Source: an uncultured Bdellovibrionales bacterium
GTDB lineage: Bacteria > Patescibacteriota > Minisyncoccia > Moranbacterales > DUUL01
Assembly: GCA_964346295.1 (NCBI GenBank)
Contig: CAYFUG010000004.1
Span: 532 to 64,531 of the forward strand
Length of the DNA stretch: 64,000 nt
Direction of reading: 5' to 3'
Part shown: positions 1 to 64,000 of the stretch, one piece after another
Position numbering within the stretch: position 1 is the stretch's first letter
Layout of the letters: each line of letters opens with the position of its first letter
Notes under the pieces: model-generated
Told to the model about the DNA's origin: nothing
The model's input: the letters and a program-made list of their open reading frames with translations, nothing else
Databases searched by the model: none
Position numbers and translations under genes: made by a program

Positions 1-2
1 CG

Positions 3-1250
3 GTGGAGCGGTCGCTTTTCGGTTTGCATTTAGCGGCTGGGACCACTTATTGGAAAATTTTTTGTCCACCGCAAATTGTGATTAATTCGGGCTCCTTAAC
101 TGATCAGCAGGCTCATTTTTGGGAGCGGCTTTACCGAGAAGGGATGGGGCAGTTTTATTTTGAAAATCAACTCGATCCTAACCAGCTAGCGCCCAAATTT
201 CCAGTGGTTGAATCGGAATTACCTTCAAATATGTCCTTTAATCCCCCTAGCCCCAATGATTCAGGCGAAATTTCAGATTTATCAGGTTATTTATTGCCTT
301 GGGGTGGAGGCAAAGACTCCATCGTGGCTTCAGAGTTGCTGAAGGAAAAGCTCTTAAATCAAAAAAAAGACCCTCAGGAGGAGATTTTACTGTTTTCGGT
401 ACGAAATTCCTTGATTCAGCAAAAAAGCGCCGAGAAGGCCCAAATTGAGCGAATAGTGGCCGATCGGAAGCTGGCCGACAATCTTCAGCAGGTGCAGAGT
501 GAAGGGGGTGGCTATGCCGGGCATGTGCCTATTACAGCCATTTATGCTTTTGTAGAGGCTCTAGTAGCGATTATTTGGGGCAAAAAAACCATTGTGATGG
601 CCAACGAAAAAAGTGCCGATGAAGAGAACTTGATCTATAAGGGTCTCAAAATTAACCATCAATATTCTAAAACTAGCCAGTTTGAGCAGGATTTTCAGAC
701 TTATTTGTCTCAGTTTGTCACTCCTAGCCTTCAATACTTCAGCATTTTGCGAGGCTATTATGAAATCAAAATAGCTCAAATTTTTGCTCAGTATCCTCAG
801 TATTTTGAGAGCTTTTCTTCTTGTAACCGTAATTTTTCTCTTAAAGACTCAGAGAAGTTAGAGAACGCTTCTCGTCTAAAAGAGAATTCAAACGAGAATT
901 TCCTAAAAGAAGGGGGAAAGCTTTGGTGTGGCAAGTGCCCTAAGTGCGGCTTTGTGTTTTTGCTTTTGGCGGCTTTTTTGCCTAAAGAAGAAGTGGTAGG
1001 CAAAATTTTTGGTCAAGACTTGCTAGATAATTCGGACCTCAAAGGTTTGTTTGAAGAAATTCTGGGCCTAGAAGGTCACAAGCCCCTGGAATGCGTGGGA
1101 ACGGTAGCAGAATCTCGTCTGGCGATGCTGAAAGTGATTGAAAAAGGAGAGTTTCAGGATAGTGTGTTGGTTTCTCAATTGGCTGAAAAGATTCTACTTC
1201 TGCAAGAGGAGATTTTGGCACAAGAGGGGGAGTTGATGGGGAATCTCTAA
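3..1250 (+). CDS. PP-loop ATP pyrophosphatase, QueC-like, with a C-terminal Cys cluster (5' partial)
   Basis: ORF open from the window edge. PP-loop-like motif LPWGGGKDS. C-terminal WCGKCPKCGF cysteine cluster resembling the QueC zinc site. Length about twice that of canonical QueC. Confidence 0.4.
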   Translation: MERSLFGLHLAAGTTYWKIFCPPQIVINSGSLTDQQAHFWERLYREGMGQFYFENQLDPNQLAPKFPVVESELPSNMSFNPPSPNDSGEISDLSGYLLPWGGGKDSIVASELLKEKLLNQKKDPQEEILLFSVRNSLIQQKSAEKAQIERIVADRKLADNLQQVQSEGGGYAGHVPITAIYAFVEALVAIIWGKKTIVMANEKSADEENLIYKGLKINHQYSKTSQFEQDFQTYLSQFVTPSLQYFSILRGYYEIKIAQIFAQYPQYFESFSSCNRNFSLKDSEKLENASRLKENSNENFLKEGGKLWCGKCPKCGFVFLLLAAFLPKEEVVGKIFGQDLLDNSDLKGLFEEILGLEGHKPLECVGTVAESRLAMLKVIEKGEFQDSVLVSQLAEKILLLQEEILAQEGELMGNL

Positions 1251-1280
1251 ATATTAAGATGCAAATTTTGTATTAAAATT

Positions 1281-1925
1281 ATGGCTAAATACCTGATAAT
1301 TAATGCCGATGACTTTGGTTATAGTAAGATTTTCAATGAAGTTATTTTAGAACTGATCAAGAAGGATTTAATTCGCTCTACAACGGTAATGGTTGACAGA
1401 ATTACAGATAATCAAAAAGGGCAGTTCGACGACTTGGTTAGTCTTTCAAGGAGCAAAAACCTAAGTATCGGCCTTCACCTGGAATTTGAAAATTTGGACT
1501 ATTCTTCGCAAATAAAATCTCAGCATCAAAAATTCAAAGATTCTCTTGGTTTTAACCCATCGCATATTGATATTCATAAAGCACACAGCTTAATAGAATC
1601 CTTTTCTGCTGTCGCAGAATTTTGTAGAAAAAATAAACTCCTCCTGAGAAATAGTGGCGTATTCCATGAAGGAATAAAAACCACCGCCTCCGAAGCATTT
1701 TTCGGTAGCATTCCTGATTTTAATGAAATTGAGGAATGGATTAGAACTCTTGAAAATGGAAAATATTACGAAATTCTATTTCATCCTGGAAGATTTGATC
1801 CTACCTGTGAATCAAGTCTTAATAAAGACAGGGAGCGAGATGTGGAGCATATCAAAAAATTGAATTCGATTCTTGATGAAAATAATATAAGGGTTATTAG
1901 CTATTTGGATTTAGCTGATGTTTAA
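1281..1925 (+). CDS. YdjC/ChbG-family carbohydrate deacetylase
   Basis: N-terminal IINADDFGYS motif characteristic of the YdjC family. 214 aa. Confidence 0.6.
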   Translation: MAKYLIINADDFGYSKIFNEVILELIKKDLIRSTTVMVDRITDNQKGQFDDLVSLSRSKNLSIGLHLEFENLDYSSQIKSQHQKFKDSLGFNPSHIDIHKAHSLIESFSAVAEFCRKNKLLLRNSGVFHEGIKTTASEAFFGSIPDFNEIEEWIRTLENGKYYEILFHPGRFDPTCESSLNKDRERDVEHIKKLNSILDENNIRVISYLDLADV

Positions 1926-1997
1926 ATAAGATTCCGGATATTTTCTTTTAAAAATGAAAATTCCGGAATGACATAATTTTTTAGATGCCATTTTTCC

Positions 1998-2732
1998 ATG
2001 CCAGTTTTCTTTTTTCAAGCTTTGGGTGCGGCCCTGGTGGCTAGCCTGGTCTCTTTGGTGGGAGTAGTGTTTTTGGGTTTGGCGCAGAAGAGACAAAAAA
2101 GATGGCTGTTTGGACTGATTAGTTTTTCGGCTGGAGCGCTTTTGGGAGGAGCTTTTCTTCATTTGTTGCCGGAAGCTCTGGAGGAGCTGGAGAGCGCCCA
2201 GGCTGTTTTTCGTTTAGCACTGGGAGGATTTGTGCTATTCTTCCTTTTGGAGCGAGTGTTGCTCTGGCATCATTGCCACGAGGATCATTGCGAAACTCAT
2301 CGGCTTTTGGGCTATCAAAATTTGGTTGGAGACGGCCTGCACAATTTTTTGGATGGCCTAGTTTTGTTAGCGGCTTTTTCGGTAAATATCGAGGTAGGTC
2401 TGGCAGCTACTTTGGCAGTGGTGCTGCACGAGATTCCTCAGGAGATTGGTGACTTTGCCGTGCTTCTGTATAGCGGCTTTTCTCGTGTTAAGGCTATTGT
2501 TTTCAATTTGATCTCCGCTTCTTTGGCAATTTTAGGGGTAATAGTAGGATTTTTCTTGTTGGATAGGATTCCTCACTTGGTAGGTTTTTTGCTTCCAATT
2601 GCCGCAGGAGGTTTTATTTATATCGCGGCGGCCGATTTAATCCCGGAATTGCATCGGGAAAAAAGCCTCCAAAAATCACTTTCGGCTTTTGGGTTGTTCT
2701 TGGTGGCGCTGGTAGTGATGGCAGTGATTTAG
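1998..2732 (+). CDS. ZIP-family divalent metal transporter (ZupT-like)
   Basis: HEIPQEIGDFAVLL ZIP signature. His-rich loop HHCHEDHCETH. Multiple hydrophobic TM segments. Confidence 0.75.
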   Translation: MPVFFFQALGAALVASLVSLVGVVFLGLAQKRQKRWLFGLISFSAGALLGGAFLHLLPEALEELESAQAVFRLALGGFVLFFLLERVLLWHHCHEDHCETHRLLGYQNLVGDGLHNFLDGLVLLAAFSVNIEVGLAATLAVVLHEIPQEIGDFAVLLYSGFSRVKAIVFNLISASLAILGVIVGFFLLDRIPHLVGFLLPIAAGGFIYIAAADLIPELHREKSLQKSLSAFGLFLVALVVMAVI

Positions 2733-2810
2733 TTTAGGTTGATAGTTTTTGAAGACCAGGTTTTCCCAGGAAATAATTTTAAAAAATTTTAAGGCAAAAT
2801 AAAATTTAAG

Positions 2811-5273
2811 ATGAATTTTAAAAGAGAACAAATACCTAGAGCCAAAGAGGCGATTCCAACTGTTTCCTTGGAAGCGAGAAATCGGAAAATAGCAGCGGCA
2901 CAGCCAGCTTTTGATAGGGAGCTTTTTCAAAGAGAATGGGAGGATCAGGGTTGGTCAGAGAAAGAGGTTCATCGGATGGCTTTAGTTAGTTTGAGTCCCC
3001 GAGCTTTGAGGGCCGCTTATAACTTAATAAGTGAGGATAATCCAAGTGATGCTGATCAATCAGTCTTGGAAGCGGAGTTGCCTGATGGACTTTCCAGAGA
3101 GTCGCTTTTAGAGATGGCCCAAAATGTCAAGTTAGAGGGGAGTTTTGGTTCTTCGGATATTTTTGCCTTTCAAGTTCCTAAACTGGTGGAAAAAAAGGAT
3201 TTGCCTCGAGAGTTGCAAAAAAGAGCGGATAAGAATGAGCTCCTAAAGTCAATGGAGAGGTTTTCCCAGGCGGACTTAAAAGAGCATGCTTATGTGGCGG
3301 ATATCGCCCTAGAAATTTATCCTGATAACGAGCGAAGACTGCGGTACACTCAGTTTTTCCTGGATAAAATAGAGACTATTAGAGGTAAATTTCCTGCGAA
3401 AGCAAGGGATAGAGAAGCTCGAGAGGCGGCGATCACTGAATTCGTGGAAGAGCAAAAAGAAGGTCTGTTTTTACGGGCTCAAGAGCAGTGGGACCCCCTT
3501 TTTTGCAATAATATAGAATCTTTAAGTAGAAAACTCAAAGGTCTGGTAAATTCTCCCGAGGGTAATCAGGAGGCTAAGAAATTTTACCGTGATCTTTTTC
3601 AGCATTACAAGACGGAAGGCGAGGAGTTAAGAAGTCTAAGAGAGCAATTAAGTTCCTGGGTGAGGCCGGACGAAAATTTTAAAGGGTTAAAAAGGCATCA
3701 ATTGTTGGGAATTAATTTTCTTCTTAAAAAAGAGCGGGCAATTTTAGCGGATGAAATGGGGCTCGGGAAAACTTTGACGGGAATTTTTGCCGCTTTGGGA
3801 GCCCAAACTAAGCGCAATGTGGTGATAGGCCCTAACTCCTTGATTTCTAATTGGCGAGAAGAGCTAAAACGAACTAATGTTCCCGAGGAAAATATTTTAG
3901 TAGTGAGGGGTAAAGAGGAGTTGGTAGCCTTAGAAGGTGGACCAGCGGGAGCTGATTCAAGCTTTCCAGTGTTTATTCTTTTTAATAATGAGAAACTAAG
4001 CGGAGATTATGCGGAGAGAATTACTCAACAAATTAATGATAACTCTCAAGATACGACTTTGATAGTGGATGAGGCTCATAACTTCAAGTCTTCTTGGGCT
4101 AATTCTAATCGAACAGAAGCTATAGCGGGATTGAAAAGTAAGAAGCTTTTCTTGTTGTCGGGGACCCCTATAGTAAACGGGGGAGAGGATTTGTATAATT
4201 ACCTGAGCTTAATAAGCTCAGAGGAATACCCCCAAGAAGCAATTTCCAAAAAAGGCTTTAAGCAAAAAATTAACACTCCCGAAGGAGCGGAGGAGGTTTA
4301 TAAAATTCTCAAAGGTTGCATGCTGAGAAGGAGAATCGCTGATTACGATCAAAGAATTAGGGAGATCAAGGAAGCGGCAGAAAAACAGGAAATAACAGTG
4401 GATTTGAAGGGTAAAATTAGAGAAGTCTATCTGAGGGTGATAAAGTCTTTTCAAGAAAAGGCCAAGACAAGCGATGTGCTCTCTCAGAAGGATTATATTC
4501 GAGCGTTACATCTTTTGAAAAAACTAGAAACCGATCCGTTTTTGGTAAGTGATCAGGCGAAGGAAAACACCATTTTCTCCTACCTAACCAGTCAGGAGCT
4601 AGAAGAAGTTTTTGAAACCACTGATCCGGAGCAAGTGGCAACAATTTTATCCCGGGAGCTTTTACCAGAAAAAATTCAAAAAACCATTGAGATGATCAGG
4701 AATCTCCCGTCTGATCAAAATGCGGTGGTTTATGTCTGCAACCCGGAAACAACCAAAAGAATGGCAGAGTTGTTAAATGAGCAAGGAGTGGTGAGTACTT
4801 TTATTTCTGGAGAAGTCAAAGATGATACCAGAAGGCAATCCAGGAGTGAGCGAATAGCAGATTTTAATGATCCTACCTCTGTTACTAGGGTCTTAGTGAT
4901 GAATCAAGTGGGAGGAGAGGGGCTTAACTTGCAATCCGCCAGTCATCTTTTTAAGCTGGATAGCCCTTGGACAGCTGCTCAAGATGCTCAAATTGACGCT
5001 CGGATTATTCGTCTGGGTCAGAAATTGGCGGTAAAAATTTATTCTTTTATTACTAAAAATCTCTCGGAATTAACCTCTTCGGACGGGAGTGGCCAACCGA
5101 TTAGAACCATTGATTCTTATGCCAGAAGAGTGGTTTTGCCCGCCAAAGAACGGCTAGCAGAATTCTTTTTAGAGGGCTTACTAACCAAGGCTGAACTAGA
5201 AGAACTGGAAGCAATGAGGGATGCTGAGAAAAGGATTATGCTTAGATTAGCAGGTGTAACAATCGCAGATTGA
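2811..5273 (+). CDS. SNF2-family DNA/RNA helicase (RapA/HepA-like)
   Basis: Motif I LADEMGLGKT, motif II IVDEAHNFK, motif III LLSGTPIVNG. C-terminal helicase domain GGEGLNLQSASHLF...Q. Confidence 0.85.
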   Translation: MNFKREQIPRAKEAIPTVSLEARNRKIAAAQPAFDRELFQREWEDQGWSEKEVHRMALVSLSPRALRAAYNLISEDNPSDADQSVLEAELPDGLSRESLLEMAQNVKLEGSFGSSDIFAFQVPKLVEKKDLPRELQKRADKNELLKSMERFSQADLKEHAYVADIALEIYPDNERRLRYTQFFLDKIETIRGKFPAKARDREAREAAITEFVEEQKEGLFLRAQEQWDPLFCNNIESLSRKLKGLVNSPEGNQEAKKFYRDLFQHYKTEGEELRSLREQLSSWVRPDENFKGLKRHQLLGINFLLKKERAILADEMGLGKTLTGIFAALGAQTKRNVVIGPNSLISNWREELKRTNVPEENILVVRGKEELVALEGGPAGADSSFPVFILFNNEKLSGDYAERITQQINDNSQDTTLIVDEAHNFKSSWANSNRTEAIAGLKSKKLFLLSGTPIVNGGEDLYNYLSLISSEEYPQEAISKKGFKQKINTPEGAEEVYKILKGCMLRRRIADYDQRIREIKEAAEKQEITVDLKGKIREVYLRVIKSFQEKAKTSDVLSQKDYIRALHLLKKLETDPFLVSDQAKENTIFSYLTSQELEEVFETTDPEQVATILSRELLPEKIQKTIEMIRNLPSDQNAVVYVCNPETTKRMAELLNEQGVVSTFISGEVKDDTRRQSRSERIADFNDPTSVTRVLVMNQVGGEGLNLQSASHLFKLDSPWTAAQDAQIDARIIRLGQKLAVKIYSFITKNLSELTSSDGSGQPIRTIDSYARRVVLPAKERLAEFFLEGLLTKAELEELEAMRDAEKRIMLRLAGVTIAD

Positions 5274-5302
5274 TCTTGCAAGAGGTCTGCTAGAAAAGCA
5301 AA

Positions 5303-5340
5303 AATGGGCGTACCCAAGAATCGGGTGCGCCCATTATTTA
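5303..5340. terminator. bidirectional rho-independent terminator
   Basis: GGGCGTACCC-loop-GGGTGCGCCC hairpin flanked by an A-run and a T-run. Lies between convergent genes. Confidence 0.55.
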
Positions 5341-5364
5341 GTGGATAAATTCCGAGCCTTTAAG

Positions 5365-5775
5365 TTAGGAAAAAATTGACTCTAAAGCTTCTTCTTTGAG
5401 CCATTCTCCTTTGAGGCCAAATTCTTCTACCAGTTTTGAGGCAGCTTCTGCTTGGTCTCCGGTAAGGCCTCGGAAAAGGATCAGGGTGCCTTCGTTTGGA
5501 TCTTCTCTAACCCGAAGAAGGGGAGGGAAAGCTTCCTTAGTCCCAAAATTAGCCCCAAAAAAGGTATCGAAAAGATTCAGATTTCTTGTCGCTAATTCTT
5601 CTGGGACTTCTCCAATGAAATTCACCGGGAAATTGAAAAGGGGCATTTCCCGGGCGGTTTTTCCCAGCCCCTCTAAAACCTCCCTTGAATCTCCCTCCTC
5701 CTTGAGGCGGAAGGCCAGGTTTAGGCCATTGGAGGAGCAGGAGCTGGGAGAGTAGCAAAGAATTTTATTTTCCAT
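5365..5775 (-). CDS. hypothetical protein (136 aa)
   Basis: AGGAGA RBS 6 nt upstream of the ATG on the minus strand. The overlapping plus-strand ORF 5396..5755 is judged spurious. Confidence 0.45.
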   Translation of the reverse strand: MENKILCYSPSSCSSNGLNLAFRLKEEGDSREVLEGLGKTAREMPLFNFPVNFIGEVPEELATRNLNLFDTFFGANFGTKEAFPPLLRVREDPNEGTLILFRGLTGDQAEAASKLVEEFGLKGEWLKEEALESIFS

Positions 5776-6085
5776 GACATTTTCTCCTTTTTTTGGTTTA
5801 TTTTTCTATTTTAACCTCTTTGAATTTCAAAAACAAATCAATAGATCAAAATCAAAGAGGGAAAATTAGAAGAGCGTCGAACAAGTCGACTAGTTTGTTT
5901 AGCAGGGAATTGGATTTTTGTAAATAGCGGGATTTATAGGGCGGCTTTGATAAGAAAAGAGGGCCGCATAGTTGCCTAATTATTAGCTTCCCAGAAGCTT
6001 TAAAGCACATCGGTTTAGGCCGGTGTTTTTTGTTGGAAAAAATAAGATAGAACATTTTCGCCCCAGTAATTTTTTAGCTAAGATC

Positions 6086-6140
6086 CTTCGACTTTTTTCT
6101 TCGCTAGAGCTACGACGGACAAGCCGCTTGGGATGACAGT
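6086..6140. repeat. dispersed repeat family, A-type module (partial copy)
   Basis: ttcttcgctagagctacgacggacaagccgcttgggatgacag is homologous to copies at 34318, 42262, 46940, 25135, 19745 and 44770. Confidence 0.5.
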
Positions 6141-6257
6141 TGAAAAATTTTTAGATTTAGAGCGAAATTTATTGAATTACAATTCCATAAATTTGAATTA
6201 ATTTATAGATTATGCTTCTATATATTATAATTAATTTATGGAGTTAATTTTAACAAA

Positions 6258-7505
6258 ATGGCTAATGATAAGGAATTCGGTAGATTTTTTAATTTAGAAA
6301 GACTTATTTCTACTGTTCCAGGTAAAATTCTGGTAATTCAGGGGCCTCGAGGAGCGGGCAAGACCCGAACTTTGAGGAAAATTGTTCGGGAATTAAGACT
6401 TGATTGTCACTGGGATTCTGGAGATAGTTTTAGATTACAGCAGCTATTCAGAGATCCGGAAGCAGCTAAGATTTTGCAGTATATCCAAAGCCGAGAGTGG
6501 TTAGTGGTAGAGGAAGCCCAGAAAATTCCCAATCTAAGAGAGGGGCTAGAAATTATAAGGAGGCATAAACTAAAACTAAAAATTATTCTGAGTAGTTCTT
6601 GGAGGCTAGATTTGGCTACTGCGCCTAAGGGCGAAGAGGAGCGGAGGACTTTTGGTCAAAATTTTTGGCAAGTAGATCAGCAGTTAGGATCAGAAGAAGA
6701 TCCTTGGGAGGAGCAAAAGACTATCATTGACTTGCTACCTCTTTCTCAGGCGGAACTTAACCAAAAATATACTCGGTTTCAACTGCGAGAATTGCTGCCT
6801 TGGTTTCTGATTTTTGGCACTTATCCTCAGGTGATAAGGGCGGCTAATAAGCCTCAAATTGAAGAATTTCTTGGGGAGTTAGTGTTTTCTCAGCTACTTC
6901 CAGAAGTGGTGATCCAGGGTAGAGTTAAGAAGCCAGAAAAACTCCTCCAGCTAAGCAAGCAAGTGGCTTTTCGGATAGGTGAGGAGCTTTCTCTTAACGA
7001 ACTTTCGGAATTGGTGGGGGTGGATGTTAAAACGATAGACCGCTACTTGGAATTGCTAGAAAAAGCCCTCATCATTAAGAAAATTTCACCTTTTAGTCGT
7101 AATTTGAAAAGAGAGATTGATTTTAAGGCTAAATATTATTTTTACGACACCGGAGTGCGCAATGCGCTAATTTCTCAATTTAATGAATTAGAAAATCGGA
7201 ATGATGGGGCGGCGTTATGGGAGAATTTTCTTGTGATGGAGAGAATTAAAATGTTTGAAATAAATCAAAAAAACGCCAGTTTTTATTTTTGGCGGACTTA
7301 CGATGGGCAGAGGGTAAATTGGATCGAGGAGACTAAAGAAAGACTGCGGGGAGGGGAATCTAAAGGTGAATTGCGAGGCTATCAATTTCAATGGAAGCAA
7401 ACTAACCGCAAGAGATCTAAAGCCCCTCAGGATTGGCTACGGACTTACCCAGTGACGAATCTTGAGATTATTAGGCCAAGTAACTATTTGGATTTTTTGA
7501 TTTAG
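6258..7505 (+). CDS. AAA+ ATPase with C-terminal DUF4143-like domain
   Basis: Walker A GPRGAGKT, Walker B-like VVEEAQ. Paralogous to 7623..8957 and 47103..48377. Confidence 0.7.
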   Translation: MANDKEFGRFFNLERLISTVPGKILVIQGPRGAGKTRTLRKIVRELRLDCHWDSGDSFRLQQLFRDPEAAKILQYIQSREWLVVEEAQKIPNLREGLEIIRRHKLKLKIILSSSWRLDLATAPKGEEERRTFGQNFWQVDQQLGSEEDPWEEQKTIIDLLPLSQAELNQKYTRFQLRELLPWFLIFGTYPQVIRAANKPQIEEFLGELVFSQLLPEVVIQGRVKKPEKLLQLSKQVAFRIGEELSLNELSELVGVDVKTIDRYLELLEKALIIKKISPFSRNLKREIDFKAKYYFYDTGVRNALISQFNELENRNDGAALWENFLVMERIKMFEINQKNASFYFWRTYDGQRVNWIEETKERLRGGESKGELRGYQFQWKQTNRKRSKAPQDWLRTYPVTNLEIIRPSNYLDFLI

Positions 7506-7523
7506 TTTCTAGCTAAAATTAGC

Positions 7524-7554
7524 TAAAAACACCCCTAAAGCAGGGTGTTTTTTG
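7524..7554 (+). terminator. rho-independent terminator
   Basis: ACACCC-ctaaagca-GGGTGT stem followed by TTTTTT. Confidence 0.65.
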
Positions 7555-7572
7555 AGCAAAGGGTTGACTTTT

Positions 7573-7632
7573 TGTAAATAAATGGTACCATGTTTAGACA
7601 TAAGATGTAAATAAATGGTACCATGTTTAGAC
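7573..7632 (+). repeat. tandem duplication (27 nt units, period 33) spanning the start codon of the next gene
   Basis: tgtaaataaatggtaccatgtttagac occurs at 7573 and again at 7606. The second copy contains the ATG of the 7623 gene. Confidence 0.8.
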
Positions 7633-8957
7633 GAAAAATCGAGAAAACTCTTTTAGAATGGAAAAATAGAGCAGAAAGGAAGCCTTTGATTTTAAGGGGT
7701 GCTCGCCAAGTAGGAAAAACTACTTTATTAGAGAGTTTTGCTCAAGAAAAATTTGCTGATTATCTGAAAATAAATTTTGATAATGGAGAAGATCTGAGGA
7801 ATTTTGAAAAAGTAGATAATTTAAAGGATTTTGAAGAAGTGGTTAAAGCCGTTTATCATAAACAGTTTAACAAAGACACTCTTGTTTTTATTGATGAAAT
7901 TCAAAATCTTCCTAATATAATCAAGCTTTTAAGGTTCTTTTGGGAAGACAGAAGAGAAATTCCAGTGGTAGCGGCGGGGTCGCTTTTGGAGGTAAAAATT
8001 AAACAAGAAGGCTTTTCTCTGCCGGTGGGAAGGGTAGAATTTGCCTATCTTTACCCCTTAAGCTTTTTTGAGTTTCTTGATGCCAGGGGAGAAGACCAAT
8101 TATTAGCCTATATTAAAGAGGCGAATTGGAAAAATCCTCTTGGTCAGACATTGCATCAAAAGTTAGAAGATTTTTTTCTGGAGTATGTTTTGTTGGGGGG
8201 TATGCCGGAGGTAGTAAAGACTTTTGTGAGGGAGGGTAGAGCAGATTTAGCAAGAATTTATCAGTCTTTGCTTCAAACTTATGCAGAAGATTTACATAAA
8301 TATTCCTCTCAATCCGAAGCTAAATACTTAAGATTTGTTTTCGATAATGCTCCTTTTTATGCTGGAAGTCTGGTTCATTATCAAAATTTTGCCCAGTCGG
8401 AATATCGCACTCGGGAGATGCAAGTAGCCTTCGAAGCCCTGCGGGATGCAATGCTCTTGGAAACCATTTTCTCTACCGGCTCTAAGCGCTTACCTTTAAC
8501 AGGTAAAAACAAGCGGCCTAAAAAGCTGCTTTTTCTAGATTCCGGGTTAGCAAGTTATAAAAGAGGTTTTGAAAGGAGTGACTTGAATTGGAACAGCTTA
8601 GATGATGCTTATAAAGGGGGAGTTTTTGAACAGACCATAGGTCAAAACCTCAAGTCTCTTTTTGCTAATGAGCAGAAAAAGCTTTTTTACTGGAGCAAAG
8701 AGAAGGCTCGGGGAGCAGCCGAGGTGGACTTCTGTTTCGAAAGTAGAGGCAAAATTGTGGGGCTGGAAGTTAAGGCGGGAGTGGCTACTCGAGCTCGTTC
8801 TTTGTTTAGTTTTGCTAGCCAAGTGGAAAATAGTGTGATTGTGAGAATTTATCCCGGACCACTTCGAAAAGAGCGAGTAAAACTAGGAGGAGATGAATTT
8901 TCTCTGGTTTCGCTCCCTTTTTACCTAATTGAAAGAGTTTTGGATTTTATAGATTAG
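7623..8957 (+). CDS. AAA+ ATPase with C-terminal DUF4143-like domain
   Basis: Walker A GARQVGKT, Walker B FIDEIQ. 444 aa. Confidence 0.7.
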   Translation: MFRRKIEKTLLEWKNRAERKPLILRGARQVGKTTLLESFAQEKFADYLKINFDNGEDLRNFEKVDNLKDFEEVVKAVYHKQFNKDTLVFIDEIQNLPNIIKLLRFFWEDRREIPVVAAGSLLEVKIKQEGFSLPVGRVEFAYLYPLSFFEFLDARGEDQLLAYIKEANWKNPLGQTLHQKLEDFFLEYVLLGGMPEVVKTFVREGRADLARIYQSLLQTYAEDLHKYSSQSEAKYLRFVFDNAPFYAGSLVHYQNFAQSEYRTREMQVAFEALRDAMLLETIFSTGSKRLPLTGKNKRPKKLLFLDSGLASYKRGFERSDLNWNSLDDAYKGGVFEQTIGQNLKSLFANEQKKLFYWSKEKARGAAEVDFCFESRGKIVGLEVKAGVATRARSLFSFASQVENSVIVRIYPGPLRKERVKLGGDEFSLVSLPFYLIERVLDFID

Positions 8958-8982
8958 AATTCTTTGCTAAAGAGTATATTTC

Positions 8983-9015
8983 AAAAACACCCCAATTATA
9001 ACGGGGTGTTTTTTG
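8983..9015 (+). terminator. rho-independent terminator
   Basis: ACACCCC-aattataac-GGGGTGT stem followed by TTTTTT. Near-identical design to the terminators at 7524 and 12748. Confidence 0.7.
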
Positions 9016-9045
9016 ATAACATTAGAAGTCAGTGGGTAATTATCC

Positions 9046-9074
9046 TTGACATTTTTTTATAAATATGCTATTAT
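9046..9074 (+). promoter_or_regulatory. sigma70-type promoter P1 of GC island 1
   Basis: TTGACA, 17-nt spacer, TGcTATTAT extended -10. Preceded by an AT-rich region. Confidence 0.55.
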
Positions 9075-9127
9075 AGACCGTCCAGCTGAAATGGGGAGCA
9101 AAAACGGGGGCGAGTAGTGACACGATA

Positions 9128-9156
9128 TTGACAAGGTTTCAAAAATATGCTACACT
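9128..9156 (+). promoter_or_regulatory. sigma70-type promoter P2 of GC island 1 (tandem with P1)
   Basis: TTGACA, 17 nt, TGcTACACT. Followed by cGTCAAGCTAAGAAAAGG, which is conserved at the other two islands. Confidence 0.6.
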
Positions 9157-9939
9157 GTATCGTCAAGCTAAGAAAAGGATTCAGGCGAGCACCTTAAAAG
9201 CACTATCATAAATTATTCTTTGAGGAGAGAGTAATCTATAAAAAGAGTTTAACAATTGGACCTTGAGGGCTAAAAAGATTTTTAAATTAGCTCCCTAGAA
9301 AGGTTGTTATTCAAATTAGATTACAAAGCGGATTTATTTCTCTCTCAAAGTTTTTTCATCGTTTTCTCATCGGCAAGAACGATGGGAACCGACAAGAGGT
9401 GGGAATGAATCCGTTTTTTATTGCTTTTGTGGCAAGCCCGATGGAGGAGAGAGTTAAAATCCAAAAGTTTCCGCGGTTACGAAGTCATAACTATTGAATC
9501 GCGAGAAAGTATTGGCCGTAGTTTTTTCTACACCTTCATCGGGCTTCTCGCAAAGTCGAGGAGCGATTCTCAGCGAAGAATCACTGAACCCAATTTAGAG
9601 CGTTTTAACAGCGCTCCTACAAAGAACCTTACAATCAGGAATTTCTAGAATTTATCTAAAAATTCCTAAAACAAATGTTTAAGCTTTGCTTTTGAAAAAC
9701 CTCCCCGCCGCTATTAACGCTTTGGCGGGGTGCTAAGCAAATCTAATTCTCACTCAGCCTTCAAGGCTGGCTCGGATTGATTTGTTGGCAGAGGAGAGAG
9801 GCTCTAGCAGAAAACTAGAGTTCCCGAGAGGAGAGAGCAAGGTCGAATCATGAACATTTCTTTTGTTTTAGCCGGTCTTTTATAAAGACGGGCGGACATC
9901 TGCCGGTAAGAAGTTTCAACGCAAATTTCTTGCTGGTGA

Positions 9940-9977
9940 TGTCTCTCAACGGAGAGACTGTTCTTTGAAAATCTTAG
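9940..9977 (+). promoter_or_regulatory. boxB-like hairpin plus boxA-like antiterminator motif in leader
   Basis: GTCTCTcaacgGAGAGAC hairpin immediately followed by gttctttgaaaatcttag. Resembles rrn boxA (GCTCTTTAACAA / gram-positive TTCTTTGAAAACT). Confidence 0.5.
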
Positions 9978-10228
9978 TTACTGTTTAGTCTATTTTCTCC
10001 TTATTTTTAAGGTGAAAGGTGATTAGCTTCTTTAGGGTGGTTTGCCATTTGGTCATTGCAATTTGCAATTAGCAATTAGAAGGCAAGCCGCTGGAAAGGA
10101 GTTAATCACCAACAACCTTATTTCTAAATCCCGAAAAGGAAGGCAAAAGTAAAGGCCCGGTCCGCTTTGGGCGGATGGTCGGGAGCTACACTGACTTTTG
10201 CTGGAATTGGAGGGAGAAGGAGAGGATC

Positions 10229-11209
10229 ATGACCAATTTCGCGAGCAAATTTGACGGCAAGGGGATCCATGTAATCGCAACCGGTTCGGTGGACGGGGTT
10301 TTGACCACCGCGGCATTTTTGCGGGTGATCGGACTCCATGAGGAGAAGGCAGGGGTGGAGTTTACCCAGGCCTTCACGGTTGACAAGCTGAATCCGGCCC
10401 AGTGGCCGGAGGGGCGGCAGGTCGTTTTCGTGGACCTGGCGGTCAACAATCAGAACCCGGAGATGACGGCGGATTTCGTCCGGCGCATTCGGGAAGCGGG
10501 ACATGAGATCGTTGCCGTATGCGACGAGCACGACGCCGACGCCTGGAAGCGGGTGTTGGGGCAGGAGCCCTTTGAGGCCCTGATCGTAAAGCCCCAAAGT
10601 CAGAAAAAGGGCGAGGCCCAGTCCAGCGGCGCCATTTTATTGGAGGCGCTGGGGGACGAGGCCGATGACCACACTCGCGAGCTGTGCGAAGCCGCGAATG
10701 CCGCCGACCAAATGGATTTTTCCACCCATTTTGGCAGTTACGCCAATCGGGCGGTTAAGTCCGCCATGGGAGACAACTCCCGGCGGGTGCATTTGGCTGG
10801 GCACTTTGCTGCCAACCGGGAGCCGGACGAAGTTATCAGCAGCTGGTGCGCCGAGTACGAGGCGATTATCGCCACCCACGAGGAAGTCCTGGGAAACCGG
10901 GAAGACCTGGGAAGCGGGATCGTCCGGATCGACTGCACTGGCAAGAAGGTGGACATGACCACCTTGATGGGCCAGGTCTACGATCTGCCTGAAACGAAGG
11001 CCTGCCTGGTGATCGGGCCGGTGTATAACAAGGCCAAGGGCGGAATCGAGGTTATGGCCTCCTTCGGAACACGGATTGAAGGCTTCGACATTCAGGCCGC
11101 GATTCAGTCCGAAGGTGTTTCGGCCGGCGGCTTTGCCTCCAAGGCGAATGTCGATCTGGAAAACGAAAAGGCGGCCATTGAGGCCGTCAGAAAAGCGCTT
11201 AACGGCTAG
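10229..11209 (+). CDS. hypothetical protein, GC-rich (about 60% GC), possible degenerate DHH-like phosphoesterase
   Basis: Strong RBS GGAGGGAGAAGGAGAGG then ATG at 10229. Protein-like composition. Weak DHH-like motifs (HVIATGSVDG, VVFVDLA, AVCDEHD). Surrounding antisense and alternate-frame ORFs are treated as GC-driven artefacts. Confidence 0.55.
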   Translation: MTNFASKFDGKGIHVIATGSVDGVLTTAAFLRVIGLHEEKAGVEFTQAFTVDKLNPAQWPEGRQVVFVDLAVNNQNPEMTADFVRRIREAGHEIVAVCDEHDADAWKRVLGQEPFEALIVKPQSQKKGEAQSSGAILLEALGDEADDHTRELCEAANAADQMDFSTHFGSYANRAVKSAMGDNSRRVHLAGHFAANREPDEVISSWCAEYEAIIATHEEVLGNREDLGSGIVRIDCTGKKVDMTTLMGQVYDLPETKACLVIGPVYNKAKGGIEVMASFGTRIEGFDIQAAIQSEGVSAGGFASKANVDLENEKAAIEAVRKALNG

Positions 11210-11685
11210 ACAGTAGCCCCGTTCGTAACTCTCCTCTCTGCTATTTTTATAGTAGAGCAGCGACGAGTGCGTTCGGGGCCTAGCCAAAGATTTTCGTGTG
11301 GTTCAGGGAAAGGAGTTTGTCGGCAACATTCGACAGCTCCTTCCTTCTAAGCTCGGCAACTGAAAGTTTTCAGCTGGTGGTTTTAGAAGGGAATAATGTT
11401 TCCCTAGAGAGTGTATCTCTAAGATATGCTCTAGTTCTTTGACAAGTCCTATTTATACTAGACTCTAAGCTCTGGAGGTTTGATTCTCAAGCTTTTCCCA
11501 TTCCTTAATTTCCTTAAATTCCTAGCTTTACCATCACTGCCTGAGAGCGCAAATACGAATATCCGTTGAAGTAGCGGAAAGTTGTCTAAAATTTGTGCTT
11601 GCAAGTGGTGATGGTAAAAACCCTGGCCGGAATGTTTCCGGTGGGGGTTGGAAGTAATTTTTGAAAAAAGGAAAAAGGAGAAGTC

Positions 11686-12459
11686 ATGGAAAACAATTCC
11701 AAAGAGATGGCGAAGGTTGTGGCTGAGGGATTAGTCGGATTTTTGTCTGGCACTCTTATACTGTTTATTATGGCAAGGATTGCTAGTCCAGGGCCTTCAG
11801 TGTTCCTTGGAATAGCTACAAACCTCCTGTTCTTCATGGGCAGGATTAACTGGATTGGGGGGTGGGAGAAAAAAATACTTTTCATTTTCACTCCAATTAT
11901 CCTCTGGATGGCTCTTATAGGAGCCTGGGGGTTGGGATTATTTCAAATGCCCGACCCAATCAGGCCACCCGTAATCGAAGAGGGGCCGGAGGTGGAGGCC
12001 GTTGAGCTTGATGCGGAAACTTTTATTCCCCGAGTTGAGCGAGAAGAGGGGAAGTTAAGAGTTTCCCTGCATCGACTTAGGCCGTCTACAGAGAAACTCT
12101 TTTTTGCCGTTCAAGAGAACGGCTATTTCTTTCTCGAGTTTAATTTTGGGGGAGGCCGTCTTGCTAAAATAGAGCGCAGAGCCTTCGCCTCCAGCGAAAA
12201 CCCCAGGGAAAGATGGGATTACAGGCTGGAGGGAGGGGCAAGCTCTTTGCTCGAATGGCTTCAGGAAGAGAGAGTTGCTCTTGGAGACCGCGACATGGAA
12301 GATTTCGAAAAATTCATGGAGTGCTTCGGTTTCCAGGGCGAAATCGCCAGGGCGTTTTTCTTGGCCTGCCAGTTTGGAATGGACTGGCCGGAAAAATATT
12401 CACTCGAGACCCAGTTGGCTCGAGAGCTTTTCCGGGAATTAATTTCCGGGGAGCTGTAA
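11686..12459 (+). CDS. hypothetical membrane-anchored protein
   Basis: RBS AAAAGGAGAAG then ATG. Two or three N-terminal TM segments followed by a soluble domain. Intermediate GC. Confidence 0.5.
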   Translation: MENNSKEMAKVVAEGLVGFLSGTLILFIMARIASPGPSVFLGIATNLLFFMGRINWIGGWEKKILFIFTPIILWMALIGAWGLGLFQMPDPIRPPVIEEGPEVEAVELDAETFIPRVEREEGKLRVSLHRLRPSTEKLFFAVQENGYFFLEFNFGGGRLAKIERRAFASSENPRERWDYRLEGGASSLLEWLQEERVALGDRDMEDFEKFMECFGFQGEIARAFFLACQFGMDWPEKYSLETQLARELFRELISGEL

Positions 12460-12858
12460 AAATAGGACTACTAAAGAATAGGATGGGGCGCGCGTTGGAT
12501 CGTCAACCGCGCCTCCCCTATCATCCGGTGAGACCGGATCTGATGAGGTTTTCTGAATAACATTTCAGAGTCAAAGCCGAAATAGGGATTGTTTCTTTGT
12601 AATGTTTTTAGTGGTAAAAGTTAGCCTTTTGTGGGCTGTAGTGTCAAATTCAAAAACCTCTCTCCTCCTCTATTGGTTATAAATACTAGCTATTTAGTCA
12701 CTAGAGTTGAATTTGATGCTCAGCCCAAAGGAGGCTAAGTAAATAAAAAGTAAAAACATCTCTTATCCAGGGGGTGTTTTTTGATGGAAATTTTGATTAA
12801 TTGGAGTTTTTTGCTAAAATTCAAAAAAGATCTGAGAAATAAAAGGATAAAAAAAATT

Positions 12859-15192
12859 ATGGAAAAGGAAAATCAACAACCATTAGAAAAGGGTAAGCCT
12901 GAAGAAGTTAGGAGGAGCCCCGAAAGTCAAGCAGGGAATTTCTGGAAATGGGAAGATTTAGAATTAGGTGAATTAACCCTAAGAAGAGTAGCGGAATTGA
13001 AAGCACAGATTGAAGCAGAAGGGCGAAGAGAACAAGAAGGCCTGAATAAAGAGCAAAAAGAATACAACAGTCATCGATTAGTAGTTTTTGAGCCAGGAAG
13101 AAGCTCTGGAGAGTTAGTTACTAGAACTTTAGGGAAAGTTGGCCTTGTAAAAGAAAACCCTCAGGAGCTGAAGGTGGAGCCAGGGAAAGTTTACGATGTG
13201 ACAATTGTAGAAGAGGTTTCTGGGAAGGGAAAGGGAGGATTTTTTCAATTAAGAGTAGAAGAGGAAATTGATCCGGATCAAATCGATGACCGGACTTTGT
13301 TTCGCTATAATAACTTGGAAGTAAAAGAGGCGGCTGAAAATCCAAAAGGAACTAATTTGCGACAGCTGTCTTTTGAGCAGAGAAAGGGAAGATGGGGCGC
13401 AGTTTATCGAGATTACAAAGGATCTGATTTGGATGGGGTGGAGCGTACTGGGCCTCGCTTAGTTACTCTCAATGAAGAGAATTTTTCGGTTGGAGAGGTC
13501 AAAGAAGGAGAGGAGTATCTGGTAGTACTTGGAGAAACTGGCAGAGAAATACCCACTAGAAGAGGTGGAAAAATGGTTTTGCAAAAAGGAATGGTTCTGA
13601 AGCCGGCTCGAGAATGGCTAATGCAGCCTCGCTTTAATCGCTTGGGTGGAATCGAGTTGTATTTGCTGCGGGGAGTCAAAAAGGAGAGTCTTGTTCAGGT
13701 TGGCTCTCGGGAAGATATTGAAAAAAAGCTTCCAGTTGAGATCCCTTCTGAATACCGGGCCAAGTTAGAAGCAATGTTGAAAATAAAAGAGTGGGAAAAA
13801 GGGCAGAATCAAGAACGAGATAAAATAGCAGTGGAATTTATCAGAGGATTTCAAGAGGCTTGGGAGCAGGCGGAGGCGAGGTATTGTGAAGAAGAGGTGG
13901 AGCTAAAGGAAGTCAGTGAGGATTTTTGCCGGTTTGAGTGGGATAATCAGGATTATACTTTTGAGCCTTATCTTCCACCTTCGGAATTAGGAAGAGCGCC
14001 CGGCTTTTTTGTGAAAAAGGGTGATAAACCAGGAATTAAAAGCAGTGAAGATCCGGTGAGTGAGCATCCTTATTTTAAGGCTTGGGAGGAGCAGAGAGGG
14101 CAAGACCCGGATTATCTTTTAAAGACAGAAATTGTGCGGGCTTTAATGAAGTATTCTCAGGAAGATCCCTTAGAGATTGATTGGGGGGATAGCGGCATTT
14201 TCGATAGTTCTGCAATGCGAAATTTAGTAGGGGATATTAGATCTCAGGGGGCAGAGATGGATTTAGACTTGGATAACCAAGGGGCAGCAGTGGCTAGGGT
14301 TAGTAATGAGGAGGCTAAAGAGGTTTACTTAGGAAGCTCGGGATTAGGCCAAGGAAGATTGAAAGGCAGTTTGGTTTTTCGGTCAGCCTTAGTGGAACAA
14401 GGAGGGCGGTATTTTATTCGGTATGTGGTGGACCCGGAGAAGACTGAGTTAAAAGTAAATTCAAAGACACTTCACCTTAAATTGAAGGCAAGAATCAAAA
14501 CGGAAATTCTGGATCCGTTGATAGAAGAATTGTCTCAAGCAACCAAAGAGGGAGAGCAGTTGATCAAAATGGGCGGTCAAGAAGAAGAGGGGGAAGTAGC
14601 CAGAGGGGGTTCTGGGGAAACATTGGAGACCGATCAAGGAACCCCGGGAGCTTTTGATCCAGGTGAAATGGAAGGAGGAGGAGATCAAGAAAGCTTCTCA
14701 AAAGGATCCGCACCAAACAGTTATCGGGAGCTTAATCTAGGGGAATTATCAGATGATGAATATGGACGGGCAGGAGCCTGTGCAAATGAAGTATTGAATT
14801 ATGCTAAGTATGATCGGAACCTTTCTTTTAGTGTCGGGGAGGCAAATAGTACTAGAGATGAATTGACTCAACTGGTTGCTTTTGAGAGGCGATACAATCC
14901 GGAGGGCCCTATCGCTGAGGCTATTCAAGGGACTGAGCGCTTAACTGGTCAGGACTGTGCTGTTGTTTGGAGGATTTACAAAAGGGAAGAGATTAGCGCA
15001 ACTTCTGAAAATTCGGAGAGCGCCCAGGGGAGTCCAGAAGTAGCAGAGGAAGTCTTAGGGGAGCCTGTTCCCGCTCAAGGAGATACTCAACAAGCATCTC
15101 CTACGGCAGGCTCGTTGGCTGATTTAAAAGCGATGTTTGGAGGAGAGGGGTCCAAAAAGAAGAATAAAAAATCTTCCAAAAAGAAAAAATAA
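12859..15192 (+). CDS. large hypothetical protein with Lys-rich C-terminus (alternative start 12784)
   Basis: Long ORF with no recognisable motifs. The upstream TTG/ATG codons at 12781/12784 overlap a terminator hairpin, so the start is set at MEKENQQ. Confidence 0.5.
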   Translation: MEKENQQPLEKGKPEEVRRSPESQAGNFWKWEDLELGELTLRRVAELKAQIEAEGRREQEGLNKEQKEYNSHRLVVFEPGRSSGELVTRTLGKVGLVKENPQELKVEPGKVYDVTIVEEVSGKGKGGFFQLRVEEEIDPDQIDDRTLFRYNNLEVKEAAENPKGTNLRQLSFEQRKGRWGAVYRDYKGSDLDGVERTGPRLVTLNEENFSVGEVKEGEEYLVVLGETGREIPTRRGGKMVLQKGMVLKPAREWLMQPRFNRLGGIELYLLRGVKKESLVQVGSREDIEKKLPVEIPSEYRAKLEAMLKIKEWEKGQNQERDKIAVEFIRGFQEAWEQAEARYCEEEVELKEVSEDFCRFEWDNQDYTFEPYLPPSELGRAPGFFVKKGDKPGIKSSEDPVSEHPYFKAWEEQRGQDPDYLLKTEIVRALMKYSQEDPLEIDWGDSGIFDSSAMRNLVGDIRSQGAEMDLDLDNQGAAVARVSNEEAKEVYLGSSGLGQGRLKGSLVFRSALVEQGGRYFIRYVVDPEKTELKVNSKTLHLKLKARIKTEILDPLIEELSQATKEGEQLIKMGGQEEEGEVARGGSGETLETDQGTPGAFDPGEMEGGGDQESFSKGSAPNSYRELNLGELSDDEYGRAGACANEVLNYAKYDRNLSFSVGEANSTRDELTQLVAFERRYNPEGPIAEAIQGTERLTGQDCAVVWRIYKREEISATSENSESAQGSPEVAEEVLGEPVPAQGDTQQASPTAGSLADLKAMFGGEGSKKKNKKSSKKKK

Positions 15193-15244
15193 AAATCCAA
15201 GAGGTAGATATATTAAAGAGAGATAAAAAGTGACTTTCAGAGTA

Positions 15245-15280
15245 GAAAAAACCACTTGCCAGTAGGCAGGTGGTTTTTTA
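15245..15280. terminator. bidirectional rho-independent terminator between convergent genes
   Basis: AAAAAA-CCACTTGCC-agta-GGCAGGTGG-TTTTTT. Confidence 0.7.
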
Positions 15281-15292
15281 GTTAGAGAAGAG

Positions 15293-18200
15293 CTATAAAT
15301 TTGTCAAGATTGGCATATCAACAAAAGTATTAGAAGATCCAGAGTGGGTGATCTTATAATGAGTAAGAAAAATCCGATCTGTTTTGTCTGCTAAATTTTC
15401 CTGAGTTAGCTTTATTCCCAGGTTGATACCAATTTGAACAGCCAAGGCGGCTGACCAGCGTCCTGCTAGTATCCTAATTTTACTTTTTTCGGGAGAATTT
15501 TTAAGTACCAAGATTACTTGAGAGGAGATGTTTCTGACTAGCTCGCTAATAATTTCTGGTTTATCTAAATCCAGAAAGCCCTTAACGCCAATTTCACAAT
15601 CGAATTTCTCTATTGGAAAAACTTCCCCTGCTAAATTTGTCACTCCTTTTGACTTGATCTCCTCTTGATTTTCCAGGGGGTTATTTTGCCCGATGTGAAG
15701 ATTAATATACCCGTTCTTATCTGGAGTTAATTCTCTTTTTTCTGGCAAAGGCCGAAAGAAAGAATTGGGAATGGAAAGCTTTCCTTCGGTTTGGCGCCAC
15801 TCCTCGATTTGTTCTAGAGTAGCCTGAAGATTTTTATTTTCAGGAAAGGCAGTTTGAAGGTCTTCTAGTAGCCGAGGATTAGCGCGGGTGGTTTCCTTCC
15901 AAAATTGAGGAAAATCCCCGTAAGGATATCGGTCAAGAAGTCGCTCTAAGTTTTGAGCAAACTCCGGGTGGATAGCTTCTTTATTCTCCTTAGCCAAGAG
16001 CCCCAGGTAGTTAGCGAGGGTGGTTTCATTGACAACTTGCAAATCTCGCTTTCGATTTTCTTCCTGGAAAGCCTGATATTCACCAGAAAGCACAATTTTT
16101 TCTAGAGCGGGAATTAAATTACTAGGCTCTGGTTGACTATTTTCTAGGGCAGGGCGGGTTAATTTGCCTAAAATCCCGTAAGCTTTGCTGGCGATTTTAG
16201 CTGGTAGATAGGGGAATTGAAAAGCGGCGTAGTGCTCGTTCATGCCAGTGGGAACCAAAAACTTCTTGCGATCCATTTTGGGAGCTAATCGGTAAACACG
16301 ATGAAGGGCGGTGGGATTTTCGCTGATATTTGCCAAGATAGGAAGCAGTTCTTGAGTTGGGTCAAGTGCTTCCATCCAGCTGAGATCTAAATCTTCCAAG
16401 CCGTTGAGAGCATTGTGAATATCTTCTACTTGGTCTAAATAATGCCGCAACATCTTTAAGGCCCGTTGATTTTTAGCCTTGATGATTTGGGGTGGGTCTT
16501 GATAGCCTTCTTGAGTGGCAGCTTGGTTCCAGGCTAGCCGGGAAAGATCATCCATTTCTTCATAAAGTTCGAAATCGCTCTCGTAAATCCGGAAAGATTT
16601 TCCATCGTCAGAGAAGATTAAATCCAGACAACCCTCGGGAGCACGATATTGACCACGGTGCTCTGACGGGTAGTGGGCTTCATAATTTTCAAAGTCTAAT
16701 TTTCCTGCCAGCTGGCTAGCTCTTTGCCGGAAATCCTTTTTGTTGTCCGAGCGTTCAAAGCTCAAGAGATCTTTGAGGACGGTAAGAATTTCTTCTTGAT
16801 TGAGGCTGGTGCCAGCGGGGCCGGTTGCCACAATACCCCGGTGGCCGCCAAACTGACTTTGCTCCACCGAAAAAGTAGGTCGGGAGCCGTGCCAATTCTC
16901 GTACTGATTGAGCCGAGCGATTAATCTCTCCAGGTCGAAGTTTTCTCCGGTGGTATCTCTCAAGGAGGTCAAAACTAACTTAGGAGGTAACTCTTCTTCA
17001 GGCTGGTCGATATCAACCCGGTCCACTTGGAAAAGTAAAAAATCAGGCTCAAAATTATACTGTTGCTTAATTTGATTGGCTAAAAATCCGCTGGCTCCTT
17101 CTAAGTTTTTTAAATCATCTCCCGTAAGGTCTACTGCGGCAAGTTTAATTCCTCGGAAGGTGGTGGCGGTTTCTAGAAATCTTCCCTCTGCGCTGCTGAT
17201 TTTTTCGGTGGCAGTTCTTTTTAATTGGCTTTGAAGTTCTTGGTTTTGGGCTTCAACTTGCCCTCGGTTTTCCCGATAGTCCGAGTCAATTTCTGCAGCA
17301 GCTGCTTGTAGCGTACTTGAATCGCTGGAGTCTTGGCCGCGTTGGAGCATTTGATCCATAATCCGAATCATTTGCTGGATGAATTCCGGGCGATTTTCCT
17401 GGTGCTTAGAGAGATCACTAGAGTGTTGCTGGTCAAAAATTTTCTTTTTGGTGTAAAAAATTTGCTTAAGAGCAGCTAAATCCTTGGCTCGAAGATTTTG
17501 AGGCTGAAAGCGGCCACCATCACGGTTGTCAGCACTGGAAAGCCACTGGCCTAATTCCCAGAGTTGAGCCTGACGAATCAATTTAGGATTTTTCTCTTTT
17601 GTTTCACTTCTCAAGAGTTCTTTTAAAGCTTCCGGATTAGAGAAATTTTTACTATTGGCTCGTAAAATAGCTTCGGTGGTGGAATGGCCTCGGTCTAGGT
17701 CATCGTTGTAGTTTCCAGAAACTTGAGCATTGATCCCGAATTGCTCTTTTTGATCACGGTTGATGCCTTCCAGGACTAAAGTGCCACTATCTCTCAGGGC
17801 TTCTTCGGTTACTTGAGCGCCGAAGTTTATTTCTAAAGCATTGATATCTCGGCCTTGAAGGGCGACATAAAGGCTAAAAAGTTGGTCTAAGTCGAAATCA
17901 TTCCAGGAATGGCCTAAAAAGACTCGAGAGTGGTCTAGGCCTTCTACTAGTCGTTCAGGAGCCATTTCGGGCGAGGCGGCAATTTCACTTTCAGCAGGAA
18001 GGGTGATTACTTCTAGCATACAGTAAACCCTTCCTTGAGGACTTTTAGTTTTCCGGATCCTCAAGCTTGCACTATCTGGAATAGTGCCAGAGTTATAAAT
18101 GGCATTTCCCACTACTTCTGGGCTAACTTGGATGTCGTTTTCAGGTCCAAGGCCTGACCGGATAAACCCAAATTTACCCTTGCTTTTTCTTTTTTTTTCG

Positions 18201-18412
18201 AATTCAAGGGGCGCAGTATTAACAACTGTGGTTTCACCTCCCACTTCTAAATCAGTCAAAGCTTCTAATCCGTTAGCTGGAAGGGTTGTTTCCGCGTCAG
18301 GCGTTTCTGTGGGCGACTTGGGTTTGGGAGGGGCTTCCATTTTGATGTTGGTTTTGATTTGAGATAATAAAAATCTAAAACTAGAATAGCAGAAAGACAG
18401 GTAAATTTGCAA
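15293..18412 (-). CDS. very large hypothetical protein (about 1015-1039 aa); start probably internal, at MEAPPKP (18340)
   Basis: Uninterrupted 3.1-kb ORF on the minus strand with no recognisable catalytic motifs. Confidence 0.55.
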   Translation of the reverse strand: MQIYLSFCYSSFRFLLSQIKTNIKMEAPPKPKSPTETPDAETTLPANGLEALTDLEVGGETTVVNTAPLEFEKKRKSKGKFGFIRSGLGPENDIQVSPEVVGNAIYNSGTIPDSASLRIRKTKSPQGRVYCMLEVITLPAESEIAASPEMAPERLVEGLDHSRVFLGHSWNDFDLDQLFSLYVALQGRDINALEINFGAQVTEEALRDSGTLVLEGINRDQKEQFGINAQVSGNYNDDLDRGHSTTEAILRANSKNFSNPEALKELLRSETKEKNPKLIRQAQLWELGQWLSSADNRDGGRFQPQNLRAKDLAALKQIFYTKKKIFDQQHSSDLSKHQENRPEFIQQMIRIMDQMLQRGQDSSDSSTLQAAAAEIDSDYRENRGQVEAQNQELQSQLKRTATEKISSAEGRFLETATTFRGIKLAAVDLTGDDLKNLEGASGFLANQIKQQYNFEPDFLLFQVDRVDIDQPEEELPPKLVLTSLRDTTGENFDLERLIARLNQYENWHGSRPTFSVEQSQFGGHRGIVATGPAGTSLNQEEILTVLKDLLSFERSDNKKDFRQRASQLAGKLDFENYEAHYPSEHRGQYRAPEGCLDLIFSDDGKSFRIYESDFELYEEMDDLSRLAWNQAATQEGYQDPPQIIKAKNQRALKMLRHYLDQVEDIHNALNGLEDLDLSWMEALDPTQELLPILANISENPTALHRVYRLAPKMDRKKFLVPTGMNEHYAAFQFPYLPAKIASKAYGILGKLTRPALENSQPEPSNLIPALEKIVLSGEYQAFQEENRKRDLQVVNETTLANYLGLLAKENKEAIHPEFAQNLERLLDRYPYGDFPQFWKETTRANPRLLEDLQTAFPENKNLQATLEQIEEWRQTEGKLSIPNSFFRPLPEKRELTPDKNGYINLHIGQNNPLENQEEIKSKGVTNLAGEVFPIEKFDCEIGVKGFLDLDKPEIISELVRNISSQVILVLKNSPEKSKIRILAGRWSAALAVQIGINLGIKLTQENLADKTDRIFLTHYKITHSGSSNTFVDMPILTNL

Positions 18413-18654
18413 TACTAGACAAATCCGGAGTCAAATTCCGGAATTGTCCGGAGTTGACCTTCGAGCTCGTTTTGGTTAGTTGCCGATTTAGCAAGAAGTG
18501 GTAAAATTATCTGCATTCAAGAGTCAAAAAAATAAATATTTACGTCTTCCTTGATTTTGCTCAATTCCCTTTGCCCCCTTTCTCCCTTTACAAAAGAGGG
18601 GAGTCGAAATAGACCCGTCGGTAAAATTGAGGAAACTCTAATCATTTCAACAAC

Positions 18655-19716
18655 ATGATCAAACGCAAAAAAACTAGGCAAATACAAGTAGGGAAAGTAA
18701 AAATTGGAGGGGATGCGCCGGTAGTGGTGCAATCAATGACTAACACTGATACCCGAGAGGTGGCGGCTACCGTGGAGCAGATTAACGCCTTAGAGGGGGC
18801 TGGTTGCGAATTAGTGCGAGTGGCAGTTCCCGATCAAGCAGCGGCCAAAAAGTTAGGCGAGATTAAAGCTCAAATTAATATTCCCTTAGTAGCCGATATT
18901 CATTTTTCGGCCGATCTAGCCTTGGAGGCGATTGCTCAAGGGATTGACAAGCTCCGGATTAACCCCGGCAATATGCGGCCCCAGGAAAAGATTCTTGAGA
19001 TTGTGGCGGCTTGCAAAAAGAAAAATATTCCTATCAGGATTGGAGTGAACGCCGGTTCTCTGGAAAAAGATCTGCTGGAAAAACATGGTGGCAAGGCCAC
19101 CGCTGAAGGAATGGTAGAATCGGCTTTGCGGCATATTAAAATTTTAGAGGAACTAGATTTTCAGGATATCGCCATTTCTCTCAAGGCCTCGGACATTGAG
19201 CGCACGGTGGAGGCTTATCGATTACTTAGCAGCCAGGTGGATTATCCTTTGCATGTAGGCGTGACGGAGGCGGGGACCAAGTTTCGAGGCACTATCATGT
19301 CCAGTGTGGGAATTGGGATGCTACTTTACGAAGGTATCGGGGATACCATCCGAGTTTCTCTGACTGATAATCCTCTGGAAGAGTTGCCAGTGGCTTGGGA
19401 GCTTTTAAGTGTGCTCGATTTGCGCCACAAAAAGCCTACGGTGACCAGTTGCCCCACCTGTGGCCGAACCGAGATTGATCTGGTAAAATTAACCAATCAG
19501 GTAGAAGAACTGGTGAAAGACTTTCCGACTCATTTGCACATTGCCGTAATGGGTTGTGTGGTGAATGGTCCGGGTGAGGCTCGAGAGGCGGATATTGCGG
19601 TAGTAGGAGGAAGAGGTGTGGGGCTAATTTGTCGTAAGGGCGAAACTCTCAGAAAAGTGAAGGAAGAAGATTTATTGGAAGAGTTTAAAAAGGAATTAGA
19701 TAAAGAGGTTGTGTAA
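18655..19716 (+). CDS. ispG: 4-hydroxy-3-methylbut-2-en-1-yl diphosphate synthase
   Basis: VGKVKIGGDAPVVVQSMTNTDT N-terminus. CPTCGRTEIDL plus a GCVVNGPGE Fe-S cysteine motif. Confidence 0.9.
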   Translation: MIKRKKTRQIQVGKVKIGGDAPVVVQSMTNTDTREVAATVEQINALEGAGCELVRVAVPDQAAAKKLGEIKAQINIPLVADIHFSADLALEAIAQGIDKLRINPGNMRPQEKILEIVAACKKKNIPIRIGVNAGSLEKDLLEKHGGKATAEGMVESALRHIKILEELDFQDIAISLKASDIERTVEAYRLLSSQVDYPLHVGVTEAGTKFRGTIMSSVGIGMLLYEGIGDTIRVSLTDNPLEELPVAWELLSVLDLRHKKPTVTSCPTCGRTEIDLVKLTNQVEELVKDFPTHLHIAVMGCVVNGPGEAREADIAVVGGRGVGLICRKGETLRKVKEEDLLEEFKKELDKEVV

Positions 19717-19739
19717 TTTTTAATCCAGAATTTTAAACT

Positions 19740-19795
19740 TTCAAATCCGCTTTCGCTAAAGCTACAGCTAGGCATGGCAATTTTAAATACAAAAA
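19740..19795. repeat. dispersed repeat, A-type module copy
   Basis: caaatccgctttcgctaaagctacagctaggcatggcaattttaaat is closely similar to the copy at 44770. Confidence 0.5.
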
Positions 19796-19963
19796 CTAAC
19801 TTTATAGCCTTAGAGAGCTAATTTTTATTAAAAATTGAGTCATTAAGTTATTGTTTTGAAATTAAAAATTTAAAATTAGAAATTGAGCGTTGCTTGTGGC
19901 TTAAGGCTGGATTAATTTAAAGATATCCTCGATTAAGTGAATATTTAAAATATCAAACCTAAA

Positions 19964-21265
19964 ATGCACCAGGAAATAGTTAACAAAAAGAAAAAGATTG
20001 CGGTGATTGGCTTGGGCTATGTGGGCCTGCCAATTGCTTTGGAGTTTGCCAAAAAGTTTTCCGTGATAGGATTCGATATTAGCACCGAGCGAGTAGCCAT
20101 GATGAAGAAGGGAATCGACCCTTCCGAAGAACTGGATAGAGCGGTTTTTGAAGGTTGTGATATTGAATTCACGGCCGACCCCGAAGATCTTCGGGCGGCT
20201 AACTTTTTTGTGGTAGCAGTACCTACTCCGATTGATCGGCATAATCAGCCGGATTTAAAGCCACTTTTAGCGGCGAGTAAAACGGTTGGGAAGGTCTTAG
20301 ATAAAGGAGATTTTGTGGTCTACGAATCAACGGTTTATCCGGGTTGTACGGAGGAGGATTGCGTGCCAATTTTAGAAAAAGAATCCGGTCTCAAGTTCAA
20401 AAAAGACTTTAAGGTAGGTTTTTCTCCGGAACGGATCAATCCCGGCGACAAAAGTCACACCTTAACCTCCATTGTTAAAGTAGTCTCTGGTTGCGACGAG
20501 AAATCACTGGCAGAGATTGGCAAAATTTACGGGGAAATTATTACGGCAGGGATTCACCCGGCTAGTTCCATCAAGGTAGCCGAGGCTTCTAAAATTATTG
20601 AAAACACTCAGCGTGACATCAACATTGCTTTCATGAACGAGTTAGCAGTGATCTTTGGAAAAATGGGGATTAATACCTACGAAGTATTAGAAGCGGCTCG
20701 CACTAAGTGGAACTTCCTTCATTTTTTTCCTGGCTTGGTGGGAGGGCATTGTATCGGGGTAGATCCTTACTATCTTAGTTATAAAGCTAAAGAGCTGGGT
20801 CACCATCCTCAGATGATCGATGCTGGGCGTCAAATCAATGACGGAATGGGAGCCTATGTTGCTGGTCAAATTGTAAAAAAGATTATTGCTCGAGAAAAAA
20901 ACATTCGAGATGCGAGAATTTTGATTATGGGAGTGACTTTTAAGGAGAATGTTAGTGATATTCGTAATTCTAAAGTAGTGGATATTTATCGAGAATTAGT
21001 AGATTTTGGGGCACTAGTGGAATTAGTAGATCCCTTAGCGGATTCTAATGAGGTGAAAAAAGAGTACGGCTTTGATTTGACTAAAAACCCCCAAGGGAAG
21101 TATGATGCAATTGTGCTGGCAGTTGGTCATCGGGAGTATCGAGAGCTTTCGGAAGATTACTTTACAAAGCTTTCTACTGAGAAGGGTTTTGTGGCAGATG
21201 TGAAGGGTTTTTTGAAGAAGAGGCTTGCTGGCGAGGGCAGTAAGCTAGGGTATTGGAGTTTGTAG
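19964..21265 (+). CDS. UDP-glucose/GDP-mannose dehydrogenase family nucleotide-sugar dehydrogenase
   Basis: KIAVIGLGYVGLPIALEF Rossmann N-terminus. Catalytic GGHCIGVDPYYL. Confidence 0.85.
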   Translation: MHQEIVNKKKKIAVIGLGYVGLPIALEFAKKFSVIGFDISTERVAMMKKGIDPSEELDRAVFEGCDIEFTADPEDLRAANFFVVAVPTPIDRHNQPDLKPLLAASKTVGKVLDKGDFVVYESTVYPGCTEEDCVPILEKESGLKFKKDFKVGFSPERINPGDKSHTLTSIVKVVSGCDEKSLAEIGKIYGEIITAGIHPASSIKVAEASKIIENTQRDINIAFMNELAVIFGKMGINTYEVLEAARTKWNFLHFFPGLVGGHCIGVDPYYLSYKAKELGHHPQMIDAGRQINDGMGAYVAGQIVKKIIAREKNIRDARILIMGVTFKENVSDIRNSKVVDIYRELVDFGALVELVDPLADSNEVKKEYGFDLTKNPQGKYDAIVLAVGHREYRELSEDYFTKLSTEKGFVADVKGFLKKRLAGEGSKLGYWSL

Positions 21266-21520
21266 TTCTAGAAGGGATTTCTAGCTTTTGAACCTTGCGT
21301 TAGGATTTCATCCAATATGGCAAGAATCTTGTTGTCGTCACCCGATTTTCGATTGCAGAGTTATCTGGAATTGGAGCTTCTCTGAAATTTGAAAGCCCCC
21401 AGTCCTTTGCTGTCTTGTTGTGCTTGTACAAGTTGTGCAAGTTGATAAAATAATTCTAAAATTTAAAATTTAAAGGCTAGTCAGAATGACTAGTTGTAAT
21501 TTCCAATACTAAATCATTTT

Positions 21521-23302
21521 ATGAAAGAGCACACTAAAAAATTAGGGGGAAAGTTTTTGGCGATTATTTTGTTAGCAATTTTAGGGACAGTATTAGTGAG
21601 TCCGCGGGAAACCGGGATTGCTGGGATCGACAATTTTACTGACCGCTTCAGCTATAATTTAGGACTGGATTTAGCGGGAGGAGCTCGATTGACTTATCAG
21701 GCTGATATGAGTCAGGTTGATTCTGGTGATCAAGGAGAGGCCTTGAGTGGTTTGCAGGATGTAATTGAGCGGCGAGTAAATGCTTTTGGGGTAGCGGAGC
21801 CAAAGATTCAAACTGTTCAGAGCGGTAACAATTATCGCCTAGTAGTGGAATTGGCTGGCATTAAGGACCTAGGAGAGGCTAAGGAGATGATCAAAGAAAC
21901 GCCCTTTTTGGAGTTTAAGGAGCTAGGAGAGCCTCGAGACGAGAGCGATTTAACCGAGGAGGAAAATCAATTAATCGAGGAACAAATTACTCAAATAGAA
22001 GATTCTAATGAAGAGCAACGAAAAAAGGCTCAGGAAGTACTAGAAAAAGCTCTGCAAGGAGAGGATTTTGCTCAGTTAGCAGAGGAGTATTCAGAAGACA
22101 CTGTGAGCACGGAGCAAGGAGGGGATTTAGATTTTTTTAAGCGAGGGATAATGACAGAGTCTTTCGAAGAGACAATTTTTAGCGAAGAATTAGGAATCGA
22201 TGAGATTCACCCCGAGTTGGTGAAATCTCAATTTGGCTATCATATCATTAAAAAAACTGGGCAGCGAGGAGAGGGGGAAGAAGAGGAAGTAAAAGCTTCT
22301 CACATTCTTTTTAAGACCACGGAATCGGATCAATTGCGGCAAGCTTTTTTGGATCAGTTCTTGCAAGGCAACTTTGAGACTACTGAATTGACCGGAAAAG
22401 ACCTAGAAGGGGCTCAGATGGTGATTCAAAGTCAGCCGGGTCAAATTACTCAGCCGGTGGTACAGCTCCAGTTCAACAGTGAAGGAAGGGAAAAATTCAA
22501 GCAGATTACTGAAAGAAATGTAAGTAAGCCGGTAGCGATTTTTTTGGACGGACAGATTATTAGCTCCCCGGTGGTTAATAGTGTGATTAGAGATGGAAAG
22601 GCGGAGATCAGCGGTAAGTTTTCTGTTAAGGAGGCTAAGGAGTTGGCGCAACGCTTGAATGCGGGAGCCTTGCCGGTACCAATTAACTTAGTTAGTCAAG
22701 AAAGCGTAGAACCTTCTTTGGGGCAGAACGCTCTAGAGAAAAGTTTGCGAGCGGGAGCCTTGGGAATGGCGGCGGTAGCGATCTTTATGATTTTTTACTA
22801 CCGACTAGCGGGGATAGCAGCGGTGCTAGCCTTGGCTTTTTACGCCTTAATGATGGGCAGTATTTTTAAGTTTTCTTCGGTGTCTCAAATTACCGCCATT
22901 ACTTTAACTCTTTCGGGGATTGCTGGATTTATTCTTTCCTTGGGAATGGCGGTGGATGCTAACATTCTCATTTTCGAGCGAATGAGTGAAGAGGTGGCTC
23001 GAGGTCGGGATCTAAAAAAGGCTCTTAAGGAGGCTTATAAGCGAGCTTGGACTTCTATTCGAGACGGTAATGTTTCTACTCTGCTTACTTGTGGAATTTT
23101 AATGGCCTTTGGAAGTAGTTTTATTCAGGGTTTTGCGATTATTCTGGGTCTAGGAGTATTGCTCTCAATGTTTACTGCGATTGTGATTACCCGAGTTTTT
23201 ATGGAGCTACTGTTGCAAATCAGTTTTGTTAATAAGGCTCCGGGCTTGGTGATTGCACCCAAGCGGGTTAGAGGGTATAATAGAAAACGGAAACGCTCTT
23301 AG
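21521..23302 (+). CDS. secD: protein translocase subunit SecD with an embedded PpiC-type (parvulin) domain
   Basis: N-terminal TM segment. Parvulin signature EQGGDLDFFKRG...FGYHIIKK at about aa 170-240. SecD P1-head and TM motifs (GALPVP, ANILIFERMSEE). No SecF gene follows. Confidence 0.75.
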   Translation: MKEHTKKLGGKFLAIILLAILGTVLVSPRETGIAGIDNFTDRFSYNLGLDLAGGARLTYQADMSQVDSGDQGEALSGLQDVIERRVNAFGVAEPKIQTVQSGNNYRLVVELAGIKDLGEAKEMIKETPFLEFKELGEPRDESDLTEEENQLIEEQITQIEDSNEEQRKKAQEVLEKALQGEDFAQLAEEYSEDTVSTEQGGDLDFFKRGIMTESFEETIFSEELGIDEIHPELVKSQFGYHIIKKTGQRGEGEEEEVKASHILFKTTESDQLRQAFLDQFLQGNFETTELTGKDLEGAQMVIQSQPGQITQPVVQLQFNSEGREKFKQITERNVSKPVAIFLDGQIISSPVVNSVIRDGKAEISGKFSVKEAKELAQRLNAGALPVPINLVSQESVEPSLGQNALEKSLRAGALGMAAVAIFMIFYYRLAGIAAVLALAFYALMMGSIFKFSSVSQITAITLTLSGIAGFILSLGMAVDANILIFERMSEEVARGRDLKKALKEAYKRAWTSIRDGNVSTLLTCGILMAFGSSFIQGFAIILGLGVLLSMFTAIVITRVFMELLLQISFVNKAPGLVIAPKRVRGYNRKRKRS

Positions 23303-23463
23303 AAACTGTCTGAAAAGTATTATCCTACTGCAAATCCCAAATCTCGACTGCAAATTTATCAAATCTCGTCACCGTAGCTTAGGTTACAACTTCCTCAATT
23401 TTCAAAATTTTCGCACGAGATTATGAAATTTTCGTCGACGAAGAATACTTCTCAGACAGTTTC
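23299..23463. mobile_element. MITE-like element with 21-bp terminal inverted repeats
   Basis: AGAAACTGTCTGAAAAGTATT at 23299 and its reverse complement (1 mismatch) at 23443. The left TIR overlaps the secD stop codon. The interior carries the tcaccgtag motif of the dispersed repeat family. Confidence 0.55.
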
Positions 23464-23836
23464 TTAGGGGAACTTGAAGGAGGGCTTCCAAATTTTGAAA
23501 ATTTTAGAGCTAGATTATAAAGAGCAGTTCCCCCTTTTGAAGGGGGGTGACCGGTAACAGTCTTTCTGGTTATTAGGGGTTGTAGAAACTAGAAAAGCAA
23601 TTGATTTCAAAACTAAAACTAAAATTAAAATAAAAAAGAGAATTTGATTTGAGTTTAGATATTTGAGCTCAGAGGTTGAGATTGAAAATTAGTTATTAAG
23701 CCAGAAACCCCGCCTCTGGCGGAGTGCAGGGAAAACTAATTTTTATCTATCACTCGCAAGCTCGCTCTGATTCAAATTGTTTTCTCTACAAAATAAAAAT
23801 GAAAATTAAAAGTAGAAAAGGGGGTGAGGAAGCTTA

Positions 23837-24118
23837 ATGCATGCTTTATTTTCCCGAACTTTCTTCTTATTTGCTTCTATGGCTCTAGCGGCCGCGATGT
23901 ACGGATGGGGAATCCAAGATATTTGGCTGGCTTCTACGCAATGGATGCAAGTGGCAACTGTCTTTTTACTAATGGCGATTTTTGTGAAGATGAGTGAAGA
24001 GGACGACAAACGAATTGAAGAAGAAATGCGAAAAATTGCCGAAGAAAAGGCTAAAAATGCCCCAAAGAGCAAGAAGAAAGACAAGAAAGATCACAAGTCT
24101 TTTAAGTTGTCTAAATAG
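23837..24118 (+). CDS. small membrane protein with Lys-rich tail
   Basis: Two hydrophobic segments followed by a KK-rich C-terminus. Confidence 0.4.
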   Translation: MHALFSRTFFLFASMALAAAMYGWGIQDIWLASTQWMQVATVFLLMAIFVKMSEEDDKRIEEEMRKIAEEKAKNAPKSKKKDKKDHKSFKLSK

Positions 24119-24260
24119 AACGGAGCCTTACTCATTTTGAAAATTTCGTTGTTGAAATCCGGGCTTCCCTTTCACCGTACACTTCAGTACGGCTCAAGCA
24201 AAGCCTACCTGCCTGTCGGCAGGCAGGGATTTCGCCTAGAACTCTCCTAAAATGAGAAAG
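24119..24260 (+). repeat. dispersed repeat family, B-type module
   Basis: ttgaaaatttcgttgttgaa...caccgtacacttcagtacggctc (CCGTAC/GTACGG hairpin) then ...gcctagaactctcctaaaat. Confidence 0.55.
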
Positions 24261-24377
24261 TCTCTTAGGCTATTCTAAGAAAAAGGAAAATTGCTTCATG
24301 GATTTGTTTTAGATAAGGTCCCTCAATTTCGCTCGGGCTGACAGAGGGCTCGTTTTAATTTAAATTAAATCAGGATT

Positions 24378-24995
24378 TTGAAGCAAGGCTTTTTAGTTAT
24401 TGCTCATAATATCCGCAGTTGCTACAATGTTGGCTCGATTTTTCGTAGTGCGGATGCTTTGGGCGTGGAAAAGATTTATTTAACCGGCTACACTCCCAGA
24501 CCGGGTGTTTTGGTTACTTCCGATGCTGAAAGTGGTCTTGATAAATTAAGCTTTAAGGTAAATTCTCATTCCGATTCAAATTTAAGTCTCGGAGAAAGAA
24601 GAGGCCCCAAAACGAGCTTTACTGAGGCGCTAAAAGCTAAAAAAGATGCCAAAAAGATTGCTAAAACGGCTTTAGGAGCAGAAGAAGTAGTTGCTTGGGA
24701 ATACCAGAGGCAATTAGGACCACTGATTCAAAAATTGCAGTCGCAAGGGGTGCAAGTGGTAGCTCTGGAGCAAGCTTCTAATAGTCTAAAATTAACTGAT
24801 TTTAAGCCCAATTTTCCTTTGGCGCTGCTAGTGGGTAACGAAGTGCGAGGAATCTCTCCTCAAATACTGAAAAAAGTGGACAAAATCGTAGAAATCCCGA
24901 TGCAAGGAAAGAAGGAGTCCTTGAATGTTGGGGTGGCATTTGGAATCGCCGGTTTTTGGCTCCAAGCTGTTGATTTTGGTAAATTTCGTTGTTGA
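24378..24995 (+). CDS. SpoU/TrmH-family RNA 2'-O-methyltransferase
   Basis: LVIAHNIRSCYNVGSIFRSADALGV motif. The C-terminus FGKFRC-stop is supplied by the dispersed repeat. Confidence 0.7.
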   Translation: MKQGFLVIAHNIRSCYNVGSIFRSADALGVEKIYLTGYTPRPGVLVTSDAESGLDKLSFKVNSHSDSNLSLGERRGPKTSFTEALKAKKDAKKIAKTALGAEEVVAWEYQRQLGPLIQKLQSQGVQVVALEQASNSLKLTDFKPNFPLALLVGNEVRGISPQILKKVDKIVEIPMQGKKESLNVGVAFGIAGFWLQAVDFGKFRC

Positions 24996-25185
24996 AGTCT
25001 CCACTTCTCGCTCACCGTAGCTTTATTACGGCTTGCTTCGATGCTCGACTTCGCCTAGAACCTTACTCAAAATCAATAGCTTGGCCTAGACTGTGGCTGC
25101 TTCAGATTAAACTCAAAATATTGTCTAAAATTTCCTCCCGCTTTTGCCAGTGCTACAGATGGGACAGATAAAACTTGAAAAACTT
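24996..25185 (+). repeat. dispersed repeat, near full-length copy (B+A modules)
   Basis: ctcaccgtagctttattacggc...gcctagaacc... then ...gccagtgctacagatgggacagataaaacttgaaa. Confidence 0.55.
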
Positions 25186-25342
25186 AGGCCTAGTCGTAGT
25201 TATTCTCTATTCCTGTTTTAAAAATTGCTTTCGCGACTAAATTTGGAAATTGCAGTAGAGATTAGATTTTTAAAACAGGCTCTTAGTGCCTAAGTGCTAT
25301 TTTAAAAAATAAAAAATCTAAGAAAGACTAAATTAAAAACTA

Positions 25343-28009
25343 GTGGAGAGACTTGTTGTCGATAGAAGTGAAGAGAAGAGAAACGGACCGGAAAGAAATC
25401 CGGGGTTTTTTCAGTTAGCTGCTTATCCAAAAGAAGATTGGGATTTGTTAAGGGCTGTGAATAAGGTGTTGTCGAAAGATAGTAGTCGAGTTTATGGTTT
25501 GCAGAGGGCTTTATTGGATTATCCCGAACTAGGGAACGAAGAGACAAAGGAGGTAATTTTAGAAAAGATGGAAGAAGAACTTTTAAGCATTTATTCTGAT
25601 GATTTAAGACTGGAAAATGGAATAAACTCGATAAAAGATGCTTTTGAGGGAATAAGGGGGATTTATTTAGGGAAAATAGAGACAGAGAAGGTTGTGATCG
25701 AGCGAGTCAACCAGCTTTACCCAGCGGAGTTGGAAGCCTTTGAGGATTTATTGGGCGACTTTATAGTTTATAAAAAAGTTTTACCTAAAGATGTTATTCA
25801 GGCAATTTACAGAAATAGGCTAGAGAAAATTGGAAATGTAAATCTTAATAATCTTTTTAGTTATGGAGATGTAGGCTTAGAAAAAGAGTGTTTAGGGGTT
25901 AATGAAAGAATTTTTGAAGCTCTAGAGGAGCTAGCCTTGTTTTCTGATATTTCCGAAGGTCAGAAAGCGGAACTTTTTCAGTCAGTGGCAAGGGGGTTAT
26001 TTGGAAGGGAAAAAAAGTTTTTTGTAGACCCAGAAAAGGCTTTGAGATTTGTAAGAGTCACTTTTCAAAGTCCAGAGACCAAGCGCTATGCCAAGCCACT
26101 TTTCATGAATTATTGGTGGGAGTGGGAGAATGCTATTGAAAAAATGCAGTCAGAAATTGATTTTGAAGATCAGAGCAAGGAGAATATTAGGAAAATAGCA
26201 GAGTTGGCGGAAATTTACGGGGCAGTTTACGGAGAATTGATAAAGAGGGGAATCGAACCTAATAATGATGGGGCAGTTTACATGTTGAATTTTATTAACC
26301 AGGCGGGAGGAGTAGACGATTTTTACCTTAACTTAAAGGTTAAGCAAGCCGTTTTTCTTATTCAGGCTGATGCTTGCCTTTATTATGAGGAAGGCGAGGA
26401 TTGGCAAAAGGAAGGAAGGGCGCAGTTGATTTATAGTGCGGCTCAAACTTTGGGAACTGATCTGCAGCTTAGTGGCGAGGAGCTGCAGCAATTTTTAACT
26501 GATATAAAAGGTTTTTTTGGGCAAAAATTAACTGCCGAAATTGAACCTCTTGTTAAGGGGCAGGTGGCAGCTCCGGGAGTAGAAGGGCATTTTGATGATG
26601 ATTTTGATCTGGTGCTACTGGAGGAGGAGAGAGGCAATGAAGGTGATAGGCTGAAGTTTAGCGAATTTATTAAGTTGAATTACTACGATGTTATTGAAGA
26701 GGGCGATTTTCTGGATTTGATGTTTATGCAAAATTTATTCATCAAGAAGCGAATTTCCCAGGAGTTAGGCGTGGCTTTGCATAACTTAGAGTTGAGAGCT
26801 CAGAATCAGTTTTTAAACTTCATTAAAAATGCCTCCCAGGAGAGAGTGAGACAAGTGGCAGAATTCGTAAAAAATCCAGCAGAAGAAGAGCAGCGCTTAA
26901 ACCGCCTGAGAGTCTTTCTTTCCTTGGAAGAGGGCCATTTTTCAGGAGATCAGCTATTGGACTTGCCTTCCAGGATTGATGCTGACCAAGCGCAGCAAGT
27001 TTTTGACCAGTATGGGAGACTGGTTCAAGACGCTTTTTCGGAGCAGTCGACCCTTCAAGAAGTGCTAAAGAATCCGGAGGATTTGGCCAAAATTGATCAA
27101 GAAAAAATCACTCAAAATTTGCTCTTCCGAGGCCAAAAAATCCTTCAAAGGCTAATTGAGTCTAGCGAGCCAGAGAGAGAGGCAGAAAGTGTTTTATCCA
27201 GCCTTTTAGCACAAAAATGGCAAATTCAACTAGCGGGAGCAGTTTTTAGGGAAGGGATCGAGGCTGGGATGAGTTTAGATGATTTAGAGGGTGGCAGAAT
27301 TGAGGTTTTAACCGTCCAAGACTTAATTCAAAAACCAGAATTGGTGGCTAAAATGAGGGATATTTATTCTAATAATTTCTCCAAAAAACCTGATTTGCAA
27401 GGAGCGGTTTTGCAAGGATTTGATCAAAAAATGACAGAAGGAGGCGTTAATTCGGAGTTTGCTTTGGCCTTTGTGGGCGAAGAATTGGTGGCTTTTAGCC
27501 GCAGTGATCATGTAGACGAAAAAACTCGCTATTTTGCTTCTCTAAACTCTTCTTATGGCGGTGCCAAGTTTGGAGAAGCTCTGAGGAGGAAAAGAGAGGC
27601 TCAGGTGGGAGAAAATTTTGATATTCGGGCTCATAGTGAGCCAGAAAGTGCCATGAGTACGCTGTATATTGGCCCAGAGGGAGGATTTATAGCCGATGGG
27701 GTAGAATTTAATTATCACAACACCGAGGCTAATTTATTCAGTATTACTAGACAAAAAACCCCGCCCAGTTACTATGCTTGGAGTAAGCCTCGAGAAGAGC
27801 TAGTCAAAGAGGCGAAAGAACTTGCGGATAGTGAGATAAGTAGCATTTCTCTAGAAAAGGGTAAGCCTCTGGTTTTAAGCCTCCAGGGGCTAGAAAATAC
27901 ACTAGTGGCACTAAAAACCCTACTCAATGAGCAGGGCGGCCAGTTGACCAATTATTGGTTTCAGGGCGGAAGATATTTTTTAGCTATAGAAAACCCTAAA
28001 TCAAGCTAA
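25343..28009 (+). CDS. large hypothetical protein (888 aa; start uncertain)
   Basis: Long uninterrupted ORF with no recognisable motifs. Starts with GTG at 25343; the alternative ATG near 25567 follows an AAGGAGG. Confidence 0.5.
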   Translation: MERLVVDRSEEKRNGPERNPGFFQLAAYPKEDWDLLRAVNKVLSKDSSRVYGLQRALLDYPELGNEETKEVILEKMEEELLSIYSDDLRLENGINSIKDAFEGIRGIYLGKIETEKVVIERVNQLYPAELEAFEDLLGDFIVYKKVLPKDVIQAIYRNRLEKIGNVNLNNLFSYGDVGLEKECLGVNERIFEALEELALFSDISEGQKAELFQSVARGLFGREKKFFVDPEKALRFVRVTFQSPETKRYAKPLFMNYWWEWENAIEKMQSEIDFEDQSKENIRKIAELAEIYGAVYGELIKRGIEPNNDGAVYMLNFINQAGGVDDFYLNLKVKQAVFLIQADACLYYEEGEDWQKEGRAQLIYSAAQTLGTDLQLSGEELQQFLTDIKGFFGQKLTAEIEPLVKGQVAAPGVEGHFDDDFDLVLLEEERGNEGDRLKFSEFIKLNYYDVIEEGDFLDLMFMQNLFIKKRISQELGVALHNLELRAQNQFLNFIKNASQERVRQVAEFVKNPAEEEQRLNRLRVFLSLEEGHFSGDQLLDLPSRIDADQAQQVFDQYGRLVQDAFSEQSTLQEVLKNPEDLAKIDQEKITQNLLFRGQKILQRLIESSEPEREAESVLSSLLAQKWQIQLAGAVFREGIEAGMSLDDLEGGRIEVLTVQDLIQKPELVAKMRDIYSNNFSKKPDLQGAVLQGFDQKMTEGGVNSEFALAFVGEELVAFSRSDHVDEKTRYFASLNSSYGGAKFGEALRRKREAQVGENFDIRAHSEPESAMSTLYIGPEGGFIADGVEFNYHNTEANLFSITRQKTPPSYYAWSKPREELVKEAKELADSEISSISLEKGKPLVLSLQGLENTLVALKTLLNEQGGQLTNYWFQGGRYFLAIENPKSS

Positions 28010-28762
28010 TTTTCGGGAATAATCCCAGTGAAATTCGAACAGGGATTTGTGCATTTGGTAAATATTGGGATCTTGGATTAGCATAGCGATTTTGTGTTCT
28101 TCTGAAAGGGAGATGTAAATGACTTTTCCTTCGTAAATTTGCATTACAGAACCCGAGAAGGGGTATTTTTCTTGATCAATAAGCTTAATTTCTGTAATAT
28201 CTCGCAGATAATTTTGCAAGTAATTTTTGGCAAAGGCAGAGTCCAGGACCAGAACCTTTTTGTTAAGGTTAAGCTTGGATCTTTTTTTCATGTAGCACTG
28301 ATTGATTTTTTCGGTGTATTTGATAACAGCCTCCAGGTCGGCATAAGTGTAAATAATTTCTTGACTGGTGAGAGTGTCTTCCAGGGCCTCTTGAATGCCT
28401 TCTAGTCCCTCAAAATAGCGGACGTCAGGTTTCTGAGAAACTAAATTAAATTCTGATGTCAGTGCATCTAGATTGGCCGCTAGGTTTTTATGAGTTTTTT
28501 CTAGTTGGGAAGATTGATCGCGGAGTAATTCTTCTAATTGATTAGGGTGTTGAGGATAAAAATGAGTCAATTTTCCCTTTTTTTTGCTAATTACCAGGCT
28601 TTTTTCTTCTAAAGATTCTAAAACATTGTAAACCACCCCCTTTTGGAGGGTGGTTTTTTTAATGATTTCGCTGGCAGGAACTGCTCCAGAGCGAAGCAGG
28701 AATTCGTAAATAGTGGCTTCATTAGGGGTCAGTCCAACTTGAGTAAGGATGTCTTGGTACAT
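28001..28762 (-). CDS. TrmB-family HTH transcriptional regulator, divergent from GC island 2
   Basis: N-terminus ILTQVGLTPNEATIYEFLLRSGAVPASEI is typical of the TrmB HTH. Paralogous to 39074..39868 and 58052..58837. Confidence 0.7.
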   Translation of the reverse strand: MYQDILTQVGLTPNEATIYEFLLRSGAVPASEIIKKTTLQKGVVYNVLESLEEKSLVISKKKGKLTHFYPQHPNQLEELLRDQSSQLEKTHKNLAANLDALTSEFNLVSQKPDVRYFEGLEGIQEALEDTLTSQEIIYTYADLEAVIKYTEKINQCYMKKRSKLNLNKKVLVLDSAFAKNYLQNYLRDITEIKLIDQEKYPFSGSVMQIYEGKVIYISLSEEHKIAMLIQDPNIYQMHKSLFEFHWDYSRKLA

Positions 28763-28877
28763 GTTATTGAAGGTTAGTATTCTGTAAAAAGACTATTTTA
28801 AATGTATTTTTAAAAGATATTTCTACTTTAAATAAGGTAAAATAATAGATTAAGTTAAATTTTTAGTCATTAAATAC

Positions 28878-28906
28878 TTGACAATTTTTTAATAATATGC
28901 TACAAT
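28878..28906 (+). promoter_or_regulatory. sigma70-type promoter of GC island 2
   Basis: TTGACA, 17 nt, TGcTACAAT. Embedded in the TTGACAA...TTGTCAA palindrome. AT-rich UP-like region upstream. Followed by GTCAAGCTAAGAAAAGG. Confidence 0.65.
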
Positions 28907-29108
28907 GCCTTGTCAAGCTAAGAAAAGGGTAAAACTCCGAAGCTTGAAGAACTGAAAGGTTCTAGCCAAATAAGAATAGTTGGCTCTTAGTACATTATAT
29001 CGAGAATAACCACACAACACAAACCACAGGAAAGTTTCTTGCAAGGCTTTTCTAGAGGTGTTTTTTGTGTTGTGGAAACATTCTCTAGCAAGAGCCCTGC
29101 AAAAAACT

Positions 29109-29154
29109 CTCCTATCACGGGGAGTTTTTTGTTCTTTGAAAACTCAGAAATCAG
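29109..29154 (+). promoter_or_regulatory. boxB-like hairpin plus boxA-like antiterminator
   Basis: CTCTCCtatcacGGGGAG hairpin, then gttctttgaaaactcagaaatcag. Confidence 0.55.
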
Positions 29155-29335
29155 TAAAGTGGTTTTCTCCTAGGGCTTTTGTCCTTGGTAGGCAGCTTAG
29201 TGCTTATGAAAGTTTGTAAGCGCTGAGCTGTTTATCAAGCAAGGAAAGCCCGGGCGTCCTAGTCACCGGGAAATTTTACAAAAAAATTATCCGGGCTGTA
29301 CTAGGCAGCCCATTTTTCAGAAAAGGAGAAAGACC

Positions 29336-29785
29336 ATGAAGAAGAATTTCAAACTCGTTCCCGGATCCAAAGGTGCTCGCCGCTCCTTCGCCGTTACTTG
29401 TGGCCTGCAAGAGGGCTACGAAGACGGAACCCTTCACACTTTCCAGGAGGCCGTTGAGGTTGCCTTGGAATGGATGAGGGGGCGGGCCGCCGCCGGTGAG
29501 CAGTACTTGACTGGGACCTTCGTCCAGGGTGAGGTGGTGTTTGCCTGGCCCGAAGGCCCTGGCAAGGCCGGTGGCGGTCACGAGGCGACGGTGATTTACC
29601 AGGGCGAGGTCAGCCCGATCTACAACGCGGGCATGACCGATGAAGAGGCCGTCGAGATCCTCAATGACCTGGCGGCCCATCTGGGGACCGCTCTGGGCCA
29701 GACCCGGGTCTATGTCGCCTTGTGCGACCAGATCTGGATTCTCCAGGCGGAAGAGACGGAAACCCCCACCGGGGAGACCGTCTAG
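29336..29785 (+). CDS. hypothetical protein, GC island 2 gene 1 (149 aa)
   Basis: RBS AAAAGGAGAAAG then ATG. About 60% GC. Protein-like composition. Confidence 0.55.
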   Translation: MKKNFKLVPGSKGARRSFAVTCGLQEGYEDGTLHTFQEAVEVALEWMRGRAAAGEQYLTGTFVQGEVVFAWPEGPGKAGGGHEATVIYQGEVSPIYNAGMTDEEAVEILNDLAAHLGTALGQTRVYVALCDQIWILQAEETETPTGETV

Positions 29786-30072
29786 CGGCCGTTTTTCTGT
29801 CCCCCTTCAATTTGCTTTTGGCATTTAGGAGGGGGCAGCGCTGATTTCTGAGTAAGAGGGTTCAAGGAAGGCGGATTCACATTGTGCGTCCGCCTCCTTT
29901 TCTCAAATCTCAAGTTTAATTGAGGTTTGAGATGAAGGATTGCACCTTGAAAAATTTTCCCTATTTCTCCTTTCAATTGCCTTTTTTCACTTAGTGAAAA
30001 CAAATCCAACTTCGTTGATTGAAGTGAGGCAATTGACGATTTTCAACTGAAAAAAGGGAGAGGAGAAGGGGC

Positions 30073-30513
30073 ATGAAAATTCGAGTCAGGGATCCCAAAG
30101 AGGCGGCCGCCATTACCGGTGGCTGCACCTTTGAACCGGCTATCGGTTGGTGGACCTATACCGACCAGCCGGAAGAGCACGGAAGGCTGGGGCGGCTGTT
30201 TGAGGGGGAGCGGGATGCTTTATATATCCCCACACTCCAGAAAAATGGTCAGCCGGTGGCGGAAGAGGCCATTGCCCGCTTTAAGGTGCGAGCCAAGGAG
30301 TTGGGTTTTGGTGAAATCTCCGGAGCCTCCGGTATGTGGATTTTGTCCGACACGGGGGAGGCCCAGGTCGAGTACATCTGGATCTGTTGGGCTTCCCAAG
30401 TTTCGGATGAGACGCGGTCTCAGATGGCCGCGTTGGCAGAGGAAATCAAAGCCGCCACTAACCAGGACTGCGTGGCCTGGGAAAACGGCGGCCAGCTATT
30501 TTTCACGGGATAA
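30073..30513 (+). CDS. hypothetical protein, GC island 2 gene 2 (146 aa)
   Basis: RBS GGGAGAGGAGAAGGGG then ATG. Confidence 0.55.
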   Translation: MKIRVRDPKEAAAITGGCTFEPAIGWWTYTDQPEEHGRLGRLFEGERDALYIPTLQKNGQPVAEEAIARFKVRAKELGFGEISGASGMWILSDTGEAQVEYIWICWASQVSDETRSQMAALAEEIKAATNQDCVAWENGGQLFFTG

Positions 30514-30526
30514 GGAGGAGACACTT

Positions 30527-31306
30527 ATGAAACGGATTTTTGTTGTCCCTATCAACGATGGGGAGGCGGTAGAGATTAGGAATCTCCTACAGGATGGCGG
30601 TGAAGTGGTTGTGGAAAGCGTCCTCCGTTGGGGAGCCCGATGGGAGAAGCTGGAACCGGAGGTGGTGGCGGAGATCGAAAGGCTTCGCTCCCTTAATCCG
30701 GGAGTTCAGATCTACGGCGTGGAGCTGGCCGGCCCCAATCAGTGGGGGGCTCGCAACATCGACCACCACAAGTACCAGGATGAGGATCGGAGTAATTCCA
30801 AGTCCTCCCTGGAGCAAGTGGCGGAGTTGTTGGGCGTCCAGCTGACCCGGCACCAATTTTTGGTTTCGGAGAATGACAAGGGTTGGATCCCGGCGCTAAT
30901 AGCGGCCGGAGCCAGTCCCGACGAGATCGAACTGGTGCGGGCGCAGGATCGCCAGGCCCAGGGGGTTACCCCTGACGACGAAGCCCAGGCTCTTCGGGAT
31001 ATCGAGGCGGCCCAGTGGCAAGGTCGGAAGGTCTGGCTCCAGTGTCTCAAGGGGGCCACCTCGGCCCACACTGACCGGCTCTTTGGTCAGTTTGACGAAG
31101 CCCTGACGGTGGATGGGGTCAACGGAAAGTGGATCTATTTTGGTCCGCGATCCGAAGATTTCTTCGCCCTCACCGAAGGGGGCACCGAAGGGATACGCTG
31201 GAAAAGCCCTCGACCAGGGGGGTACTCCGGGGCGGAAAAGCCCCAGGAGGAGACCCAGGAAGCAATCCGGAATTTTTTTGGGAGTAATTCCCTTACCTCT
31301 TTTTAG
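30527..31306 (+). CDS. hypothetical protein, GC island 2 gene 3 (259 aa)
   Basis: RBS TAAGGAGGAG then ATG at 30527. The longer track ORF from 30119 has an R/P/W-rich N-terminal extension that overlaps gene 2 in another frame and is judged spurious. Confidence 0.55.
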   Translation: MKRIFVVPINDGEAVEIRNLLQDGGEVVVESVLRWGARWEKLEPEVVAEIERLRSLNPGVQIYGVELAGPNQWGARNIDHHKYQDEDRSNSKSSLEQVAELLGVQLTRHQFLVSENDKGWIPALIAAGASPDEIELVRAQDRQAQGVTPDDEAQALRDIEAAQWQGRKVWLQCLKGATSAHTDRLFGQFDEALTVDGVNGKWIYFGPRSEDFFALTEGGTEGIRWKSPRPGGYSGAEKPQEETQEAIRNFFGSNSLTSF

Positions 31307-31457
31307 CTAAGACGCACTAAGGAGAAGGACAAAATCAGCGTCGGGTTCAGATGGGCTGGCGAGAACCTCGTTAGCCCATCCTTTCCTAGTTCAGCACTAA
31401 AGTGGTGGTGGGCTAAGAAGGGATTAACGAAAAATCACCAAAAAAGGAGGCCCCAAA

Positions 31458-32003
31458 GTGTCTTTAACAAAAGAGCAATTCTCCAGATTAGCGAAGGTAG
31501 CGCTCCAGGTGGCAAAAGAGCGGGGCCAGAGCTTTTACGGGTGGGTTAATCCGCCTCAAATAGAGAGTGGAAAATTGACCCATGACTCCGGAAAAGGACC
31601 CCAGAAGATTTCTCCGGAAGAATCCCTGGCGATTTATAAGAGGAAGCTGGACGGGGTCTATGGGGAGAGATTCATTACCTCTTTGGGCACAATAGCTGCT
31701 TTGATAGCCAATGGCTATTCGGTGCGGCTGGTGCAGTTTTACAAGGAGGTAGGCCTGCCTTTTGACGCGGAGGGTTGGCTAGTGGTGATAATCGAAACCA
31801 TGCCAATTTTCCATGTTTCGCCGGGGGATCTGCGCCTGGAGCAGGTGGCGGATCTGGTTGAGGTGCTAGATGACAATCAAGCGCCCGATGTCTGCCACAA
31901 GGGCACCGACAAGCCGGGAGAGTTTGCGGCTCTTTTGCAGGGCTCTCTTTCTCCGGAGTTGGATTTGGTCAAGATTGCCCAGGAAAACAGTGGCAATTTT
32001 TGA
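31458..32003 (+). CDS. hypothetical protein, GC island 2 gene 4 (181 aa, GTG start)
   Basis: RBS AAAAAGGAGG, 7 nt, then GTG. Confidence 0.5.
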   Translation: MSLTKEQFSRLAKVALQVAKERGQSFYGWVNPPQIESGKLTHDSGKGPQKISPEESLAIYKRKLDGVYGERFITSLGTIAALIANGYSVRLVQFYKEVGLPFDAEGWLVVIIETMPIFHVSPGDLRLEQVADLVEVLDDNQAPDVCHKGTDKPGEFAALLQGSLSPELDLVKIAQENSGNF

Positions 32004-32104
32004 TTCTGTCTACTTTCGATTTTCGTTCATTTCCAATGGATCAGGTGTCATTGTGCATCTGATCCGGAATTCTGAGCTTAGCTCTATTAAGAGGTAGGTT
32101 CAGC

Positions 32105-32128
32105 GTTCTTTAAAAACTCAGAAATCAG
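32105..32128 (+). promoter_or_regulatory. second boxA-like motif, internal to the island 2 operon
   Basis: gttctttaaaaactcagaaatcag lies between gene 4 and gene 5, as a spacer boxA does in rrn operons. Confidence 0.5.
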
Positions 32129-32269
32129 GAAAATCCAACTTTCTATCTTTTCTCTTTGTCTTCTAAAAGTTGTTGGTTACCCGAGAGAATTTAATCTAGT
32201 TAATGAACTGAATTAGCCAGTTAAGTTTTTTTGGGCAACCAACAACCAAGGAAAGAGAAGGAGGAAGAC

Positions 32270-32518
32270 ATGAGATACCAAGGAGCGAGAGAATACAAGG
32301 GCCAGAGGGTGGAAATCCAGCTGCGGGCTGGGGGCAATAATCCCGGAAACGCCTCGGTAACGCTGGTTATCAAAATGGATGGCCAGGAGGTTTTTCGGAG
32401 AAGTGCCGGCCGAGACGGAATGGGCCAGGTGGAAGCCCTGGCCGTGGCTGAAGTGGCCAAGGTCCAAGAGTTGGGCGAAGAAATATATATCGTCCAGTTC
32501 AATGCCGAAGCTATCTAG
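32270..32518 (+). CDS. hypothetical protein, GC island 2 gene 5 (83 aa)
   Basis: RBS GAAGGAGGAAG then ATG at 32270. Confidence 0.5.
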   Translation: MRYQGAREYKGQRVEIQLRAGGNNPGNASVTLVIKMDGQEVFRRSAGRDGMGQVEALAVAEVAKVQELGEEIYIVQFNAEAI

Positions 32519-32704
32519 CCCTTACCTTAGAATTTTTTTGATTTCTAGGCCCTCTCCATCAGGCCTCCTGCGAAGTTAGCAGGTTTTAAAAATTTGGATG
32601 GTAGTCCGAGCGGCGGAAATGACTCAAAACTATCCGCAAAATTAGCCCTGACAATCAGGGCCGGCCGAGGCAAGCGCAATGCCGCTTTAGCCTAAGAGGC
32701 CACC

Positions 32705-32836
32705 AAAAGGCCCGAAAGAGTCTGGCCAACGCGCTAAATCTTTCGGAGGGACGAACTTGTTGAACACAACATTTTCGTCCCCTCTACTAGCAACTTAATT
32801 TGAGACTTGATCTTTTATTGAGTTGCTTGAGAGAAT
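32705..32836 (+). repeat. 132-bp direct repeat, copy 1
   Basis: Near-identical (2-3 mismatches) to 34004..34136. Contains a GGGACGAA-cttgttgaacacaacatt-TTCGTCCC hairpin. Confidence 0.85.
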
Positions 32837-32924
32837 CTATTTTGAAAGGCGAGTTCTTTGAAATATATCCAAAGCTTCATTGTAATCTTTGGGTACTTCA
32901 ACCAAACCAGAAAAGGGGGATGCC

Positions 32925-33971
32925 ATGGGTAAATTTCAGGAAATCACACTGGAATTATTGTTGGAAAATGAAGTTTTGAGGAAGTATCTTCTCAAGGCAA
33001 GAATTGGTCCAGCTAAAAAAGGCGACGGTGCTTTTGTGGGGACTTATGATATTGCCCCGAAGGAGTTTCGGAGTTTTGGAATTGTTTTGCCCAGGGGCGG
33101 GATGATTATTCCAGGGGCAGATCCTGTCAAGTTAAAGGAAATGGTCAAGGAGCCTGAGCGCCGGCGTGAGGCGGAGGACTTGGCAAATCGTCGTGCTGTT
33201 GAAAAAGATTATCTCAATCAGGTGAAAGAGATAATTGCTGAAGCTGGCCTCACGGATATTGAAGTGGTGGAAGAAGACGGAGTGGACTTCCATAGTATCG
33301 GCGCCACCAGCTGGCACAAGAGCTTTTTGGTAAGAGAAGGAGAGAAAATCTTCAGTCTTCACAGCGAAGAGGAGCCGTATCGTGGCTTAGATGACGATGG
33401 TTCGTACGAGCCGTGGAGGACGGAGTTTACTCCGTTGGAAGAGGTGAAATCCTTCCTTGAAGAGGAGGCGCGTCTTGTTGGTCCGAGAAAAATGTTTGCT
33501 GATCGGATCAGGCGGCTTATTGATATAAGCCACAATGTTGGTCAGCAAGGGCCAGATGAAACTGGCTGGGATCGCCCTCGAGTGGAATTATTTTTGTACG
33601 ATGACTATAAAAAAGGCAGGGACTGGGGTTTTTTCGGTCATCGTTGTCAGGGTATCTCTTCGGCCCACAGGATTTACTATCGAAAAAAACTCTATGAGAT
33701 TACCGAAGAAGGCATTTCTCGCCTTGAGTATGAAATCGGAGAAAGGGAGGAGGCGCTAGAAGCAAGACGAGCGATGCTCAAAAGACTCTTCGAAGAGAAG
33801 GGCAGAGTTTTTGAGGAACTCAAAGAAGAGAAAGATTGCTATGCCGGAAAGTCACTGGCAACCGGCAAGGCAAAGTACGATGAGTGGACTGAAACGCGCT
33901 ACTTTCTCGGCGACACAGAAGTTACCGAGGAAGAGCGTGATTGGCTGAAGGGCTTACCTAAGGATAATTAG
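32925..33971 (+). CDS. hypothetical protein (348 aa) bracketed by the 132-bp direct repeats
   Basis: RBS AAAAGGGGGA then ATG at 32925. Charged soluble protein with no recognisable motifs. Confidence 0.55.
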   Translation: MGKFQEITLELLLENEVLRKYLLKARIGPAKKGDGAFVGTYDIAPKEFRSFGIVLPRGGMIIPGADPVKLKEMVKEPERRREAEDLANRRAVEKDYLNQVKEIIAEAGLTDIEVVEEDGVDFHSIGATSWHKSFLVREGEKIFSLHSEEEPYRGLDDDGSYEPWRTEFTPLEEVKSFLEEEARLVGPRKMFADRIRRLIDISHNVGQQGPDETGWDRPRVELFLYDDYKKGRDWGFFGHRCQGISSAHRIYYRKKLYEITEEGISRLEYEIGEREEALEARRAMLKRLFEEKGRVFEELKEEKDCYAGKSLATGKAKYDEWTETRYFLGDTEVTEEERDWLKGLPKDN

Positions 33972-34003
33972 TGGATAAGGCCCTCAAGACTCTTCAAATT
34001 TTC

Positions 34004-34136
34004 AAAAGGCCCGAAAGAGCCTGGCCAACGCGCCAAATCTTTCGGAGGGACGAACTTGTTGAACACAACATTTTCGTCCCCTCTACTAGCAACTTAATTT
34101 GAGACTTGATCTTTTATTGAGTTGCTTGAGAGAATT
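34004..34136 (+). repeat. 132-bp direct repeat, copy 2
   Basis: See copy 1. Confidence 0.85.
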
Positions 34137-34169
34137 TTGATAGATCTTAGGAAAGTTAATAGATACAGC

Positions 34170-34205
34170 AAAAAAGCGCCGGTATTAGTCCCGGCGCTTT
34201 TTTAT
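34170..34205. terminator. bidirectional rho-independent terminator
   Basis: AAAAAA-GCGCCGG-tattagtc-CCGGCGC-TTTTTT. Confidence 0.75.
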
Positions 34206-34317
34206 TCTACTGCTTTTAGCTATTCAATTCCCCTAATCCCTCCTCCTTTGCTAAAGCTATGGTCGGCAGGCTTTTGTAAGGGGGTTGCTGAGCAGGGAAA
34301 GGCTAAGATCTCTTGAC

Positions 34318-34372
34318 TTCCTCCTTCGTCAAAACTTCGGAGGACAAGACGCTCGGGATGACAAAGAAAAAA
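34318..34372. repeat. dispersed repeat, A-type module copy
   Basis: tccttcgtcaaaacttcggaggacaagacgctcgggatgacaaag. Confidence 0.5.
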
Positions 34373-34373
34373 A

Positions 34374-36866
34374 CTACAATACGGCGCTGGCGGCAATCTT
34401 TTCATTTTTCTTAAGCCGCATAATGCGCACTCCTTGAGTAGCGCGATTAAGGACAGAAATCTTGTCAATGGGAGTGCGAATGATTTGTCCTCGGTTAGAG
34501 CTAACAATCAAATCCGCTTTTTCTTCTTGATCTTCTTGAGTGATGACATGAGCCGCTACCAAGGGGCCGGTTTTTTCCGTCACGAAAGCAGTTTTAATGC
34601 CGCTACCAGCGCGAGACTGAGTTTTGTAGCGCTTGAGGGGAGTTCGTTTGCCGTAGCCGTTTTCCATCAGCACTAGCAATTGATCTTCTTTTTTAGCACC
34701 CGCTTCTTCTTTTCTCTTGCGGATCACGCTCATACTGACAATTTCATCCTCCTTCTTAAGGCGGATAGCTTTGACACCAGCGGCAACTCGCCCCATGGGA
34801 CGAGCCTGACTTTCTTTAAAGCGAATTGATTGGCCCTGGTGAGTAGTCAAGATTAAGTCATCGGTGCCATCGGTGAGACCGACCCAACCCAAGGCGTCAT
34901 CTTCGTCCAAGCGAATAGCGATCATGCCTCCGCGACGCACATTCTCAAAATCCTTGAGGGCGGTTTTTTTGATTTTGCCCTTACGAGTTTGCATCACCAT
35001 GTATTGACACCGGGTATCTTTGGAGACAGCTAGGATGGAAGTTATCTTTTCATCTGGGGAGATTTGAATAAAATTGACAATTGCCTGACCTTTGGCGGTA
35101 CGGGAAGACGGGGGAATTTCGTAAGTTTTCAATTTAAAGACTTGGCCACCACTAGTGAAGAAAAACAGATCGTCGTGAGTCATAGTGGCGAGTACTTTGT
35201 CTACGGCGTCGCCTTCTTTAATATTGCCGCCGGCCACTCCTTGACCACCGCGTTTTTGGCTGCGCAAAATGGTGGGGGCGATGCGTTTAATGTAACCATC
35301 CTCAGTAAAGCTGATAATAGTCTCTTCGTTGGCTACCAAATCCTCTTGAGAAAATTCTCCGGCATTGGAATCGATAATTTTAGTGCGGCGTTCGTCGCCG
35401 TACTTCTTTTTGATCTCTAGGAGTTCCTCTTTGATGATACTCAAGATTTTTTGAGGGTCGGCTAGGATAGTTTCTAATTCTTCAATTAGTTTTAGCTTTT
35501 CCGCTAGCTCTTCCTCAATTTTTTGGCGCTCTAGACCGGCGAGGGTTTGCAAGCGCATCTCCAAAATTGCTTCGGCTTGCCGGTCGGAAAATTTGAATTT
35601 GGCCACTAAGTTCTCGTGAGCCTTTTCTTTGGTAGCGGATCCTCGAATAGTCTCAATTACCTCATTAATGTGATCCAGAGCTTTCTTGAGTCCTTCCAGA
35701 ATGTGAGCTCGCTCCTGGGCCTTCCTTAATTCAAATTCAGTACGGCGAGTAACTACCGTTTGGCGGTGAGCTACATAATATTCCAGCACCGACTTCAAGT
35801 TCAGCACTCGGGGCTCCAGGCCATCCACCAAGGCCAGCATATTCAAATGGAAAGTTTTTTGTAGCTCGGTCATAGAGTAGAGCTGGTTTAAAACTTTCTT
35901 GGGAAAAGTATCTTTTTTGAGCTCGACTACAATTCGGACACCATCCTTGTCAGATTCGTCTCGTAAGTCTTTAATGCCTTCAATTTTACCGGTCTTTACT
36001 AACTGGGCAATTTTTTGAATCAGAGTTGCTTTGTTAGTTTGGTAGGTAACTTCGCTTACTACAATTTGGAATTGACCGTTTTTAACTTCCACAATATCTG
36101 CCTGAGCCCTTGTAACCATGCCGCCTCGACCCGTGGAATAAGCGTTCAAAATGTCCTGGCGATTATAGAGAATGCCAGAGGTGGGAAAGTCGGGACCTTG
36201 AATGTATTTAACTAATTCTTCAATGGTGATATCGGGGTTTTCAATATAAGCAGTGATACCATCCACTAGCTCGCTCAGATTATGAGGAGGAATATTGGTA
36301 GCCATCCCAACCGCGATTCCTAGGGCGCCATTCAAAAGTAATTGAGGAAGTTTGGCGGGTAAGGTGGCTGGTTCTTTGCGAGTTCCGTCGTAGTTTTCTT
36401 TCCAATCCACAGTCTCTTTCTCAATATCAAAGAGCATTTCGTCGGAAATAGATTGAAGCTTAGCCTCGGTGTAACGCATGGCGGCTGGGTTGTCGCCGTC
36501 CATAGAACCAAAGTTTCCTTGGCCTTCTACTAGAGGGTAGCGCAAAGAGAAATCTTGAGCCATGCGAACCATGGCAATGTAAACAGAAGCGTCGCCGTGA
36601 GGATGATATTTACCCAATACCTCACCGACTACGGTGGCGCTTTTGCGGAATTTGGCACTAGAACGCAGACCCAGCTTCCACATGGCATATAAGATGCGGC
36701 GTTGCACCGGCTTGAGGCCATCCCGGACATCCGGCAGGGCGCGGGTAACAATTACGCTCATGGCATAAGAGAGATAGGATTCTTCCATTTCCGAGACAAT
36801 GGGGCGAGGTTGGACTTTTCCGATATTGCTAGTTTCGTTGGATTCGTTTTGGTTGTTGGGTTGCAT
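34374..36866 (-). CDS. gyrA: DNA gyrase subunit A
   Basis: N-terminus ...[33 protein letters not shown]... and the C-terminal beta-pinwheel repeats. Confidence 0.95.
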
Positions 36867-37204
36867 TGGGCTAGTTGTCTAGTTTTTAGTTTATGGTTGG
36901 TAGTTTTAGGCTGGATCTATTAGAGATGCAGAGTGAATCTATTATTGAGTTGTCTGATAATGTATATGTCTAGGAGCACAGATTTGTAAGTTACTATAAA
37001 AATTGGCAAAAAAGTCTGATACAAGGTCTGATATTAAGTGAAGTTAATTTAGTTTAATTTTAGTCTAAAAACACCAAAAAAATCTCCAGAATCAACTTTT
37101 AATTCTGGTGGCTAGCAGAGGCTTAATTACGGTAAGGTATTTTTTAAATTTATCAATTAAATCAATCTCTCCGAATTCTTTCTTAGAGGCAATTGATAAC
37201 TCAA

Positions 37205-37489
37205 TTAATCTTCTAGTTCAGTCAAATCAGATTGATTAGAGAATAAGTAAGTTTTCAATTCCTGAGCAAATTCTGAGTCGTTTTGCTCTAGCCAGCCAAT
37301 CAACATCGCAGCGTGCTCTTTTTCTTCCTGGGCGTTGTGTAGTAAGATTTTCCTAAGATTCTCATCCTGACAAGCGTCTGCTCGTTGTTGGTACCAATCT
37401 ACGGCTTCTAATTCTTCTTTGAGGGAGTCGATAGCTCTTTTGAGCTCCAAGGTTTTGGGAGAAACTTTGTTTCTCTCTTCGTGAAGCAT
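37205..37489 (-). CDS. small ferritin-like/rubrerythrin-like protein (EncFtn-like)
   Basis: 94 aa with paired E..H motifs: ELEAVDWYQQRAD and AQEEKEHAAML. Confidence 0.4.
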   Translation of the reverse strand: MLHEERNKVSPKTLELKRAIDSLKEELEAVDWYQQRADACQDENLRKILLHNAQEEKEHAAMLIGWLEQNDSEFAQELKTYLFSNQSDLTELED

Positions 37490-37559
37490 AGTATTGAGTT
37501 TAAGGTTTAGGTTAAATCTATTACAATCATAAAAAATTTAAAGGAAAAAGTAAAGCTAA

Positions 37560-38255
37560 TTAGCGATAAAGGTCTAATACTACTAACCAAATCAAAAGAG
37601 CTTCTCGGCTGTAGCGACGAGCGCGGGTGGTAAGCTTAGTCCACCAAGAGTAGTGGGAACGATCGATAGTGCCCAGGCTGTCGACGGCTAACCCTACACC
37701 TACTAGCCCTAATTTTTGACAATGGTAAATAATCCGGGGTAGATGGTAGTGTTGAGAGATAAAAACCACTTCTCTTTGAGAAGAGAATTTATCAATTTCT
37801 GATCGGCAAGTATCAGGGGTGCTAAGAGCCAGAGGATCCAACTCGATTTTATCTTTGGGAATCCCCGCATTTTCAAGTTCTCTGAACATTACTTGGGCCG
37901 CCCGGGGAGCGTTGGAGGCCACCAAGGAATCAGTTTTATTTTCTTCCCAGATAATTTTTCCTGCTGCTAAGCGCTCCTGGAGAATGGGGGAGGGTTTTTG
38001 ATCGGATCCAAGATTAGCTCCAAAAATTAGAGCAGCGTCTGACTTTTGGAGATCTTCAGGAGAGGTGAAAATTTGGTCTCTAGTAATTTGAAGAAGAATC
38101 AAGTAGGGTGACCAAAAAACAGCTAGAGCCAGGATGGCTAGAAGCAGAAACCAGAAAACCTTTTTTTTAAAGCTTCGTGGGGCAGGTTTCGTGGGGAAAT
38201 CTTTGAGGGAGGGACTCTCTGATTGAGAAAAGAGAGGTTGAGGCTTAGTATCCAT
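37560..38255 (-). CDS. DUF218 (SanA/YdcF/ElyC-like) membrane-anchored protein
   Basis: N-terminal TM segment. ISQHYHLPRIIYHC matches the DUF218 HxxR motif. Confidence 0.6.
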   Translation of the reverse strand: MDTKPQPLFSQSESPSLKDFPTKPAPRSFKKKVFWFLLLAILALAVFWSPYLILLQITRDQIFTSPEDLQKSDAALIFGANLGSDQKPSPILQERLAAGKIIWEENKTDSLVASNAPRAAQVMFRELENAGIPKDKIELDPLALSTPDTCRSEIDKFSSQREVVFISQHYHLPRIIYHCQKLGLVGVGLAVDSLGTIDRSHYSWWTKLTTRARRYSREALLIWLVVLDLYR

Positions 38256-38586
38256 GTTGAATTGTCATTAGGATGCCCAGGATAACAAATCCCCCTAAGG
38301 CACCAAAGAGGAATGATTCGGCGGGTGAAAGGACTTTATTGAAGTCATAGCCAACAATAATACAAAAGAAGATTAAAAGAAGCGTCATTCCTACAAAAAT
38401 TTGAAAAATGGGGACTGTTCTGTCGTCCATTTTAATAACAATAGGAAGGAAAATCAGGGCATTTAAAAAAGCTCCCACTAGCCAAAGAAAAGCTGAAAAA
38501 TTATCTTCTCCAGTGAGCTTTAGAGTTGCTATCATTAAACAAGCCAGAGGTGGCAATAAAAAAAATATTCTCATTGCTTTAAGCAA
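38245..38586 (-). CDS. hypothetical integral membrane protein (113 aa)
   Basis: Three or four hydrophobic helices. Overlaps the downstream gene start by 11 nt. Confidence 0.4.
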   Translation of the reverse strand: MLKAMRIFFLLPPLACLMIATLKLTGEDNFSAFLWLVGAFLNALIFLPIVIKMDDRTVPIFQIFVGMTLLLIFFCIIVGYDFNKVLSPAESFLFGALGGFVILGILMTIQHGY

Positions 38587-39073
38587 AATGGTTTAAAAAA
38601 GGATTTAAGTTACTTGACAATCAATTGAGAAAAAGATAACTTCTAACTTAATTGCTTTTTATTGAGTCCGCTAAGGCAGCGTAACATTTTTTAGGGAATA
38701 AATCTACCCCCTGAGTAAGGAGGACTGGACTTTCTTGGAAAATGTTGTTAATATTGTAGACATAATTTGTCAGACTTCCTTAGGAGGGTAAATTAATTCC
38801 TGTTTAATTTCTTTAATATGCCTTAAATAAGGGTAAATTTAAAAAAGAAATTTTAATTAGGAAATTGATTAAGAGTTTTAATTTTATGTTAATGATCTTA
38901 ATTTAATTTCTCAAAATTTAATTTCTCATCTCAAAAGGGATTAGTTTATTTTTCTGGAAAATCTGAAATTTAATCTACGACTTGAACTCTGCTTGCTGGC
39001 TAGACTTGCAAAATTTAGAGAAGCAGTTTATAATAAAGTTAGAAATGCAGGAGGGTCAAGTTTTAAAAGAGTT

Positions 39074-39868
39074 ATGATGTTAGATGAAGAATTGATTAAA
39101 CTGGGCCTTTCCGAGAAAGAGGCAAAAGTTTACTTGGGGGCAATTCAATTAGGAGCCTCCACTGTCCAAAAAATTTCTCAGAAGTCTCAAGTTAACCGGG
39201 CGACTACTTATGTGATTATCGAGAGTTTAATGCGAATGGGCTTGATGTCTACTTTCGAGGAAGGTAGAAAAACTTTCTATGTTGCAGAGAAGCCTCGTCG
39301 TTTGGTAGAGTTCTATAAAAATAAGAAGACTCGCCTGGATGAGAAGATTGAAAGGTTAAGCGAGATCGTGCCGGAGTTGAATTCTCTTTATAACGATCAT
39401 TCCGACCGACCCAGAGTGAAGTATTATGAGGGCAGTGAGGGTTTATTAGCGATTTATGATGATTTCGAAAGTACTTTATCAGGGGGGCAAGAGATATTAA
39501 TATTTACTCCCATTGATGATTTCAAGAAAATCAAGAAGCCTCAGATGAGTCAAAGGATTGAGAAGTTTAGAGACAAGAGATTGAAAAAAGGAGTGAGAGC
39601 CAGGACTATATATAGCTCTGCGAGCGGAAGGGACGAAATATTTGAAGAAAGTATTAGAAAATTAGGTGAAGAGATCCTATTTTTAGAAAAAGATAAGAGT
39701 GGTCTCAATGGTTTAGACGCGGGTTTAAATGTTTATGGTAATAAGGTTTTCCTTTTTAGTTACCAAGGCAAGAGAGGCGGAGTTTTGATAGAGAGTCAAA
39801 GCGTGGCCAATCTTTTAGGAGGTATATTTGAAATAGTTTGGTCTCATTTGAAATCTTTAAAAAAGTGA
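39074..39868 (+). CDS. TrmB-family HTH transcriptional regulator
   Basis: LIKLGLSEKEAKVYLGAIQLGASTVQKISQ HTH. Start set at MMLDEE (39074). Confidence 0.65.
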   Translation: MMLDEELIKLGLSEKEAKVYLGAIQLGASTVQKISQKSQVNRATTYVIIESLMRMGLMSTFEEGRKTFYVAEKPRRLVEFYKNKKTRLDEKIERLSEIVPELNSLYNDHSDRPRVKYYEGSEGLLAIYDDFESTLSGGQEILIFTPIDDFKKIKKPQMSQRIEKFRDKRLKKGVRARTIYSSASGRDEIFEESIRKLGEEILFLEKDKSGLNGLDAGLNVYGNKVFLFSYQGKRGGVLIESQSVANLLGGIFEIVWSHLKSLKK

Positions 39869-40024
39869 ATTTAATTAATATTAATTAATTTAAACGATAT
39901 GGCACCAGGTTTAAAAATGAAAAGAAGGTCAGTCAAGAAAAGGGCTCAGAAGAAATAATTTCTTTGAGAAACTTTTGTCTATAAAATAAAAGCCGGGTTT
40001 TTGGTCTGGTTTTTATTTTAGGTT

Positions 40025-40882
40025 TTGATTTTTATGCATAATCAAGCGAGAGCAATGCAGGATTTTGAAATGCTAAGAGCACTTCAAGTAATTCAGCTCG
40101 ACTTAGGACCAAATCACTTGGTTGATTTGGGTTTTGTTCGAATTGTAATTTGCCCTTATGCGGATAATGAATTTTGGAACTTTGCAGTTTTTCAGGACGA
40201 AATCACATCATCTCAACTGAGGGAATTGGAGCAAAAATTTCAACAATTAGAAGAAGAGGCAGATAAGGACTTTGCTATTTGTGCTTCGGATAATCAGACT
40301 CAGGTTCTAAGACTAGTGAAGAAGACTGGCTACAAGAATATTCTGCACCGGTCGTTTTTTGTTAAAGACCTGGATGGATTTCAGGAAAGGACGCTTGATA
40401 GCCCTTTCGATAGTTTCAGTGAGAAGCTCCGTTTTGAAAAAGTTCAATCTGATCAGGGCTGGGAGGATTTTGTAAAAGTCTTTGATGAAGCTTTTAGGGA
40501 GGAAAATTCTGCCTCTCTTCATCCGGGGCCGATATATCTGGAGGTAATGGAAGAGGTCTGGCGTAAAGATCAGTCCAAGGGAGGCAAGATTGTTAATCAT
40601 CTCGTTTTGTACCAAGAGGGTGAGCCAGTGGCGGTAGCTTCTAATTTTAATTCTTTGCAGCATCGGATGAGTTATATCTCTAATGTAGGAGTGCATCCTA
40701 GGTTCAGAAAAAAGGGATTGGGAGGTCGGATAGTCAATTTTTGTCTGGCCGATTCTCAAGAATTTGGCAATGAGCAGGCAACCTTAGTAACAGAAAACAA
40801 CGCCGGCTTGAGAAGTTTCTATCGAGGATTGGGATTCCAGAATTTATTTGACTTTAGCTATTATGCCAAAAAATCCAATTAA
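40025..40882 (+). CDS. GNAT-family N-acetyltransferase
   Basis: C-terminal VGVHPRFRKKGLGGRIVNFCL acetyl-CoA binding motif. Confidence 0.65.
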   Translation: MIFMHNQARAMQDFEMLRALQVIQLDLGPNHLVDLGFVRIVICPYADNEFWNFAVFQDEITSSQLRELEQKFQQLEEEADKDFAICASDNQTQVLRLVKKTGYKNILHRSFFVKDLDGFQERTLDSPFDSFSEKLRFEKVQSDQGWEDFVKVFDEAFREENSASLHPGPIYLEVMEEVWRKDQSKGGKIVNHLVLYQEGEPVAVASNFNSLQHRMSYISNVGVHPRFRKKGLGGRIVNFCLADSQEFGNEQATLVTENNAGLRSFYRGLGFQNLFDFSYYAKKSN

Positions 40883-42125
40883 AAAGCCTAAGATATTGGT
40901 GGCGCTGAGCGGAGGGGTAGACTCGGCGGTGGCGGCCCTGCTTCTTCTGGAGCAGGGTTTTGAGGTGCAAGGGATTCATTTTTTGCTGAGTAGCGAGAAA
41001 TTGATTAGCGCAGAAAAAGTTCGGTTGATTGCTAATGAATTGGGGGTCGAGCTAGAAGTAAGAGATATTTCTCGGGAGTTTCAAAAAGAGGTGGTGGATA
41101 GTTTTGCTAAAACTTATCAAAAAGGAGCGACGCCTAACCCTTGCGTGATTTGCAACCGGAAGGTAAAATTTAAGCAGTTACTCCAGGCTCGCGAGGAGCT
41201 AGGCTGTGATCTAGTAGCCACCGGACATTACGCACGGATTGCTGCTGGTGAGGGCTCCCTGAAGGCGATCTCCACTCAATCCTCTCAATCTCTCCATCTT
41301 CGCCAGGACTACAGTCGACAGGCTCTACAAAAGGGGGAGACTGAGGGTTTTTTTCTTCAAAAGGCCAAGGATCAGCGCAAGGATCAGTCCTATTTTCTCT
41401 ATCGATTAACCCAGGAGCAGTTGCAATTTTGTCGCTTTCCCTTGGGGGAGCACTTCAAAGATTGGGTCAAGCAGCGGGCTAAAGATTTAAATTTAGGCCT
41501 AGAAAGGCAAGGAGAGTCCCAAGACATTTGTTTTTTTGAGCCAGAGGAAAGCCTGCGAGATTTTCTTGGAAGGCGCTCTAAACAAAACTTTACAGAAGCT
41601 TCAATAATTTCGGACAAAGGTGAGCCTTTGGGGAAATGCGAGGGTTTGGAGTTGTTCACGATTGGCCAGCGCAAGGGCCTAAATCTCAGTGGGGGGCCTT
41701 GGTATGTTTTGAATAGAGATTTCACCAAGCGGCAGCTGGTAGTCACTCGCGATTCGGAAAGCCCGGATTTTTGGCAAAAGGGAATTTTTATCGAGCAAGT
41801 CAACTGGATTAATCAATCTCCTCAGCCGGGAAAATGGTACGACTTGCAAATTCGTTATCAAGGAAAAGTTTATCAAGGGATGCTTGAGAAATTAAAAGAG
41901 GGGCTTCGAGGGCAGGGCGGGGGATATTCCGTCCCCACTCCTACGGGGGTTGCTCAATCCCCCCAGCCCCTCCTCCTTCGCCAGGACTACAGTCGACAGG
42001 CTTTACGAAAGGGGGAGCCTAGCTGGAAGGTTAGCTTGAAGGAGGCGGCCCGGGCGGTAGCAGCGGGGCAATCGTTGGTGGTGTATGAGGGTAGTCAAGT
42101 TTTAGGGGGAGGAATCATCTTCTAG
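40848..42125 (+). CDS. mnmA: tRNA-specific 2-thiouridylase MnmA with two in-frame repeat-derived insertions
   Basis: PP-loop LVALSGGVDSAVAA, NPCVICN, GHYARIA...KDQSYFLYRL, C-terminal SLVVYEGSQVLGGGIIF. About 60 extra residues arrive in two blocks that share the peptide LRQDYSRQAL. Confidence 0.85.
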   Translation: MTLAIMPKNPIKKPKILVALSGGVDSAVAALLLLEQGFEVQGIHFLLSSEKLISAEKVRLIANELGVELEVRDISREFQKEVVDSFAKTYQKGATPNPCVICNRKVKFKQLLQAREELGCDLVATGHYARIAAGEGSLKAISTQSSQSLHLRQDYSRQALQKGETEGFFLQKAKDQRKDQSYFLYRLTQEQLQFCRFPLGEHFKDWVKQRAKDLNLGLERQGESQDICFFEPEESLRDFLGRRSKQNFTEASIISDKGEPLGKCEGLELFTIGQRKGLNLSGGPWYVLNRDFTKRQLVVTRDSESPDFWQKGIFIEQVNWINQSPQPGKWYDLQIRYQGKVYQGMLEKLKEGLRGQGGGYSVPTPTGVAQSPQPLLLRQDYSRQALRKGEPSWKVSLKEAARAVAAGQSLVVYEGSQVLGGGIIF

Positions 42126-42261
42126 TTAGTAGTTTTTGATTTTTAGTTCTTAGTTAATTTCAGAAGGGAATAATTTTTTGGCGTTGCTAACTAAAAATAC
42201 ACAGCTATTGTCATTCCGACTGAAGCGAAGCGAAATGGAGGAATCTTAGCTGAAAAATAAT

Positions 42262-42330
42262 ATAAGATCCCTCGACTCCCTCCTTCGCCAAGGCTACGGC
42301 GGGCAAGGCGCTCGGGATGACAAACTAAGA
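42262..42330. repeat. dispersed repeat, A-type module copy
   Basis: ctccctccttcgccaaggctacggcgggcaaggcgctcgggatgacaaa. Confidence 0.55.
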
Positions 42331-42370
42331 ATTTTAGAAGCTATACTTTATTGGCAATACCAATTTTTTT

Positions 42371-42871
42371 ATGAAGAAGTTTTTTCAACGGCATCGCAAA
42401 TTATTTTTGATCGTATTTGTTTGCTTGGTATTTTTGTGGAGTGGCTGGCAAGTTGCCAAGTGGGGGTTTAGAGAACTAGCACAAAGAGGAATTTTGCAAG
42501 GTGAGCAAGTTCACGCAGTTAGTTTTTTTGTTAACCTCAACGAATTGGAAGTGGCGACCGGTGAAGGAATTGATCGGGGTCAGATCGAAATTTTTTGGAA
42601 CGGCGAGCGGGTTTTTGCTGAAGGTAGAGTTTTGAAGTCGAATTTCAACAAGCGAGAAGTGCGTTATAAATACGGCCCTCAATCGTTTGGGGTCAAGTAC
42701 CGAGGAAAGGAATTAAGCAAGTCAGAGGATATTAAATTTATTGATTACAAAGCTAATAATTGGGATTGTAGCCACTATAAATTTGATATAGTTCAAGAAG
42801 AAAATGGCAAGGTGGCAGCTTATTTTTCTTCTGATTATGGCCACAGTAAAATAAAATTTACCCAAAATTAA
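42371..42871 (+). CDS. hypothetical membrane-anchored protein (166 aa)
   Basis: N-terminal TM segment (LFLIVFVCLVFLWSGW). Confidence 0.45.
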   Translation: MKKFFQRHRKLFLIVFVCLVFLWSGWQVAKWGFRELAQRGILQGEQVHAVSFFVNLNELEVATGEGIDRGQIEIFWNGERVFAEGRVLKSNFNKREVRYKYGPQSFGVKYRGKELSKSEDIKFIDYKANNWDCSHYKFDIVQEENGKVAAYFSSDYGHSKIKFTQN

Positions 42872-43021
42872 TTTGATTTTATGAACGAGTTTTTTGAATT
42901 TTTTATCAAGCGATTGTTATGGGTTTGGATGCCGCTCTATGCACTGTATAGAGTCATTCTTGACTTTATTGAAGAGCGAGAACAGACCTGAGAGTTTTTT
43001 GAGTTGCTTTAATCAAGAAAT

Positions 43022-44218
43022 TTGACTTCAAAGAAAAAAAAACAGACCAGTTTTTTAGGGGACAAGAAGGTGGCTTTAGTCCACGATTTTTTGTTATACT
43101 GGGGGGGAGCGGAGGCCACTTTGCAAGTGTTGGCCAAAATGTTTCCTCAGGCGCCGATTTACACCCTGCTTCAGGATGAGCAGTTTACCAAAAAGCACTT
43201 CAGGGGGCGAGAAATCCGGACCTCGTTTTTACAGAAAATTCCCCGCTGGATCCGCAAAAAACACACTCGCTTATTGCCGCTAATGCCAACCGCCATTGAG
43301 TCGCTCAATTTGCGGGATTATGACTTGGTAATTTCCTCCTCTTCGGCTTTTGCCAAGGGAATTGTGGTGAAGCCTAAGACCACCCATGTTTGCTACATGC
43401 ACGCCCCTATGCGTTATGTCTGGGACTACTATCACCAGTATTTTCAAGAGCGCTTTGGCAATCGAGCTAAAATTTTTACCCGGACTTTTCTCAACTACTT
43501 GCGAACTTGGGATCGAGCCAGTGCCGACCGGGCTGATCATCTGGTTGCCAATTCTCGTTACACTGCTCGGCGAATCGAAAAATATTATCGTAGAGAATCC
43601 ATGGTGATTTATCCCCCAGTGGAGGTGGAAAAATTCGCCCTCAGTCCGGACAAGGCAAATTCCAGTATTTCTTCTAGCTCTGATTTGATAGAGAAGCAAA
43701 ATCAGGCCAGGAGAGGTAGCTATTTTTTGACAACGGGGCGCTTAGCGACTTATAAGCGGGTAGATCTTTTGATTGAGGCTTTTCAGAAGCTCAAGTTGCC
43801 GCTAGTGATAGTGGGTGATGGCCCGGAGCGTAAAAAGCTAGAGAAATTAGCCCAAGGGAACAGCAAGATAAAAATTTTAGGCTGGCAAAGTGAGGAAAAA
43901 TTAATTCGACTTTATCAAAATTCCCGGGCCTTTGTTTGTGCCACCGAAGATGATTTCAATATCACTTGCGTGGAGGCAATGGCAGCCGGAACGCCGGTAA
44001 TTGCCTTAAAAAAGGGCGGCGTGCAGGAAACAGTAATCGAAGGTCAGACGGGAATATTTTTCCAGGAGGCACGGTTGGAGCTAGTGGTGGATGGAGTGCG
44101 GCGGTTTATTGAAAAAGAGGCTGATTTTGACTCGGAGGTGATTCAGGCTCGAGCGAGGGAGTTTTCGAGGGAGAGATTTGAGAAGGAGATGCGAAAGTAC
44201 TTGACTTCCATTTTTTGA
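43022..44218 (+). CDS. glycosyltransferase family 4 (RfaG-like)
   Basis: EAMAAGTPVIALKKGGVQETVIEGQTGIFF GT4 signature. Confidence 0.8.
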   Translation: MTSKKKKQTSFLGDKKVALVHDFLLYWGGAEATLQVLAKMFPQAPIYTLLQDEQFTKKHFRGREIRTSFLQKIPRWIRKKHTRLLPLMPTAIESLNLRDYDLVISSSSAFAKGIVVKPKTTHVCYMHAPMRYVWDYYHQYFQERFGNRAKIFTRTFLNYLRTWDRASADRADHLVANSRYTARRIEKYYRRESMVIYPPVEVEKFALSPDKANSSISSSSDLIEKQNQARRGSYFLTTGRLATYKRVDLLIEAFQKLKLPLVIVGDGPERKKLEKLAQGNSKIKILGWQSEEKLIRLYQNSRAFVCATEDDFNITCVEAMAAGTPVIALKKGGVQETVIEGQTGIFFQEARLELVVDGVRRFIEKEADFDSEVIQARAREFSRERFEKEMRKYLTSIF

Positions 44219-44325
44219 AAATTTTGGTGTCAAAATCTCCGCTACTCCCTCACCGTAACTCTCAGTACGCCTCGCTCGCTGCTCGATTTCTCCTAAAAAT
44301 TTCCTAAAAAATGAAAGTCCTTAAA
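44219..44325 (+). repeat. dispersed repeat, B-type module
   Basis: ttttgaaaattttggtgtcaaaatctcc...ctcaccgtaactctcagtacgcctcgctcg...tcctaaaaatttcctaaaaaatg. Confidence 0.55.
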
Positions 44326-44417
44326 TATTTCTCGGATAGATGATAACTAGATTAAAATAAGACCCTGGATATTCTTTTTGGAAATTCCGGAATGGCAGGG
44401 TTTTAATTACAATCAAT

Positions 44418-44768
44418 ATGGGGATTCAAGTGGAATTTAATCCGGATTTGGCACTGAGAAATATTCAGCATTTTAATTCGGGGAAGCGCCAAAAAGAAGA
44501 GTGCATCCCAAAGCCTTTAGAAGAGGGTGGAGTCTATAACTTTCTGAAAGAAGGCCAGCGCAATTATTGGCTAGAAGGCGAGTTGCCGCTTTTAGAAACG
44601 GAAGGCGGGGGTCAGCTCTCTCGGCCTCGGGCCAGTATTGTGATTTTAGAGGCGACACACCTTTTAAAAAATGGTAAAATCTATACTAAGGGTAAGTATC
44701 AAGTGAAGAAGATCTTAGAAGAAGGGGAGGGGATTTATTTTGAAGGATTTAGTAAGGTGAGGAGTTAA
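44418..44768 (+). CDS. hypothetical protein (116 aa)
   Basis: ORF with moderate protein-likeness. No recognisable motifs. Confidence 0.35.
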   Translation: MGIQVEFNPDLALRNIQHFNSGKRQKEECIPKPLEEGGVYNFLKEGQRNYWLEGELPLLETEGGGQLSRPRASIVILEATHLLKNGKIYTKGKYQVKKILEEGEGIYFEGFSKVRS

Positions 44769-44924
44769 TTTTCAAACCCGCTTTCATCTTAGGGCTTCAG
44801 CGAGGCGCAGCAATTTTTAATATTTTAATGATTGAATTTTAAATAAGCAGAGCAGGAAAAACAAAAACAGCCCTTTTAGGGCTGCTTGAAAGCTTATTTT
44901 TATTCTAAATATAGCAAAGCAATA

Positions 44925-44998
44925 GAAGGGGGAACACTCGTTAAAATGTCTTCTTCTGCTATAATGTCGGTAGACATTTTAACGAGTGTTCCCCCTTC
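44925..44998. repeat. perfect palindrome: 27-bp arms, 20-nt loop containing TATAAT
   Basis: gaagggggaacactcgttaaaatgtct (44925..44951) and its exact reverse complement (44972..44998). Loop tcttctgctataatgtcggt. Confidence 0.9.
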
Positions 44999-45191
44999 TG
45001 TCAATACCCCTGAAAACAAAATTGTAATTGATAGCAGCAGTGAAATTTGTATTAAAAGTAACAACTTTGAAAGTTTCAGCATAAGTGATTTATTAGAAAA
45101 TATTAAGATTCTGATTAAGCATATTTTAGCATATTCAAGGGAAAAATCAAGGGTAAAAATCGATTCTAAGCGAGTAATTTGTCAAGCAAAG

Positions 45192-46835
45192 ATGAAAACA
45201 AAAACAAAAGCTAGTTCGCAGTCAGAAGAGGGGGGAATTTGGGATAGTTTTTGGGCTTGGGAGGCCCAGTTTAAAGAAGCTTTTTTTCGCAAAAGAAAAT
45301 TGCTGAGTGGGATGATTTTGGGACTGGTGCTGGTGGCCGGATTGCTTTTACGGCTAGGCTTCGCCCCTGCTAATCTGGCGGCAAATCCCGCTTCGGAGCC
45401 TTTTGTTTCCATTCTCCAAGAGCGCACTTTTTGGTACGATGAGGCGTTTACCGGAATTTTGCTAAAAGCCTCCTGGAAAGAGATGAATCAGATGATCTAT
45501 GACGATGTTCACCCTCCCCTTTATTACTGGTTGGCCAAGCCCTGGAGCGCAGCCTTTGACTATTCTCCGGTGGGGATTCGCTCTTTCTCTTTACTGTTTG
45601 GAATGCTGACAATAGTCTCTTTGTTTTGGATCGGATCGCGACTATTTGGCCCTAAGGCGGGTCGGTTGGCGGCAGCCTTGGCAGCCTTTTCGCCTTTTGC
45701 AGTGCAATATTCTCAAGAAGCTCGAATGTATGCCTTACTGGGCTTTTTGTTTTTGTGGGCTAGTTGGTTTTTCTATCGGGCTTTAGACAAAAATCGCCTC
45801 CAGGATTGGCTGATCTGGGGAGTTTTAGGCGGGCTTTGTTTTTACACTCACTACTTATCGTTGTTCTTTTTCGTTTCTTTTTATATTGCCTTTTATTTTT
45901 ACCAAGTGCTATTTCTCCAGGGCGGCTATTTTTGGTCCCTGTGGGGACAAAAGCGGCCGCTATTTTGGTTGGGAGTAGCGATAATAGGTGGCTTTTTTGC
46001 CAGTTGGTTGAAAGTTTTTTGGGTCCATTTTACCAAAACAGACGGGGACTTAGGCTGGATTGCGCCTTCTAACCTCAGTGATTTACCAGGAACACTGCAG
46101 ATTTTCCTTTTTGGTCATCCTCCGGGAGCAGGAGGCACGCCCGATGCTAATCCGTTAAAATTCTTTTTTGATCAAAGCTCGGTAGGACTTCTCGTCCTAG
46201 TGGCTATGGCGGTTTTGATTTTTTGCGCTTGGATTAAAAAGCGGCGTCGGCCGGAAATTCTAGTCTTGGGGACGATTTCCTTGGGCGCCTTACTGCTTTT
46301 AATTATCATCTCTCATTTTGACATTAAGTTTTATGTGGCCCGTTACATGATGCCAGCGGCAGTGATTTTTTACCTGCTTTTGAGTGGTTTGATAGTTTCT
46401 GCTACTCGGTGGCGACCAGGGCTGAAGGCAGTGATTTTTCTAGTGGCTTATTTGGCTCTCTTGTCAACTCTTCAACCGATTGACTACGCTCGGGGTTGGG
46501 CTAGGCTATATCAAGTGGATCAAGAAGTGGATTATCTCAAAAGCCGAATTCTGATAGCCAATGGTCCTTTTGAATACACTTCGGCTCGTTACTATTTTGG
46601 TCAAGAGCGAGTACGGTTTTTCAGCCCGGGTAATCTGGGAGAGGATTTTTCTGGTTGGGTGGTGGTGGGGAACCACAATCGCCTCAGTAGCAAAGAAGAG
46701 CTTCGGGCTAGCCCAAACTTTACAATTGTAGATCGGCAGTGTGAGTGGGAGGAGCTGAACTTAGAGGGCTATTCGATGAATATGAAGAGGTACGGGGAGA
46801 TGAGATTGTGCGTGCCGGGAACTTCCAAATTTTGA
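45192..46835 (+). CDS. GT-C glycosyltransferase (GT39/ArnT/PMT-like); start uncertain
   Basis: Many TM helices. DDVHPPLYYWL motif typical of GT39/GT83. The track ORF from 44886 would read through the palindrome, so the start is set at MKTKTK. Confidence 0.6.
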   Translation: MKTKTKASSQSEEGGIWDSFWAWEAQFKEAFFRKRKLLSGMILGLVLVAGLLLRLGFAPANLAANPASEPFVSILQERTFWYDEAFTGILLKASWKEMNQMIYDDVHPPLYYWLAKPWSAAFDYSPVGIRSFSLLFGMLTIVSLFWIGSRLFGPKAGRLAAALAAFSPFAVQYSQEARMYALLGFLFLWASWFFYRALDKNRLQDWLIWGVLGGLCFYTHYLSLFFFVSFYIAFYFYQVLFLQGGYFWSLWGQKRPLFWLGVAIIGGFFASWLKVFWVHFTKTDGDLGWIAPSNLSDLPGTLQIFLFGHPPGAGGTPDANPLKFFFDQSSVGLLVLVAMAVLIFCAWIKKRRRPEILVLGTISLGALLLLIIISHFDIKFYVARYMMPAAVIFYLLLSGLIVSATRWRPGLKAVIFLVAYLALLSTLQPIDYARGWARLYQVDQEVDYLKSRILIANGPFEYTSARYYFGQERVRFFSPGNLGEDFSGWVVVGNHNRLSSKEELRASPNFTIVDRQCEWEELNLEGYSMNMKRYGEMRLCVPGTSKF

Positions 46836-46995
46836 ACCCCGCACTAGAGCTTTGCTCAATGCGGGACAAGAATCTCGTTGTTGCCGGTTGCGTTTCGAAC
46901 TCATCGTACCTTTAGTGCGACTCGTCCGAAGCCTCACCCTTCTTTCCCACTTTCCGCTAAGGCTACAGAAGGGACAGATAAAACTTGAAAGTCCT
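46836..46995 (+). repeat. dispersed repeat, full-length copy (B+A modules)
   Basis: tccaaattttga overlaps the gene's SKF-stop. Then ...ctcatcgtacctttagtgcgactcg...ccgctaaggctacagaagggacagataaaacttgaaa. Confidence 0.6.
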
Positions 46996-47017
46996 GTCTT
47001 ATCCGGAAATATTCCAT

Positions 47018-47100
47018 TGATAAAATTTCCAGGAAAAACAATCAGTGGAGTGATATAAATTCCTTGATTTTTTATCAGTGGAGTGATAAAATTTCCAGGT
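47018..47100 (+). repeat. interleaved short direct repeats upstream of the ATPase gene
   Basis: tgataaaatttccagg occurs twice (47018, 47084). atcagtggagtgata occurs twice (47041, 47074). Confidence 0.7.
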
Positions 47101-47102
47101 AA

Positions 47103-48377
47103 ATGATTAATTCTAGAAAAATGATTTCAAGAGAAATTTATCCTAAGCTTTATAGTTGGGCGAAAAAGGGCAAGATTATTATTTTGAAGGGACCTCGTCA
47201 GGCGGGGAAAACGACCCTGATGAATTTTTTATTAGACAATCTTAAAAAAGAAGGTCAAAATACCGCTTATTTGTTGGCAGATGACATTGATAAGCAAGAG
47301 TTGTTTAAGTCTCCAGCCGCTCTGGAATTTTACTTGAGTCAGAAGTATAATTTTCCCGAAAAACATCTTTTTCTTTTTATTGATGAGTTTCAATACATTG
47401 ATCAGGCGGGACTCTTCATTAAAAACTTTTTTGATAAGCATCAGGGCCAGGTAAATTTAATTTTAAGTGGGTCTAGTTCCCTGGAAATCACTCAAAATCA
47501 AGAGTTTTTGACCGGTCGGGCGGTGGAGTTTGAAATGGGAACTGTTAATTTTCGAGAGTTTTTTAATTTTCGAGAAGGAACTCGGATTAAAAAATTTCCC
47601 CTTGAAAGCCAGGATGATTTAAGTAATTTTTATAAATCCTTTGAGAGTAAGCTAAGCCTCGCCTTAAAGAATTTTTTAGTTTTTGGGGGGTATCCTGAGG
47701 TGGTGGAAACCTCATTAGAGGAAGATAAGAAAGTAATTTTAAAGTCGATTGTTAAGAAATATTTAGAAAAGGATGTGGCGGGTTTTTTGCAAATCGAAAA
47801 TATCACTGCCTTTAACAACTTAACGAAGATTTTGGCTTCTCAAATTGGTAATTTAGTTAATATTAGCGAACTGGCTAATACGGTAAACTTATCCATTAAC
47901 ACCGTTAAAAGATATCTGGATGTTTTGCAAGGGACATATGTCTTTAGTCTGGTGCGACCATATGCTAAGAACATTCGCAAGGAGCTAAGCAAAATGCCTA
48001 AAGTTTATATTCAAGACTTGGGGGCAAAAAATTATCTTTTAGGTGATTACAAAGACAATTTATTTGGTGGCAAGGAAGTGGAAAATTTTGTTTTTTTAGG
48101 GATGGCTAATAATTTAAGTTCAGAAGGAGTTAACTTCTATCGAACCAAGGGAGGCTCAGAGGTCGATTTTATTTTAGAAAAAGAGGGTGGCTTGAATTTG
48201 ATAGAAGTTAAATATCGGTCGGTTTCCAAGATCAAAGAGCCTCTGGCATTCGCCAATTTTTCGGAAAATTATGGAGACAGAGTTCAAAACAAGATTGTGA
48301 TTTCCAAAGATGTTTTAAAAAAAGATGGGAATATTTACTTTATTCCGGCGGTGCTTTGGCCCTGGATAGAGTTATAG
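47103..48377 (+). CDS. AAA+ ATPase with C-terminal DUF4143-like domain
   Basis: Walker A GPRQAGKT, Walker B FIDEFQ. Confidence 0.7.
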   Translation: MINSRKMISREIYPKLYSWAKKGKIIILKGPRQAGKTTLMNFLLDNLKKEGQNTAYLLADDIDKQELFKSPAALEFYLSQKYNFPEKHLFLFIDEFQYIDQAGLFIKNFFDKHQGQVNLILSGSSSLEITQNQEFLTGRAVEFEMGTVNFREFFNFREGTRIKKFPLESQDDLSNFYKSFESKLSLALKNFLVFGGYPEVVETSLEEDKKVILKSIVKKYLEKDVAGFLQIENITAFNNLTKILASQIGNLVNISELANTVNLSINTVKRYLDVLQGTYVFSLVRPYAKNIRKELSKMPKVYIQDLGAKNYLLGDYKDNLFGGKEVENFVFLGMANNLSSEGVNFYRTKGGSEVDFILEKEGGLNLIEVKYRSVSKIKEPLAFANFSENYGDRVQNKIVISKDVLKKDGNIYFIPAVLWPWIEL

Positions 48378-48419
48378 CTTTCAGGTGGTTTTTTAGGCAA
48401 ATTAAATTAAAACAAAAAT

Positions 48420-49652
48420 ATGAAACAAACTAAAATTATTACCGAAAAGTGGGAGCAGGTGAGTCCAAGATTTATCTCTAGCTACCAAAAGACAGGAGGT
48501 TATCAGGATTTGGCTAAAGCCTTAAAAATGGGTCCGGATCAGGTACTTCAAGAGGTGTTAGCGTCTGGTCTGGCCGGTCGGGGCGGGGGCGGATTTCCTA
48601 CCGGAAAAAAGTGGCAAACGGCTTTAGAACAAAAAGCTTCGGAAAACTACTTTATCTGCAATTTGGATGAATCGGAGCCAGGGACTTACAAAGATCGCTA
48701 TTTAGCGGAAAGTAGTCCTCACCAGCTTTTAGAGGGCATTATGATTGCTTCTTTTGCCCTCAAGGTGAAGAAGGCTTACATTTACCTCAATGGAAATTTT
48801 CACGCCGCTCGGCAGTTGCTGCAAAACGCCCTTCAACAAGCCCAGGAAGCCGGATTTTTAGGAGAGAATATCTTGGAGAGCGGTTTTGATTTAGAAATCG
48901 AACTATTCGTGGGGGCGGGGGCCTATATTTGCGGAGAGGAATCAGCTTTGATTAATTCTATTGAGGGTAAAAGAGGGGAGCCACGGCGCCGGCCTCCTTT
49001 TGCTTGTGTTTGCGGACTGCATAATCGCCCTACGGTTGTGAACAACGCCGAAACTATTGCCAACTTGCCTTGGATAATCCAGAATGGCGGCAAGGCTTAT
49101 TCCCGGGTTGGCCTGCCAGATCAGCCGGGTACTAAACTTTTTTCCATCGGGGGAATGGTGCGTAACCCTGGTTTGTACGAGTTTCCTTTGGGCGTCAGTG
49201 TGCGAGAATTGGTTTACAAAGCGGGAATGGGCATGCGGCCAGGATTGGATTTTTGGTTTGCTCAAGTGGGGGGATCAGCCGGTCGCCTGGTAACGCGCAA
49301 TTTATTGGATGAAATTCCTAGTTATTCTCGCAAGGCTCGGATTTCGGTAGGATCGGGGGCGGTGCTGGTGGTAGATAAAAACCAGGACATCAAGGAACTT
49401 TTACTAGCTTGGAGCCGGTTTTTTGCTCGGGAGTCTTGCGGGCAGTGTGTTCCGTGTCGAGAGGGGACTTTCCGTTTGCAGCAGCTTGTAGAGCGCTTGG
49501 GGGGAGAAAATTTCAGTCAAGATGATTGGGAGGACATGCAGCGCATTATTTTCACTCTGGAGCGGAGTACTTTTTGCGCTTTAGGGAAGTTTGCAGCGGT
49601 GGCGATTAAGGATGCGCTGGAGCTGAAGTTGGTGGAGGCTTCCAAATTTTGA
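48420..49652 (+). CDS. NuoF-like NADH-binding FMN/Fe-S flavoprotein (complex I 51-kDa / HoxF-like)
   Basis: GLAGRGGGGFPTGKKW FMN motif. ESCGQCVPCREGT 4Fe-4S motif. The C-terminus EASKF-stop is supplied by the repeat. Confidence 0.8.
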   Translation: MKQTKIITEKWEQVSPRFISSYQKTGGYQDLAKALKMGPDQVLQEVLASGLAGRGGGGFPTGKKWQTALEQKASENYFICNLDESEPGTYKDRYLAESSPHQLLEGIMIASFALKVKKAYIYLNGNFHAARQLLQNALQQAQEAGFLGENILESGFDLEIELFVGAGAYICGEESALINSIEGKRGEPRRRPPFACVCGLHNRPTVVNNAETIANLPWIIQNGGKAYSRVGLPDQPGTKLFSIGGMVRNPGLYEFPLGVSVRELVYKAGMGMRPGLDFWFAQVGGSAGRLVTRNLLDEIPSYSRKARISVGSGAVLVVDKNQDIKELLLAWSRFFARESCGQCVPCREGTFRLQQLVERLGGENFSQDDWEDMQRIIFTLERSTFCALGKFAAVAIKDALELKLVEASKF

Positions 49653-49745
49653 AAATTTTGGTGTTGCAAGCTGCGTTTGGCACTCACCGTACCCTTCAGT
49701 ACGGCTCGCACCAAGCCTCGCTTGCGCCTAAAAATTTCCTAAAAT
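49653..49745 (+). repeat. dispersed repeat, B-type module
   Basis: ttgaaaattttggtgttgcaagctgcgtttggcactcaccgtacccttcagtacggctcgcaccaagcctcgcttgcgcctaaaaatttcctaaaa. Confidence 0.6.
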
Positions 49746-49815
49746 TTGGAAGCCTTAATCCAGCGGTTATTTTTAGTGGGAGATTTTTACAAGTTAACTT
49801 TTAAAATTTATTAAA

Positions 49816-50349
49816 ATGCAAAATCAGCCTAAAAATTGGCCTCAGGGGGGGGCAGAGCGAGGTAGCAGACAAGAGTTTTTTAATGCTCCAGAAAGAGAGC
49901 AGCAAGTAAGGGCTAAAAGATTAGATTCCTTGCTTGCTAGAGAGCGAGGAAATTATTTAGATTTTTGCCTGAATTTGTATAAATACCCTGATAGATTCAA
50001 AGGTAATTCTGAGAAAAATACAAAAATTTTTAATCAGCTTAGCTCTGGAAGTAGGATTTTAGAGAGGGCATTTGCTTTTTTTCTTGCTCAAAAAAGAAAT
50101 CAGGACACAAAAGGAGCCCATGAGGAATTGGGAAATATTATACAAAGTGATACTGGTGGTATTTCTGACCCTAATAATTTTCAGATTGATATCGATAAGG
50201 CTAAAGAAATGTTTCGATGGGGATTAGATTTGTATGTCAACGGAGGTGGTGAAAAAATTGGTAGGACACCTACTATCTCTGGAGGAGAGATTGATTCTTT
50301 GGTGGACGATATGGGGGAAATTTTAACAAAGGTAAATCAGTGGAGGTAG
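49816..50349 (+). CDS. hypothetical protein (177 aa)
   Basis: ORF with no recognisable motifs. Co-oriented with, and closely spaced to, the next gene. Confidence 0.45.
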   Translation: MQNQPKNWPQGGAERGSRQEFFNAPEREQQVRAKRLDSLLARERGNYLDFCLNLYKYPDRFKGNSEKNTKIFNQLSSGSRILERAFAFFLAQKRNQDTKGAHEELGNIIQSDTGGISDPNNFQIDIDKAKEMFRWGLDLYVNGGGEKIGRTPTISGGEIDSLVDDMGEILTKVNQWR

Positions 50350-50373
50350 TTTAATTAAAATCAAAAATTAAAA

Positions 50374-51525
50374 ATGGAGCGATTAATCAATCTCAAAAAG
50401 CCGGGTAATTTTGCTGGTAATCCAGAGGAATTCAGAGCTCTAGTAGCCTCGGCGAGTTCAAGTGAATCAGAGGCAGTTAAGAGCTTCTTGGAAAAAGCCG
50501 AGGATGAAGAATTCGAAACCTTTTCTTTGTTTTTAGAAAATGCTGATAAGCACTTAGGACTTTCTTTTGATCAGCTGGAGGAGTTGAAAGTTTTGTTAAT
50601 TAAAAACTTGCGAGGAGAGGGCAAGGAAGATTTTTTAAGGGCAATGCAAAGGGCCAATCAGATTTTGCAATTTCAAGGTAGGGATGGTTTACTTGATACT
50701 ATTCAAGCTAAGAGAAGGGCTAGGGATGGTGCTAAAGTTTTAGTTGAACCAGCCTTGGCTTGTCTGTTGGCAGTTTTCTTAACAGTAGGAATTGCGGGAG
50801 AAGCGTTTTCTTCGACTGATATGGAGGGAATGACTTTTAGAGAAGTCAGGGAATTTGTTACGAGTGGAAATCAAGAAAGTGATAAGAAGCTACCCTTTAA
50901 AATCCTTGGTATGAAAACTGCTAGCAATGGAGCTTGGCGAGCAGTAGAAAGCGAAATAAGACATTCAAGGGAGCCCATTACAAAAATAGCAAGAAAGGTG
51001 ACGGAAGGAGTTGAGAGAGTCTATTTTTATTATGAAGGTGAGATTAGGCCTAGTTACTCTTGGAGTGGAAGGAAAGGCGAAAGTGACGTTGTTGAGTCAG
51101 TAGGAGGGGCTAAAGAAATCTCTGCAAATCTTTTAGAAGATGGCTTTAGAGGGAGTGTCGATCAATTGAAAGAATCATCAAGTAGAGCTGTTTTTAGTAA
51201 GTTAAGTAAAAACCAGCGAGAGGCTCTAGGGGATTTTTTATCTAATATAACAAGCAATCCTCAAGTAGGGGTAAGCTTTAATGAGTACACTCTTTCCTCG
51301 GGCAAGACAATCTTGATTCCTTTGGTAAGTTATTTTATTGGAGGGTATGAAGTCAAGGTTAAGTTTCTTTTTAATAGGACAGAAATTACAGCTAAAGGGA
51401 AAGAGAAGGAGTTGGGTGGTCAGGAAACTAAGCATATTTTAATTAAGAAAGGAGGTGGTTTTTCTAGTTCTGACATATTAAGTTTAATTAATGGACAAGA
51501 TGACCCGGAAAATCAGCGTCAGTGA
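50374..51525 (+). CDS. hypothetical protein (383 aa) with one central TM segment
   Basis: ORF. Hydrophobic stretch LACLLAVFLTVGIAG. Confidence 0.45.
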   Translation: MERLINLKKPGNFAGNPEEFRALVASASSSESEAVKSFLEKAEDEEFETFSLFLENADKHLGLSFDQLEELKVLLIKNLRGEGKEDFLRAMQRANQILQFQGRDGLLDTIQAKRRARDGAKVLVEPALACLLAVFLTVGIAGEAFSSTDMEGMTFREVREFVTSGNQESDKKLPFKILGMKTASNGAWRAVESEIRHSREPITKIARKVTEGVERVYFYYEGEIRPSYSWSGRKGESDVVESVGGAKEISANLLEDGFRGSVDQLKESSSRAVFSKLSKNQREALGDFLSNITSNPQVGVSFNEYTLSSGKTILIPLVSYFIGGYEVKVKFLFNRTEITAKGKEKELGGQETKHILIKKGGGFSSSDILSLINGQDDPENQRQ

Positions 51526-51540
51526 CGACAATCTAAGAGA

Positions 51541-52860
51541 ATGAAAAAATTTAACAAACCACAATTATTGGCGCCGGCGGGGAGTTTGGAGAAGATGAAA
51601 ATTGCTTTGGCTTTTGGAGCGGATGCGGTCTATTTGGGGCTGCCGGATTTTTCTTTGCGAGCCCGAGTTAATAATTTCACTCCAGAGCAGTTGGAGGAGG
51701 CGGCGGAGTATTGCCGAGAGCGAGGCAAACAGTTTTATCTCACTCTCAATATTTACGCTCATCAAAGGCATCTAGAAAAGCTTCCGGAGCAGATCGCGTT
51801 AATCCGTAAGTTGCAGCCCAGTGCCGTGATCGCCTCGGATCCGGGGGTTATTACTCGTCTAAAAGCAGAGGTGCCGGAAATCCCTCTCCATCTTTCTACC
51901 CAGGCCAATGTCACCAATGCCGAGGCGGCTAGATTTTGGTGGGAGCAAGGGATCGAGCGGGTGATTTTGGCTCGAGAGCTAAGCTTGTCAGAGATTAAAC
52001 AAATCAAAAAAGCAGTACCAGAGTTGGAGTTGGAGTGTTTTGTTCACGGGGCAATGTGCATGGCCTATAGCGGCCGGTGCCTGCTTTCTAGCTGGATAAC
52101 AGGAAGAGGGGCGAATGTGGGGGATTGCGCACAGCCTTGCAGGTGGTCATATCGTCTTCAAAATGAAGAATTGTTTAAGATTCAGGACGATCAAGAGCGG
52201 TTTGAGATTGAGTTGGAGGAGGATCAAAATGGGACTTATCTTTTCAATAGCTACGATATCAATTTGATTGATCAGTTGAACAAATTACTGGAGGCCGGAG
52301 TGGAGTCCTTCAAGATAGAGGGGCGTTCTAAAAGTGTTTATTATGTGGCGGTGGCCACCCGCGCTTATCGAAAAGTTTTGGATGCTGCTTTTGATTTTCT
52401 CCAGGATAAGCTCTCGCAGAATGCTTATGAAGAGCTAATTAAAGAGCAAAAACAGGAGTTAGAAAAACTCTCTCATCGGGGGTACTGGACCGGATTTTTG
52501 CTGGGTCAGCAGCCGCCGCATCTCACAGATCAAGACGCAGTGCGGAGTGACTGGGAGTTTGTGGGAATCGCGGCCTCAACTGAATCCGGGAGCTCTAGCT
52601 CTAAGCCAAGCACCAAATTAAATCCTAAAAAATCTGAGGGAAAGTGGCGGGCGGTGTTTGCGCACAATGCTTTGCGAGAAAATGACCAGGTGGAAGTGGT
52701 GACGCCAGAGGAGAATTATTTGGTGGAAATTAAAAAGATCGAAAATAGTCAGGGTGAGCAGGTGGATTCGGCCCACGGTGGCCAAAATGAAATTTTTTCG
52801 GTAGAATTCTCGCAGGTGATTGAAGAGGAAGTTTTTTTGCTGAGGAAGAAAATTAGTTAG
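51541..52860 (+). CDS. U32-family peptidase (PrtC/YegQ-like)
   Basis: PQLLAPAGSLEKMKIALAFGADAVYLG N-terminus. E..C..YSGRCLLS motif. Confidence 0.8.
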   Translation: MKKFNKPQLLAPAGSLEKMKIALAFGADAVYLGLPDFSLRARVNNFTPEQLEEAAEYCRERGKQFYLTLNIYAHQRHLEKLPEQIALIRKLQPSAVIASDPGVITRLKAEVPEIPLHLSTQANVTNAEAARFWWEQGIERVILARELSLSEIKQIKKAVPELELECFVHGAMCMAYSGRCLLSSWITGRGANVGDCAQPCRWSYRLQNEELFKIQDDQERFEIELEEDQNGTYLFNSYDINLIDQLNKLLEAGVESFKIEGRSKSVYYVAVATRAYRKVLDAAFDFLQDKLSQNAYEELIKEQKQELEKLSHRGYWTGFLLGQQPPHLTDQDAVRSDWEFVGIAASTESGSSSSKPSTKLNPKKSEGKWRAVFAHNALRENDQVEVVTPEENYLVEIKKIENSQGEQVDSAHGGQNEIFSVEFSQVIEEEVFLLRKKIS

Positions 52861-52965
52861 AATTTCTAATTTTAATTATTAGGGCGATGCATGGATTAAT
52901 TGAAAAATTTAAGAAGCATGTAATCGAAGAGTCGGGCAGATCAGATTTTATTCATCATAAGTGGT

Positions 52966-53475
52966 TTGAAATATCATCTGGAGATTGTGGAGAGGATTGC
53001 TAATGAGCTGTGCGATGCCTACCCGGAGGCTGATCGAGACTTAGTGAATGCGCTGGTCTGGCTCCATGATTATGGCAAAATCCTTGATTTTGATAATCAG
53101 TACCAGGCCACTCTTGAGGCGGGTAAAAAGAAGCTTTTAGAGTTAGGATTATCTCCTGAATTTACTTCTCGAGCAATTGAGTATGTTGATATCACCAATA
53201 AAAAATTAGAACTTGACATTGCTAAGCAGTCAATTGAGGTGCAGATTATTTCTTCGGCCGATGTAGCCGCTCATTTCGTGGGACCTTTTTTCAGCCTGTG
53301 GTGGTACGAAAATCCCGATAAGCCTTTCGAAGAACTGATGGCTGATAACTTAAAAAAGGCCCAAAAAAACTGGGAAAGAAAAATGGTCTTGCCAGAAATT
53401 AGAGAGAAATTTTATCAAAGATATAGAATTACATTAGAAAATAGTGGACAATTTCCCGAGCGATTTTTAGATTAA
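52966..53475 (+). CDS. HD-domain phosphohydrolase (start uncertain, possibly TTG)
   Basis: H...[14 protein letters not shown] motif. No in-frame ATG upstream; a short ORF in another frame precedes it. Confidence 0.45.
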
Positions 53476-53489
53476 ATTTATCGACTGAA

Positions 53490-54254
53490 ATGAAATTAAC
53501 GGCTTTGCAAAAGGCCCGGACGGTGGTTTCAGTAAACTTCTTTATTTTGTTTATTATAGCCACATTAACTCCTCGTTTGGTGAGGGGCGATTTTTGGGTT
53601 TTGGGGGAAGAGACGATTGAAGGGATGTTTCTCTCTTTGGAATTTTTAGCAATGGTCTTGATTTTTCGCTACTATGATCAGCACAGCAAGAAGAGCGAGG
53701 AGGATCGCTTGGAGCTAGAGGGTCAGTTAAAAAAGAAAGAGCGAGAGCTTCTAGGTACTTTGGAATATTTGGGTAAGGTAAATGTAAAGATTTCTTTGGT
53801 GCGCTCTATCATAGAAAATACTAAAGCGCCAGGCAGTCGGAGTGAATTACGAGAAATTTATTCTCAACTGCTTAGTAGCGTGCGAAGTCTTGCTAAGAGA
53901 AAAAAGATTTTTTTGAAAATTGTCGATTTAGAAGAAGGAAAGACTATTAGTGAACAGACAGAGACTATGAAAGAAGAAGATAGCGGTAAAAAGCAGGCTT
54001 TTCATTTTGAAAATAAGACTCTGCTAGAAGCTTATAAATCTAAACAAGAGCTAATAAAAAATGCAGAAGGGAAGCAATTTAGGGTTTATTATTCTAGGCT
54101 AGAAAACTTCTCTCTGAAGGCTTTTATTATTGTTCCTAAAAACGGGCAAGGAGATCCCACGGAAGATGAAAAGGAATTTTTGCAGGCGATTGCCAATCAA
54201 TGCGAGGTGGTATTTTTGTTGTTTAATTCGGCTTATTATAAGTGCAAAGTTTAG
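53490..54254 (+). CDS. hypothetical membrane-anchored coiled-coil protein
   Basis: Two N-terminal TM segments followed by a charged coiled-coil-like region. Confidence 0.45.
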   Translation: MKLTALQKARTVVSVNFFILFIIATLTPRLVRGDFWVLGEETIEGMFLSLEFLAMVLIFRYYDQHSKKSEEDRLELEGQLKKKERELLGTLEYLGKVNVKISLVRSIIENTKAPGSRSELREIYSQLLSSVRSLAKRKKIFLKIVDLEEGKTISEQTETMKEEDSGKKQAFHFENKTLLEAYKSKQELIKNAEGKQFRVYYSRLENFSLKAFIIVPKNGQGDPTEDEKEFLQAIANQCEVVFLLFNSAYYKCKV

Positions 54255-54386
54255 CAAGAATCATCCCAGGATTAGAGAGTTTTGTTCCTCGAGAAGTCTC
54301 AATAGTTATGTTCTAAGTGCAAAGGCAACTGAGAAGCTATTGTGGGATTTAATCTTTTATCAAATTATCAAATTTAAACTAAACAA

Positions 54387-55868
54387 ATGGAAAAACCGAA
54401 AATTCACTTGGGGTCACTGGAAGAGTATCGAACTTCCGTCCTTAAGTATCTAGAATGGATGTTAAGCCGCTACTATCAAGGTCAAGATTTGAGCAAAATT
54501 TCTCTAGAGGAAATTGAAAAAGATTCCCTGGAGATCAATGCTTATGAAAATTTCTCTCATCTTAAGCCGATTGATGAGAAGGCAGTGACTATTTTAGATG
54601 ACGAACGAATCAATACTAAGTGGGCTGAGAAGGCAGTTTTGGAGGGCAAGATTCTTTGGGAGCATACGGCAGCTGGTGAGGCCACTCGTTTGGGATTGGG
54701 CACCAAGTACCTTCTTAATTTAAGTCGTTTTTCTCTAGACGAGGTGATTTTTCATATGAAAAAGGAAGCTCAGAAAGAGCTATCCAAGCAAGAACTTTCG
54801 GAATCAGAAAAGGAGGAGCGGCTCAAGAATATTGAGAAGCAAATTGATCGGGATCAGGTTTTAGCTCAGATGGGCGGTGACCCCAGCGAACTGGGAGAAA
54901 TTTCCTTGGGTAATCGGCATATGTTTCAATTGGCTTTCGACATTAAAAAGCTGGCTCAAAATAACGGAGTTGATCCAGGGGAGGCACTTGCCAAGCAGAA
55001 AAATTTAATAATTCTCAATGAGCAAACCGCCGAAGAAATCATCGAAGAGTTCAAGCGCTTCAACTTCTTTGGCTTTGAACCGGAGAATATTTATTTTATG
55101 GTTCAGCGAGCTTTTCACGGGATTTATTTAAGAGAAGGAGGTCTCTTTTTTGATATCACCACTGAACGTAATAAGCGTTTGCATAATCATGGCCAGATGA
55201 TCATGCAAAAAACTCACGACGAAATGATTTTTCAGGTTGATCGCAATAATTTGCGCAATCGTAAGTTTCTTTTTAGCCAGGAGCTTGAAGATCTTTTAGC
55301 TCAGCACAAAGATTTATTGTCCTATAATGTAGAAGATCTAGCCTACCTTAATAGTGCGATTGATCTGCCTAGTTTAGCTTTGGCGCTTGAGTTAAAAGAT
55401 CAAGGTTACAATATGACCATGGAAATTGTGGCTAATAATCCTATTAAGCCACAAAAAGGAGGAGCCTGCTTTTACGATTCTAAGTTGAAGCGAGTAGTGA
55501 TGATTGAGTCCAATCAGCTTAAGGACATTAAAAACGAAGAAATTAAGCACCTTAATAAAAATTTTAATCACTATGTTGATCCAGTAGTAGCGTTTCGGGC
55601 AGTTAGAGAACAAGGACTGCCGCTTAGCTTTGATGTTAAAGCGGCTTTTAATCAAAGCGGAGAAGCTCAAAAATATATCTATCCTTGTCCGGTCCAAGGA
55701 GATGTCAATTTTTTGGTTAAAACCGCTTTTGTGATGCGCAAGAATATCAAGCCAATTTCTAACTGGAAGTCTCCCGCTACTACTCCGGCTGCTGTTAAGG
55801 CGATGTTGGATCAAGACGCTCAAGAAGGCTTCTTGGATTTGGTAGAGAAGGTTCAGAATGGGAAGTAA
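54387..55868 (+). CDS. hypothetical protein, possibly a UDPGP-type nucleotide-sugar pyrophosphorylase
   Basis: WEHTAAGEATRLGLGTKYLL resembles the GGxGTRLG nucleotidyltransferase loop. The size (493 aa) fits the UDPGP family. Confidence 0.4.
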   Translation: MEKPKIHLGSLEEYRTSVLKYLEWMLSRYYQGQDLSKISLEEIEKDSLEINAYENFSHLKPIDEKAVTILDDERINTKWAEKAVLEGKILWEHTAAGEATRLGLGTKYLLNLSRFSLDEVIFHMKKEAQKELSKQELSESEKEERLKNIEKQIDRDQVLAQMGGDPSELGEISLGNRHMFQLAFDIKKLAQNNGVDPGEALAKQKNLIILNEQTAEEIIEEFKRFNFFGFEPENIYFMVQRAFHGIYLREGGLFFDITTERNKRLHNHGQMIMQKTHDEMIFQVDRNNLRNRKFLFSQELEDLLAQHKDLLSYNVEDLAYLNSAIDLPSLALALELKDQGYNMTMEIVANNPIKPQKGGACFYDSKLKRVVMIESNQLKDIKNEEIKHLNKNFNHYVDPVVAFRAVREQGLPLSFDVKAAFNQSGEAQKYIYPCPVQGDVNFLVKTAFVMRKNIKPISNWKSPATTPAAVKAMLDQDAQEGFLDLVEKVQNGK

Positions 55869-55967
55869 GGAGTTTTAAATTTTGAAAGGATTCGAGTGAA
55901 TTATCAAGATACTTTTTGGAAAAATTGTTTAATTTGATTTTTTTAAACTAAAATACTACAATTCCTA

Positions 55968-56358
55968 GTCGCTTGGTCTAGCTTTGTCTAGATCAAGAGG
56001 AAAGTCTGGACACCAGCCGGCTTTCAATTGGAAGCCAGTTAAAAGGGTAATCGGTAACGCCGATCGGGCTCGATGTGAGTCGAGTCAAGGGATAGCGCCG
56101 CAGAGACAATACTAGTTAATGCTCTGCATTAACGAAAGGTGAAAAGTGTCGAGGGGCTCATTTCTTCGGAATTTGAGCTACTCGACTCGGCTATTGGCGA
56201 CAATAGTTTGTGGCAAGCCCTACCCGGTGCAAGGCCGTGTCTTCTCGTAAAAGAGAGGAAGTGCCGCTAAAGTTCAGCAGTGATGTTGAATGTAGATAAA
56301 TGACTAGGCCAATTTACTTTGGTAGATTGGTACAGAATCCGGCTTATTTTATCTAGTT
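55968..56358 (+). ncRNA. rnpB: RNase P RNA (bacterial type A-like)
   Basis: P4 strands AGAGGAAAGTCTGGAC ... ACAGAATCCGGCTTAT. Also conserved GGTAACGCC, AAAGGTGAAAAG and GGCAAGCCC...GCAAGGCC elements. The ends are approximate. Confidence 0.65.
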
Positions 56359-56658
56359 TTCAGTTAGTAGTTTTCAGTTTTTAGGCCGCATGGAGGCAGC
56401 GCAGGTTATAGAAGCGAGTCCTTTGTAAAAATCTCGAGCGTTGTTTACAGCTTTCTTTATTAGTAGAACACCTCTATTTTTCTTCATGAGGCATTTTGTC
56501 TCCTATATAAGGCAATAAACGCCGTCATTAAAACTGGAGCGGTTTGAAATTGAAATTTAAAAATGTAAACAACGCTAAGGAATCTTACAAGTTATTTCTT
56601 ATCTTGAATTTTCTGGTGTAGTATATGCTGAGCTAAGATAGAAAATAAAATCAAAAGA

Positions 56659-57144
56659 ATGGGTCAATTTGTTTATTTTATACCCCATTTATTCCCACTG
56701 ATTGTCGGAGGGGTGGTAATTTTCTCTCTGGGACATTTTAGCTTTAAATTCTTTATGCACCTTGTGAATAGGAGGTTTTATGTAGCTCCTAGGGAAGGCT
56801 CTATTCTTGGTAAGACGGCAGCTTTCTTGTCTTTGGGATTTTTACCAATTTTTTTCTTAGTAGGAATGCTGGAGTCTAAATTGGATGGATTTTTGAATGA
56901 CCTAATGTTAAATTCTAGTATTTTTCAGCGGGGGACTTTTTTAAGAAAAGCTATCTTTTATCTAGAGCAAAGTTCACTTGCTCTGATTTTTCTAGTTGTT
57001 TATTTAATTTTTTACTCATTTTTAATCTTTCTTTCATATTCCAAAGAGTCAAATAAAAAGTGGGCCTTTCTTTCAGAAGTTGTAATTTTTATTGGGATAG
57101 GCTATTTGGGCTATTTGCTTTTAGTGGCATTTGGAGTGGGATGA
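56659..57144 (+). CDS. hypothetical integral membrane protein (161 aa)
   Basis: Four or five TM helices. Overlaps mreC by 14 nt. Confidence 0.45.
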   Translation: MGQFVYFIPHLFPLIVGGVVIFSLGHFSFKFFMHLVNRRFYVAPREGSILGKTAAFLSLGFLPIFFLVGMLESKLDGFLNDLMLNSSIFQRGTFLRKAIFYLEQSSLALIFLVVYLIFYSFLIFLSYSKESNKKWAFLSEVVIFIGIGYLGYLLLVAFGVG

Positions 57145-58018
57145 TTTTTTAGTTTTAATTGCTTCATTTTCTATGGTTAAAAGATCTTCGGGTAAAATTA
57201 AATATGGAGTGGTTGGGGGAGTTTTTTTATTGGTTTTATTGGTGGTCTTTGTGACTAGAGGGAGCGATAAAAAACCCCTGGAGGGCTTTTGGAATTGGAC
57301 AGTGCGGCCAGTAGCAGGAGTTTTTTCGGCAGTGGGAGGTTGGTTTGGTCAAAAAACTTCGGTGGTTACTTCCATTGGGGAAGTTAAAGAGGAGAATAAC
57401 CGCTTAACGGAGGAGAATTTAAAATTAAAATTTCAATTATCTCAATTGGCTAGTATTCAGCGAGAAAACGAGGAGTTGCGGAGTTTGTTGGCCTTGGCAC
57501 CAGTGGATAAATACGATCTGGAATCAGTGCTGATTGTGGGGCGAGATGTGAATGGTCAAAGAGAGGTGGTTTATCTTAGCAAGGGCAGCAAGCAGGGCAT
57601 TCAAGAGGGGATGGGAGTAGTGGTAGGTGAGGGGGTGTTGATTGGAAAAATTTCTAAAGTTTTTGCTAATTCTTCACAAATGGAGTTTTTAGTGAGTGAT
57701 ATGCGAGTAAACGCTGAAATTGTGGAAGCGGGAGCCAAGGGTGTAGTGGTGGGCCGCTATGAAACGGCAGCGCTAATGGAGATGATTCCTCGGACAGTAG
57801 AGGTAAACAAAGGCGATGCGATTATCACTTCTGGGGTGGGAAAAACTCTCCCCAGGGGTCTTTTGATCGGTTATGTAGCGGAAGTTAAACCTTCTTCTAA
57901 CCAGCTTTTCCAAGAGGCTAGTATTGAATTTTTGGTGGATTTTCAAAAAATTCGGGGAGCGTGGGTGGTGAAAAAGGCTAAGGATGAGGAAGAGGAAGTT
58001 GACCGAGTAGAAAACTAA
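57131..58018 (+). CDS. mreC: rod shape-determining protein MreC
   Basis: N-terminal TM segment, then a coiled coil (ENNRLTEENLKLK). Beta domain motifs VVVGEGVLIGKI and IITSGVGKTLPRGLLIGYV. Confidence 0.8.
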   Translation: MEWDDFLVLIASFSMVKRSSGKIKYGVVGGVFLLVLLVVFVTRGSDKKPLEGFWNWTVRPVAGVFSAVGGWFGQKTSVVTSIGEVKEENNRLTEENLKLKFQLSQLASIQRENEELRSLLALAPVDKYDLESVLIVGRDVNGQREVVYLSKGSKQGIQEGMGVVVGEGVLIGKISKVFANSSQMEFLVSDMRVNAEIVEAGAKGVVVGRYETAALMEMIPRTVEVNKGDAIITSGVGKTLPRGLLIGYVAEVKPSSNQLFQEASIEFLVDFQKIRGAWVVKKAKDEEEEVDRVEN

Positions 58019-58051
58019 CTCTTTTGGCTAATATAAGGCGTTTATTGATTA

Positions 58052-58837
58052 TTAAGCTGGCAAAGTTTTCCAAAGTTGCTCAAATTGGGTGCGTTGGAGA
58101 GCGTAGATTTGAGGATCTTCGATAATGATGGAAATTAACCCGGAGGACCCGATTGCCTGGTAGGAGATTTTATTGTGATAAATTTGAATGGAAGCGCTGA
58201 AGTTAAGGGCGCTTTTTTTAATGAAACGCACTTGAGTGATGGCCTGGTAATTAGCGGGAGCAGTTCGATATTCTTCGATTATTCCGGGTTCATCAAGATC
58301 GATAATCCTTTTTTGGAGCCCCAAACGGGCTCTTTTTTGAGTGTAGCGAGCGTTGATCTTCTCATTGTTTTTGGCTAATTTCGGATCAGTGGTTCTAAAA
58401 ATAGCAGCAGAATCGATTAAAGTGAGAATTTCCGTGTCGCTGCGCAAAGTGTCCTCCAGCACTTTCTCTAGACCTTCGGAGCCCTCTAAAAAGCGAATTC
58501 CTGGTCGATTGAGGCCCAAATTGTATAAAGAAGCTAAGTTAGGCGCCATCTCTAAGAAGGCGCTTTTTTGTTGCTTAAATTCTTGCTCTTTTTGATCGAG
58601 GATTTTTTGGATTTGAGCCGGGTGTTGAGCGGAAAAACGGGCTACTTTGCCTTTTTTATCAAGCCTAAAGACTAGTTCCAGGTTCTCTAGCTCAGCCAGA
58701 ATTTTATAGGCGGCTTCTCTGGGGCGGTTGGTTTTTTGGGCAATTTCTCGGGCTCGGGTCGGTCCGTTTTGGTAGAGGAATTCCAAGATTTGGGCTTGGG
58801 AGGGGGTGAGGCCGATGCTTTGGAGAAGTTCCAGCAT
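58052..58837 (-). CDS. TrmB-family HTH transcriptional regulator, divergent from GC island 3
   Basis: LLQSIGLTPSQAQILEFLYQNGPTRAREIAQ HTH. Confidence 0.7.
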   Translation of the reverse strand: MLELLQSIGLTPSQAQILEFLYQNGPTRAREIAQKTNRPREAAYKILAELENLELVFRLDKKGKVARFSAQHPAQIQKILDQKEQEFKQQKSAFLEMAPNLASLYNLGLNRPGIRFLEGSEGLEKVLEDTLRSDTEILTLIDSAAIFRTTDPKLAKNNEKINARYTQKRARLGLQKRIIDLDEPGIIEEYRTAPANYQAITQVRFIKKSALNFSASIQIYHNKISYQAIGSSGLISIIIEDPQIYALQRTQFEQLWKTLPA

Positions 58838-58859
58838 ATTGAGAAGAACTTCCAGATTT

Positions 58860-58960
58860 GGCGAATCTCGATGTTACTCGCTGCGTTTAGTACTCACCAT
58901 ACTTCTTAGTACGCCTCCCACTAAGCCTCACTTGCACCTAGAGCTTCACTCAAATCTGAA
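58860..58960 (+). repeat. dispersed repeat, B-type module
   Basis: gctgcgtttagtactcaccatacttcttagtacgcctcccactaagcctcacttgcacctagagc. Confidence 0.55.
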
Positions 58961-59119
58961 AGTTTTAAAGTAAGCTGTTTATTTTGTCATGGGTAATTTT
59001 AGCACATTTATATTTTTTGTAAACTTTTAAGATTACATTTTTTAGGCTTATTTAATTATTTTATCTTTATTGAGTTATTTTTTAAAGTAACATTTTCAAT
59101 TTTAGTGTAGTTTTGATTA

Positions 59120-59148
59120 TTGACAAATATTAATTATTATGCTACAAT
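59120..59148 (+). promoter_or_regulatory. sigma70-type promoter of GC island 3
   Basis: TTGACA, 17 nt, TGcTACAAT. Within the TTGACAA...TGTCAAGCTCAGAAAAGG palindrome. About 150 bp of very AT-rich sequence upstream. Confidence 0.65.
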
Positions 59149-59239
59149 GCTCTGTCAAGCTCAGAAAAGGTTCAGATTCGTGGGTTTTGATTGTTGGAAT
59201 AATTTTGAGATCCGGAAAAAGGCTTAAAAAGCTTTTCTC

Positions 59240-59285
59240 GGGCTCTCAAAGCAGAGCCTAGGTTCTTTGAAAACTTAGAAATCAG
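59240..59285 (+). promoter_or_regulatory. boxB-like hairpin plus boxA-like antiterminator
   Basis: GGGCTCTcaaagcAGAGCC hairpin, then gttctttgaaaacttagaaatcag. Confidence 0.55.
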
Positions 59286-59420
59286 TTACTTCGAGATTCT
59301 TACTTGGAAATTGATAAAGAGGGTAGTTATCAGTCTTTTGAGGCTCTAAATTGCAAAATTTGGGGCTTGAGATGACTGATAACTTATTTTTTATTTTCTT
59401 TTATCAACAAGGAGGATATC

Positions 59421-60554
59421 ATGAAAAAAATTTTTTTATACAGTCCGGGCGCGGATCTGCTCCTTTCCTGGGGCGCTCATTTGATCGAACGGCCTGATCT
59501 GTCAATCGAACGGGACATGCTCGCGGGCGCGATCAGCGAATGGAACCGGAACGAATTGCTGGCGGATTTCCTGGAATCCTGGCCGACCATGCTGGAAGAC
59601 GCCAACAAGGCGCAAGCGTTTTTTGAAGCTCGTCCCGTCATTCCCAATGATTTCACCGATCCTGACTGGAATGAGGCCATTGACGCCCTGCGGGCGTTCG
59701 ACCAGGTCGTTCATCTGTGGGTCGCGGTCGAAGACTTGTTCAGTGACAACGCGCCGGAAGTCATCGACGAACTGGAAGGCCGTTGTTACGACATTTCCGA
59801 ATGGCTTGACAACGCCGAATCGTTTACCAGCCTTCGTCTGGCCCCCTTGAACGAATGGCGGAAAAACCGGATTGAACGCGTCGAAGCGTCTTCCCGGTTC
59901 CTGTTTCCCTGGCTTGCCGATATGGCATGGGCCCCCGCCGACGCGCTGGAACAGCTTGAAGCCCATTGGAACGCGGTTCGGGAAAAAGGCGTTGGCGGCC
60001 TTTCATTTATCGCCGAGCCGGACCGCCTCATTTTCTGGGATTATTTAAAACGCGACATCGGGCTTCAGCAGGAAATGGAAAACCGCCGGCGGCTGGACAT
60101 CGCCATCGCCGACGCCGTGGATCAGAGCCTTCCGCTTCAACTGTTGCGGGTATACGAGAAGCATGTGCAAATATCCGACGTGCCGGAACACGTCCTTCGC
60201 CATGGACTGGCCAACGCGGCCTGCGCCGCCCTGACGGGCGACCGGCATGACGAAGCGTCCCATGAAGACCTGGGCCCCGCCCTGGAAGCGGCCATGGCGC
60301 AAAACGCTCCCATCGAGCGCGTGCTGACGACCGCCCTTTGCGGCCCCTTTCTTACCGACGCCCAGCGGCTTGCCGCGTTCAAGCGGGCCGCGATGAAGCT
60401 GGAAAAAGACGTCTCGGTGGGCGGTTTGGAGGGAATCTTCACCCAGGTGGACCTATGGATGAAAAACGAACTGACGGACGGCGATTTTGCCGACGCGATG
60501 ATGGCCGCCTGGGACCGGATGGCGGAAAACGCCATGAAAGGAGGTGATAACTGA
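59421..60554 (+). CDS. hypothetical protein, GC-rich (377 aa)
   Basis: RBS AAGGAGG, 6 nt, then ATG. About 60% GC. Balanced amino-acid composition. The antisense and alternate-frame ORFs are treated as GC artefacts. Confidence 0.55.
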   Translation: MKKIFLYSPGADLLLSWGAHLIERPDLSIERDMLAGAISEWNRNELLADFLESWPTMLEDANKAQAFFEARPVIPNDFTDPDWNEAIDALRAFDQVVHLWVAVEDLFSDNAPEVIDELEGRCYDISEWLDNAESFTSLRLAPLNEWRKNRIERVEASSRFLFPWLADMAWAPADALEQLEAHWNAVREKGVGGLSFIAEPDRLIFWDYLKRDIGLQQEMENRRRLDIAIADAVDQSLPLQLLRVYEKHVQISDVPEHVLRHGLANAACAALTGDRHDEASHEDLGPALEAAMAQNAPIERVLTTALCGPFLTDAQRLAAFKRAAMKLEKDVSVGGLEGIFTQVDLWMKNELTDGDFADAMMAAWDRMAENAMKGGDN

Positions 60555-60671
60555 TTTCTAGTGGTTCTTTTCGGATCAGGCTCGCAATGCGCGCTTGGTC
60601 CGGAATTCTGAGCTTGTCTGGAGCAATTTGATTGCTTTAGGCAAGTTGAGAATTCTTGAGTGATATTTTTT

Positions 60672-60708
60672 CAAACCTGGCAGATCTAAAGATAGGCCAG
60701 GTTTTTTG
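60672..60708 (+). terminator. rho-independent terminator
   Basis: ACCTGGC-agatctaaagatag-GCCAGGT followed by TTTTTT. Confidence 0.7.
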
Positions 60709-60813
60709 ATGGTGCTCAATTTCCCTGTCTCCCTTTGCAAAAAAAAGGGGGAGCTGGGAAATTGTTTTTTGTTTAGCTAACTGTTAAAATTAGGCTATCA
60801 ATTTCTATCAACT

Positions 60814-61050
60814 CTAGGAAGATCTTAAAAAATAAAAACTAATGTTGGGCGAAAAAATTATCGATAAAAAAAGATTTGATTCTCGTTTTTTATCCTCATG
60901 AGTGTACTTCATTGCGTCTCCTCGTTGTTCAATGATCTTGTCAATTTGCTTTTCTGATAGCTCCGGATCATCGTTTCCAGTGAATTTTGCCATCATCATT
61001 TGAAGTCTCCGCTCCTCTGTTTTTTCAGATTTTTCCAATTCCTTGCTCAT
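60814..61050 (-). CDS. small hypothetical protein (78 aa)
   Basis: Overlaps the upstream small gene by 4 nt (ATGA-type coupling). Confidence 0.35.
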   Translation of the reverse strand: MSKELEKSEKTEERRLQMMMAKFTGNDDPELSEKQIDKIIEQRGDAMKYTHEDKKRESNLFLSIIFSPNISFYFLRSS

Positions 61051-61298
61051 TGCGTTGTTTTTTGAAGGTAATTAAGCAAAAAAACGCTCCCTTTGGATTT
61101 TCTTGAGTCTTCTTCTTTTTCAAAGTAATAATCTAAAGAATCCCTCAATTCCTTTTTCAGTAAGATAGAAATCAAAAAACGAGCCTCTCTTGAAGTGATT
61201 AAACTTTCCTTTTTCGCTTCAACGATTCTATCAATTTTTAAGTCAAGTTCGTCGGAGTAGTTGTTCTTGGGACGGATTGTGATGCTAGTAGTATTCAT
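61047..61298 (-). CDS. small protein with ribbon-helix-helix-like N-terminus (CopG/antitoxin-like)
   Basis: TSITIRPKNNYSDELDLKIDRIVEAKKESLITSREARFLISIL fits the beta-alpha-alpha pattern of RHH proteins. Confidence 0.35.
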   Translation of the reverse strand: MNTTSITIRPKNNYSDELDLKIDRIVEAKKESLITSREARFLISILLKKELRDSLDYYFEKEEDSRKSKGSVFLLNYLQKTTQ

Positions 61299-61521
61299 TA
61301 GATTGATTTTATCTTTATGGTTTCATTTTAACTCAATTAGAGAAAAAATCAAGAAAGCAATTGAGGCAGTTAATCCTGAAGCTCCCTTCTTTAGAGATTT
61401 TTTTGTGAAAAATTTACCAGTTGCGAGAGTTGGAAAATCTTGTAAACTGAAAATGTAGTTAGCAGATTTTAATTTCCTTATCTATTCCAAACAGGCTCTA
61501 AGCCACTATTCAGATTATGTT

Positions 61522-62046
61522 ATGGGCAAGATCATTTTTTTCTTTTTATTTCTCACTTTTTTTGTCGAGTTCTCTCTTTTGGCAGCTTTTCCGGGGGATT
61601 TTTTTGCGGGAGCCGGTTTTTTCGCAGTTTTTTTGCTGGCAGTAACTCTCAAGCGAGATGAGGAGGAAAGTCTATTTTGGGCTATTTCCGGAGGTATTTT
61701 CTTGGATTATTTCTCGTCTTTGCCCTGGGGAACTAATGCCTTGGCTTTTGGATCAATAGTTTTTTTGGCTGCTTTAGTAAAACAGAAGTTGCTTTCTCAG
61801 GACCAGCGCTTTTATCAAGCTTTTGTCTTGGTGCTGGTCTTGGAGATCATCTTTTCAATCCTGATTCTTTTGTGGGGTAATTTTTTATCGTTAATCACGG
61901 GAGAGGGTTGGTTATGGCTAGGTTCTTCGGCGGGAAGTTACTTAATTTCGCAGGTGTTTTTTGCTCTTTGGGGAGGATTTTTCTACAAGATACTGTGGCT
62001 GGGAGAGAGTTATTTGGAGAAGAAAGAGAGACGGTTGATTGTCTAA
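61522..62046 (+). CDS. mreD: rod shape-determining protein MreD-like membrane protein
   Basis: 174 aa, 5 TM segments. Lies between mreC and the PBP2 gene. Confidence 0.55.
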   Translation: MGKIIFFFLFLTFFVEFSLLAAFPGDFFAGAGFFAVFLLAVTLKRDEEESLFWAISGGIFLDYFSSLPWGTNALAFGSIVFLAALVKQKLLSQDQRFYQAFVLVLVLEIIFSILILLWGNFLSLITGEGWLWLGSSAGSYLISQVFFALWGGFFYKILWLGESYLEKKERRLIV

Positions 62047-62142
62047 GACAGTCCCCAAGAAAGCTTCCGAGACAGCTTTCAGAAAAGTTTTCCAGGAATA
62101 TTTTTTAGATAGATTTTGAAATTGAAAATTAGCTCTTTTATC

Positions 62143-64000
62143 ATGGGTTTATTTAAAAAACACAAAAAAATAGCGAACTTTGAGATCGATAATCCCTTAG
62201 GCTACTCTCGCCGGAAGAGTGGCTTAGGGGAGGCGGAAGAGTCAGATAAGGATTCAGCCTCTCTTAATCGTGGGATAGCTTGGCTAATAATGGCCGGTTT
62301 TTTCGCATTGCTATTTGGCAGGGTTTTTTATCTGCAAATAATATCCGGGGAGCATTATAGGGAGATAGCTAGGGAAAATCGAATTCAATCCAAGGTGATT
62401 CCAGCCTTGAGGGGATTGATTAAGGATCAAGAGGGAGTGGCTTTAGTGCAAAATAAACCTGGATTTGATGCGGTAGTGATTCCGGCCTTACTCCCTAAGG
62501 AAGAAAAGGAATTAGAAAAAGGCATGGAGATATTTTCTCAAATGGTTGATATAAGCAAGGAAGAGTTGCGAGTTCAGGTTAAACAATATCGACCCTATGA
62601 TCAGAACATGCATTTAATTGAGGAAGGAATCTCAGAAGAGAAAGCCTTAGCAATTGCCGAAAAACAAGGGGAGTTTCCAGGGTTCGAAGTGGCGAACTTT
62701 GCTAAGCGCTATTATCCGCGAGGACCGGCTTATGCTCATATTTTGGGGTACGAAGGGAAAGTTAATCAGGAGGAGTTGGACTTAAATCCTGGCTATCTCT
62801 CAACTGATAATATCGGAAAGAGTGGCTTAGAGTATACTTATGAGCAATACTTAAAGGGAGAGCACGGAGAGTATCAATTCGAGGTAGATTCTCAGGGGCG
62901 TTTAAAAAAAGAATTAGGAGAGGATCCTCCAATTCCCGGGAGTGATCTAGTTTTGCATTTGGATAGTCAATTGCAAGAGATGATTTATCAAGAGTTATCC
63001 TTGGTAATGGAGGAAAATCCAGATGCTACTGGAGCCACGGCAATCGCAATCGACCCTCGGAATGGAGGAGTACGGGCACTGGTAAGTGTTCCTTCTTTTG
63101 ATAACAATCTTTTTTCTGGAGGAATAGGGCAGGAGGATTACAATAAGTTATTGCATAATCCTAACCGCCCACTCTTTAATCGGGCAGTGAGCGGAGAGTA
63201 TCCTCCGGGCTCCACTTTTAAGCCGGTGGTAGCCCTGGCAGCCTTAAATGAAGGTACTGTTAGCGAAAACCTCATTCTCCAATGCAAAGGAGGGATTAAA
63301 GTAGGAGAGTGGTATTTTCCAGATTGGAAAACCCATGGCCCGACCGATATCAAAAAGGCGATTGCTGAGAGTTGTAATGTATATTTTTATGCTATAGGAG
63401 GAGGTTGGGGAGATGTTCCAGCCTTGGGAGTTGATCGAATTAACAAATATGCCAAGGGGTATGGATTCGGAGAAATTTTAGGTATTGATTTGCCCGGAGA
63501 AAAGGGGGGGCTAGTGCCGAACGATGCTTGGAAGCAGCGTCGATTTGGGGAGAGTTGGTATGTGGGAGATAGTTATCATATTTCGATTGGCCAGGGTTAT
63601 TTTTTAGCCACTCCTCTTCAGGTGGCTAACATGACAGCAGCAGTGGCTAACGGGGGTACTTTATATCGACCTCAGTTAGTAGACAAGATAGTAAATGCGG
63701 AGACCAGACAGGAAAAACAGCTGTCCTCTGTGGTGTTGGGCAAGGAAATAGTTTCTCCGGAGGCAATGCGAACAGTGCGGGAGGGCATGAGAGACACCGT
63801 GATAACGAAACATGGAAGCGGATGGCCCCTTAAGGAGTTGAAAGTGACTAGTGCTGGGAAAACTGGGACGGCTCAATTTGGAAATGAAGATAAGACTCAC
63901 TCTTGGTATACTTCTTTTGCGCCTTATGAGAACCCGGAACTGGCGATGGTGGTGTTAGTTGAATCAGGAGGAGGAGCTTTTGATTGGGCGGTTCCAGTTA
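62143..64000 (+). CDS. mrdA: penicillin-binding protein 2 (3' partial; not in the supplied ORF track)
   Basis: ATG at 62143, frame open to the window end. N-terminal TM segment. SxxK GSTFKP, SxN AESCNVYFY, and KTGTAQ motifs. Confidence 0.85.
   Translation, partial: MGLFKKHKKIANFEIDNPLGYSRRKSGLGEAEESDKDSASLNRGIAWLIMAGFFALLFGRVFYLQIISGEHYREIARENRIQSKVIPALRGLIKDQEGVALVQNKPGFDAVVIPALLPKEEKELEKGMEIFSQMVDISKEELRVQVKQYRPYDQNMHLIEEGISEEKALAIAEKQGEFPGFEVANFAKRYYPRGPAYAHILGYEGKVNQEELDLNPGYLSTDNIGKSGLEYTYEQYLKGEHGEYQFEVDSQGRLKKELGEDPPIPGSDLVLHLDSQLQEMIYQELSLVMEENPDATGATAIAIDPRNGGVRALVSVPSFDNNLFSGGIGQEDYNKLLHNPNRPLFNRAVSGEYPPGSTFKPVVALAALNEGTVSENLILQCKGGIKVGEWYFPDWKTHGPTDIKKAIAESCNVYFYAIGGGWGDVPALGVDRINKYAKGYGFGEILGIDLPGEKGGLVPNDAWKQRRFGESWYVGDSYHISIGQGYFLATPLQVANMTAAVANGGTLYRPQLVDKIVNAETRQEKQLSSVVLGKEIVSPEAMRTVREGMRDTVITKHGSGWPLKELKVTSAGKTGTAQFGNEDKTHSWYTSFAPYENPELAMVVLVESGGGAFDWAVPV

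Follow-up and report, generated by a model that had tools for sequence, protein, structure and literature searches.

Why should a motif resembling the boxA of ribosomal RNA operons recur in front of protein-coding genes? The question is raised by a 64-kb stretch of DNA (64,000 nucleotides, hereafter the window) from an uncultivated CPR-like bacterium, for which a first-pass annotation had listed four hairpin-plus-boxA modules, always ahead of GC-rich genes and away from any rRNA, and had proposed that rRNA-operon elements were co-opted for protein cargo. On examining the window and related loci, we favour with moderate confidence, on grounds of sequence, the reading that these protein genes lie in transcription units built like ribosomal RNA operons.

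The exact 9-mer GTTCTTTRA is found six times in the window, at 9960, 11434, 29131, 32105, 32853 and 59262; the four sites reported earlier (9960, 29131, 32105 and 59262) are all exact, whereas the copies at 11434 and 32853 had been overlooked. Three of those four sites belong to one family of 28-nt repeats, 89-93 % identical to each other. The element, located in untranslated leaders, reads GUUCUUUGAAAA, with a short form GUUCUUUGAAAAC and a longer RNA form GUUCUUUGAAAACUCAG. All six copies spell G-U-U-C-U-U-U-R-A-N-A and keep G2, C5 and U6, the bases described as critical (PMC5725501, PMC3177189). The published search consensus, GYTCTTTAANA or GYUCUUUAANA (PMC5725501), is matched exactly by the 32105 copy and, save for a G at position 9, by the other five; boxA of Aquifex likewise has G at this position (PMC3177189). 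As to whether the motif is common background sequence, a loose 13-mer with at most 2 mismatches shows no enrichment within the window (15 observed vs 8.6 expected), whereas the exact 9-mer is seen six times against 2.7 expected on both strands, and all six copies fall on the forward (sense) strand in gene-free leaders, a placement with a probability of ~6e-7 given that 18 % of the window is non-coding. Surplus matches to the loose 13-mer lie within ORFs or are part of other repeat families.

The proposed resemblance to rrn boxA was borne out by comparison with genuine rRNA leaders. The 12-mer GTTCTTTRAAAA was found 100-130 nt 5' of the 16S start in at least 120 metagenome contigs from other bacteria, often right behind a short hairpin, and the motif therefore matches a true rrn-leader boxA of other bacteria. 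As a positive control, 19 real rRNA operons sharing this boxA were examined; in 16, a leader strand pairs with a trailer 0-87 nt past the 16S gene, and this strand begins at boxA +5 to +13 (at +5 in 14 of the 16), in keeping with the architecture of boxA and 16S leader-trailer pairing already described (PMC10250234). In 258 kb of other CPR genomes the strict 12-mer has seven matches, all on the sense strand, between called genes and beside homologues of the same cargo; the core is kept across distant CPR lineages with differing flanks, and is absent from more distant cargo homologues such as L009 and L011. Exact-pattern scans with the 23-24-mer gave zero matches in the genome-contig and metagenome-contig collections, which indicates that the organism and its close relatives are absent from those two collections. 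No rRNA genes were found in 44 related loci (383 kb in total), and a search of the literature on patescibacterial boxA brought up nothing but BOX-PCR studies, which are unrelated.

The earlier statement that the window is free of rRNA was confirmed: it holds no rRNA or tRNA, RNase P RNA is its sole Rfam match, and its ends are occupied by MurL and PBP2 genes. A hidden rRNA or other known RNA inside the GC-rich blocks was also considered and discarded, as Rfam at gathering and permissive thresholds gave RNase P RNA and sub-threshold noise (rimP, Phe_leader and miRNA families), and the ORFs encode genuine proteins that have conserved homologues.

The motifs are part of an ordered layout at three loci (Table 1). 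Each locus has a predicted promoter that fits the consensus with an extended -10 (TTGACA, 17-nt spacer, TGnTAnAAT), in tandem at one of them, and a divergent TrmB-family regulator gene adjoins two of the three. A short hairpin ends 1-5 nt ahead of the motif at five of the six sites, the upstream structure at 32853 being merely weak; it is thus present at all four sites of the first-pass annotation and not, as stated there, at three, and 29104-29130 should be described as a terminator-like structure of canonical form, not as a neutral boxB. The leaders fold strongly, with z = -9.4 for the 29131 leader, -5.7 for the 59262 leader and -5.5 for the 9960 leader. Within these three folds boxA is wholly unpaired in one (9960), and in the other two its 3' half lies in a short local hairpin with the extension; at 29131, positions 5-9 form a 5-bp local hairpin with positions 14-18, outside any long helix.

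Table 1. Positions of motifs, structures, predicted promoters and genes in the 64-kb window (SD, Shine-Dalgarno)
Feature	Position	Strand	Remarks
Predicted promoter P1, locus 1 (TTGACA, 17-nt spacer, TGnTATTAT)	9046-9074	+	11/12 consensus positions, TG extension; repeat family D1
Predicted promoter P2, locus 1	9128-9156	+	tandem, 82 nt past P1
Conserved transcript 5' segment GUCAAGCUAAGAAAAGG, candidate outer leader strand	9161-9180	+	family D1; pairs with 11337-11358, -16.5 kcal/mol
Short hairpin at boxB position	9941-9958	+	before boxA 9960
boxA-like 12-mer GTTCTTTGAAAA	9960-9971	+	ATG 269 nt downstream
boxA-like motif, longer form GTTCTTTGAAAATCTTAG	9960-9977	+	
Leader strand with CU-rich anti-SD tract	9976-10004	+	18 pairs in whole-unit MFE fold; 4 G.U pairs, better on + RNA
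Long imperfect leader hairpin	10008-10118	+	leader fold
Cargo ORF, 326 aa, DHH/DHHA1-fold phosphodiesterase-like	10229-11209	+	GC 0.60, GC3 0.75
Trailer strand overlapping stop codon	11178-11218	+	9960 unit; -24.6 kcal/mol; 15/296 controls as good
Candidate outer trailer	11337-11358	+	complementary to locus 1 transcript 5' end
Short hairpin	11408-11432	+	before boxA 11434
boxA-like GTTCTTTGACAA	11434-11445	+	preceded by hairpin 11408-11432
Leader strand	11444-11483	+	11434 unit; -35.0 kcal/mol; 0/296 controls as good; 46 MFE pairs
Cargo ORF, 257 aa	11686-12459	+	no family match; GC 0.49
Trailer strand overlapping stop codon	12411-12470	+	11434 unit (ORF 11686-12459)
TrmB-family regulator gene, divergent	28001-28762	-	beside locus 2
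Predicted promoter, locus 2 (TTGACA, 17-nt spacer, TGCTACAAT)	28878-28906	+	
Conserved transcript 5' segment, candidate outer leader strand	28911-28931	+	locus 2
Terminator-like hairpin (A6 tract, stem, T6 tract)	29104-29130	+	abuts boxA 29131
boxA-like motif and extension, GTTCTTTGAAAACTCAGAAATCAG	29131-29154	+	GTTCTTTGAAAA with extension CTCAGAAATCAG
Leader strand with anti-SD tract UUUUCUCC	29141-29178	+	29131 unit; -40.9 kcal/mol; 0/296 controls as good; 26 MFE pairs; SD paired to 29164-29171
Two long leader hairpins	29173-29311	+	leader fold
Cargo ORF, 149 aa	29336-29785	+	no family match; GC 0.62, GC3 0.76
Trailer strand	29819-29854	+	29131 unit; contains CTGATTTCTGAG
Three more cargo ORFs (146, 259 and 181 aa)	30073-32003	+	GC 0.52-0.59
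3' module: hairpin GGATCAG...CTGATCC, then GGAATTCTGAGCTT (candidate outer trailer)	32032-32083	+	repeated at 60570-60619
Hairpin	32072-32103	+	before boxA 32105
boxA-like motif and extension, GTTCTTTAAAAACTCAGAAATCAG	32105-32128	+	core GTTCTTTAAAAA at 32105-32116; after hairpin 32072-32103
Cargo ORF, 82 aa	32270-32518	+	GC 0.55; SD paired to 32150-32162 (32105 unit)
Weak candidate trailer	32527-32550	+	32105 unit; -15.8 kcal/mol, not significant
boxA-like GTTCTTTGAAAT	32853-32864	+	36 nt upstream of ORF 32889-33971; 72 nt upstream of internal ATG 32925
ORF as listed	32889-33971	+	internal ATG at 32925; boxA-like copy 32853 upstream
Trailer	33917-33988	+	32853 unit; -26.9 kcal/mol; 7/296 controls as good
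Bidirectional intrinsic terminator	34166-34200	both	closes locus 2
RNase P RNA	55953-56363		sole Rfam match in window
TrmB-family regulator gene, divergent	58052-58837	-	beside locus 3; paralogue of 28001-28762, 36% identical
Predicted promoter, locus 3	59120-59148	+	
Transcript 5' segment GUCAAGCUCAGAA, outer leader strand	59153-59176	+	-21.8 kcal/mol with 60594-60619; 12/13 positions complementary
Short hairpin	59241-59258	+	before boxA 59262
boxA-like motif and extension, GTTCTTTGAAAACTTAGAAATCAG	59262-59285	+	GTTCTTTGAAAA with extension CTTAGAAATCAG
Leader strand	59267-59308	+	begins at boxA +5 as in real rrn leaders; -25.9 kcal/mol; 4/297 controls as good
Long leader hairpin	59311-59407	+	enclosed by anti-SD/SD pairing
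Cargo ORF, 377 aa, Csx30 N-terminal domain	59421-60554	+	NF041234; PDB 8EEY
Trailer strand	60531-60575	+	59262 unit; starts at 3' edge of foreign segment; SD-like AAGGAGGTGAT
Outer trailer	60594-60619	+	complementary to locus 3 transcript 5' end

The likeness to rRNA operons extends beyond the motif. In four to five of the six units, a strand beginning within or right after boxA is complementary to a region at the stop codon of the following ORF, the helix energies being judged against 296 control windows (297 for the 59262 unit). At 29131 the trailer segment CTGATTTCTGAG is the exact complement of 29143-29154 and is the single copy on the forward strand of the window. Such leader-trailer helices are present in the whole-unit MFE folds of four of the six units; in these folds boxA is partly paired, either with the trailer or with upstream sequence, and at 29131 largely with the trailer. 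Units that do not carry boxA show no leader-trailer pairing. Amongst the nearest relatives, pairing is not significant in L007a, L042a, L042b and L025b, L007b alone showing it, so that cross-species covariation gives no support to the helices and a compensatory-change test came out negative; contigs of the same strain (L002, L004-L006) are 99.9-100 % identical and hence yield no covariation. SD-like sequences were observed in two of the trailers. Release of the SD by such a trailer displacing the anti-SD was considered, but the MFE folds leave the anti-SD on the true SD; it is a possibility at most.

These pairings could also be read as Nus-free post-transcriptional control, in which the motif and its structured leader would be recognised by a different RNA-binding protein or an RNase, or would switch translation and decay through pairing of the 5' and 3' UTRs, as in icaR and hbs. 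The Shine-Dalgarno sequence is indeed paired to a leader anti-SD in four of the six units (whole-unit MFE folds), the two SD-like trailers would suit such a switch, 5'/3'-UTR pairing together with RNase III is known in bacterial mRNAs (PMC3868564, PMC5737220), and the boxA of suhB itself represses translation (PMC5725501). Both icaR of S. aureus and hbs of B. subtilis share with the present units a long-range pairing of leader and 3' region in one mRNA that is linked with RNase activity and with access to the SD (PMC3868564, PMC5737220); however, they are single genes that lack boxA, and the icaR 3' UTR pairs with the SD itself. We regard this explanation as unlikely, as it accounts neither for the exact identity of the core to rrn boxA nor for its retention across distant CPR lineages with differing flanks. 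Post-transcriptional control and a Nus mechanism are not mutually exclusive.

What the units carry is of interest in its own right. The cargo is foreign or atypical in composition, with GC3 values of 0.59-0.76 against a background of ~0.40. The claim that the modules always precede GC-rich genes holds at four sites (downstream ORFs with GC 0.55-0.62 and GC3 0.63-0.76, background ~0.42 and ~0.40) and is weaker at two (GC 0.48-0.49). The 326-aa protein belongs to a family conserved in CPR genomes, and its structure model (pLDDT 95.5) matches PggH, NrnA, GdpP and RecJ. The 259-aa protein resembles DHH_CorA (PADLOC, E = 3e-31), a model for a CorA-associated DHH hydrolase linked to type III CRISPR, and a homologue adjoins a Cas10/RAMP locus. 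The two proteins were considered as paralogues, but sequence similarity between them is undetectable; similarly, a prophage origin of the cargo was set aside, as a PHROG search gave no meaningful matches.

The 377-aa protein matches NF041234 (Csx30) over profile positions 2-347 of 560 with 154.5 bits (cut-off 125, E = 4e-45), and PDB entry 8EEY (Csx30) at E = 3e-7. Positions 59434-60537 share 92 % nucleotide identity, and the protein 88 % amino-acid identity, with the csx30 that a sister sample carries in a type III-E locus, where it is followed by an ORF of at least 1429 aa, a putative gRAMP effector; the csx30 region of the window rests on one assembly. A second Csx30 homologue (83 % amino-acid and 86 % nucleotide identity) belongs to a locus with a CHAT protease gene; the large flanking ORFs of homologue loci L039 and L040 are at least 922 and at least 1429 aa, the protease gene being in L039. 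Nucleotide homology ends at 60537, and the protein is truncated relative to its closest homologues of 572-576 aa: whereas Csx30 of type III-E systems, the Craspase substrate, has ~575 aa, the cargo is the N-terminal domain only, with neither the region that Craspase cleaves nor a C-terminal domain (PMC11106740; bioRxiv 10.1101/2022.08.17.504292). The Csx30 piece stands alone, as no gRAMP (Cas7-11), TPR-CHAT, cas genes or CRISPR array are found in the 64-kb window. Judged from these identities, at least this cargo gene is foreign and recently captured.

Capture suggests another explanation, namely that the inverted repeats flanking the ORFs act as DNA, as boundaries or recombination sites of mobile cassettes that place foreign genes behind resident promoters, with the RNA helices a by-product. 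It would fit the trailer that begins exactly at the 3' edge of the 1.1-kb foreign fragment, the 133-nt direct repeats (98 % identical, family D3) around the unit of a 360-aa ORF, the 3' module common to two cargo blocks, the Y1 (IS200/IS605-type) transposase gene adjoining the L007 orthologue, and cargo GC above that of the host genome in eleven CPR genomes. The helices themselves, however, speak for RNA, since each contains 2-9 G.U pairs, owing to which the sense strand beats the antisense strand by 5.6-10.8 kcal/mol in five of the six units. Furthermore, the left arm lies ~150 nt 5' of the foreign segment with hairpin and SD in between, the geometry agrees in detail with rRNA leader-trailer helices, and no integrase or transposase genes occur among the annotated window ORFs, part of which were scanned against family libraries. 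We consider the cassette explanation quite improbable.

That the hairpins and T-rich motifs are ordinary intrinsic terminators or attenuators between transcription units, their likeness to boxA being incidental, is very unlikely: a consensus scan does pick out terminator-like structures at 9941-9958, 11408-11432 and 29109-29124, the T-run being supplied by the motif, 29104-29130, which has a T6 tract of its own, is a classic terminator structure, and three sites lie downstream of an earlier ORF, but conservation runs past the T-run (GAAAA in all six copies, CTYAGAAATCAG in three), the hairpin stands anywhere from 1 to 13 nt ahead of the motif in this window, L007 and L025, whereas terminators require the U-tract against the stem, most stems are short or GC-poor, the same sequence stands likewise behind a hairpin in real 16S leaders, and no promoter-like sites were found between the motifs and the downstream ORFs, which termination would consequently silence.

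In the rRNA-operon-like arrangement that we favour, transcription would start at the very strong predicted sigma-70-type promoters and proceed into a long untranslated leader with a short hairpin and then boxA. Here boxA may load NusB/NusE (S10), NusA and NusG onto RNA polymerase, making it processive and Rho-resistant. Such resistance would be needed because the leader of 160 to 1000 nt is untranslated and the SD sequestered by a CU-rich anti-SD tract, which would leave the early transcript ribosome-free. The leader-trailer helix would bracket each cargo ORF, as it does 16S rRNA, and may serve as an RNase III-type processing and end-protection site. Its formation or cleavage would occlude or disconnect boxA, which would explain why each successive unit has a boxA of its own, as in the 16S-23S spacer. 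One observation runs counter to this scheme: the canonical intrinsic terminator at 29104-29130 precedes boxA, at a point where the Nus complex could not yet help. The original idea of co-opted rrn elements is supported in part, the analogy now taking in leader-trailer helices with 16S-like geometry around ORFs, one of them foreign.

A bolder extension, which we hold to be quite doubtful, is that the bacterium reuses the rRNA-operon machinery (boxA, processing helix and a re-loading boxA per unit) as a general cassette for captured genes, with a cargo that forms a counter-defence or signalling toolkit against type III CRISPR of neighbouring or host cells. The stand-alone Csx30 N-terminal domain might then act as a decoy or anti-sigma-like effector, and the DHH phosphodiesterases might degrade nucleotide second messengers.

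The comparison with rRNA operon leaders (boxB-boxA-boxC, rrnTAC) is close on several points. Both have strong promoters, in tandem at one locus here; a hairpin followed by boxA, with a 12-mer that is the same as in many real 16S leaders; a leader strand starting within or after boxA (+5) that pairs with a trailer just past the product; and, as the 16S-23S spacer shows for rRNA (PMC10250234), a new boxA ahead of every further product. In the window, however, the helices bracket a protein ORF that has an SD of its own, not an rRNA, they are weaker on average (-16 to -41 kcal/mol vs -30 to -63 kcal/mol), no boxC was identified, and anti-SD/SD pairing is an extra feature. Non-rRNA boxA elements are known from the suhB 5' UTR, CRISPR array leaders and a ParE-like toxin gene (Baniulyte 2017, Stringer 2020; PMC5725501, PMC7665894); they too lie in leaders and are proposed to control Rho-dependent termination on untranslated RNA (PMC5725501, PMC7665894). 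Those are single elements lacking a leader-trailer bracket, in contrast to the six copies at three loci with rrn-like architecture in a CPR-like bacterium described here.

Phage systems offer more remote parallels. The lambda nut sites are processive antitermination signals in which boxA precedes boxB, whereas here the hairpin precedes boxA as in rrn operons. Early mRNAs of T7 contain double-stranded RNase III sites at which the polycistronic transcript is cut into stable units. Phage N protein and phage context are absent here (no PHROG matches), and the local hairpins of these phages differ from the long-range bracketing helices of the window.

To our knowledge, boxA control outside rRNA operons has so far concerned a handful of targets, suhB and CRISPR arrays among them, in every case with one isolated boxA. 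The protein genes described here seem to employ the rRNA-operon layout in full, with strong promoters, hairpin and boxA, a bracket per product and a boxA per unit. If this is true, the rrn antitermination complex could exert its chaperone and looping function on mRNAs as well, and the expression platform would be tied to pieces of type III CRISPR accessory genes that were transferred recently. Expression cassettes that are insulated and resistant to Rho might also be designed after this architecture. Signals that ordinarily control rRNA operons, placed around GC-rich and partly foreign genes, suggest an undescribed mode of expression in an uncultivated CPR-like bacterium, and would provide a concrete, testable handle on gene expression in uncultivated CPR.

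The core GTTCTTTRA occurs six times in the window, always on the + strand and always within its non-coding 18 % (placement P ~ 6e-7), and a looser 13-mer search of the window showed no enrichment; the signal therefore lies in the exact core and its placement. The first-pass annotation had reported four sites (9960, 29131, 32105 and 59262), which on re-reading were exactly as described, but further copies at 11434 and 32853 replace its total of four. It was also right that a short hairpin precedes the motif, although this holds for five of the six copies (1-5 nt upstream) rather than for three of four. The copies at 29131, 32105 and 59262 have 24-28 nt in common at 89-93 % identity. The hairpin at 29104-29130, upstream of the 29131 copy, resembles a canonical intrinsic terminator, which is a caveat to any reading in the style of an rRNA operon (rrn).

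Sequence identical to the window is found in JGI contig Ga0153774_1000134 (reverse strand), an ENA microbial-mat assembly and Logan assemblies. It is a bacterial chromosome segment with genes for GyrA, IspG, SecD, MnmA, MreD, PBP2 and RNase P RNA, and because its lineage-specific proteins have their homologues in MAGs of Uhrbacteria, Parcubacteria, Saccharibacteria, Peribacteria, Doudnabacteria and other Patescibacteria, the host is most likely a CPR bacterium. Within the SecD protein (21521-23302), residues 158-248 form an inserted PpiC-type peptidyl-prolyl isomerase domain (Rotamase_3). Three separate repeat families are present (Table). The first, with the pattern TTTTGAAAATTT...CACCGTA...CAGTACGGCTC...CCTAAAA, is intergenic and positioned 3' of several + strand genes; the other two (TAAGATC...GGACAAG.CGCTCGGGATGACA and CTCAATCC...GTCGACAGGCT) show 62-85 % identity to reference copies, with copies 41275-41342 and 41953-42020 inside the MnmA ORF (40848-42125) and the others falling between listed ORFs. 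Three 33-nt tandem units (TGATAAAATTTCC...CAGTGGAGTGATA) at 47018-47128 lie directly 5' of ORF 47103-48377, overlapping its start.

Neither rRNA, tRNA nor a CRISPR array was found within the 64 kb, in agreement with the earlier remark that these regions are without rRNA. The window core fits GYTCTTTAANA, the pattern used for finding boxA in gamma-proteobacteria (PMC5725501), a gamma-proteobacterial consensus; it retains the structurally critical bases G2, C5 and U6 and has G at position 9, as does the Aquifex boxA (PMC3177189). On scanning metagenome contigs for GTTCTTTRAAAA 100-130 nt upstream of the 16S 5' end, it was found in at least 120 contigs (host GC 0.34-0.67), mostly reading GTTCTTTGAAAACT... 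among the matches listed and often with a short hairpin directly before it. The proposed likeness to rRNA-operon boxA is thereby borne out: the window motif is the same sequence as an element that stands in the real rrn leaders of many other bacteria. Across other CPR genomes, the strict 12-mer has seven matches in 258 kb of non-redundant loci (L007, L025 and L042, two each; L015, one), all in the same orientation as the cargo homologue and lying between called genes; the motif is absent from the loci of distant cargo homologues. Flanks of these matches are lineage-specific, and a core kept while flanks vary is consistent with recognition by a trans-acting factor that is itself conserved. L025 has its own duplicated hairpin-boxA (CGYTCTTTGAAAACT)-hairpin module (2100-2230 and 4000-4130), with flanks unrelated to those of the window, of which one copy precedes the cargo homologue by ~800 nt and the other closely follows it.

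The three loci (units 9960 and 11434; 29131, 32105 and 32853; 59262) follow one common design. Near-perfect predicted promoters (TTGACA, 17-nt spacer, TGnTAnAAT) are followed in three cases by a conserved initial transcribed sequence, GTCAAGCT(A/C)AGAAAAGG, the 9046 copy being divergent (GTCCAGCTGAAATGGGG). The conserved transcript start GUCAAGCUAAGAAAAGG may resemble the sequence with which bacterial 23S rRNA begins (GGUUAAGUUAGAAAGGG). The leaders, from 160 to more than 1000 nt long, are strongly structured (fold z = -9.4, -5.7 and -5.5); of three predicted leader folds, one (9960) leaves boxA entirely unpaired, and in the other two its 3' half lies in a short local hairpin together with the extension. 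In the predicted folds of four of the six units, a CU-rich tract ~30 nt 3' of boxA pairs with the Shine-Dalgarno sequence (SD), enclosing a long hairpin. The ~780-nt leader 9163-9940 holds four of the window's eight GGAGAGAG motifs, and long leaders in two related loci (L007 9000-10000, L043 3150-4185) hold three GGAGAGA copies each; such repeats may bind a protein or ribosomes. TrmB-family regulator genes lie divergent and upstream at two of the three loci (28001-28762, 58052-58837); others occur at 38993-39868 and, usually divergent, beside homologous cargo in L007, L009 and L043.

Table. Coordinates of promoters, predicted RNA pairings and repeats in the window
Feature	Position	Partner	Energy (kcal/mol)	Control windows as good, or remark
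Predicted promoter	9046			Tandem with 9128, 82 nt apart
Predicted promoter	9128			
Predicted promoter	28878			
Predicted promoter	59120			
Conserved transcript start	9161-9177; 28913-28929; 59155-59171			
Leader / trailer	29141-29178	29819-29854	-40.9	0/296
Leader / trailer	11444-11483	12411-12470	-35.0	0/296
Leader / trailer	59267-59308	60531-60575	-25.9	4/297
Leader / trailer	32858-32900	33917-33988	-26.9	7/296
Leader / trailer	9976-10004	11178-11218	-24.6	15/296
Leader / trailer	32116-32146	32527-32550	-15.8	Not significant
Candidate outer helix	Conserved transcript 5' end	11337-11358	-16.5	
Candidate outer helix	Conserved transcript 5' end	32061-32083	-13.6	
Candidate outer helix	Conserved transcript 5' end	60594-60619	-21.8	
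Intergenic repeat, 24122 type	24122-24260; 24975-25079; 44200-44317; 49634-49752; 23471; 55868			
Repeat, second or third family	6079-6147; 34304-34372; 42263-42331			
Repeat, second or third family	34223; 41275; 41953			

In the leaders, a strand whose start falls within boxA or immediately behind it shows complementarity to a stretch at, or directly 3' of, the stop codon of the next ORF (Table). The strongest pairing contains a perfect 12-mer, and when each unit (0.8-1.5 kb) is folded entire and without constraints, the MFE structure contains the helix in four of six cases. No such pairing was found in same-operon units without boxA (the 146-aa ORF with the 259-aa ORF, and the 181-aa ORF, within 30073..32003), nor was it supported in the closest relatives. 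The trailer side of the candidate outer helix is part of a 3' module common to the second and third loci. As a positive control, 19 real rRNA operons that share this boxA and have 16S in full were taken; in 16 of these the leader strand begins +5 to +13 of boxA (+5 in 14) and pairs with a trailer lying 0-87 nt beyond the 3' end of 16S, with energies of -30 to -63 kcal/mol that are more favourable than those of every window inside 16S. In the rrn layout as published (PMC10250234), boxB, boxA and boxC are accompanied by a leader-trailer helix that RNase III cuts, and the spacer holds another antitermination site. The window units reproduce this layout with an ORF in the place of 16S, and repeat boxA for each successive unit (9960 to 11434; 29131 to 32105 to 32853).

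The ORFs that follow the motifs directly have an unusual composition (GC 0.55-0.62 and GC3 0.63-0.76 against backgrounds of ~0.42 and ~0.40); the GC-rich protein genes described earlier are thus confirmed at four sites, the other two being weaker (0.48-0.49). No cargo protein has a significant Pfam match. The 326-aa protein (10229-11209) has a confidently predicted DHH/DHHA1 fold (pLDDT 95.5), resembling PggH, NrnA, GdpP and RecJ, and represents a CPR-wide family (orthologues in L007, L009, L011, L014, L016, L017, L025, L028, L032, L034 and L038). Its orthologues lie 5-19 GC points above their flanks in all 11 CPR genomes tested, with GC3 up to 0.85, an excess that repeated transfer or selection could explain. 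The 259-aa protein (30527-31306) matches DHH_CorA (E = 3e-31) and C3a116 in PADLOC, and in a Bryobacterales MAG a 46 % identical homologue (L044 445-1206) is immediately adjacent to a Cas10/RAMP type III effector locus. Direct repeats of 133 nt, 98 % identical (32704-32836, 34003-34135), flank the unit of the 32853 boxA and a 360-aa ORF, which suggests its recent duplication or insertion.

In NCBIfam, the 377-aa protein (59421-60554) passes the score cut-off for Csx30, a type III-E protein. Segment 59434-60537 shows 92 % nucleotide identity to the 5' two-thirds of csx30 on a sister-sample contig (56 % GC) in which the gene is followed by an ORF of at least 1429 aa, read as a gRAMP effector, and 86 % to csx30 of another locus, which carries a CHAT protease gene (homologue loci compared: L039, L040, L041). 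The first codons (start) and last 17 nt (stop) are local, the junctions resting on a single assembly, and the trailer strand starts where the foreign segment ends on its 3' side; at that junction (60538-60548) lies a perfect extended SD-like AAGGAGGTGAT with no ORF after it. The product corresponds to the N-terminal domain of Csx30, here standing alone; this domain is the RpoE-binding, toxic fragment that Craspase cleavage normally frees (bioRxiv 10.1101/2022.08.17.504292; PMC11106740). Neither cas genes nor a CRISPR array lie near it.

Three other explanations each account for part of the data. DNA-level cassette boundaries are the first, on which the Y1 (IS200/IS605-type) transposase gene directly 3' of the 326-aa orthologue in L007 (11222-11716) bears; in five of six units, however, the modelled helix is 5.6-10.8 kcal/mol more stable on sense than on antisense RNA owing to 2-9 G.U pairs, which argues for a function at the RNA rather than the DNA level, and exact boxA identity combined with rrn-like geometry is left unaccounted for. 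The same combination is unexplained by a Nus-independent translational switch. Nor do terminators explain it.

The most economical reading is that these loci are rRNA-operon-style expression units for protein genes, for which we infer Nus binding, antitermination, RNase III cleavage and the following order of events. A strong promoter, probably under TrmB control, would fire; boxA would recruit NusB/S10 and other Nus factors; and the Nus-loaded polymerase would cross the long, ribosome-free, highly structured leader and an ORF with an initially masked SD without Rho-dependent termination. The boxA-tethered complex might help to bring the leader and trailer strands together over the distance between them, and their helix would be processed or protect the mRNA ends and also detach or occlude boxA, so that the next unit would need its own copy. 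Since boxA control outside rRNA is already known for suhB and CRISPR arrays (PMC5725501, PMC7665894), and 5'/3'-UTR pairing in a few mRNAs (PMC3868564, PMC5737220), these units do not form a new category.

Follow-up and report, generated by a model that had tools for sequence, protein, structure and literature searches.

A candidate twin-hairpin RNA element in an rRNA-operon-like layout around GC-rich genes of a CPR bacterium

Organization of the three islands

The host of the DNA described here is a CPR (Saccharibacteria-like) bacterium, and the stretch that was analysed (64,000 nucleotides, referred to as the window) contains three separate loci at 9 kb, 29 kb and 59 kb (islands 1, 2 and 3), each with its own promoter and leader ahead of GC-rich cargo. 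An earlier note had described GC-rich genes lying between conserved 5′ and 3′ boundaries, together with a shared 5′ promoter and leader. The boundaries are borne out, and the shared promoter and leader are real, with three matches to TATGCTACAATGNNNNGTCAAGCT where 0.00 are expected, and with the repeats falling into families D1 and D12. The island 1 promoter is a tandem P1/P2. Transcription starts are predicted from promoter geometry, and the cargo genes carry their own Shine-Dalgarno sequence. The promoter and leader features are:

9960–9990, plus strand: island 1 leader, with boxA (9960–9972) and leader strand (9977–9990)
28878–28928, plus strand: island 2 promoter, TTGACA-17-TGCTACAAT, and conserved first 17 nt of the predicted transcript, GTCAAGCTAAGAAAAGG (28912–28928)
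29101–29155, plus strand: island 2 leader, with a hairpin, boxA (29131–29143) and leader strand E1 (29142–29155)
32105–32117, plus strand: internal boxA-like element GTTCTTTAAAAAC of repeat family D12
59120–59170, plus strand: island 3 promoter and conserved first 17 nt of the predicted transcript, GTCAAGCTCAGAAAAGG (59154–59170)
59262–59288, plus strand: island 3 boxA (59262–59274) and leader strand E (59275–59288)

The boxA sequence GTTCTTTGAAAAC is present at 29131 and 59262, with one-mismatch versions at 9960 and 32105. When close variants are counted there are boxA-like sequences at 9960, 11434, 29131, 32105 and 59262, and a hairpin lies directly before each of them. The sequence is of the rrn boxA type, judged against the consensus of rRNA leaders and spacers, and the 13-mer GTTCTTTGAAAAC is also the start of a standard Mollicutes PCR primer, which anneals in the 16S-23S spacer. 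There are no nus genes in the window.

The island 1 protein has no annotation in Pfam, NCBIfam, PADLOC, PHROGs or PDB sequence searches, and belongs to a family of ~159 representative sequences whose function is unassigned. In island 2, genes g2, g3 and g4 have relatives with 36–65% amino-acid identity in other CPR genomes, and the g3 product is a predicted NrN-like DHH protein (PADLOC DHH_CorA, E 3e-31; PDB 9lq9, NrN, E 1.4e-17). NrN is a DHH phosphodiesterase of type III CRISPR-CorA systems and degrades the type III signal molecule SAM-AMP. Islands 2 and 3 each have a divergent TrmB-type gene (36% identical), and their genes begin alike, with MKKNF and MKKIF. Looking for strain variation at island 3 by way of its TrmB neighbour yielded contigs from other samples, all of them 100% identical.

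The island 3 cargo

The single gene of island 3 is a composite of host and foreign sequence:

59421–60554, plus strand: island 3 ORF (377 aa), composed of the host ATG and a few codons, an N-terminal fragment of csx30 (59434–60537), and four host codons and a stop

The 1.1 kb segment at 59434–60537 has 92% DNA identity to csx30 of GC-rich type III-E CRISPR loci; identities to the loci L001, L002 and L003 are 92%, 86% and 82% respectively, with dS ~0.16 for the closest. The homology begins a few codons past the host ATG and stops 17 nt short of the host-supplied stop codon. The product matches the NCBIfam Csx30 model NF041234 with 154.5 bits (cut-off 125) over model positions 2–347 of 560, as well as Csx30 in PDB 8eey_E (E 2.7e-7), and corresponds to donor residues ~9–376 of 576 (donors are 572–576 aa). 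It is not a full-length Csx30, in that the linker and C-terminal domain are missing. Csx30 is the Craspase substrate in type III-E CRISPR-Cas, and its linker and C-terminal domain are required for recognition and cleavage by Craspase (bioRxiv 10.1101/2022.08.17.504292, PMC11106740). Its N-terminal domain is, according to published work, toxic and anti-sigma-like. The window contains no cas genes; the donors L001 and L002 have them.

On this evidence the island 3 cargo is demonstrably foreign and, as read from the DNA, is joined in frame with a host start codon and has been cut down to its N-terminal domain. The transfer into a CPR bacterium appears to be very recent, and the 5′ junction looks like a one-off illegitimate recombination in an A/T run. 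The fragment occupies precisely the interval from the start-codon region to the trailer helix (see below), so the RNA scaffold is intact. An assembly chimera was considered and excluded, because the 5′ junction is spanned by independent assemblies and the fragment differs by 8% from its nearest donor. We note that the closest donor contig has a JGI sample number adjacent to that of the source sample, which suggests that donor and source come from the same study. The proposal that the islands are cassettes is thus supported in part: the cargo of island 3 is foreign, but island 2, with g2–g4 conserved in other CPR genomes, is not a recent cassette.

The conserved 17-mer and the twin hairpins

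Both of the 3′ flank sequences quoted in the earlier note are present as written, and they share a 17-mer, TCCGGAATTCTGAGCTT, which in each flank lies just 3′ of a GGATCAGG hairpin:

32063–32079, plus strand: conserved 17-mer, copy 1, comprising the final 3 nt of H1 and the 5′ arm of H2 (hairpins defined below)
60599–60615, plus strand: conserved 17-mer, copy 2, in island 3 (exact match)

These are the only two exact sites in the window, and there is no third even when two mismatches are allowed (expected 0.05; none of 100 shuffles reached two). A CRISPR repeat is excluded, there being only two copies, 28 kb apart. Exact matches to the 17-mer are present in 53 metagenome contigs (in a collection that excludes the source contig) and in one viral contig. 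All of these are in unrelated contexts, without the upstream hairpin or a boxA, and the viral match is coding; the boxA plus E and promoter plus leader patterns have zero matches among the viral contigs. We estimate that 53 and 1 are about the numbers expected by chance in collections so large, and these matches are therefore neither relatives nor counter-evidence.

The GGATCAGG arm is the same in the island 2 and island 3 copies, whereas the 3′ arm of that hairpin reads CTGATCC in the former and CTTGGTCC in the latter. In island 3 the hairpin requires two G-U pairs, and it would therefore form well only as plus-strand RNA. Similarity between the copies reaches further than was described before, since the 17-mer and a downstream arm, ARGTTSAGMRTTC, make up a second, longer hairpin, and in island 2 the ARGTTSAGMRTTC arm continues into the second boxA-like sequence, GTTCTTTAAAAAC, at 32105. 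The second hairpin, the boxA elements and the leader-trailer complementarity were all absent from the earlier account. The flank is thus composed of two abutting hairpins, H1 and then H2, forming a strand-specific RNA module that has the 17-mer as its core:

32038–32065, plus strand: H1 in the island 2 gene 4 flank (GGAUCAGGUGU / GCAUCUGAUCC), in both MFE and centroid structures
32066–32109, plus strand: H2 of island 2 (18 bp), abutting H1, with the 3′ arm overlapping the start of the next boxA
60572–60602, plus strand: H1 of island 3, the conserved stem with two G-U pairs
60603–60655, plus strand: H2 of island 3 (24 bp), with an apical sequence unlike that of island 2
60673–60707, plus strand: terminator-like hairpin and T6 at the end of the island 3 unit, read from sequence and fold

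H1 and H2 together fold at −39.5 kcal/mol (z −8.4) on the plus strand of island 2 versus −20.4 on the minus strand, and at −53.2 kcal/mol (z −9.45) versus −28.2 in island 3. Conservation between the two is patchy, with identical blocks of 8 and 17 nt separated by diverged stretches that still pair; the differences fall in the 3′ arms and are mostly G-U compatible. H2 provides the approximately two turns of double-stranded RNA of an RNase III substrate (18 bp in island 2 and 24 bp in island 3, with single mismatches), and no rnc gene was seen in the window. H2 is excluded as an intrinsic terminator by having no U run, being followed by UUUAAAAAC in island 2 and UUGAGUGAU in island 3, and it is not among the sites listed by a terminator scan. 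In island 3 the twin hairpin is followed by a degenerate boxA and then by the terminator, such that part of the element there could be a relic of a longer operon.

Abutting twin hairpins are present at five places, following island 2 gene 4, the island 3 gene, the island 1 gene, g1 and g3, the last three being diverged paralogues:

11310–11390, plus strand: island 1 twin hairpin (H1 11310–11342, H2 11343–11390), with TTCTAAGCT in the H2 5′ arm
29868–29938, plus strand: twin hairpin 3′ of g1, from fold and consensus
31350–31421, plus strand: twin hairpin 3′ of g3, from fold and consensus

The consensus H1, derived from the five paralogous copies, has 14 pairs, nine of which show compensatory change. 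In the H2 basal stem (four copies) 92.6% of cells are paired and 5/14 pairs are compensatory; the covariation is above that in all 500 shuffles, and slid controls are at most 55% paired. The H2 alignment is of four sequences in a hand-set register, MAFFT/RNAalifold on all five having misaligned g1 and given no structure. With two close copies and three diverged paralogues from the same genome, the covariation is drawn from four to five sequences. A covariance model built from the two close copies and searched against the window and relatives found nothing beyond those two, and the flanks downstream of g4 homologues in other CPR genomes are structured but cannot be aligned to the twin-hairpin flank.

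Leader-trailer complementarity

At five of five boxA sites, the strand of 10–15 nt following boxA has its complement at the next stop codon or shortly past it. These pairings are of 10–15 bp, with 0–9 of 2000 shuffles as good, and cofolding predicts the same helices. Whole-region RNAduplex comparisons of leader and trailer were uninformative (giant loops), and gapless and windowed tests were used instead. In addition to the leader strands listed above, the strands involved are:

11204–11217, plus strand: island 1 trailer strand, overlapping the stop codon (14 bp; 2/2000 shuffles)
29840–29853, plus strand: trailer strand for E1, 55 nt past the g1 stop codon (0/2000 shuffles)
32120–32134, plus strand: leader strand E2 after the internal boxA, pairing with 32532–32546 (15 bp; 1/2000 shuffles)
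32532–32546, plus strand: trailer strand for E2, 14 nt past the g5 stop codon
60548–60561, plus strand: island 3 trailer strand TAACTGATTTCTAG, which overlaps the stop codon and is complementary to 59275–59288 (14 bp; 0/2000 shuffles)

The E1 trailer contains an exact 12-nt reverse complement of E1 inside a 14-bp pairing. There is one clear compensatory change between islands 2 and 3, in which a C-G pair becomes U-A through a C-to-U change in E and a G-to-A change in the island 3 trailer. The island 2 and island 3 pairs cross-match, as their E sequences are related, and cross-combinations with the island 1 pairs score low. The arrangement has the form of an rRNA-type leader-trailer helix, with a strand by boxA complementary to the trailer, and with covariation. 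Complementarity of similar length between leader and trailer is also present at three host genes, and in other CPR genomes simple complementarity of this kind is not significant for the g4 homologues.

Complementarity of the 17-mer with the transcript 5′ end

In islands 1, 2 and 3 the 17-mer region is complementary to the first ~20 nt of the predicted transcript, with gapped duplexes of −16.7, −13.6 and −21.8 kcal/mol and 0, 31 and 0 of 1000 shuffles as good, respectively. All three 3′ flanks carry TTCTNAGCT on the plus strand, all three transcript starts carry its complement, and in island 3 the 5′ block and the 17-mer have a perfect 11-bp match. One explanation is that the 17-mer mainly pairs with the first 17–20 nt of the transcript (GUCAAGCUMAGAAAAGG) as an outer leader-trailer helix, a panhandle that would hide the 5′ end, with H2 as a competing or storage form. 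This would account for the invariant 5′ arms and variable 3′ arms of H1 and H2, and long-range leader-trailer pairing by boxA is clearly used in the same genome. However, island 3 is the only one of the three in which contiguous pairing reaches significance. At the centre of the duplex islands 1 and 2 carry an A-A or A-G mismatch, a position that shows no covariation, and the transcription start is itself a prediction. Moreover, the local H2 (−19 to −31 kcal/mol) is 5–10 kcal/mol more stable than the 5′-end duplex, and cofolding keeps H1 and H2, so the long-range pairing may never form. We therefore regard it as unlikely to be what the 17-mer mainly does. The best explanation for why the 17-mer is perfectly conserved is that it serves twice, in local H2 pairing and as the complement of the first ~20 nt of its own transcript.

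Relationship to ribozymes and known RNA families

A search of the whole window against Rfam 15 yielded only RNase P RNA at the gathering threshold, and the two flanks have no relevant match up to E 10. No tRNA or tmRNA was found. A pattern scan for the hammerhead core (CUGAUGA ... GAAA) found none in either flank, where CUGAUCC is present instead. Hammerheads do occur elsewhere in the position taken by the twin hairpin. Downstream of g4 homologues in other genomes, there is a type III hammerhead in L061 (RF00008, 40.2 bits, E 4e-8) and a hammerhead core, identified by eye, in L057. The window has a candidate of its own:

12516–12587, plus strand: candidate type III hammerhead ribozyme, with a complete core read from the sequence and not called by Rfam

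It follows the gene at 11686–12459 and a trailer strand, the position held elsewhere by the twin hairpin.

Interpretation

We suggest that the 3′ flank is an RNA element and not a DNA site, serving as two-hairpin punctuation in an rRNA-operon-like scaffold around GC-rich genes; on balance this seems the probable explanation. Both boxA and leader-trailer helices are well-known components of rRNA operons. Each unit would have a consensus promoter and a structured leader with a hairpin and boxA, the last as a loading site for Nus antitermination factors. The strand after boxA would pair at the cargo stop codon, with the cargo looped out as are 16S and 23S rRNA. The twin hairpin would follow the trailer strand and, where another gene comes next, precede the next boxA. 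It would most likely act as long double-stranded punctuation, receiving an RNase III-type cut or blocking an exonuclease, and in this way could fix the 3′ boundary of the cargo mRNA, shield that boundary and separate the message from the downstream RNA. The sequences and their folds, the asymmetry between strands, the covariation and complementarities and the foreign origin of the island 3 cargo are observed, whereas the transcription starts, Nus binding, cleavage and the pairing that prevails in the cell are predictions. Of the three origins considered in the earlier note (common descent, a recombination site or an RNA-processing site), the RNA-processing site appears to fit best, given the strand-specific structure, the upkeep of pairing by compensatory and G-U changes, and the hammerheads in the equivalent position.

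A simple alternative is that the flank is a relic of common descent, island 3 being a collapsed paralogue of island 2 with a foreign interior, and the flank inherited or gene-converted and functionless. The two loci do share the TrmB-type genes, the promoter and boxA blocks and similar first codons, the boxA-like sequence after the island 3 twin hairpin has decayed ahead of a terminator, and the flank is found in no other genome. We think this rather unlikely, as the diverged stretches of a patchily conserved element keep their pairing, and 17/17 identities against a background of ~60–65% (estimated from the alignment) would be unlikely in the absence of constraint. In addition, the TrmB paralogues are old, as judged by their 36% identity, so neutral intergenic DNA should not still align, and there are twin hairpins with compensatory changes at three further places.

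A new catalytic or protein-binding RNA, either a self-cleaving motif or a site for a regulator or a boxB-type antitermination partner, is decidedly improbable. It would be in keeping with the position of the hammerheads in relatives and in the window, with 5′ arms that are conserved in sequence more than pairing demands, and with the island 2 H2 ending inside boxA, as at the boxB-boxA sites of rRNA operons. However, the flank has neither an Rfam family nor a hammerhead core, so that any cutting would have to be done by a protein, and the element is almost all helix, without the conserved internal loops or junctions typical of active sites. The island 1 boxA is preceded by a different hairpin, and H2 is therefore not generally a boxB equivalent.

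A DNA-level cassette boundary, with the hairpin and 17-mer as an attC-like recombination site or terminal inverted repeat that exchanges cargo, has very little chance of being correct: a structured element does end variable, GC-rich, partly foreign cargo, the 5′ block and 17-mer flank island 3 as an 11-bp inverted repeat, and cargo replacement there is precise relative to the flanks, but there are no integrase, transposase or recombinase Pfam families in the window ORFs scanned or in the Pfam lists for 48–64 kb, no attC cores (GTTRRRY / RYYYAAC, which GTTCAGC and GTTGAGA do not fit), no array (each cassette has its own promoter, tens of kb apart), similarity that runs past the supposed ends, no second genome with the same flanks and in which different cargo might be seen, a one-off appearance of the island 3 junction, and a dependence on G-U pairs by which the minus strand and DNA fold poorly, pointing to RNA and not single-stranded DNA.

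Returning to the two-hairpin RNA element, protein-coding genes in a reduced CPR genome, including some acquired horizontally, appear to be wrapped in an rRNA-operon layout. If this is correct, the design used for rRNA maturation and antitermination would prove to be a general chassis that can be reused to express transcripts that are long, structured or foreign, and there would be concrete RNA processing signals for a phylum with almost no experimental RNA biology. A CPR bacterium would also be documented as having very recently acquired a CRISPR type III-E gene fragment, and in view of this transfer it may be asked whether episymbionts make use of parts of their neighbours' immune systems. 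A broader and quite doubtful proposal is that CPR (Saccharibacteria-like) bacteria possess a modular, rRNA-operon-derived expression platform, made up of boxA antitermination, leader-trailer helices and punctuation by twin hairpins or hammerheads, that takes in foreign GC-rich genes and shields them from Rho and RNases, and that here drives orphan type III CRISPR ancillary genes (the Csx30 N-terminal domain and an NrN-type enzyme) taken from neighbour or host bacteria as counter-defence or host-manipulation tools.

Comparison with known systems

Bacterial rRNA operons have boxB-boxA-boxC antitermination sites and leader-trailer helices processed by RNase III (PMC10250234). The islands resemble them in the strength of the promoter, in a boxA of the Gram-positive and Mollicutes type with a hairpin immediately ahead of it, in a strand in the boxC position that pairs just after the cargo, and in the presence of another boxA in the spacer that leads to the next unit. 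They differ in that the looped-out cargo is protein-coding mRNA, GC-rich and partly foreign, and that Nus binding and RNase III cleavage are putative. The twin hairpin is without a described counterpart in rRNA operons. Another parallel is with the early region of phage T7, in which polycistronic mRNAs have intercistronic RNase III processing hairpins. Those too are long and nearly perfect, spanning some two helical turns interrupted by single mismatches; they are placed between cistrons and leave the upstream messages with a stable 3′ stem; unlike them, the element here has two abutting hairpins and long-range complements in the leader, and its cleavage is putative.

The likeness to integron attC sites lies in a structured, strand-asymmetric element 3′ of variable, partly foreign cargo with a resident promoter; unlike integrons, there is no integrase, R/L core sites or array, and every unit comes with a promoter and leader of its own. 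Compared with type III-E Csx30, the island 3 protein corresponds to the conserved N-terminal domain and scores above the NCBIfam cut-off. Its closest relatives adjoin Cas7-11e, Csx29, Csx31 and an RpoE-like sigma factor, whereas the island 3 gene has no cas neighbours, is in a CPR host, and uses a host-supplied start codon and promoter. Finally, the type III hammerheads (RF00008) of L061, L057 and 12516–12587 occupy the same position as the twin hairpin, after a trailer strand or g4 homologue, and the same consequence would follow, with a polycistronic RNA being cut between its cistrons.

A structured RNA element downstream of the cassettes

The two 3′ flank sequences quoted in the earlier note, one after g4 of island 2 and one after the island 3 gene, are present exactly as quoted. 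They share the 17-mer TCCGGAATTCTGAGCTT (32063-32079 and 60599-60615), which has no further match in the 64 kb window with up to two mismatches allowed (0.05 expected), and the arm GGATCAGG upstream of it is also the same in islands 2 and 3. In plus-strand RNA both copies fold into a hairpin (H1) followed with no gap by a second (H2), and the 17-mer consists of the three final bases of H1 and the 5′ arm of H2. Diverged twin hairpins, with a UUCUNAG-like start to H2, are present at three more places:

32038-32065 (H1) and 32066-32109 (H2), plus strand: island 2 flank, -39.5 kcal/mol, z -8.4
60572-60602 (H1) and 60603-60655 (H2), plus strand: island 3 flank, -53.2 kcal/mol, z -9.45
11310-11390: diverged copy after the island 1 gene
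29868-29938: diverged copy after g1
31350-31421: diverged copy after g3

Folding energies of the minus strands are roughly half as large (-20.4 kcal/mol for island 2, -28.2 kcal/mol for island 3) because several of the pairs are G-U. Between islands 2 and 3 the 5′ arms are the same, the 3′ arm differences are mostly compatible with pairing, and the apical parts are unlike in sequence but form a helix in both. RNAalifold of five copies gives 14 pairs in H1, nine with compensatory change; the H2 basal stem (four copies) has 14 pairs, 92.6% paired and five compensatory, and none of 500 shuffles reaches its covariation score; in controls shifted by one to three columns, no more than 55% of cells are paired. 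This covariation, drawn from few paralogous sequences of a single genome, is supporting evidence for the twin hairpin and not proof. We regard the flank as a real structured RNA element whose architecture is well supported. Neither flank matches any Rfam family. An intrinsic terminator was considered for H2 and rejected, since no U run follows it.

Cassette boundaries

The promoter and leader that the earlier note described as shared are borne out by two repeated blocks, a promoter block (TTGACA-17-TGCTACAAT then GTCAAGCTMAGAAAAGG, at 9128, 28878 and 59120) and a boxA-like block (GTTCTTTGAAAACTYAGAAATCAG, at 29131, 32105 and 59262); island 1 has an additional promoter upstream, at 9046. An inverted repeat brackets each cassette promoter (28878-28919, 59120-59161 and 9128-9169), with TTGACA(A) at -35 and T(T)GTCAA at the predicted start. 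Divergent TrmB-type regulator genes lie upstream of islands 2 and 3 (28001-28762 and 58052-58837; 36% identity between the products), as one does upstream of the homologous operon in the CPR contig L057, and the repeats together with these genes could constitute an operator.

The 17-mer region shows complementarity to the ~20 conserved nucleotides with which its own transcript is predicted to start, so that the conserved 5′ and 3′ cassette boundaries noted earlier mirror each other; TTCTNAGCT is common to all three 3′ flanks and AGCTNAGAA to all three predicted transcript starts. The gapped 5′-3′ duplexes reach -16.7, -13.6 and -21.8 kcal/mol for islands 1, 2 and 3, with 0, 31 and 0 of 1000 shuffles as good, respectively, and that of island 3 has 11 perfect pairs. 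The 17-mer has two mutually exclusive potential partners, the H2 3′ arm and the transcript 5′ end, which would explain the perfect conservation of the 5′ arms. Local H2 (-19 to -31 kcal/mol) is more stable than the 5′-3′ duplex, and two of the three long-range duplexes have a central mismatch; long-range pairing is therefore ranked as a secondary possibility. The suggestion that the flanks are a recombination site is not supported, as there is no integrase or transposase among the window ORFs scanned and no attC core motif or cassette array at the flanks, the structure is RNA-specific, and no other genome with the same flanks was found.

Host and cargo genes

The window is chromosomal DNA, carrying gyrA, ispG, secDF, mnmA, mreC/D, a PBP gene and RNase P RNA. 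Relatives of g4 among species-representative genomes are in Candidatus Saccharibacteria and Moranbacteria MAGs, which makes the host a CPR bacterium. GC content is 0.51-0.57 within the islands versus ~0.35-0.45 outside, and at third codon positions is 0.59-0.76 in g1-g5 and the island 1 and island 3 genes, 0.39-0.50 in host genes and 0.48 in g6.

Island 2 is the older resident, and CPR-type contigs contain ~38 full-length relatives of g4 at 56-65% identity. The product of g3 (30527-31306, plus strand; an NrN-type DHH enzyme) matches PADLOC DHH_CorA (E 3e-31) and PDB NrN 9lq9 (E 1.4e-17), and is predicted by homology to be an NrN-like DHH phosphodiesterase, a type of enzyme associated with type III CRISPR-CorA systems; there are no cas genes near g3. 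In L057 the g2 and g3 homologues are joined as a single gene (9408-10694). The island 1 protein belongs to a family without annotation.

The most fitting interpretation of island 3 is a paralogue of the island 2 unit with a single cistron. Over 59434-60537 the interior of island 3 has 92%, 86% and 82% DNA identity to three GC-rich (55-56%) contigs in which the homologous gene encodes full-length Csx30 (572-576 aa), alongside Csx29 (TPR-CHAT), an RpoE-like sigma factor, Csx31 and Cas7-11e. The island 3 gene scores 154.5 bits against the Csx30 model (cut-off 125), covering only positions 2-347 of 560. A host Shine-Dalgarno sequence and ATG, followed by a handful of A/T-rich codons, open the gene; the 5′ junction is inside an A/T run, and the csx30 fragment ends, at about donor residue 376, 17 nt upstream of a host-supplied stop codon that lies within the trailer strand. 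In characterised Csx30 orthologues Craspase cuts at residues 407-434, the N-terminal fragment is conserved, toxic and RpoE-binding, and the C-terminal part is required for cleavage (bioRxiv 10.1101/2022.08.17.504292; PMC11106740). A dN/dS of 0.35 and dS of 0.16 against the nearest donor are compatible with recent transfer and some constraint but do not settle the matter. Assemblies made independently from other samples match at 100% identity and span the 5′ junction, so island 3 is not an assembly chimera. Four independent same-strain assemblies (window 59354-59967) all break near the fragment, inside or just before it or its leader; the assemblers may have been confused by reads of the 92%-identical donor gene or by the repeated leader. 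The nearest donor contig has a JGI sample number adjoining that of the source sample, which suggests the same study. The foreign origin of the cargo is well supported; whatever role the Csx30 fragment may play in the cell is inferred. We propose that the interior was swapped once for foreign DNA via illegitimate recombination, and that selection would have retained the surrounding RNA scaffold after the replacement.

Other repeats

Several further repeats are present in the window. An intergenic family, TTTTGAAAATTT..CTCACCGTAC..TCAGTACGGCTC..CCTAAAA, occurs at gene ends across the host part and has no relation to the cassette flanks. Two of the three AAA_14/DUF4143 ATPase genes (7623-8957 and 47103-48377) are immediately preceded by tandem 33-nt repeats, and two more families of GC-rich intergenic repeats, each of ~68 nt (D4, D6), are near gene ends, partly within or adjoining mnmA and gyrA. 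Gene g6 (348 aa, 32925-33971) is flanked by two 133-nt direct repeats (98% identical). A boxA-like GTTCTTTGAAATA at 32853 follows the first, and after the second comes a strong bidirectional terminator (about 34170-34200); the repeats may mark a different type of cassette boundary or form a structured RNA.

24122-24260, 24975-25079, 44200-44317, 49634-49752, 58870-58962: TTTTGAAAATTT-type repeats
7573-7638, 47018-47128: 33-nt tandem repeats
6079-6147, 34304-34372, 42263-42331: ~68-nt repeats, first set
34223-34290, 41275-41342, 41953-42020: ~68-nt repeats, second set
32704-32836, 34003-34135: 133-nt direct repeats around g6

Leader-trailer helices

GTTCTTTGAAAAC matches boxA as it occurs in the rRNA leaders and spacers of Gram-positive bacteria and Mollicutes; this 13-mer is the start of a standard Mollicutes PCR primer that anneals in the 16S-23S spacer. 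Every boxA-like site has a hairpin directly upstream. In the island 2 leader (29101-29130) a perfect A6-stem-U6 terminator-like hairpin ends exactly at the start of boxA and may act as an attenuator or correspond to boxB. The 10-15 nt right after boxA are complementary to the stop region of the next gene in all five cases, the trailer being at the stop codon or no more than 55 nt past it:

9977-9990 (leader), 11204-11217 (trailer): island 1, score reached by 2 of 2000 trailer-window shuffles
11445-11454, 12460-12469: island 1 second pair, 9 of 2000
29142-29155, 29840-29853: island 2, 0 of 2000
32120-32134, 32532-32546: island 2, 1 of 2000
59275-59288, 60548-60561: island 3, 0 of 2000

Leader strands vary by locus and trailers vary to match. 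Both island 1 pairs score low against all other loci; the island 2 and island 3 pairs, with related leader strands, cross-match, and differ by a compensatory change (leader C-to-U, trailer G-to-A). Cofolding predicts the helices (energy gain -11 to -22 kcal/mol), and in unanchored windows a score of 12.5 is reached by four of five island genes versus 3 of 29 host genes. Three consecutive host genes (1281-5273; YdjC-like, ZIP transporter and SNF2 helicase) have complementarity of 12.5-14 points between the upstream 300 nt and the stop regions, which may reflect either leader-trailer pairing or common terminator hairpins. We consider leader-trailer helices around the cargo genes well supported. 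The order in the RNA is constant (gene, trailer strand, twin hairpin), and where a further gene follows the twin hairpin it continues with hairpin-boxA-leader strand, gene and trailer strand.

Comparison with hammerhead ribozymes and rRNA operons

In two CPR relatives, L061 and L057, the spacer downstream of the g4 homologue contains a type III hammerhead ribozyme, and the window has a candidate of its own:

L061, 3189-3243: RF00008, 40.2 bits, E 4e-8, not reaching the gathering score of 48.5
L057, ~8700-8775: core seen by eye only
Window, 12516-12587, plus strand: candidate type III hammerhead, complete core, long stem II

The candidate (CCCUAU-C|AUCCGGU..ACCGGAU-CUGAUGA-stem II-GAA-AUAGGG) is directly after the trailer strand 12460-12469, between genes 11686-12459 and 12781-15192, and is not reported by Rfam at E up to 1. 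Hammerheads thus occupy the same slot as the twin hairpin but have a catalytic core, whereas no hammerhead core was found in the flank, which suggests that a protein nuclease would cut at, or be blocked by, the twin hairpin. H2 is 18-24 bp long, about two helical turns, and RNase III needs about two helical turns of duplex. We infer a processing or end-protection role for the flank.

The flank belongs to an expression scaffold, resembling an rRNA operon, for GC-rich genes of a CPR genome, and Nus-dependent antitermination would act at the boxA-like sites. The hairpin-boxA order is that of boxB-boxA in rRNA operons, where 16S and 23S rRNA are flanked by leader-trailer helices and the leader strand adjoins boxA (PMC10250234). 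The leader-trailer geometry is the same in the cassettes, although the helices surround rRNA in the rRNA operon and protein genes here.

What the first reader, a model, noticed from the sequence alone, without database searches (positions are those of the whole stretch)
32705..34136. A 348-aa orphan gene bracketed by near-identical 132-bp direct repeats with an internal long hairpin
The segments 32705..32836 and 34004..34136 are direct repeats with 2-3 mismatches. Each contains GGGACGAA-cttgTTGAAcacAACAtt-TTCGTCCC, a nested hairpin.

They flank a single hypothetical gene (32925..33971, RBS GGGGGA) immediately downstream of island 2.

Possibilities include attL/attR-like sites of an integrated cassette, a recent local duplication, or a repeat-mediated insertion. 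No integrase is present.
Basis: seen in the sequence. Interest (0 to 1): 0.6.

Follow-up and report, generated by a model that had tools for sequence, protein, structure and literature searches.

The report
Duplicated leader hairpins flank truncated gene
A 133-base, hairpin-rich piece of a gene's own upstream leader was recently copied to the spot where the gene lost its last third, so this looks like an ordinary rearrangement scar in a Patescibacteria chromosome and not a mobile gene cassette.

Summary
The repeat is real: 32704-32836 and 34003-34135, 133 nt, 2 mismatches, sharp edges. It is identical in two independent assemblies. It folds into three adjacent hairpins (z = -8.6).

The gene is not an orphan. 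It belongs to a small Patescibacteria family of about 470 aa. Here it lacks the C-terminal ~125 aa, and the right repeat sits 32 nt after the premature stop.

The gene is native to its site. The neighbourhood (large protein, TrmB on the minus strand, 140-149-aa gene, leader, this gene) recurs in relatives.

The left repeat is the gene's native leader. It is significantly similar to the leaders of full-length homologues (L019 and L037, 0/1000 shuffles each). It runs on into a conserved boxA-like box (GTTCTTTGAAAT, 32853) that the right copy lacks.

There is no integrase, no third copy in the window, no match in any collection scanned, and no flanking repeats around eight full-length homologues.

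Best reading: a recent local duplication or template switch tied to the deletion that truncated the gene.

By-product: many relatives carry a covariation-supported type III hammerhead at the same leader position.

The parts
32704..32836 (+). R-left: the native, hairpin-rich 5' part of the gene's leader (intercistronic region after the 82-aa gene).
   Evidence: Repeat copy 1. Significantly similar to the leaders of full-length homologues: L019 scores 46 against a shuffle mean of 23 (0/1000), L037 scores 41 (0/1000), L024 p~0.025. No similarity to regions downstream of homologues.
32712..32746 (+). Hairpin 1 of R-left. Holds both differences between the copies.
   Evidence: RNAfold. The 32735 U/C difference keeps pairing (G-U versus G-C). 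32721 is in an internal loop.
32748..32781 (+). Hairpin 2 of R-left: long stem with an internal loop.
   Evidence: RNAfold. The same long-hairpin-with-internal-loop architecture, with different sequence, occurs in the L019, L023, L024 and L037 leaders.
32782..32833 (+). Hairpin 3 of R-left, followed by a U-rich stretch.
   Evidence: RNAfold. Sequence-level conservation with L019 (CTTAATTT, TTGAGAGAA) and L037 (GCAACTT..TTTGAG..TTGAT).
32853..32864 (+). BoxA-like box GTTCTTTGAAAT, 17 nt after R-left. It is not part of the duplication.
   Evidence: One of 6 matches in the window, all on the + strand and upstream of + strand genes (0/100 shuffles reach 6). Also present in the leaders of L019, L021, L023 and L024. 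Compare the published boxA consensus GYTCTTTAANA (PMC5725501).
32913..32920 (+). Ribosome-binding site AAGGGGGA.
   Evidence: Read from the sequence. The resulting N-terminus MGKF matches the homologues' MxKF.
32925..33971 (+). 348-aa gene: a C-terminally truncated member of a ~470-aa Patescibacteria family of unknown function.
   Evidence: Homologues share 44-60% identity over 97-99% of the window protein but are 440-540 aa long. tblastn homology ends at about 33950. In the AlphaFold model of P0002 the missing part is the C-terminal beta-rich domain, residues ~350-473.
33954..34002 (+). Junction segment of unknown origin: a new C-terminal tail (LPKDN), the stop codon, and 31 nt.
   Evidence: No homology to the family beyond about residue 343; the in-frame continuation scores about zero. 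No source found elsewhere in the window.
34003..34135 (+). R-right: the derived copy of the three leader hairpins, without the boxA-like box or the rest of the leader.
   Evidence: Repeat copy 2, 98.5% identical. Followed by unrelated sequence. No boxA-like match after it.
34170..34203 (.). Bidirectional intrinsic terminator (A-run, GCGCCGG/CCGGCGC stem, T-run) shared with the convergent gyrA.
   Evidence: Read from the sequence. Terminator-like structure is what the weak sRNA model hits picked up.
34374..36866 (-). gyrA, the convergent downstream neighbour. It marks the chromosomal context.
   Evidence: Pfam DNA_topoisoIV 1.7e-163. Best named relatives are Moranbacteria/Patescibacteria.
28878..28906 (+). 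Probable operon promoter TTGACA-17-TACAAT, ahead of island 2 and this gene.
   Evidence: Read from the sequence. The same promoter plus the first transcribed bases GTCAAGCTNAGAAAAGG recurs at 9129 and about 59190.

Best explanation
This is the scar of a recent local rearrangement inside a conserved chromosomal operon of a Patescibacteria (Moranbacteria-like) genome.

Ancestral state (inferred from relatives): promoter, upstream genes, a structured leader (hairpins, then a boxA-like box, then the RBS), then a ~470-aa gene.

In this genome the last ~125 codons of the gene, and whatever lay beyond them, were lost. A 133-nt copy of the hairpin part of the gene's own leader now sits at the deletion junction, just ahead of the terminator shared with gyrA.

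Two routes give exactly this arrangement (left repeat, gene 5' part, right repeat):
- a single replication template switch, with the fork stalling at the stable hairpins;
- a tandem duplication of [leader + 5' two-thirds of the gene], followed by deletion of the distal copy from just after the hairpins.

Shown: the repeat and its sharp edges, the truncation, the conserved gene neighbourhood, the homology of the left copy to native leaders, and the absence of a recombinase.

Inferred: the order and mechanism of events. Also inferred is that the native leader acts at the RNA level. In other words, hairpins plus a boxA-like NusB/NusE site would support read-through and processing of the polycistronic transcript, where relatives use a hammerhead ribozyme instead.

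The right copy is most likely a passive by-product. At most it is a stable 3' end for the shortened mRNA. The two 133-bp direct repeats also make the truncated gene deletable by homologous recombination.
For: 1. The repeat is real, 98.5% identical and sharply bounded, and reproduced in two independent assemblies.
2. The family alignment shows the window protein stops at about residue 343 of about 470. tblastn homology ends at about 33950. The C-terminal domain is not encoded anywhere else in the 64 kb.
3. Gene neighbourhood is conserved: the window's 888-aa, TrmB, 149-aa and DHH 258-aa proteins match neighbours of full-length homologues in L019, L024 and L004.
4. R alone is significantly similar to the leaders of L019 and L037 (0/1000 shuffles each) and weakly to L024 (25/1000). 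It is not similar to any downstream region of homologues, nor to the region downstream of gyrA in the closest relative.
5. The conserved box GTTCTTTGAAA follows R-left and the homologous leaders, but not R-right.
6. No integrase, transposase or recombinase domain in 40 ORFs. No tRNA in the window.
7. R has no third copy in the window. A hairpin-2 pattern gave no match in genome, metagenome or viral collections.
8. Eight full-length homologues elsewhere have no flanking direct repeats.
Against: - No close relative showing the pre-rearrangement state was found. The only 90%-identical gyrA contig has a different neighbour.
- There are two novel junctions, so either two events or one complex event is needed.
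- The 49-nt junction segment has no identified source.
- The repeat edges enclose the three-hairpin block almost exactly (8 nt before hairpin 1, 3 nt after hairpin 3). Random breakpoints would not be expected to do that. It fits hairpin-induced fork stalling, but it also fits R being a discrete, copyable module.
- The rest of the genome could not be searched, so the genome-wide copy number is unknown.
- Gene conversion between two older leader copies cannot be excluded.
Confidence: 0.65

Rival explanations
1. Integrated cassette. A circular or foreign DNA fragment carrying R plus the 5' two-thirds of the gene recombined with a resident R next to gyrA (Campbell-type, by homologous or site-specific recombination), leaving attL/attR-like copies.
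For: The arrangement (left repeat, insert, right repeat) with sharp edges is exactly what single-crossover integration produces. The repeat is strongly structured, as many recombination sites are. In some relatives the gene family lies next to IS110 transposases.
Against: - The gene and its left-hand neighbours are in conserved order in relatives, and R-left is homologous to the native leaders of full-length genes. So the gene was there first.
- The model needs a resident R without the gene. No relative shows that. The region downstream of gyrA in the closest relative has no R.
- No integrase or transposase in the window.
- R was not tested for any published att or attC core. It is three separate hairpins, not one long imperfect hairpin.
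- The family is absent from the phage and plasmid collections.
Confidence: 0.1
2. R is a small dispersed structured repeat (REP/BOX/ERIC/MITE-like) of this genome. It happens to have two copies here, one of which inserted into or beside the 3' end of the gene.
For: - R is a compact block of three hairpins, and its edges coincide with the block.
- The window does contain other short intergenic repeat families.
- Only 64 kb of the genome could be examined.
Against: - There are only two copies in 64 kb, 1.3 kb apart, and none elsewhere in the window.
- No terminal inverted repeats or target-site duplication are visible at the edges.
- R-left is homologous to leaders of the same gene in other genomes. 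That is not expected for a lineage-specific selfish repeat.
- Insertion alone does not explain the missing 3' third of the gene.
Confidence: 0.1
3. Functional duplication. R is an RNA processing or stability module standing in for the hammerhead that relatives carry. Having it on both sides delimits a unit-length, protected (or even circularisable) mRNA for a deliberately shortened protein.
For: - Relatives carry a covariation-supported type III hammerhead at the same leader position.
- Ribozymes flanking single genes are known in prophages (PMC3088659).
- R is unusually stable on the sense strand (z = -8.6, against -4.85 for the antisense strand).
- The truncation removes a whole domain cleanly.
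Against: - R matches no ribozyme family, even at E <= 10, and has no CUGAUGA/GAAA core.
- Homologous leaders share architecture but few unpaired conserved nucleotides, unlike a catalytic core.
- Hammerhead-bearing relatives showed a hammerhead core motif only in the upstream leader, never in the region downstream of the gene.
- No other member of the family has this arrangement.
Confidence: 0.07
4. Assembly artefact: a collapsed or mis-joined repeat in a metagenome assembly.
For: The source is a metagenome-assembled contig. Short-k Logan contigs break inside R (L017, L026).
Against: Two independent assemblies from different runs agree base for base. The two copies differ at two positions, and the exact shared stretch (~101 nt) is shorter than the final k-mer (127, inferred from the contig labels). 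The Logan breaks are what a k=31 graph does at any repeat.
Confidence: 0.02

Closest known systems
Local segmental duplication, or template-switch (replication-based) rearrangement scars, in bacterial chromosomes
   Same: Two near-identical direct copies about 1.3 kb apart with sharp edges. One copy is in its native context. The other is at a deletion junction that truncates a gene. No recombinase is involved.
   Different: The copied piece coincides almost exactly with a three-hairpin RNA module. A 49-nt filler of unknown origin lies at one junction. The mechanism is inferred, not shown.
rrn / lambda nut-type antitermination leaders (boxB-like hairpin followed by boxA; NusB/NusE site). Published boxA consensus GYTCTTTAANA (PMC5725501; PMC10250234)
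   Same: The native leader has stable hairpins followed by GTTCTTTGAAAT. The window holds six such boxes, all in the sense orientation upstream of genes, each preceded by a hairpin. One (32105, GTTCTTTAAAAA) matches the published consensus exactly.
   Different: These are upstream of protein-coding genes in a Patescibacteria genome. No rRNA leader of this lineage was available as a control. Nus factor binding is untested. The duplicated segment R excludes the box.
Hammerhead ribozymes (type III, Rfam RF00008) in bacterial and prophage intergenic regions, sometimes flanking single genes (PMC3088659)
   Same: Seven homologous loci carry a type III hammerhead at the leader position that R occupies here. 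All three stems are supported by compensatory changes. The U4C core variant seen in four of them is a known natural variant.
   Different: R itself has no hammerhead core and no Rfam match. The relatives showed a hammerhead core motif only upstream of the gene, never downstream of it.
Integron gene cassettes bounded by attC sites (for example Vibrio VCR repeats of about 120-130 nt)
   Same: A single ORF bracketed by ~130-nt structured direct repeats of high identity.
   Different: No IntI-type integrase. R is three hairpins rather than one imperfect hairpin with paired R''/R' core sites. The ORF is a truncated resident gene with its own leader and RBS, not a promoterless complete cassette. There are two repeats only, not an array.
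Dispersed structured intergenic repeats (REP/BIME, BOX, ERIC, Correia/MITEs)
   Same: Similar size (~130 nt), several stem-loops, intergenic location.
   Different: Only two adjacent copies are known. No terminal inverted repeats or target duplication. The sequence is homologous to gene-specific leaders in other genomes.

Membership tests
Integron cassette / attC | Tyrosine-recombinase integron integrase (IntI) at or near the array | tested here: not met
   No integrase or recombinase Pfam domain in 40 ORFs across the 64-kb window.
Integron cassette / attC | attC is a single imperfect hairpin whose base is formed by the R''(RYYYAAC)/R'(GTTRRRY) core sites | tested here: not met
   R folds into three separate hairpins. 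The bases of the stems are GGGACGAA/TTCGTCCC and CUCU/GAGAG, not the core sites. The only GTTRRRY match seen by eye (GTTGAAC) lies across the inner stem and loop of hairpin 2.
Integron cassette / attC | Cassettes are complete, mostly promoterless ORFs, mobile between contexts | tested here: not met
   The ORF is a truncated resident gene in a conserved gene neighbourhood with its native leader.
Prophage/ICE attL-attR | Integrase plus direct repeats bounding a multi-gene element, often at a tRNA | tested here: not met
   No integrase. No tRNA in the window. The interval holds one truncated gene.
Dispersed repeat / MITE | Many copies per genome | tested here: inconclusive
   Two copies in 64 kb. 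No match in the public collections with a hairpin-2 pattern. The rest of this genome is not available.
Dispersed repeat / MITE | Terminal inverted repeats and target-site duplication | tested here: not met
   The ends AAAAGGCCCG... and ...TTGAGAGAAT are not inverted repeats. The flanks share no duplication.
Hammerhead ribozyme (RF00008) | Core CUGAUGA...GAAA with three stems and a cleavage site H17 | tested here: not met
   For R: no Rfam hit at E <= 10 over 32500-34350, and no core motif in the leader. For the relatives' leaders the feature is met: 16 pairs, 97.3% of cells paired, 11 pairs with compensatory changes, although Rfam scores of 38-39.5 bits are below the gathering score of 48.5.
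BoxA / nut-like antitermination leader | BoxA sequence matching the consensus (GYTCTTTAANA in gamma-proteobacteria) in the sense strand of the transcript | tested here: met
   GTTCTTTGAAAT at 32853 has 1 mismatch to the consensus (G for A at position 8). There are six such boxes in the window, all on the + strand upstream of + strand genes; 0/100 shuffles reach 6. Consensus from PMC5725501. The box lies outside R.
BoxA / nut-like antitermination leader | Binding of NusB/NusE and an antitermination effect; the same box in the lineage's rRNA leader | not testable with these tools
   No rRNA operon in the window or the fetched loci. Needs a binding assay or the genome's rrn leader.
Segmental duplication / rearrangement scar | Direct orientation, high identity, sharp boundaries, one copy in ancestral context and one at a novel junction | tested here: met
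   (edges). (only the left copy's context is ancestral). (the right copy is at the truncation point).
~470-aa Patescibacteria protein family (unnamed) | Full-length alignment to family members, including the C-terminal beta-rich domain | tested here: not met
   The N-terminal 343 residues align at 44-60% identity. The C-terminal ~125 residues are absent. So this is a truncated member.

The most novel reading that the evidence does not exclude
R is a self-contained functional RNA module for processing, stability or antitermination, which replaced the hammerhead ribozyme in this sub-lineage. On this reading its presence on both sides of the ORF is not a scar. It would be a working arrangement that delimits a unit-length, hairpin-capped (possibly circularisable or excisable) transcript encoding a deliberately shortened protein. 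That would be a ribozyme-free analogue of the ribozyme-flanked genes of prophages.
Probability: 0.06. Interest if true: 0.6.

Novelty: new member of a known kind. Interest (0 to 1): 0.3.

Why it matters
The repeat-gene-repeat structure itself is an ordinary rearrangement scar. It matters mainly as a caution: direct repeats around a single 'hypothetical' gene need not be att sites.

The more useful results are by-products. A small, unannotated Patescibacteria gene family sits behind leaders that carry one of two things. One is a type III hammerhead ribozyme, supported by covariation in seven loci. The other is stable hairpins plus a boxA-like box.

The window also holds six such boxA-like modules upstream of protein-coding genes. 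Two of them lie next to divergently transcribed TrmB-family regulator genes.

If the box is a true NusB/NusE site, this would point to Nus-dependent control of protein-coding operons in a lineage where almost nothing is known about transcription control.

Tried and rejected
**R as a known RNA.** No Rfam family at gathering scores over the whole window, nor at E <= 10 over 32500-34350. Only terminator-driven sRNA noise appeared.

**R elsewhere.**
- blastn and nhmmer against all 37 fetched loci found it only in contigs of the same organism.
- A hairpin-2 pattern found nothing in genome, metagenome or viral collections.

**Empty site or alternative arrangement.**
- The closest gyrA relative (90% aa, L018) has a DUF4143-type gene downstream of gyrA and no R.
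- A look-up of the 82-aa upstream protein returned only the same arrangement.

**Decayed homology beyond the repeat edges.** None under four scoring schemes.

**Coding continuation past the stop into R-right.** BLAST extended an alignment to P0006, but its net score is about zero. Rejected as chance.

**C-terminal domain encoded elsewhere as a split gene.** Not in the window.

**Source of the 49-nt junction and of the sequence after R-right.** None found in the window.

**Protein function.**
- No Pfam, PHROG or PADLOC family, and no PDB sequence match.
- The AlphaFold model (pLDDT 79) has no Foldseek match in the PDB.
- No phage or plasmid homologue.

**Hammerhead in L004.** It looks canonical by eye and fits the covariation alignment, but Rfam did not report it at E <= 1.

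**The box as a sigma-70 -35 element.** Rejected by eye: no consistent -10 hexamer follows it at the six sites (sequences).

**MAFFT alignment of the hairpin leaders.** Too poor for formal pair counts. For R-type leaders I therefore claim conserved architecture and sequence similarity only, not covariation.
Full report
**1. Observation**

The window holds two direct copies of a 133-nt segment, at 32704-32836 and 34003-34135. They are 1299 nt apart and differ at two positions, 32721 and 32735, both T/C. A 40-nt core occurs exactly twice in 64 kb and never in shuffles.

Sequence beyond either edge is no more similar than shuffled sequence under several scoring schemes, so the edges are sharp.

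The + strand of the segment folds into three adjacent hairpins (32712-32746, 32748-32781, 32782-32833). Free energy is -55.6 kcal/mol and z = -8.6 against dinucleotide shuffles. The reverse strand is less exceptional, at z = -4.85. One of the two differences keeps a base pair (G-U versus G-C). The other lies in an internal loop.

Two independent assemblies from two sequencing runs of the same microbial-mat study are identical to the window across the whole structure. The longest exactly shared stretch is about 101 nt. That is below the final assembly k-mer of 127, as read from the 'k127' contig labels. It is not an assembly artefact.

**2. The gene is not an orphan, and it is truncated**

The 348-aa product of 32925-33971 has 23 homologues at E down to 1e-127. 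A profile search of 1.84 billion representatives finds 67 clusters.

Almost all full-length members are 440-540 aa. In the alignment the window protein matches residues 1 to about 343, then departs (…DWLKG|LPKDN*) where the others continue (…EWLNTFLGEIKVP…) for about 125 more residues. tblastn homology ends at about 33950.

In an AlphaFold model of a full-length member (pLDDT 79), the missing part is the C-terminal beta-rich domain. That domain is not encoded anywhere else in the window.

The right repeat begins 32 nt after the premature stop. So it sits where the last third of the gene should be.

The family has no Pfam, PHROG, PADLOC or PDB match, no Foldseek match, and no phage or plasmid homologue. 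Its function remains unknown.

**3. The gene is resident, not inserted**

The organism is a Patescibacteria bacterium near Moranbacteria: gyrA is 66-72% identical to gyrA proteins that sources name as Moranbacteria or Patescibacteria. The window is ordinary chromosome, carrying gyrA, GcpE, SecDF, MreC, MnmA and RNase P RNA.

Relatives with the full-length gene share the left-hand neighbourhood:
- In L019/L020 the order is large protein, TrmB on the minus strand, a 140-aa gene, the leader, then the 471-aa gene.
- L004 has TrmB and a DHH-family gene upstream.

The window's 888-aa, TrmB, 149-aa and DHH 258-aa proteins match these neighbours.

All genes from a strong promoter at 28878 to the terminator at 34170-34203 are on the + strand. 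So 'island 2' and this gene probably form one operon.

**4. Which copy is the original**

R alone (133 nt) is significantly similar to the leaders of the full-length gene in L019 and L037:
- L019: score 46 against a shuffle mean of 23; 0/1000 shuffles reach it.
- L037: score 41; 0/1000 shuffles; 33 of 40 bases identical across the hairpin 2 / hairpin 3 junction.
- L024: weaker, 25/1000.

R is not similar to regions downstream of homologues, nor to the region downstream of gyrA in the closest relative.

Independent folds of the L019, L023, L024 and L037 leaders give the same picture: two long hairpins just upstream of a conserved box.

In the window the left copy runs on, after 17 nt, into that box (GTTCTTTGAAAT, 32853), then the RBS. 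The same box is in the L019, L021, L023 and L024 leaders. The right copy is followed by unrelated sequence and the terminator.

So the left copy is the native leader, and the right copy is derived.

**5. What it is not**

- No integrase, transposase or other recombinase domain occurs in the 40 ORFs scanned, and there is no tRNA.
- There is no third copy in the window. A hairpin-2 pattern found nothing in the genome, metagenome or viral collections.
- Eight full-length homologues in other genomes have no flanking direct repeats.
- R matches no Rfam family, even at E <= 10.
- R is three hairpins, not a single attC-like hairpin, and has no terminal inverted repeats.

**6. Best explanation**

A recent local event removed the 3' third of the gene and left a 133-nt copy of the leader hairpins at the junction. 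Only 2 differences in 133 nt point to a recent event.

Two routes fit. One is a single replication template switch. The other is a tandem duplication of [leader + 5' two-thirds of the gene], followed by deletion of the distal copy.

The repeat edges enclose the hairpin block almost exactly. That fits fork stalling at very stable hairpins. It is also the main reason I keep some weight on R being a discrete module.

Weak points are the lack of a pre-rearrangement relative, the 49-nt junction segment of unknown source, and the unknown copy number in the rest of the genome. I put this explanation at 0.65.

Rivals are Campbell-type integration of an R-bearing fragment (0.10), a dispersed repeat (0.10), a functional two-sided RNA module (0.07) and an assembly artefact (0.02).

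**7. How the native element probably works (inference)**

The box matches the published boxA consensus GYTCTTTAANA (PMC5725501) exactly at 32105, and with one mismatch at the other sites.

Six such boxes occur in the window: 9960, 11434, 29131, 32105, 32853 and 59262. All are on the + strand and upstream of + strand genes. Each is directly preceded by a hairpin. None of 100 shuffles reaches six matches.

Hairpin followed by boxA is the layout of rrn and lambda nut leaders. The likely role is Nus-factor loading, so that RNA polymerase reads through the hairpin-rich intercistronic regions. This is untested, and the lineage's rRNA leader was not available as a control.

**8. By-product: hammerheads in the relatives' leaders**

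In seven other loci, the leader position occupied here by R carries a type III hammerhead. On their alignment:
- 97.3% of cells are paired.
- 11 of 16 pairs show compensatory changes.
- Slid controls fall to 34-47% paired.

Rfam scores are sub-threshold: 38-39.5 bits against a gathering score of 48.5, with E about 1e-5. One locus is not reported by Rfam at all.

Four loci have the core variant CCGAUGA (U4C), a known natural variant (PMC3088659). The L024 leader keeps only the 3' half of the motif. This suggests that the hairpin-type leaders, including R, are hammerhead leaders that lost the catalytic core. That last step is inference.

**9. Verdict**

The cassette reading is not supported. The local-duplication reading is supported, with one addition: the gene is a truncated resident gene, and the repeat is a piece of its own leader.

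The structure itself is ordinary. The leader biology around it, hammerheads and boxA-like boxes in a Patescibacteria gene family, is the part worth a follow-up.

Noticed in passing
L001 5826-5882; L006 5820-5876; L028 2318-2375; L035 2437-2493; L034 187-243; L029 531-601; L004 5685-5756: Type III hammerhead ribozymes sit in the leaders of the full-length homologues. All three stems are supported by compensatory changes (97.3% of cells paired, 11 of 16 pairs). Four loci carry the U4C core variant CCGAUGA. Rfam scores are below the gathering threshold, so these would be missed by standard annotation. L029 has a second, more complex hammerhead-like motif just downstream of the first.
   Followed up: yes
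window 9960, 11434, 29131, 32105, 32853, 59262 (+ strand): Six boxA-like boxes (GTTCTTTGAAAA and one-mismatch variants). Each is directly preceded by a hairpin and lies 70-260 nt upstream of a + strand gene. Several of these genes are in the GC-rich islands. This is a possible Nus-factor antitermination regulon on protein-coding genes.
   Followed up: partly
window 9129-9178, 28878-28928, about 59185-59235: Three near-identical promoter modules: TTGACA-17-TACAAT/TACACT followed by GTCAAGCTNAGAAAAGG. Two of them are divergent from TrmB-family regulator genes (28001-28762 on the minus strand, 58052-58837 on the minus strand). Each leads into a hairpin plus boxA-like leader.
   Followed up: partly
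window 9130-10170: More than 1 kb of non-coding, hairpin-rich sequence between a strong promoter and the first gene of GC-rich island 1. There is no Rfam match. It could be a very long leader or an undescribed large RNA.
   Followed up: no
window 30530-31306 (+): The 258-aa gene in island 2 matches PADLOC DHH_CorA, a DHH-family hydrolase associated with type III CRISPR CorA (E = 8e-31). It is homologous to the gene just upstream of the family member in L004. The listed 395-aa ORF from 30119 is probably over-extended.
   Followed up: partly
L027, L028, L031, L033, L001, L006, L032: first 10-70 nt after the stop codon of the family gene: Many full-length homologues have (A)GTTCTTTG, again boxA-like, directly after or close after the stop codon, followed by a terminator-like hairpin. 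The window's truncated gene has lost this element.
   Followed up: no
window 44205-44324, 49639-49758, 24122-24206, 23470-23505, 24975-25033; also 34304-34365 / 42263-42324 and 41275-41342 / 41953-42020: Other short intergenic repeat families (77-89% identity) are scattered in the window, unrelated to R. One copy lies between the terminator and the 3' end of gyrA.
   Followed up: no
window 29131-29158 and 32105-32132: A 28-nt direct repeat (93%) brackets most of island 2. It is simply two boxA-like boxes with the same following bases (GTTCTTTRAAAACTCAGAAATCAG), not an island boundary.
   Followed up: yes
L006-L010 (upstream of the 177-aa / 473-aa gene pair): In one clade, the family gene and its upstream 177-aa gene lie next to IS110-family transposases, restriction enzymes and methyltransferases, so there the pair sits in variable, mobile-element-rich DNA. 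The 177-aa protein has a weak PHROG RNase H match (E = 3.4e-4) and an N-terminal FDAETNG motif that looks DEDD-exonuclease-like by eye.
   Followed up: no
search result: The family is modular. The first ~90 residues occur at the N-terminus of many otherwise different proteins. The C-terminal part (profile positions ~255-470 or ~337-468) occurs in short stand-alone proteins. Some of these may be contig-end fragments.
   Followed up: no
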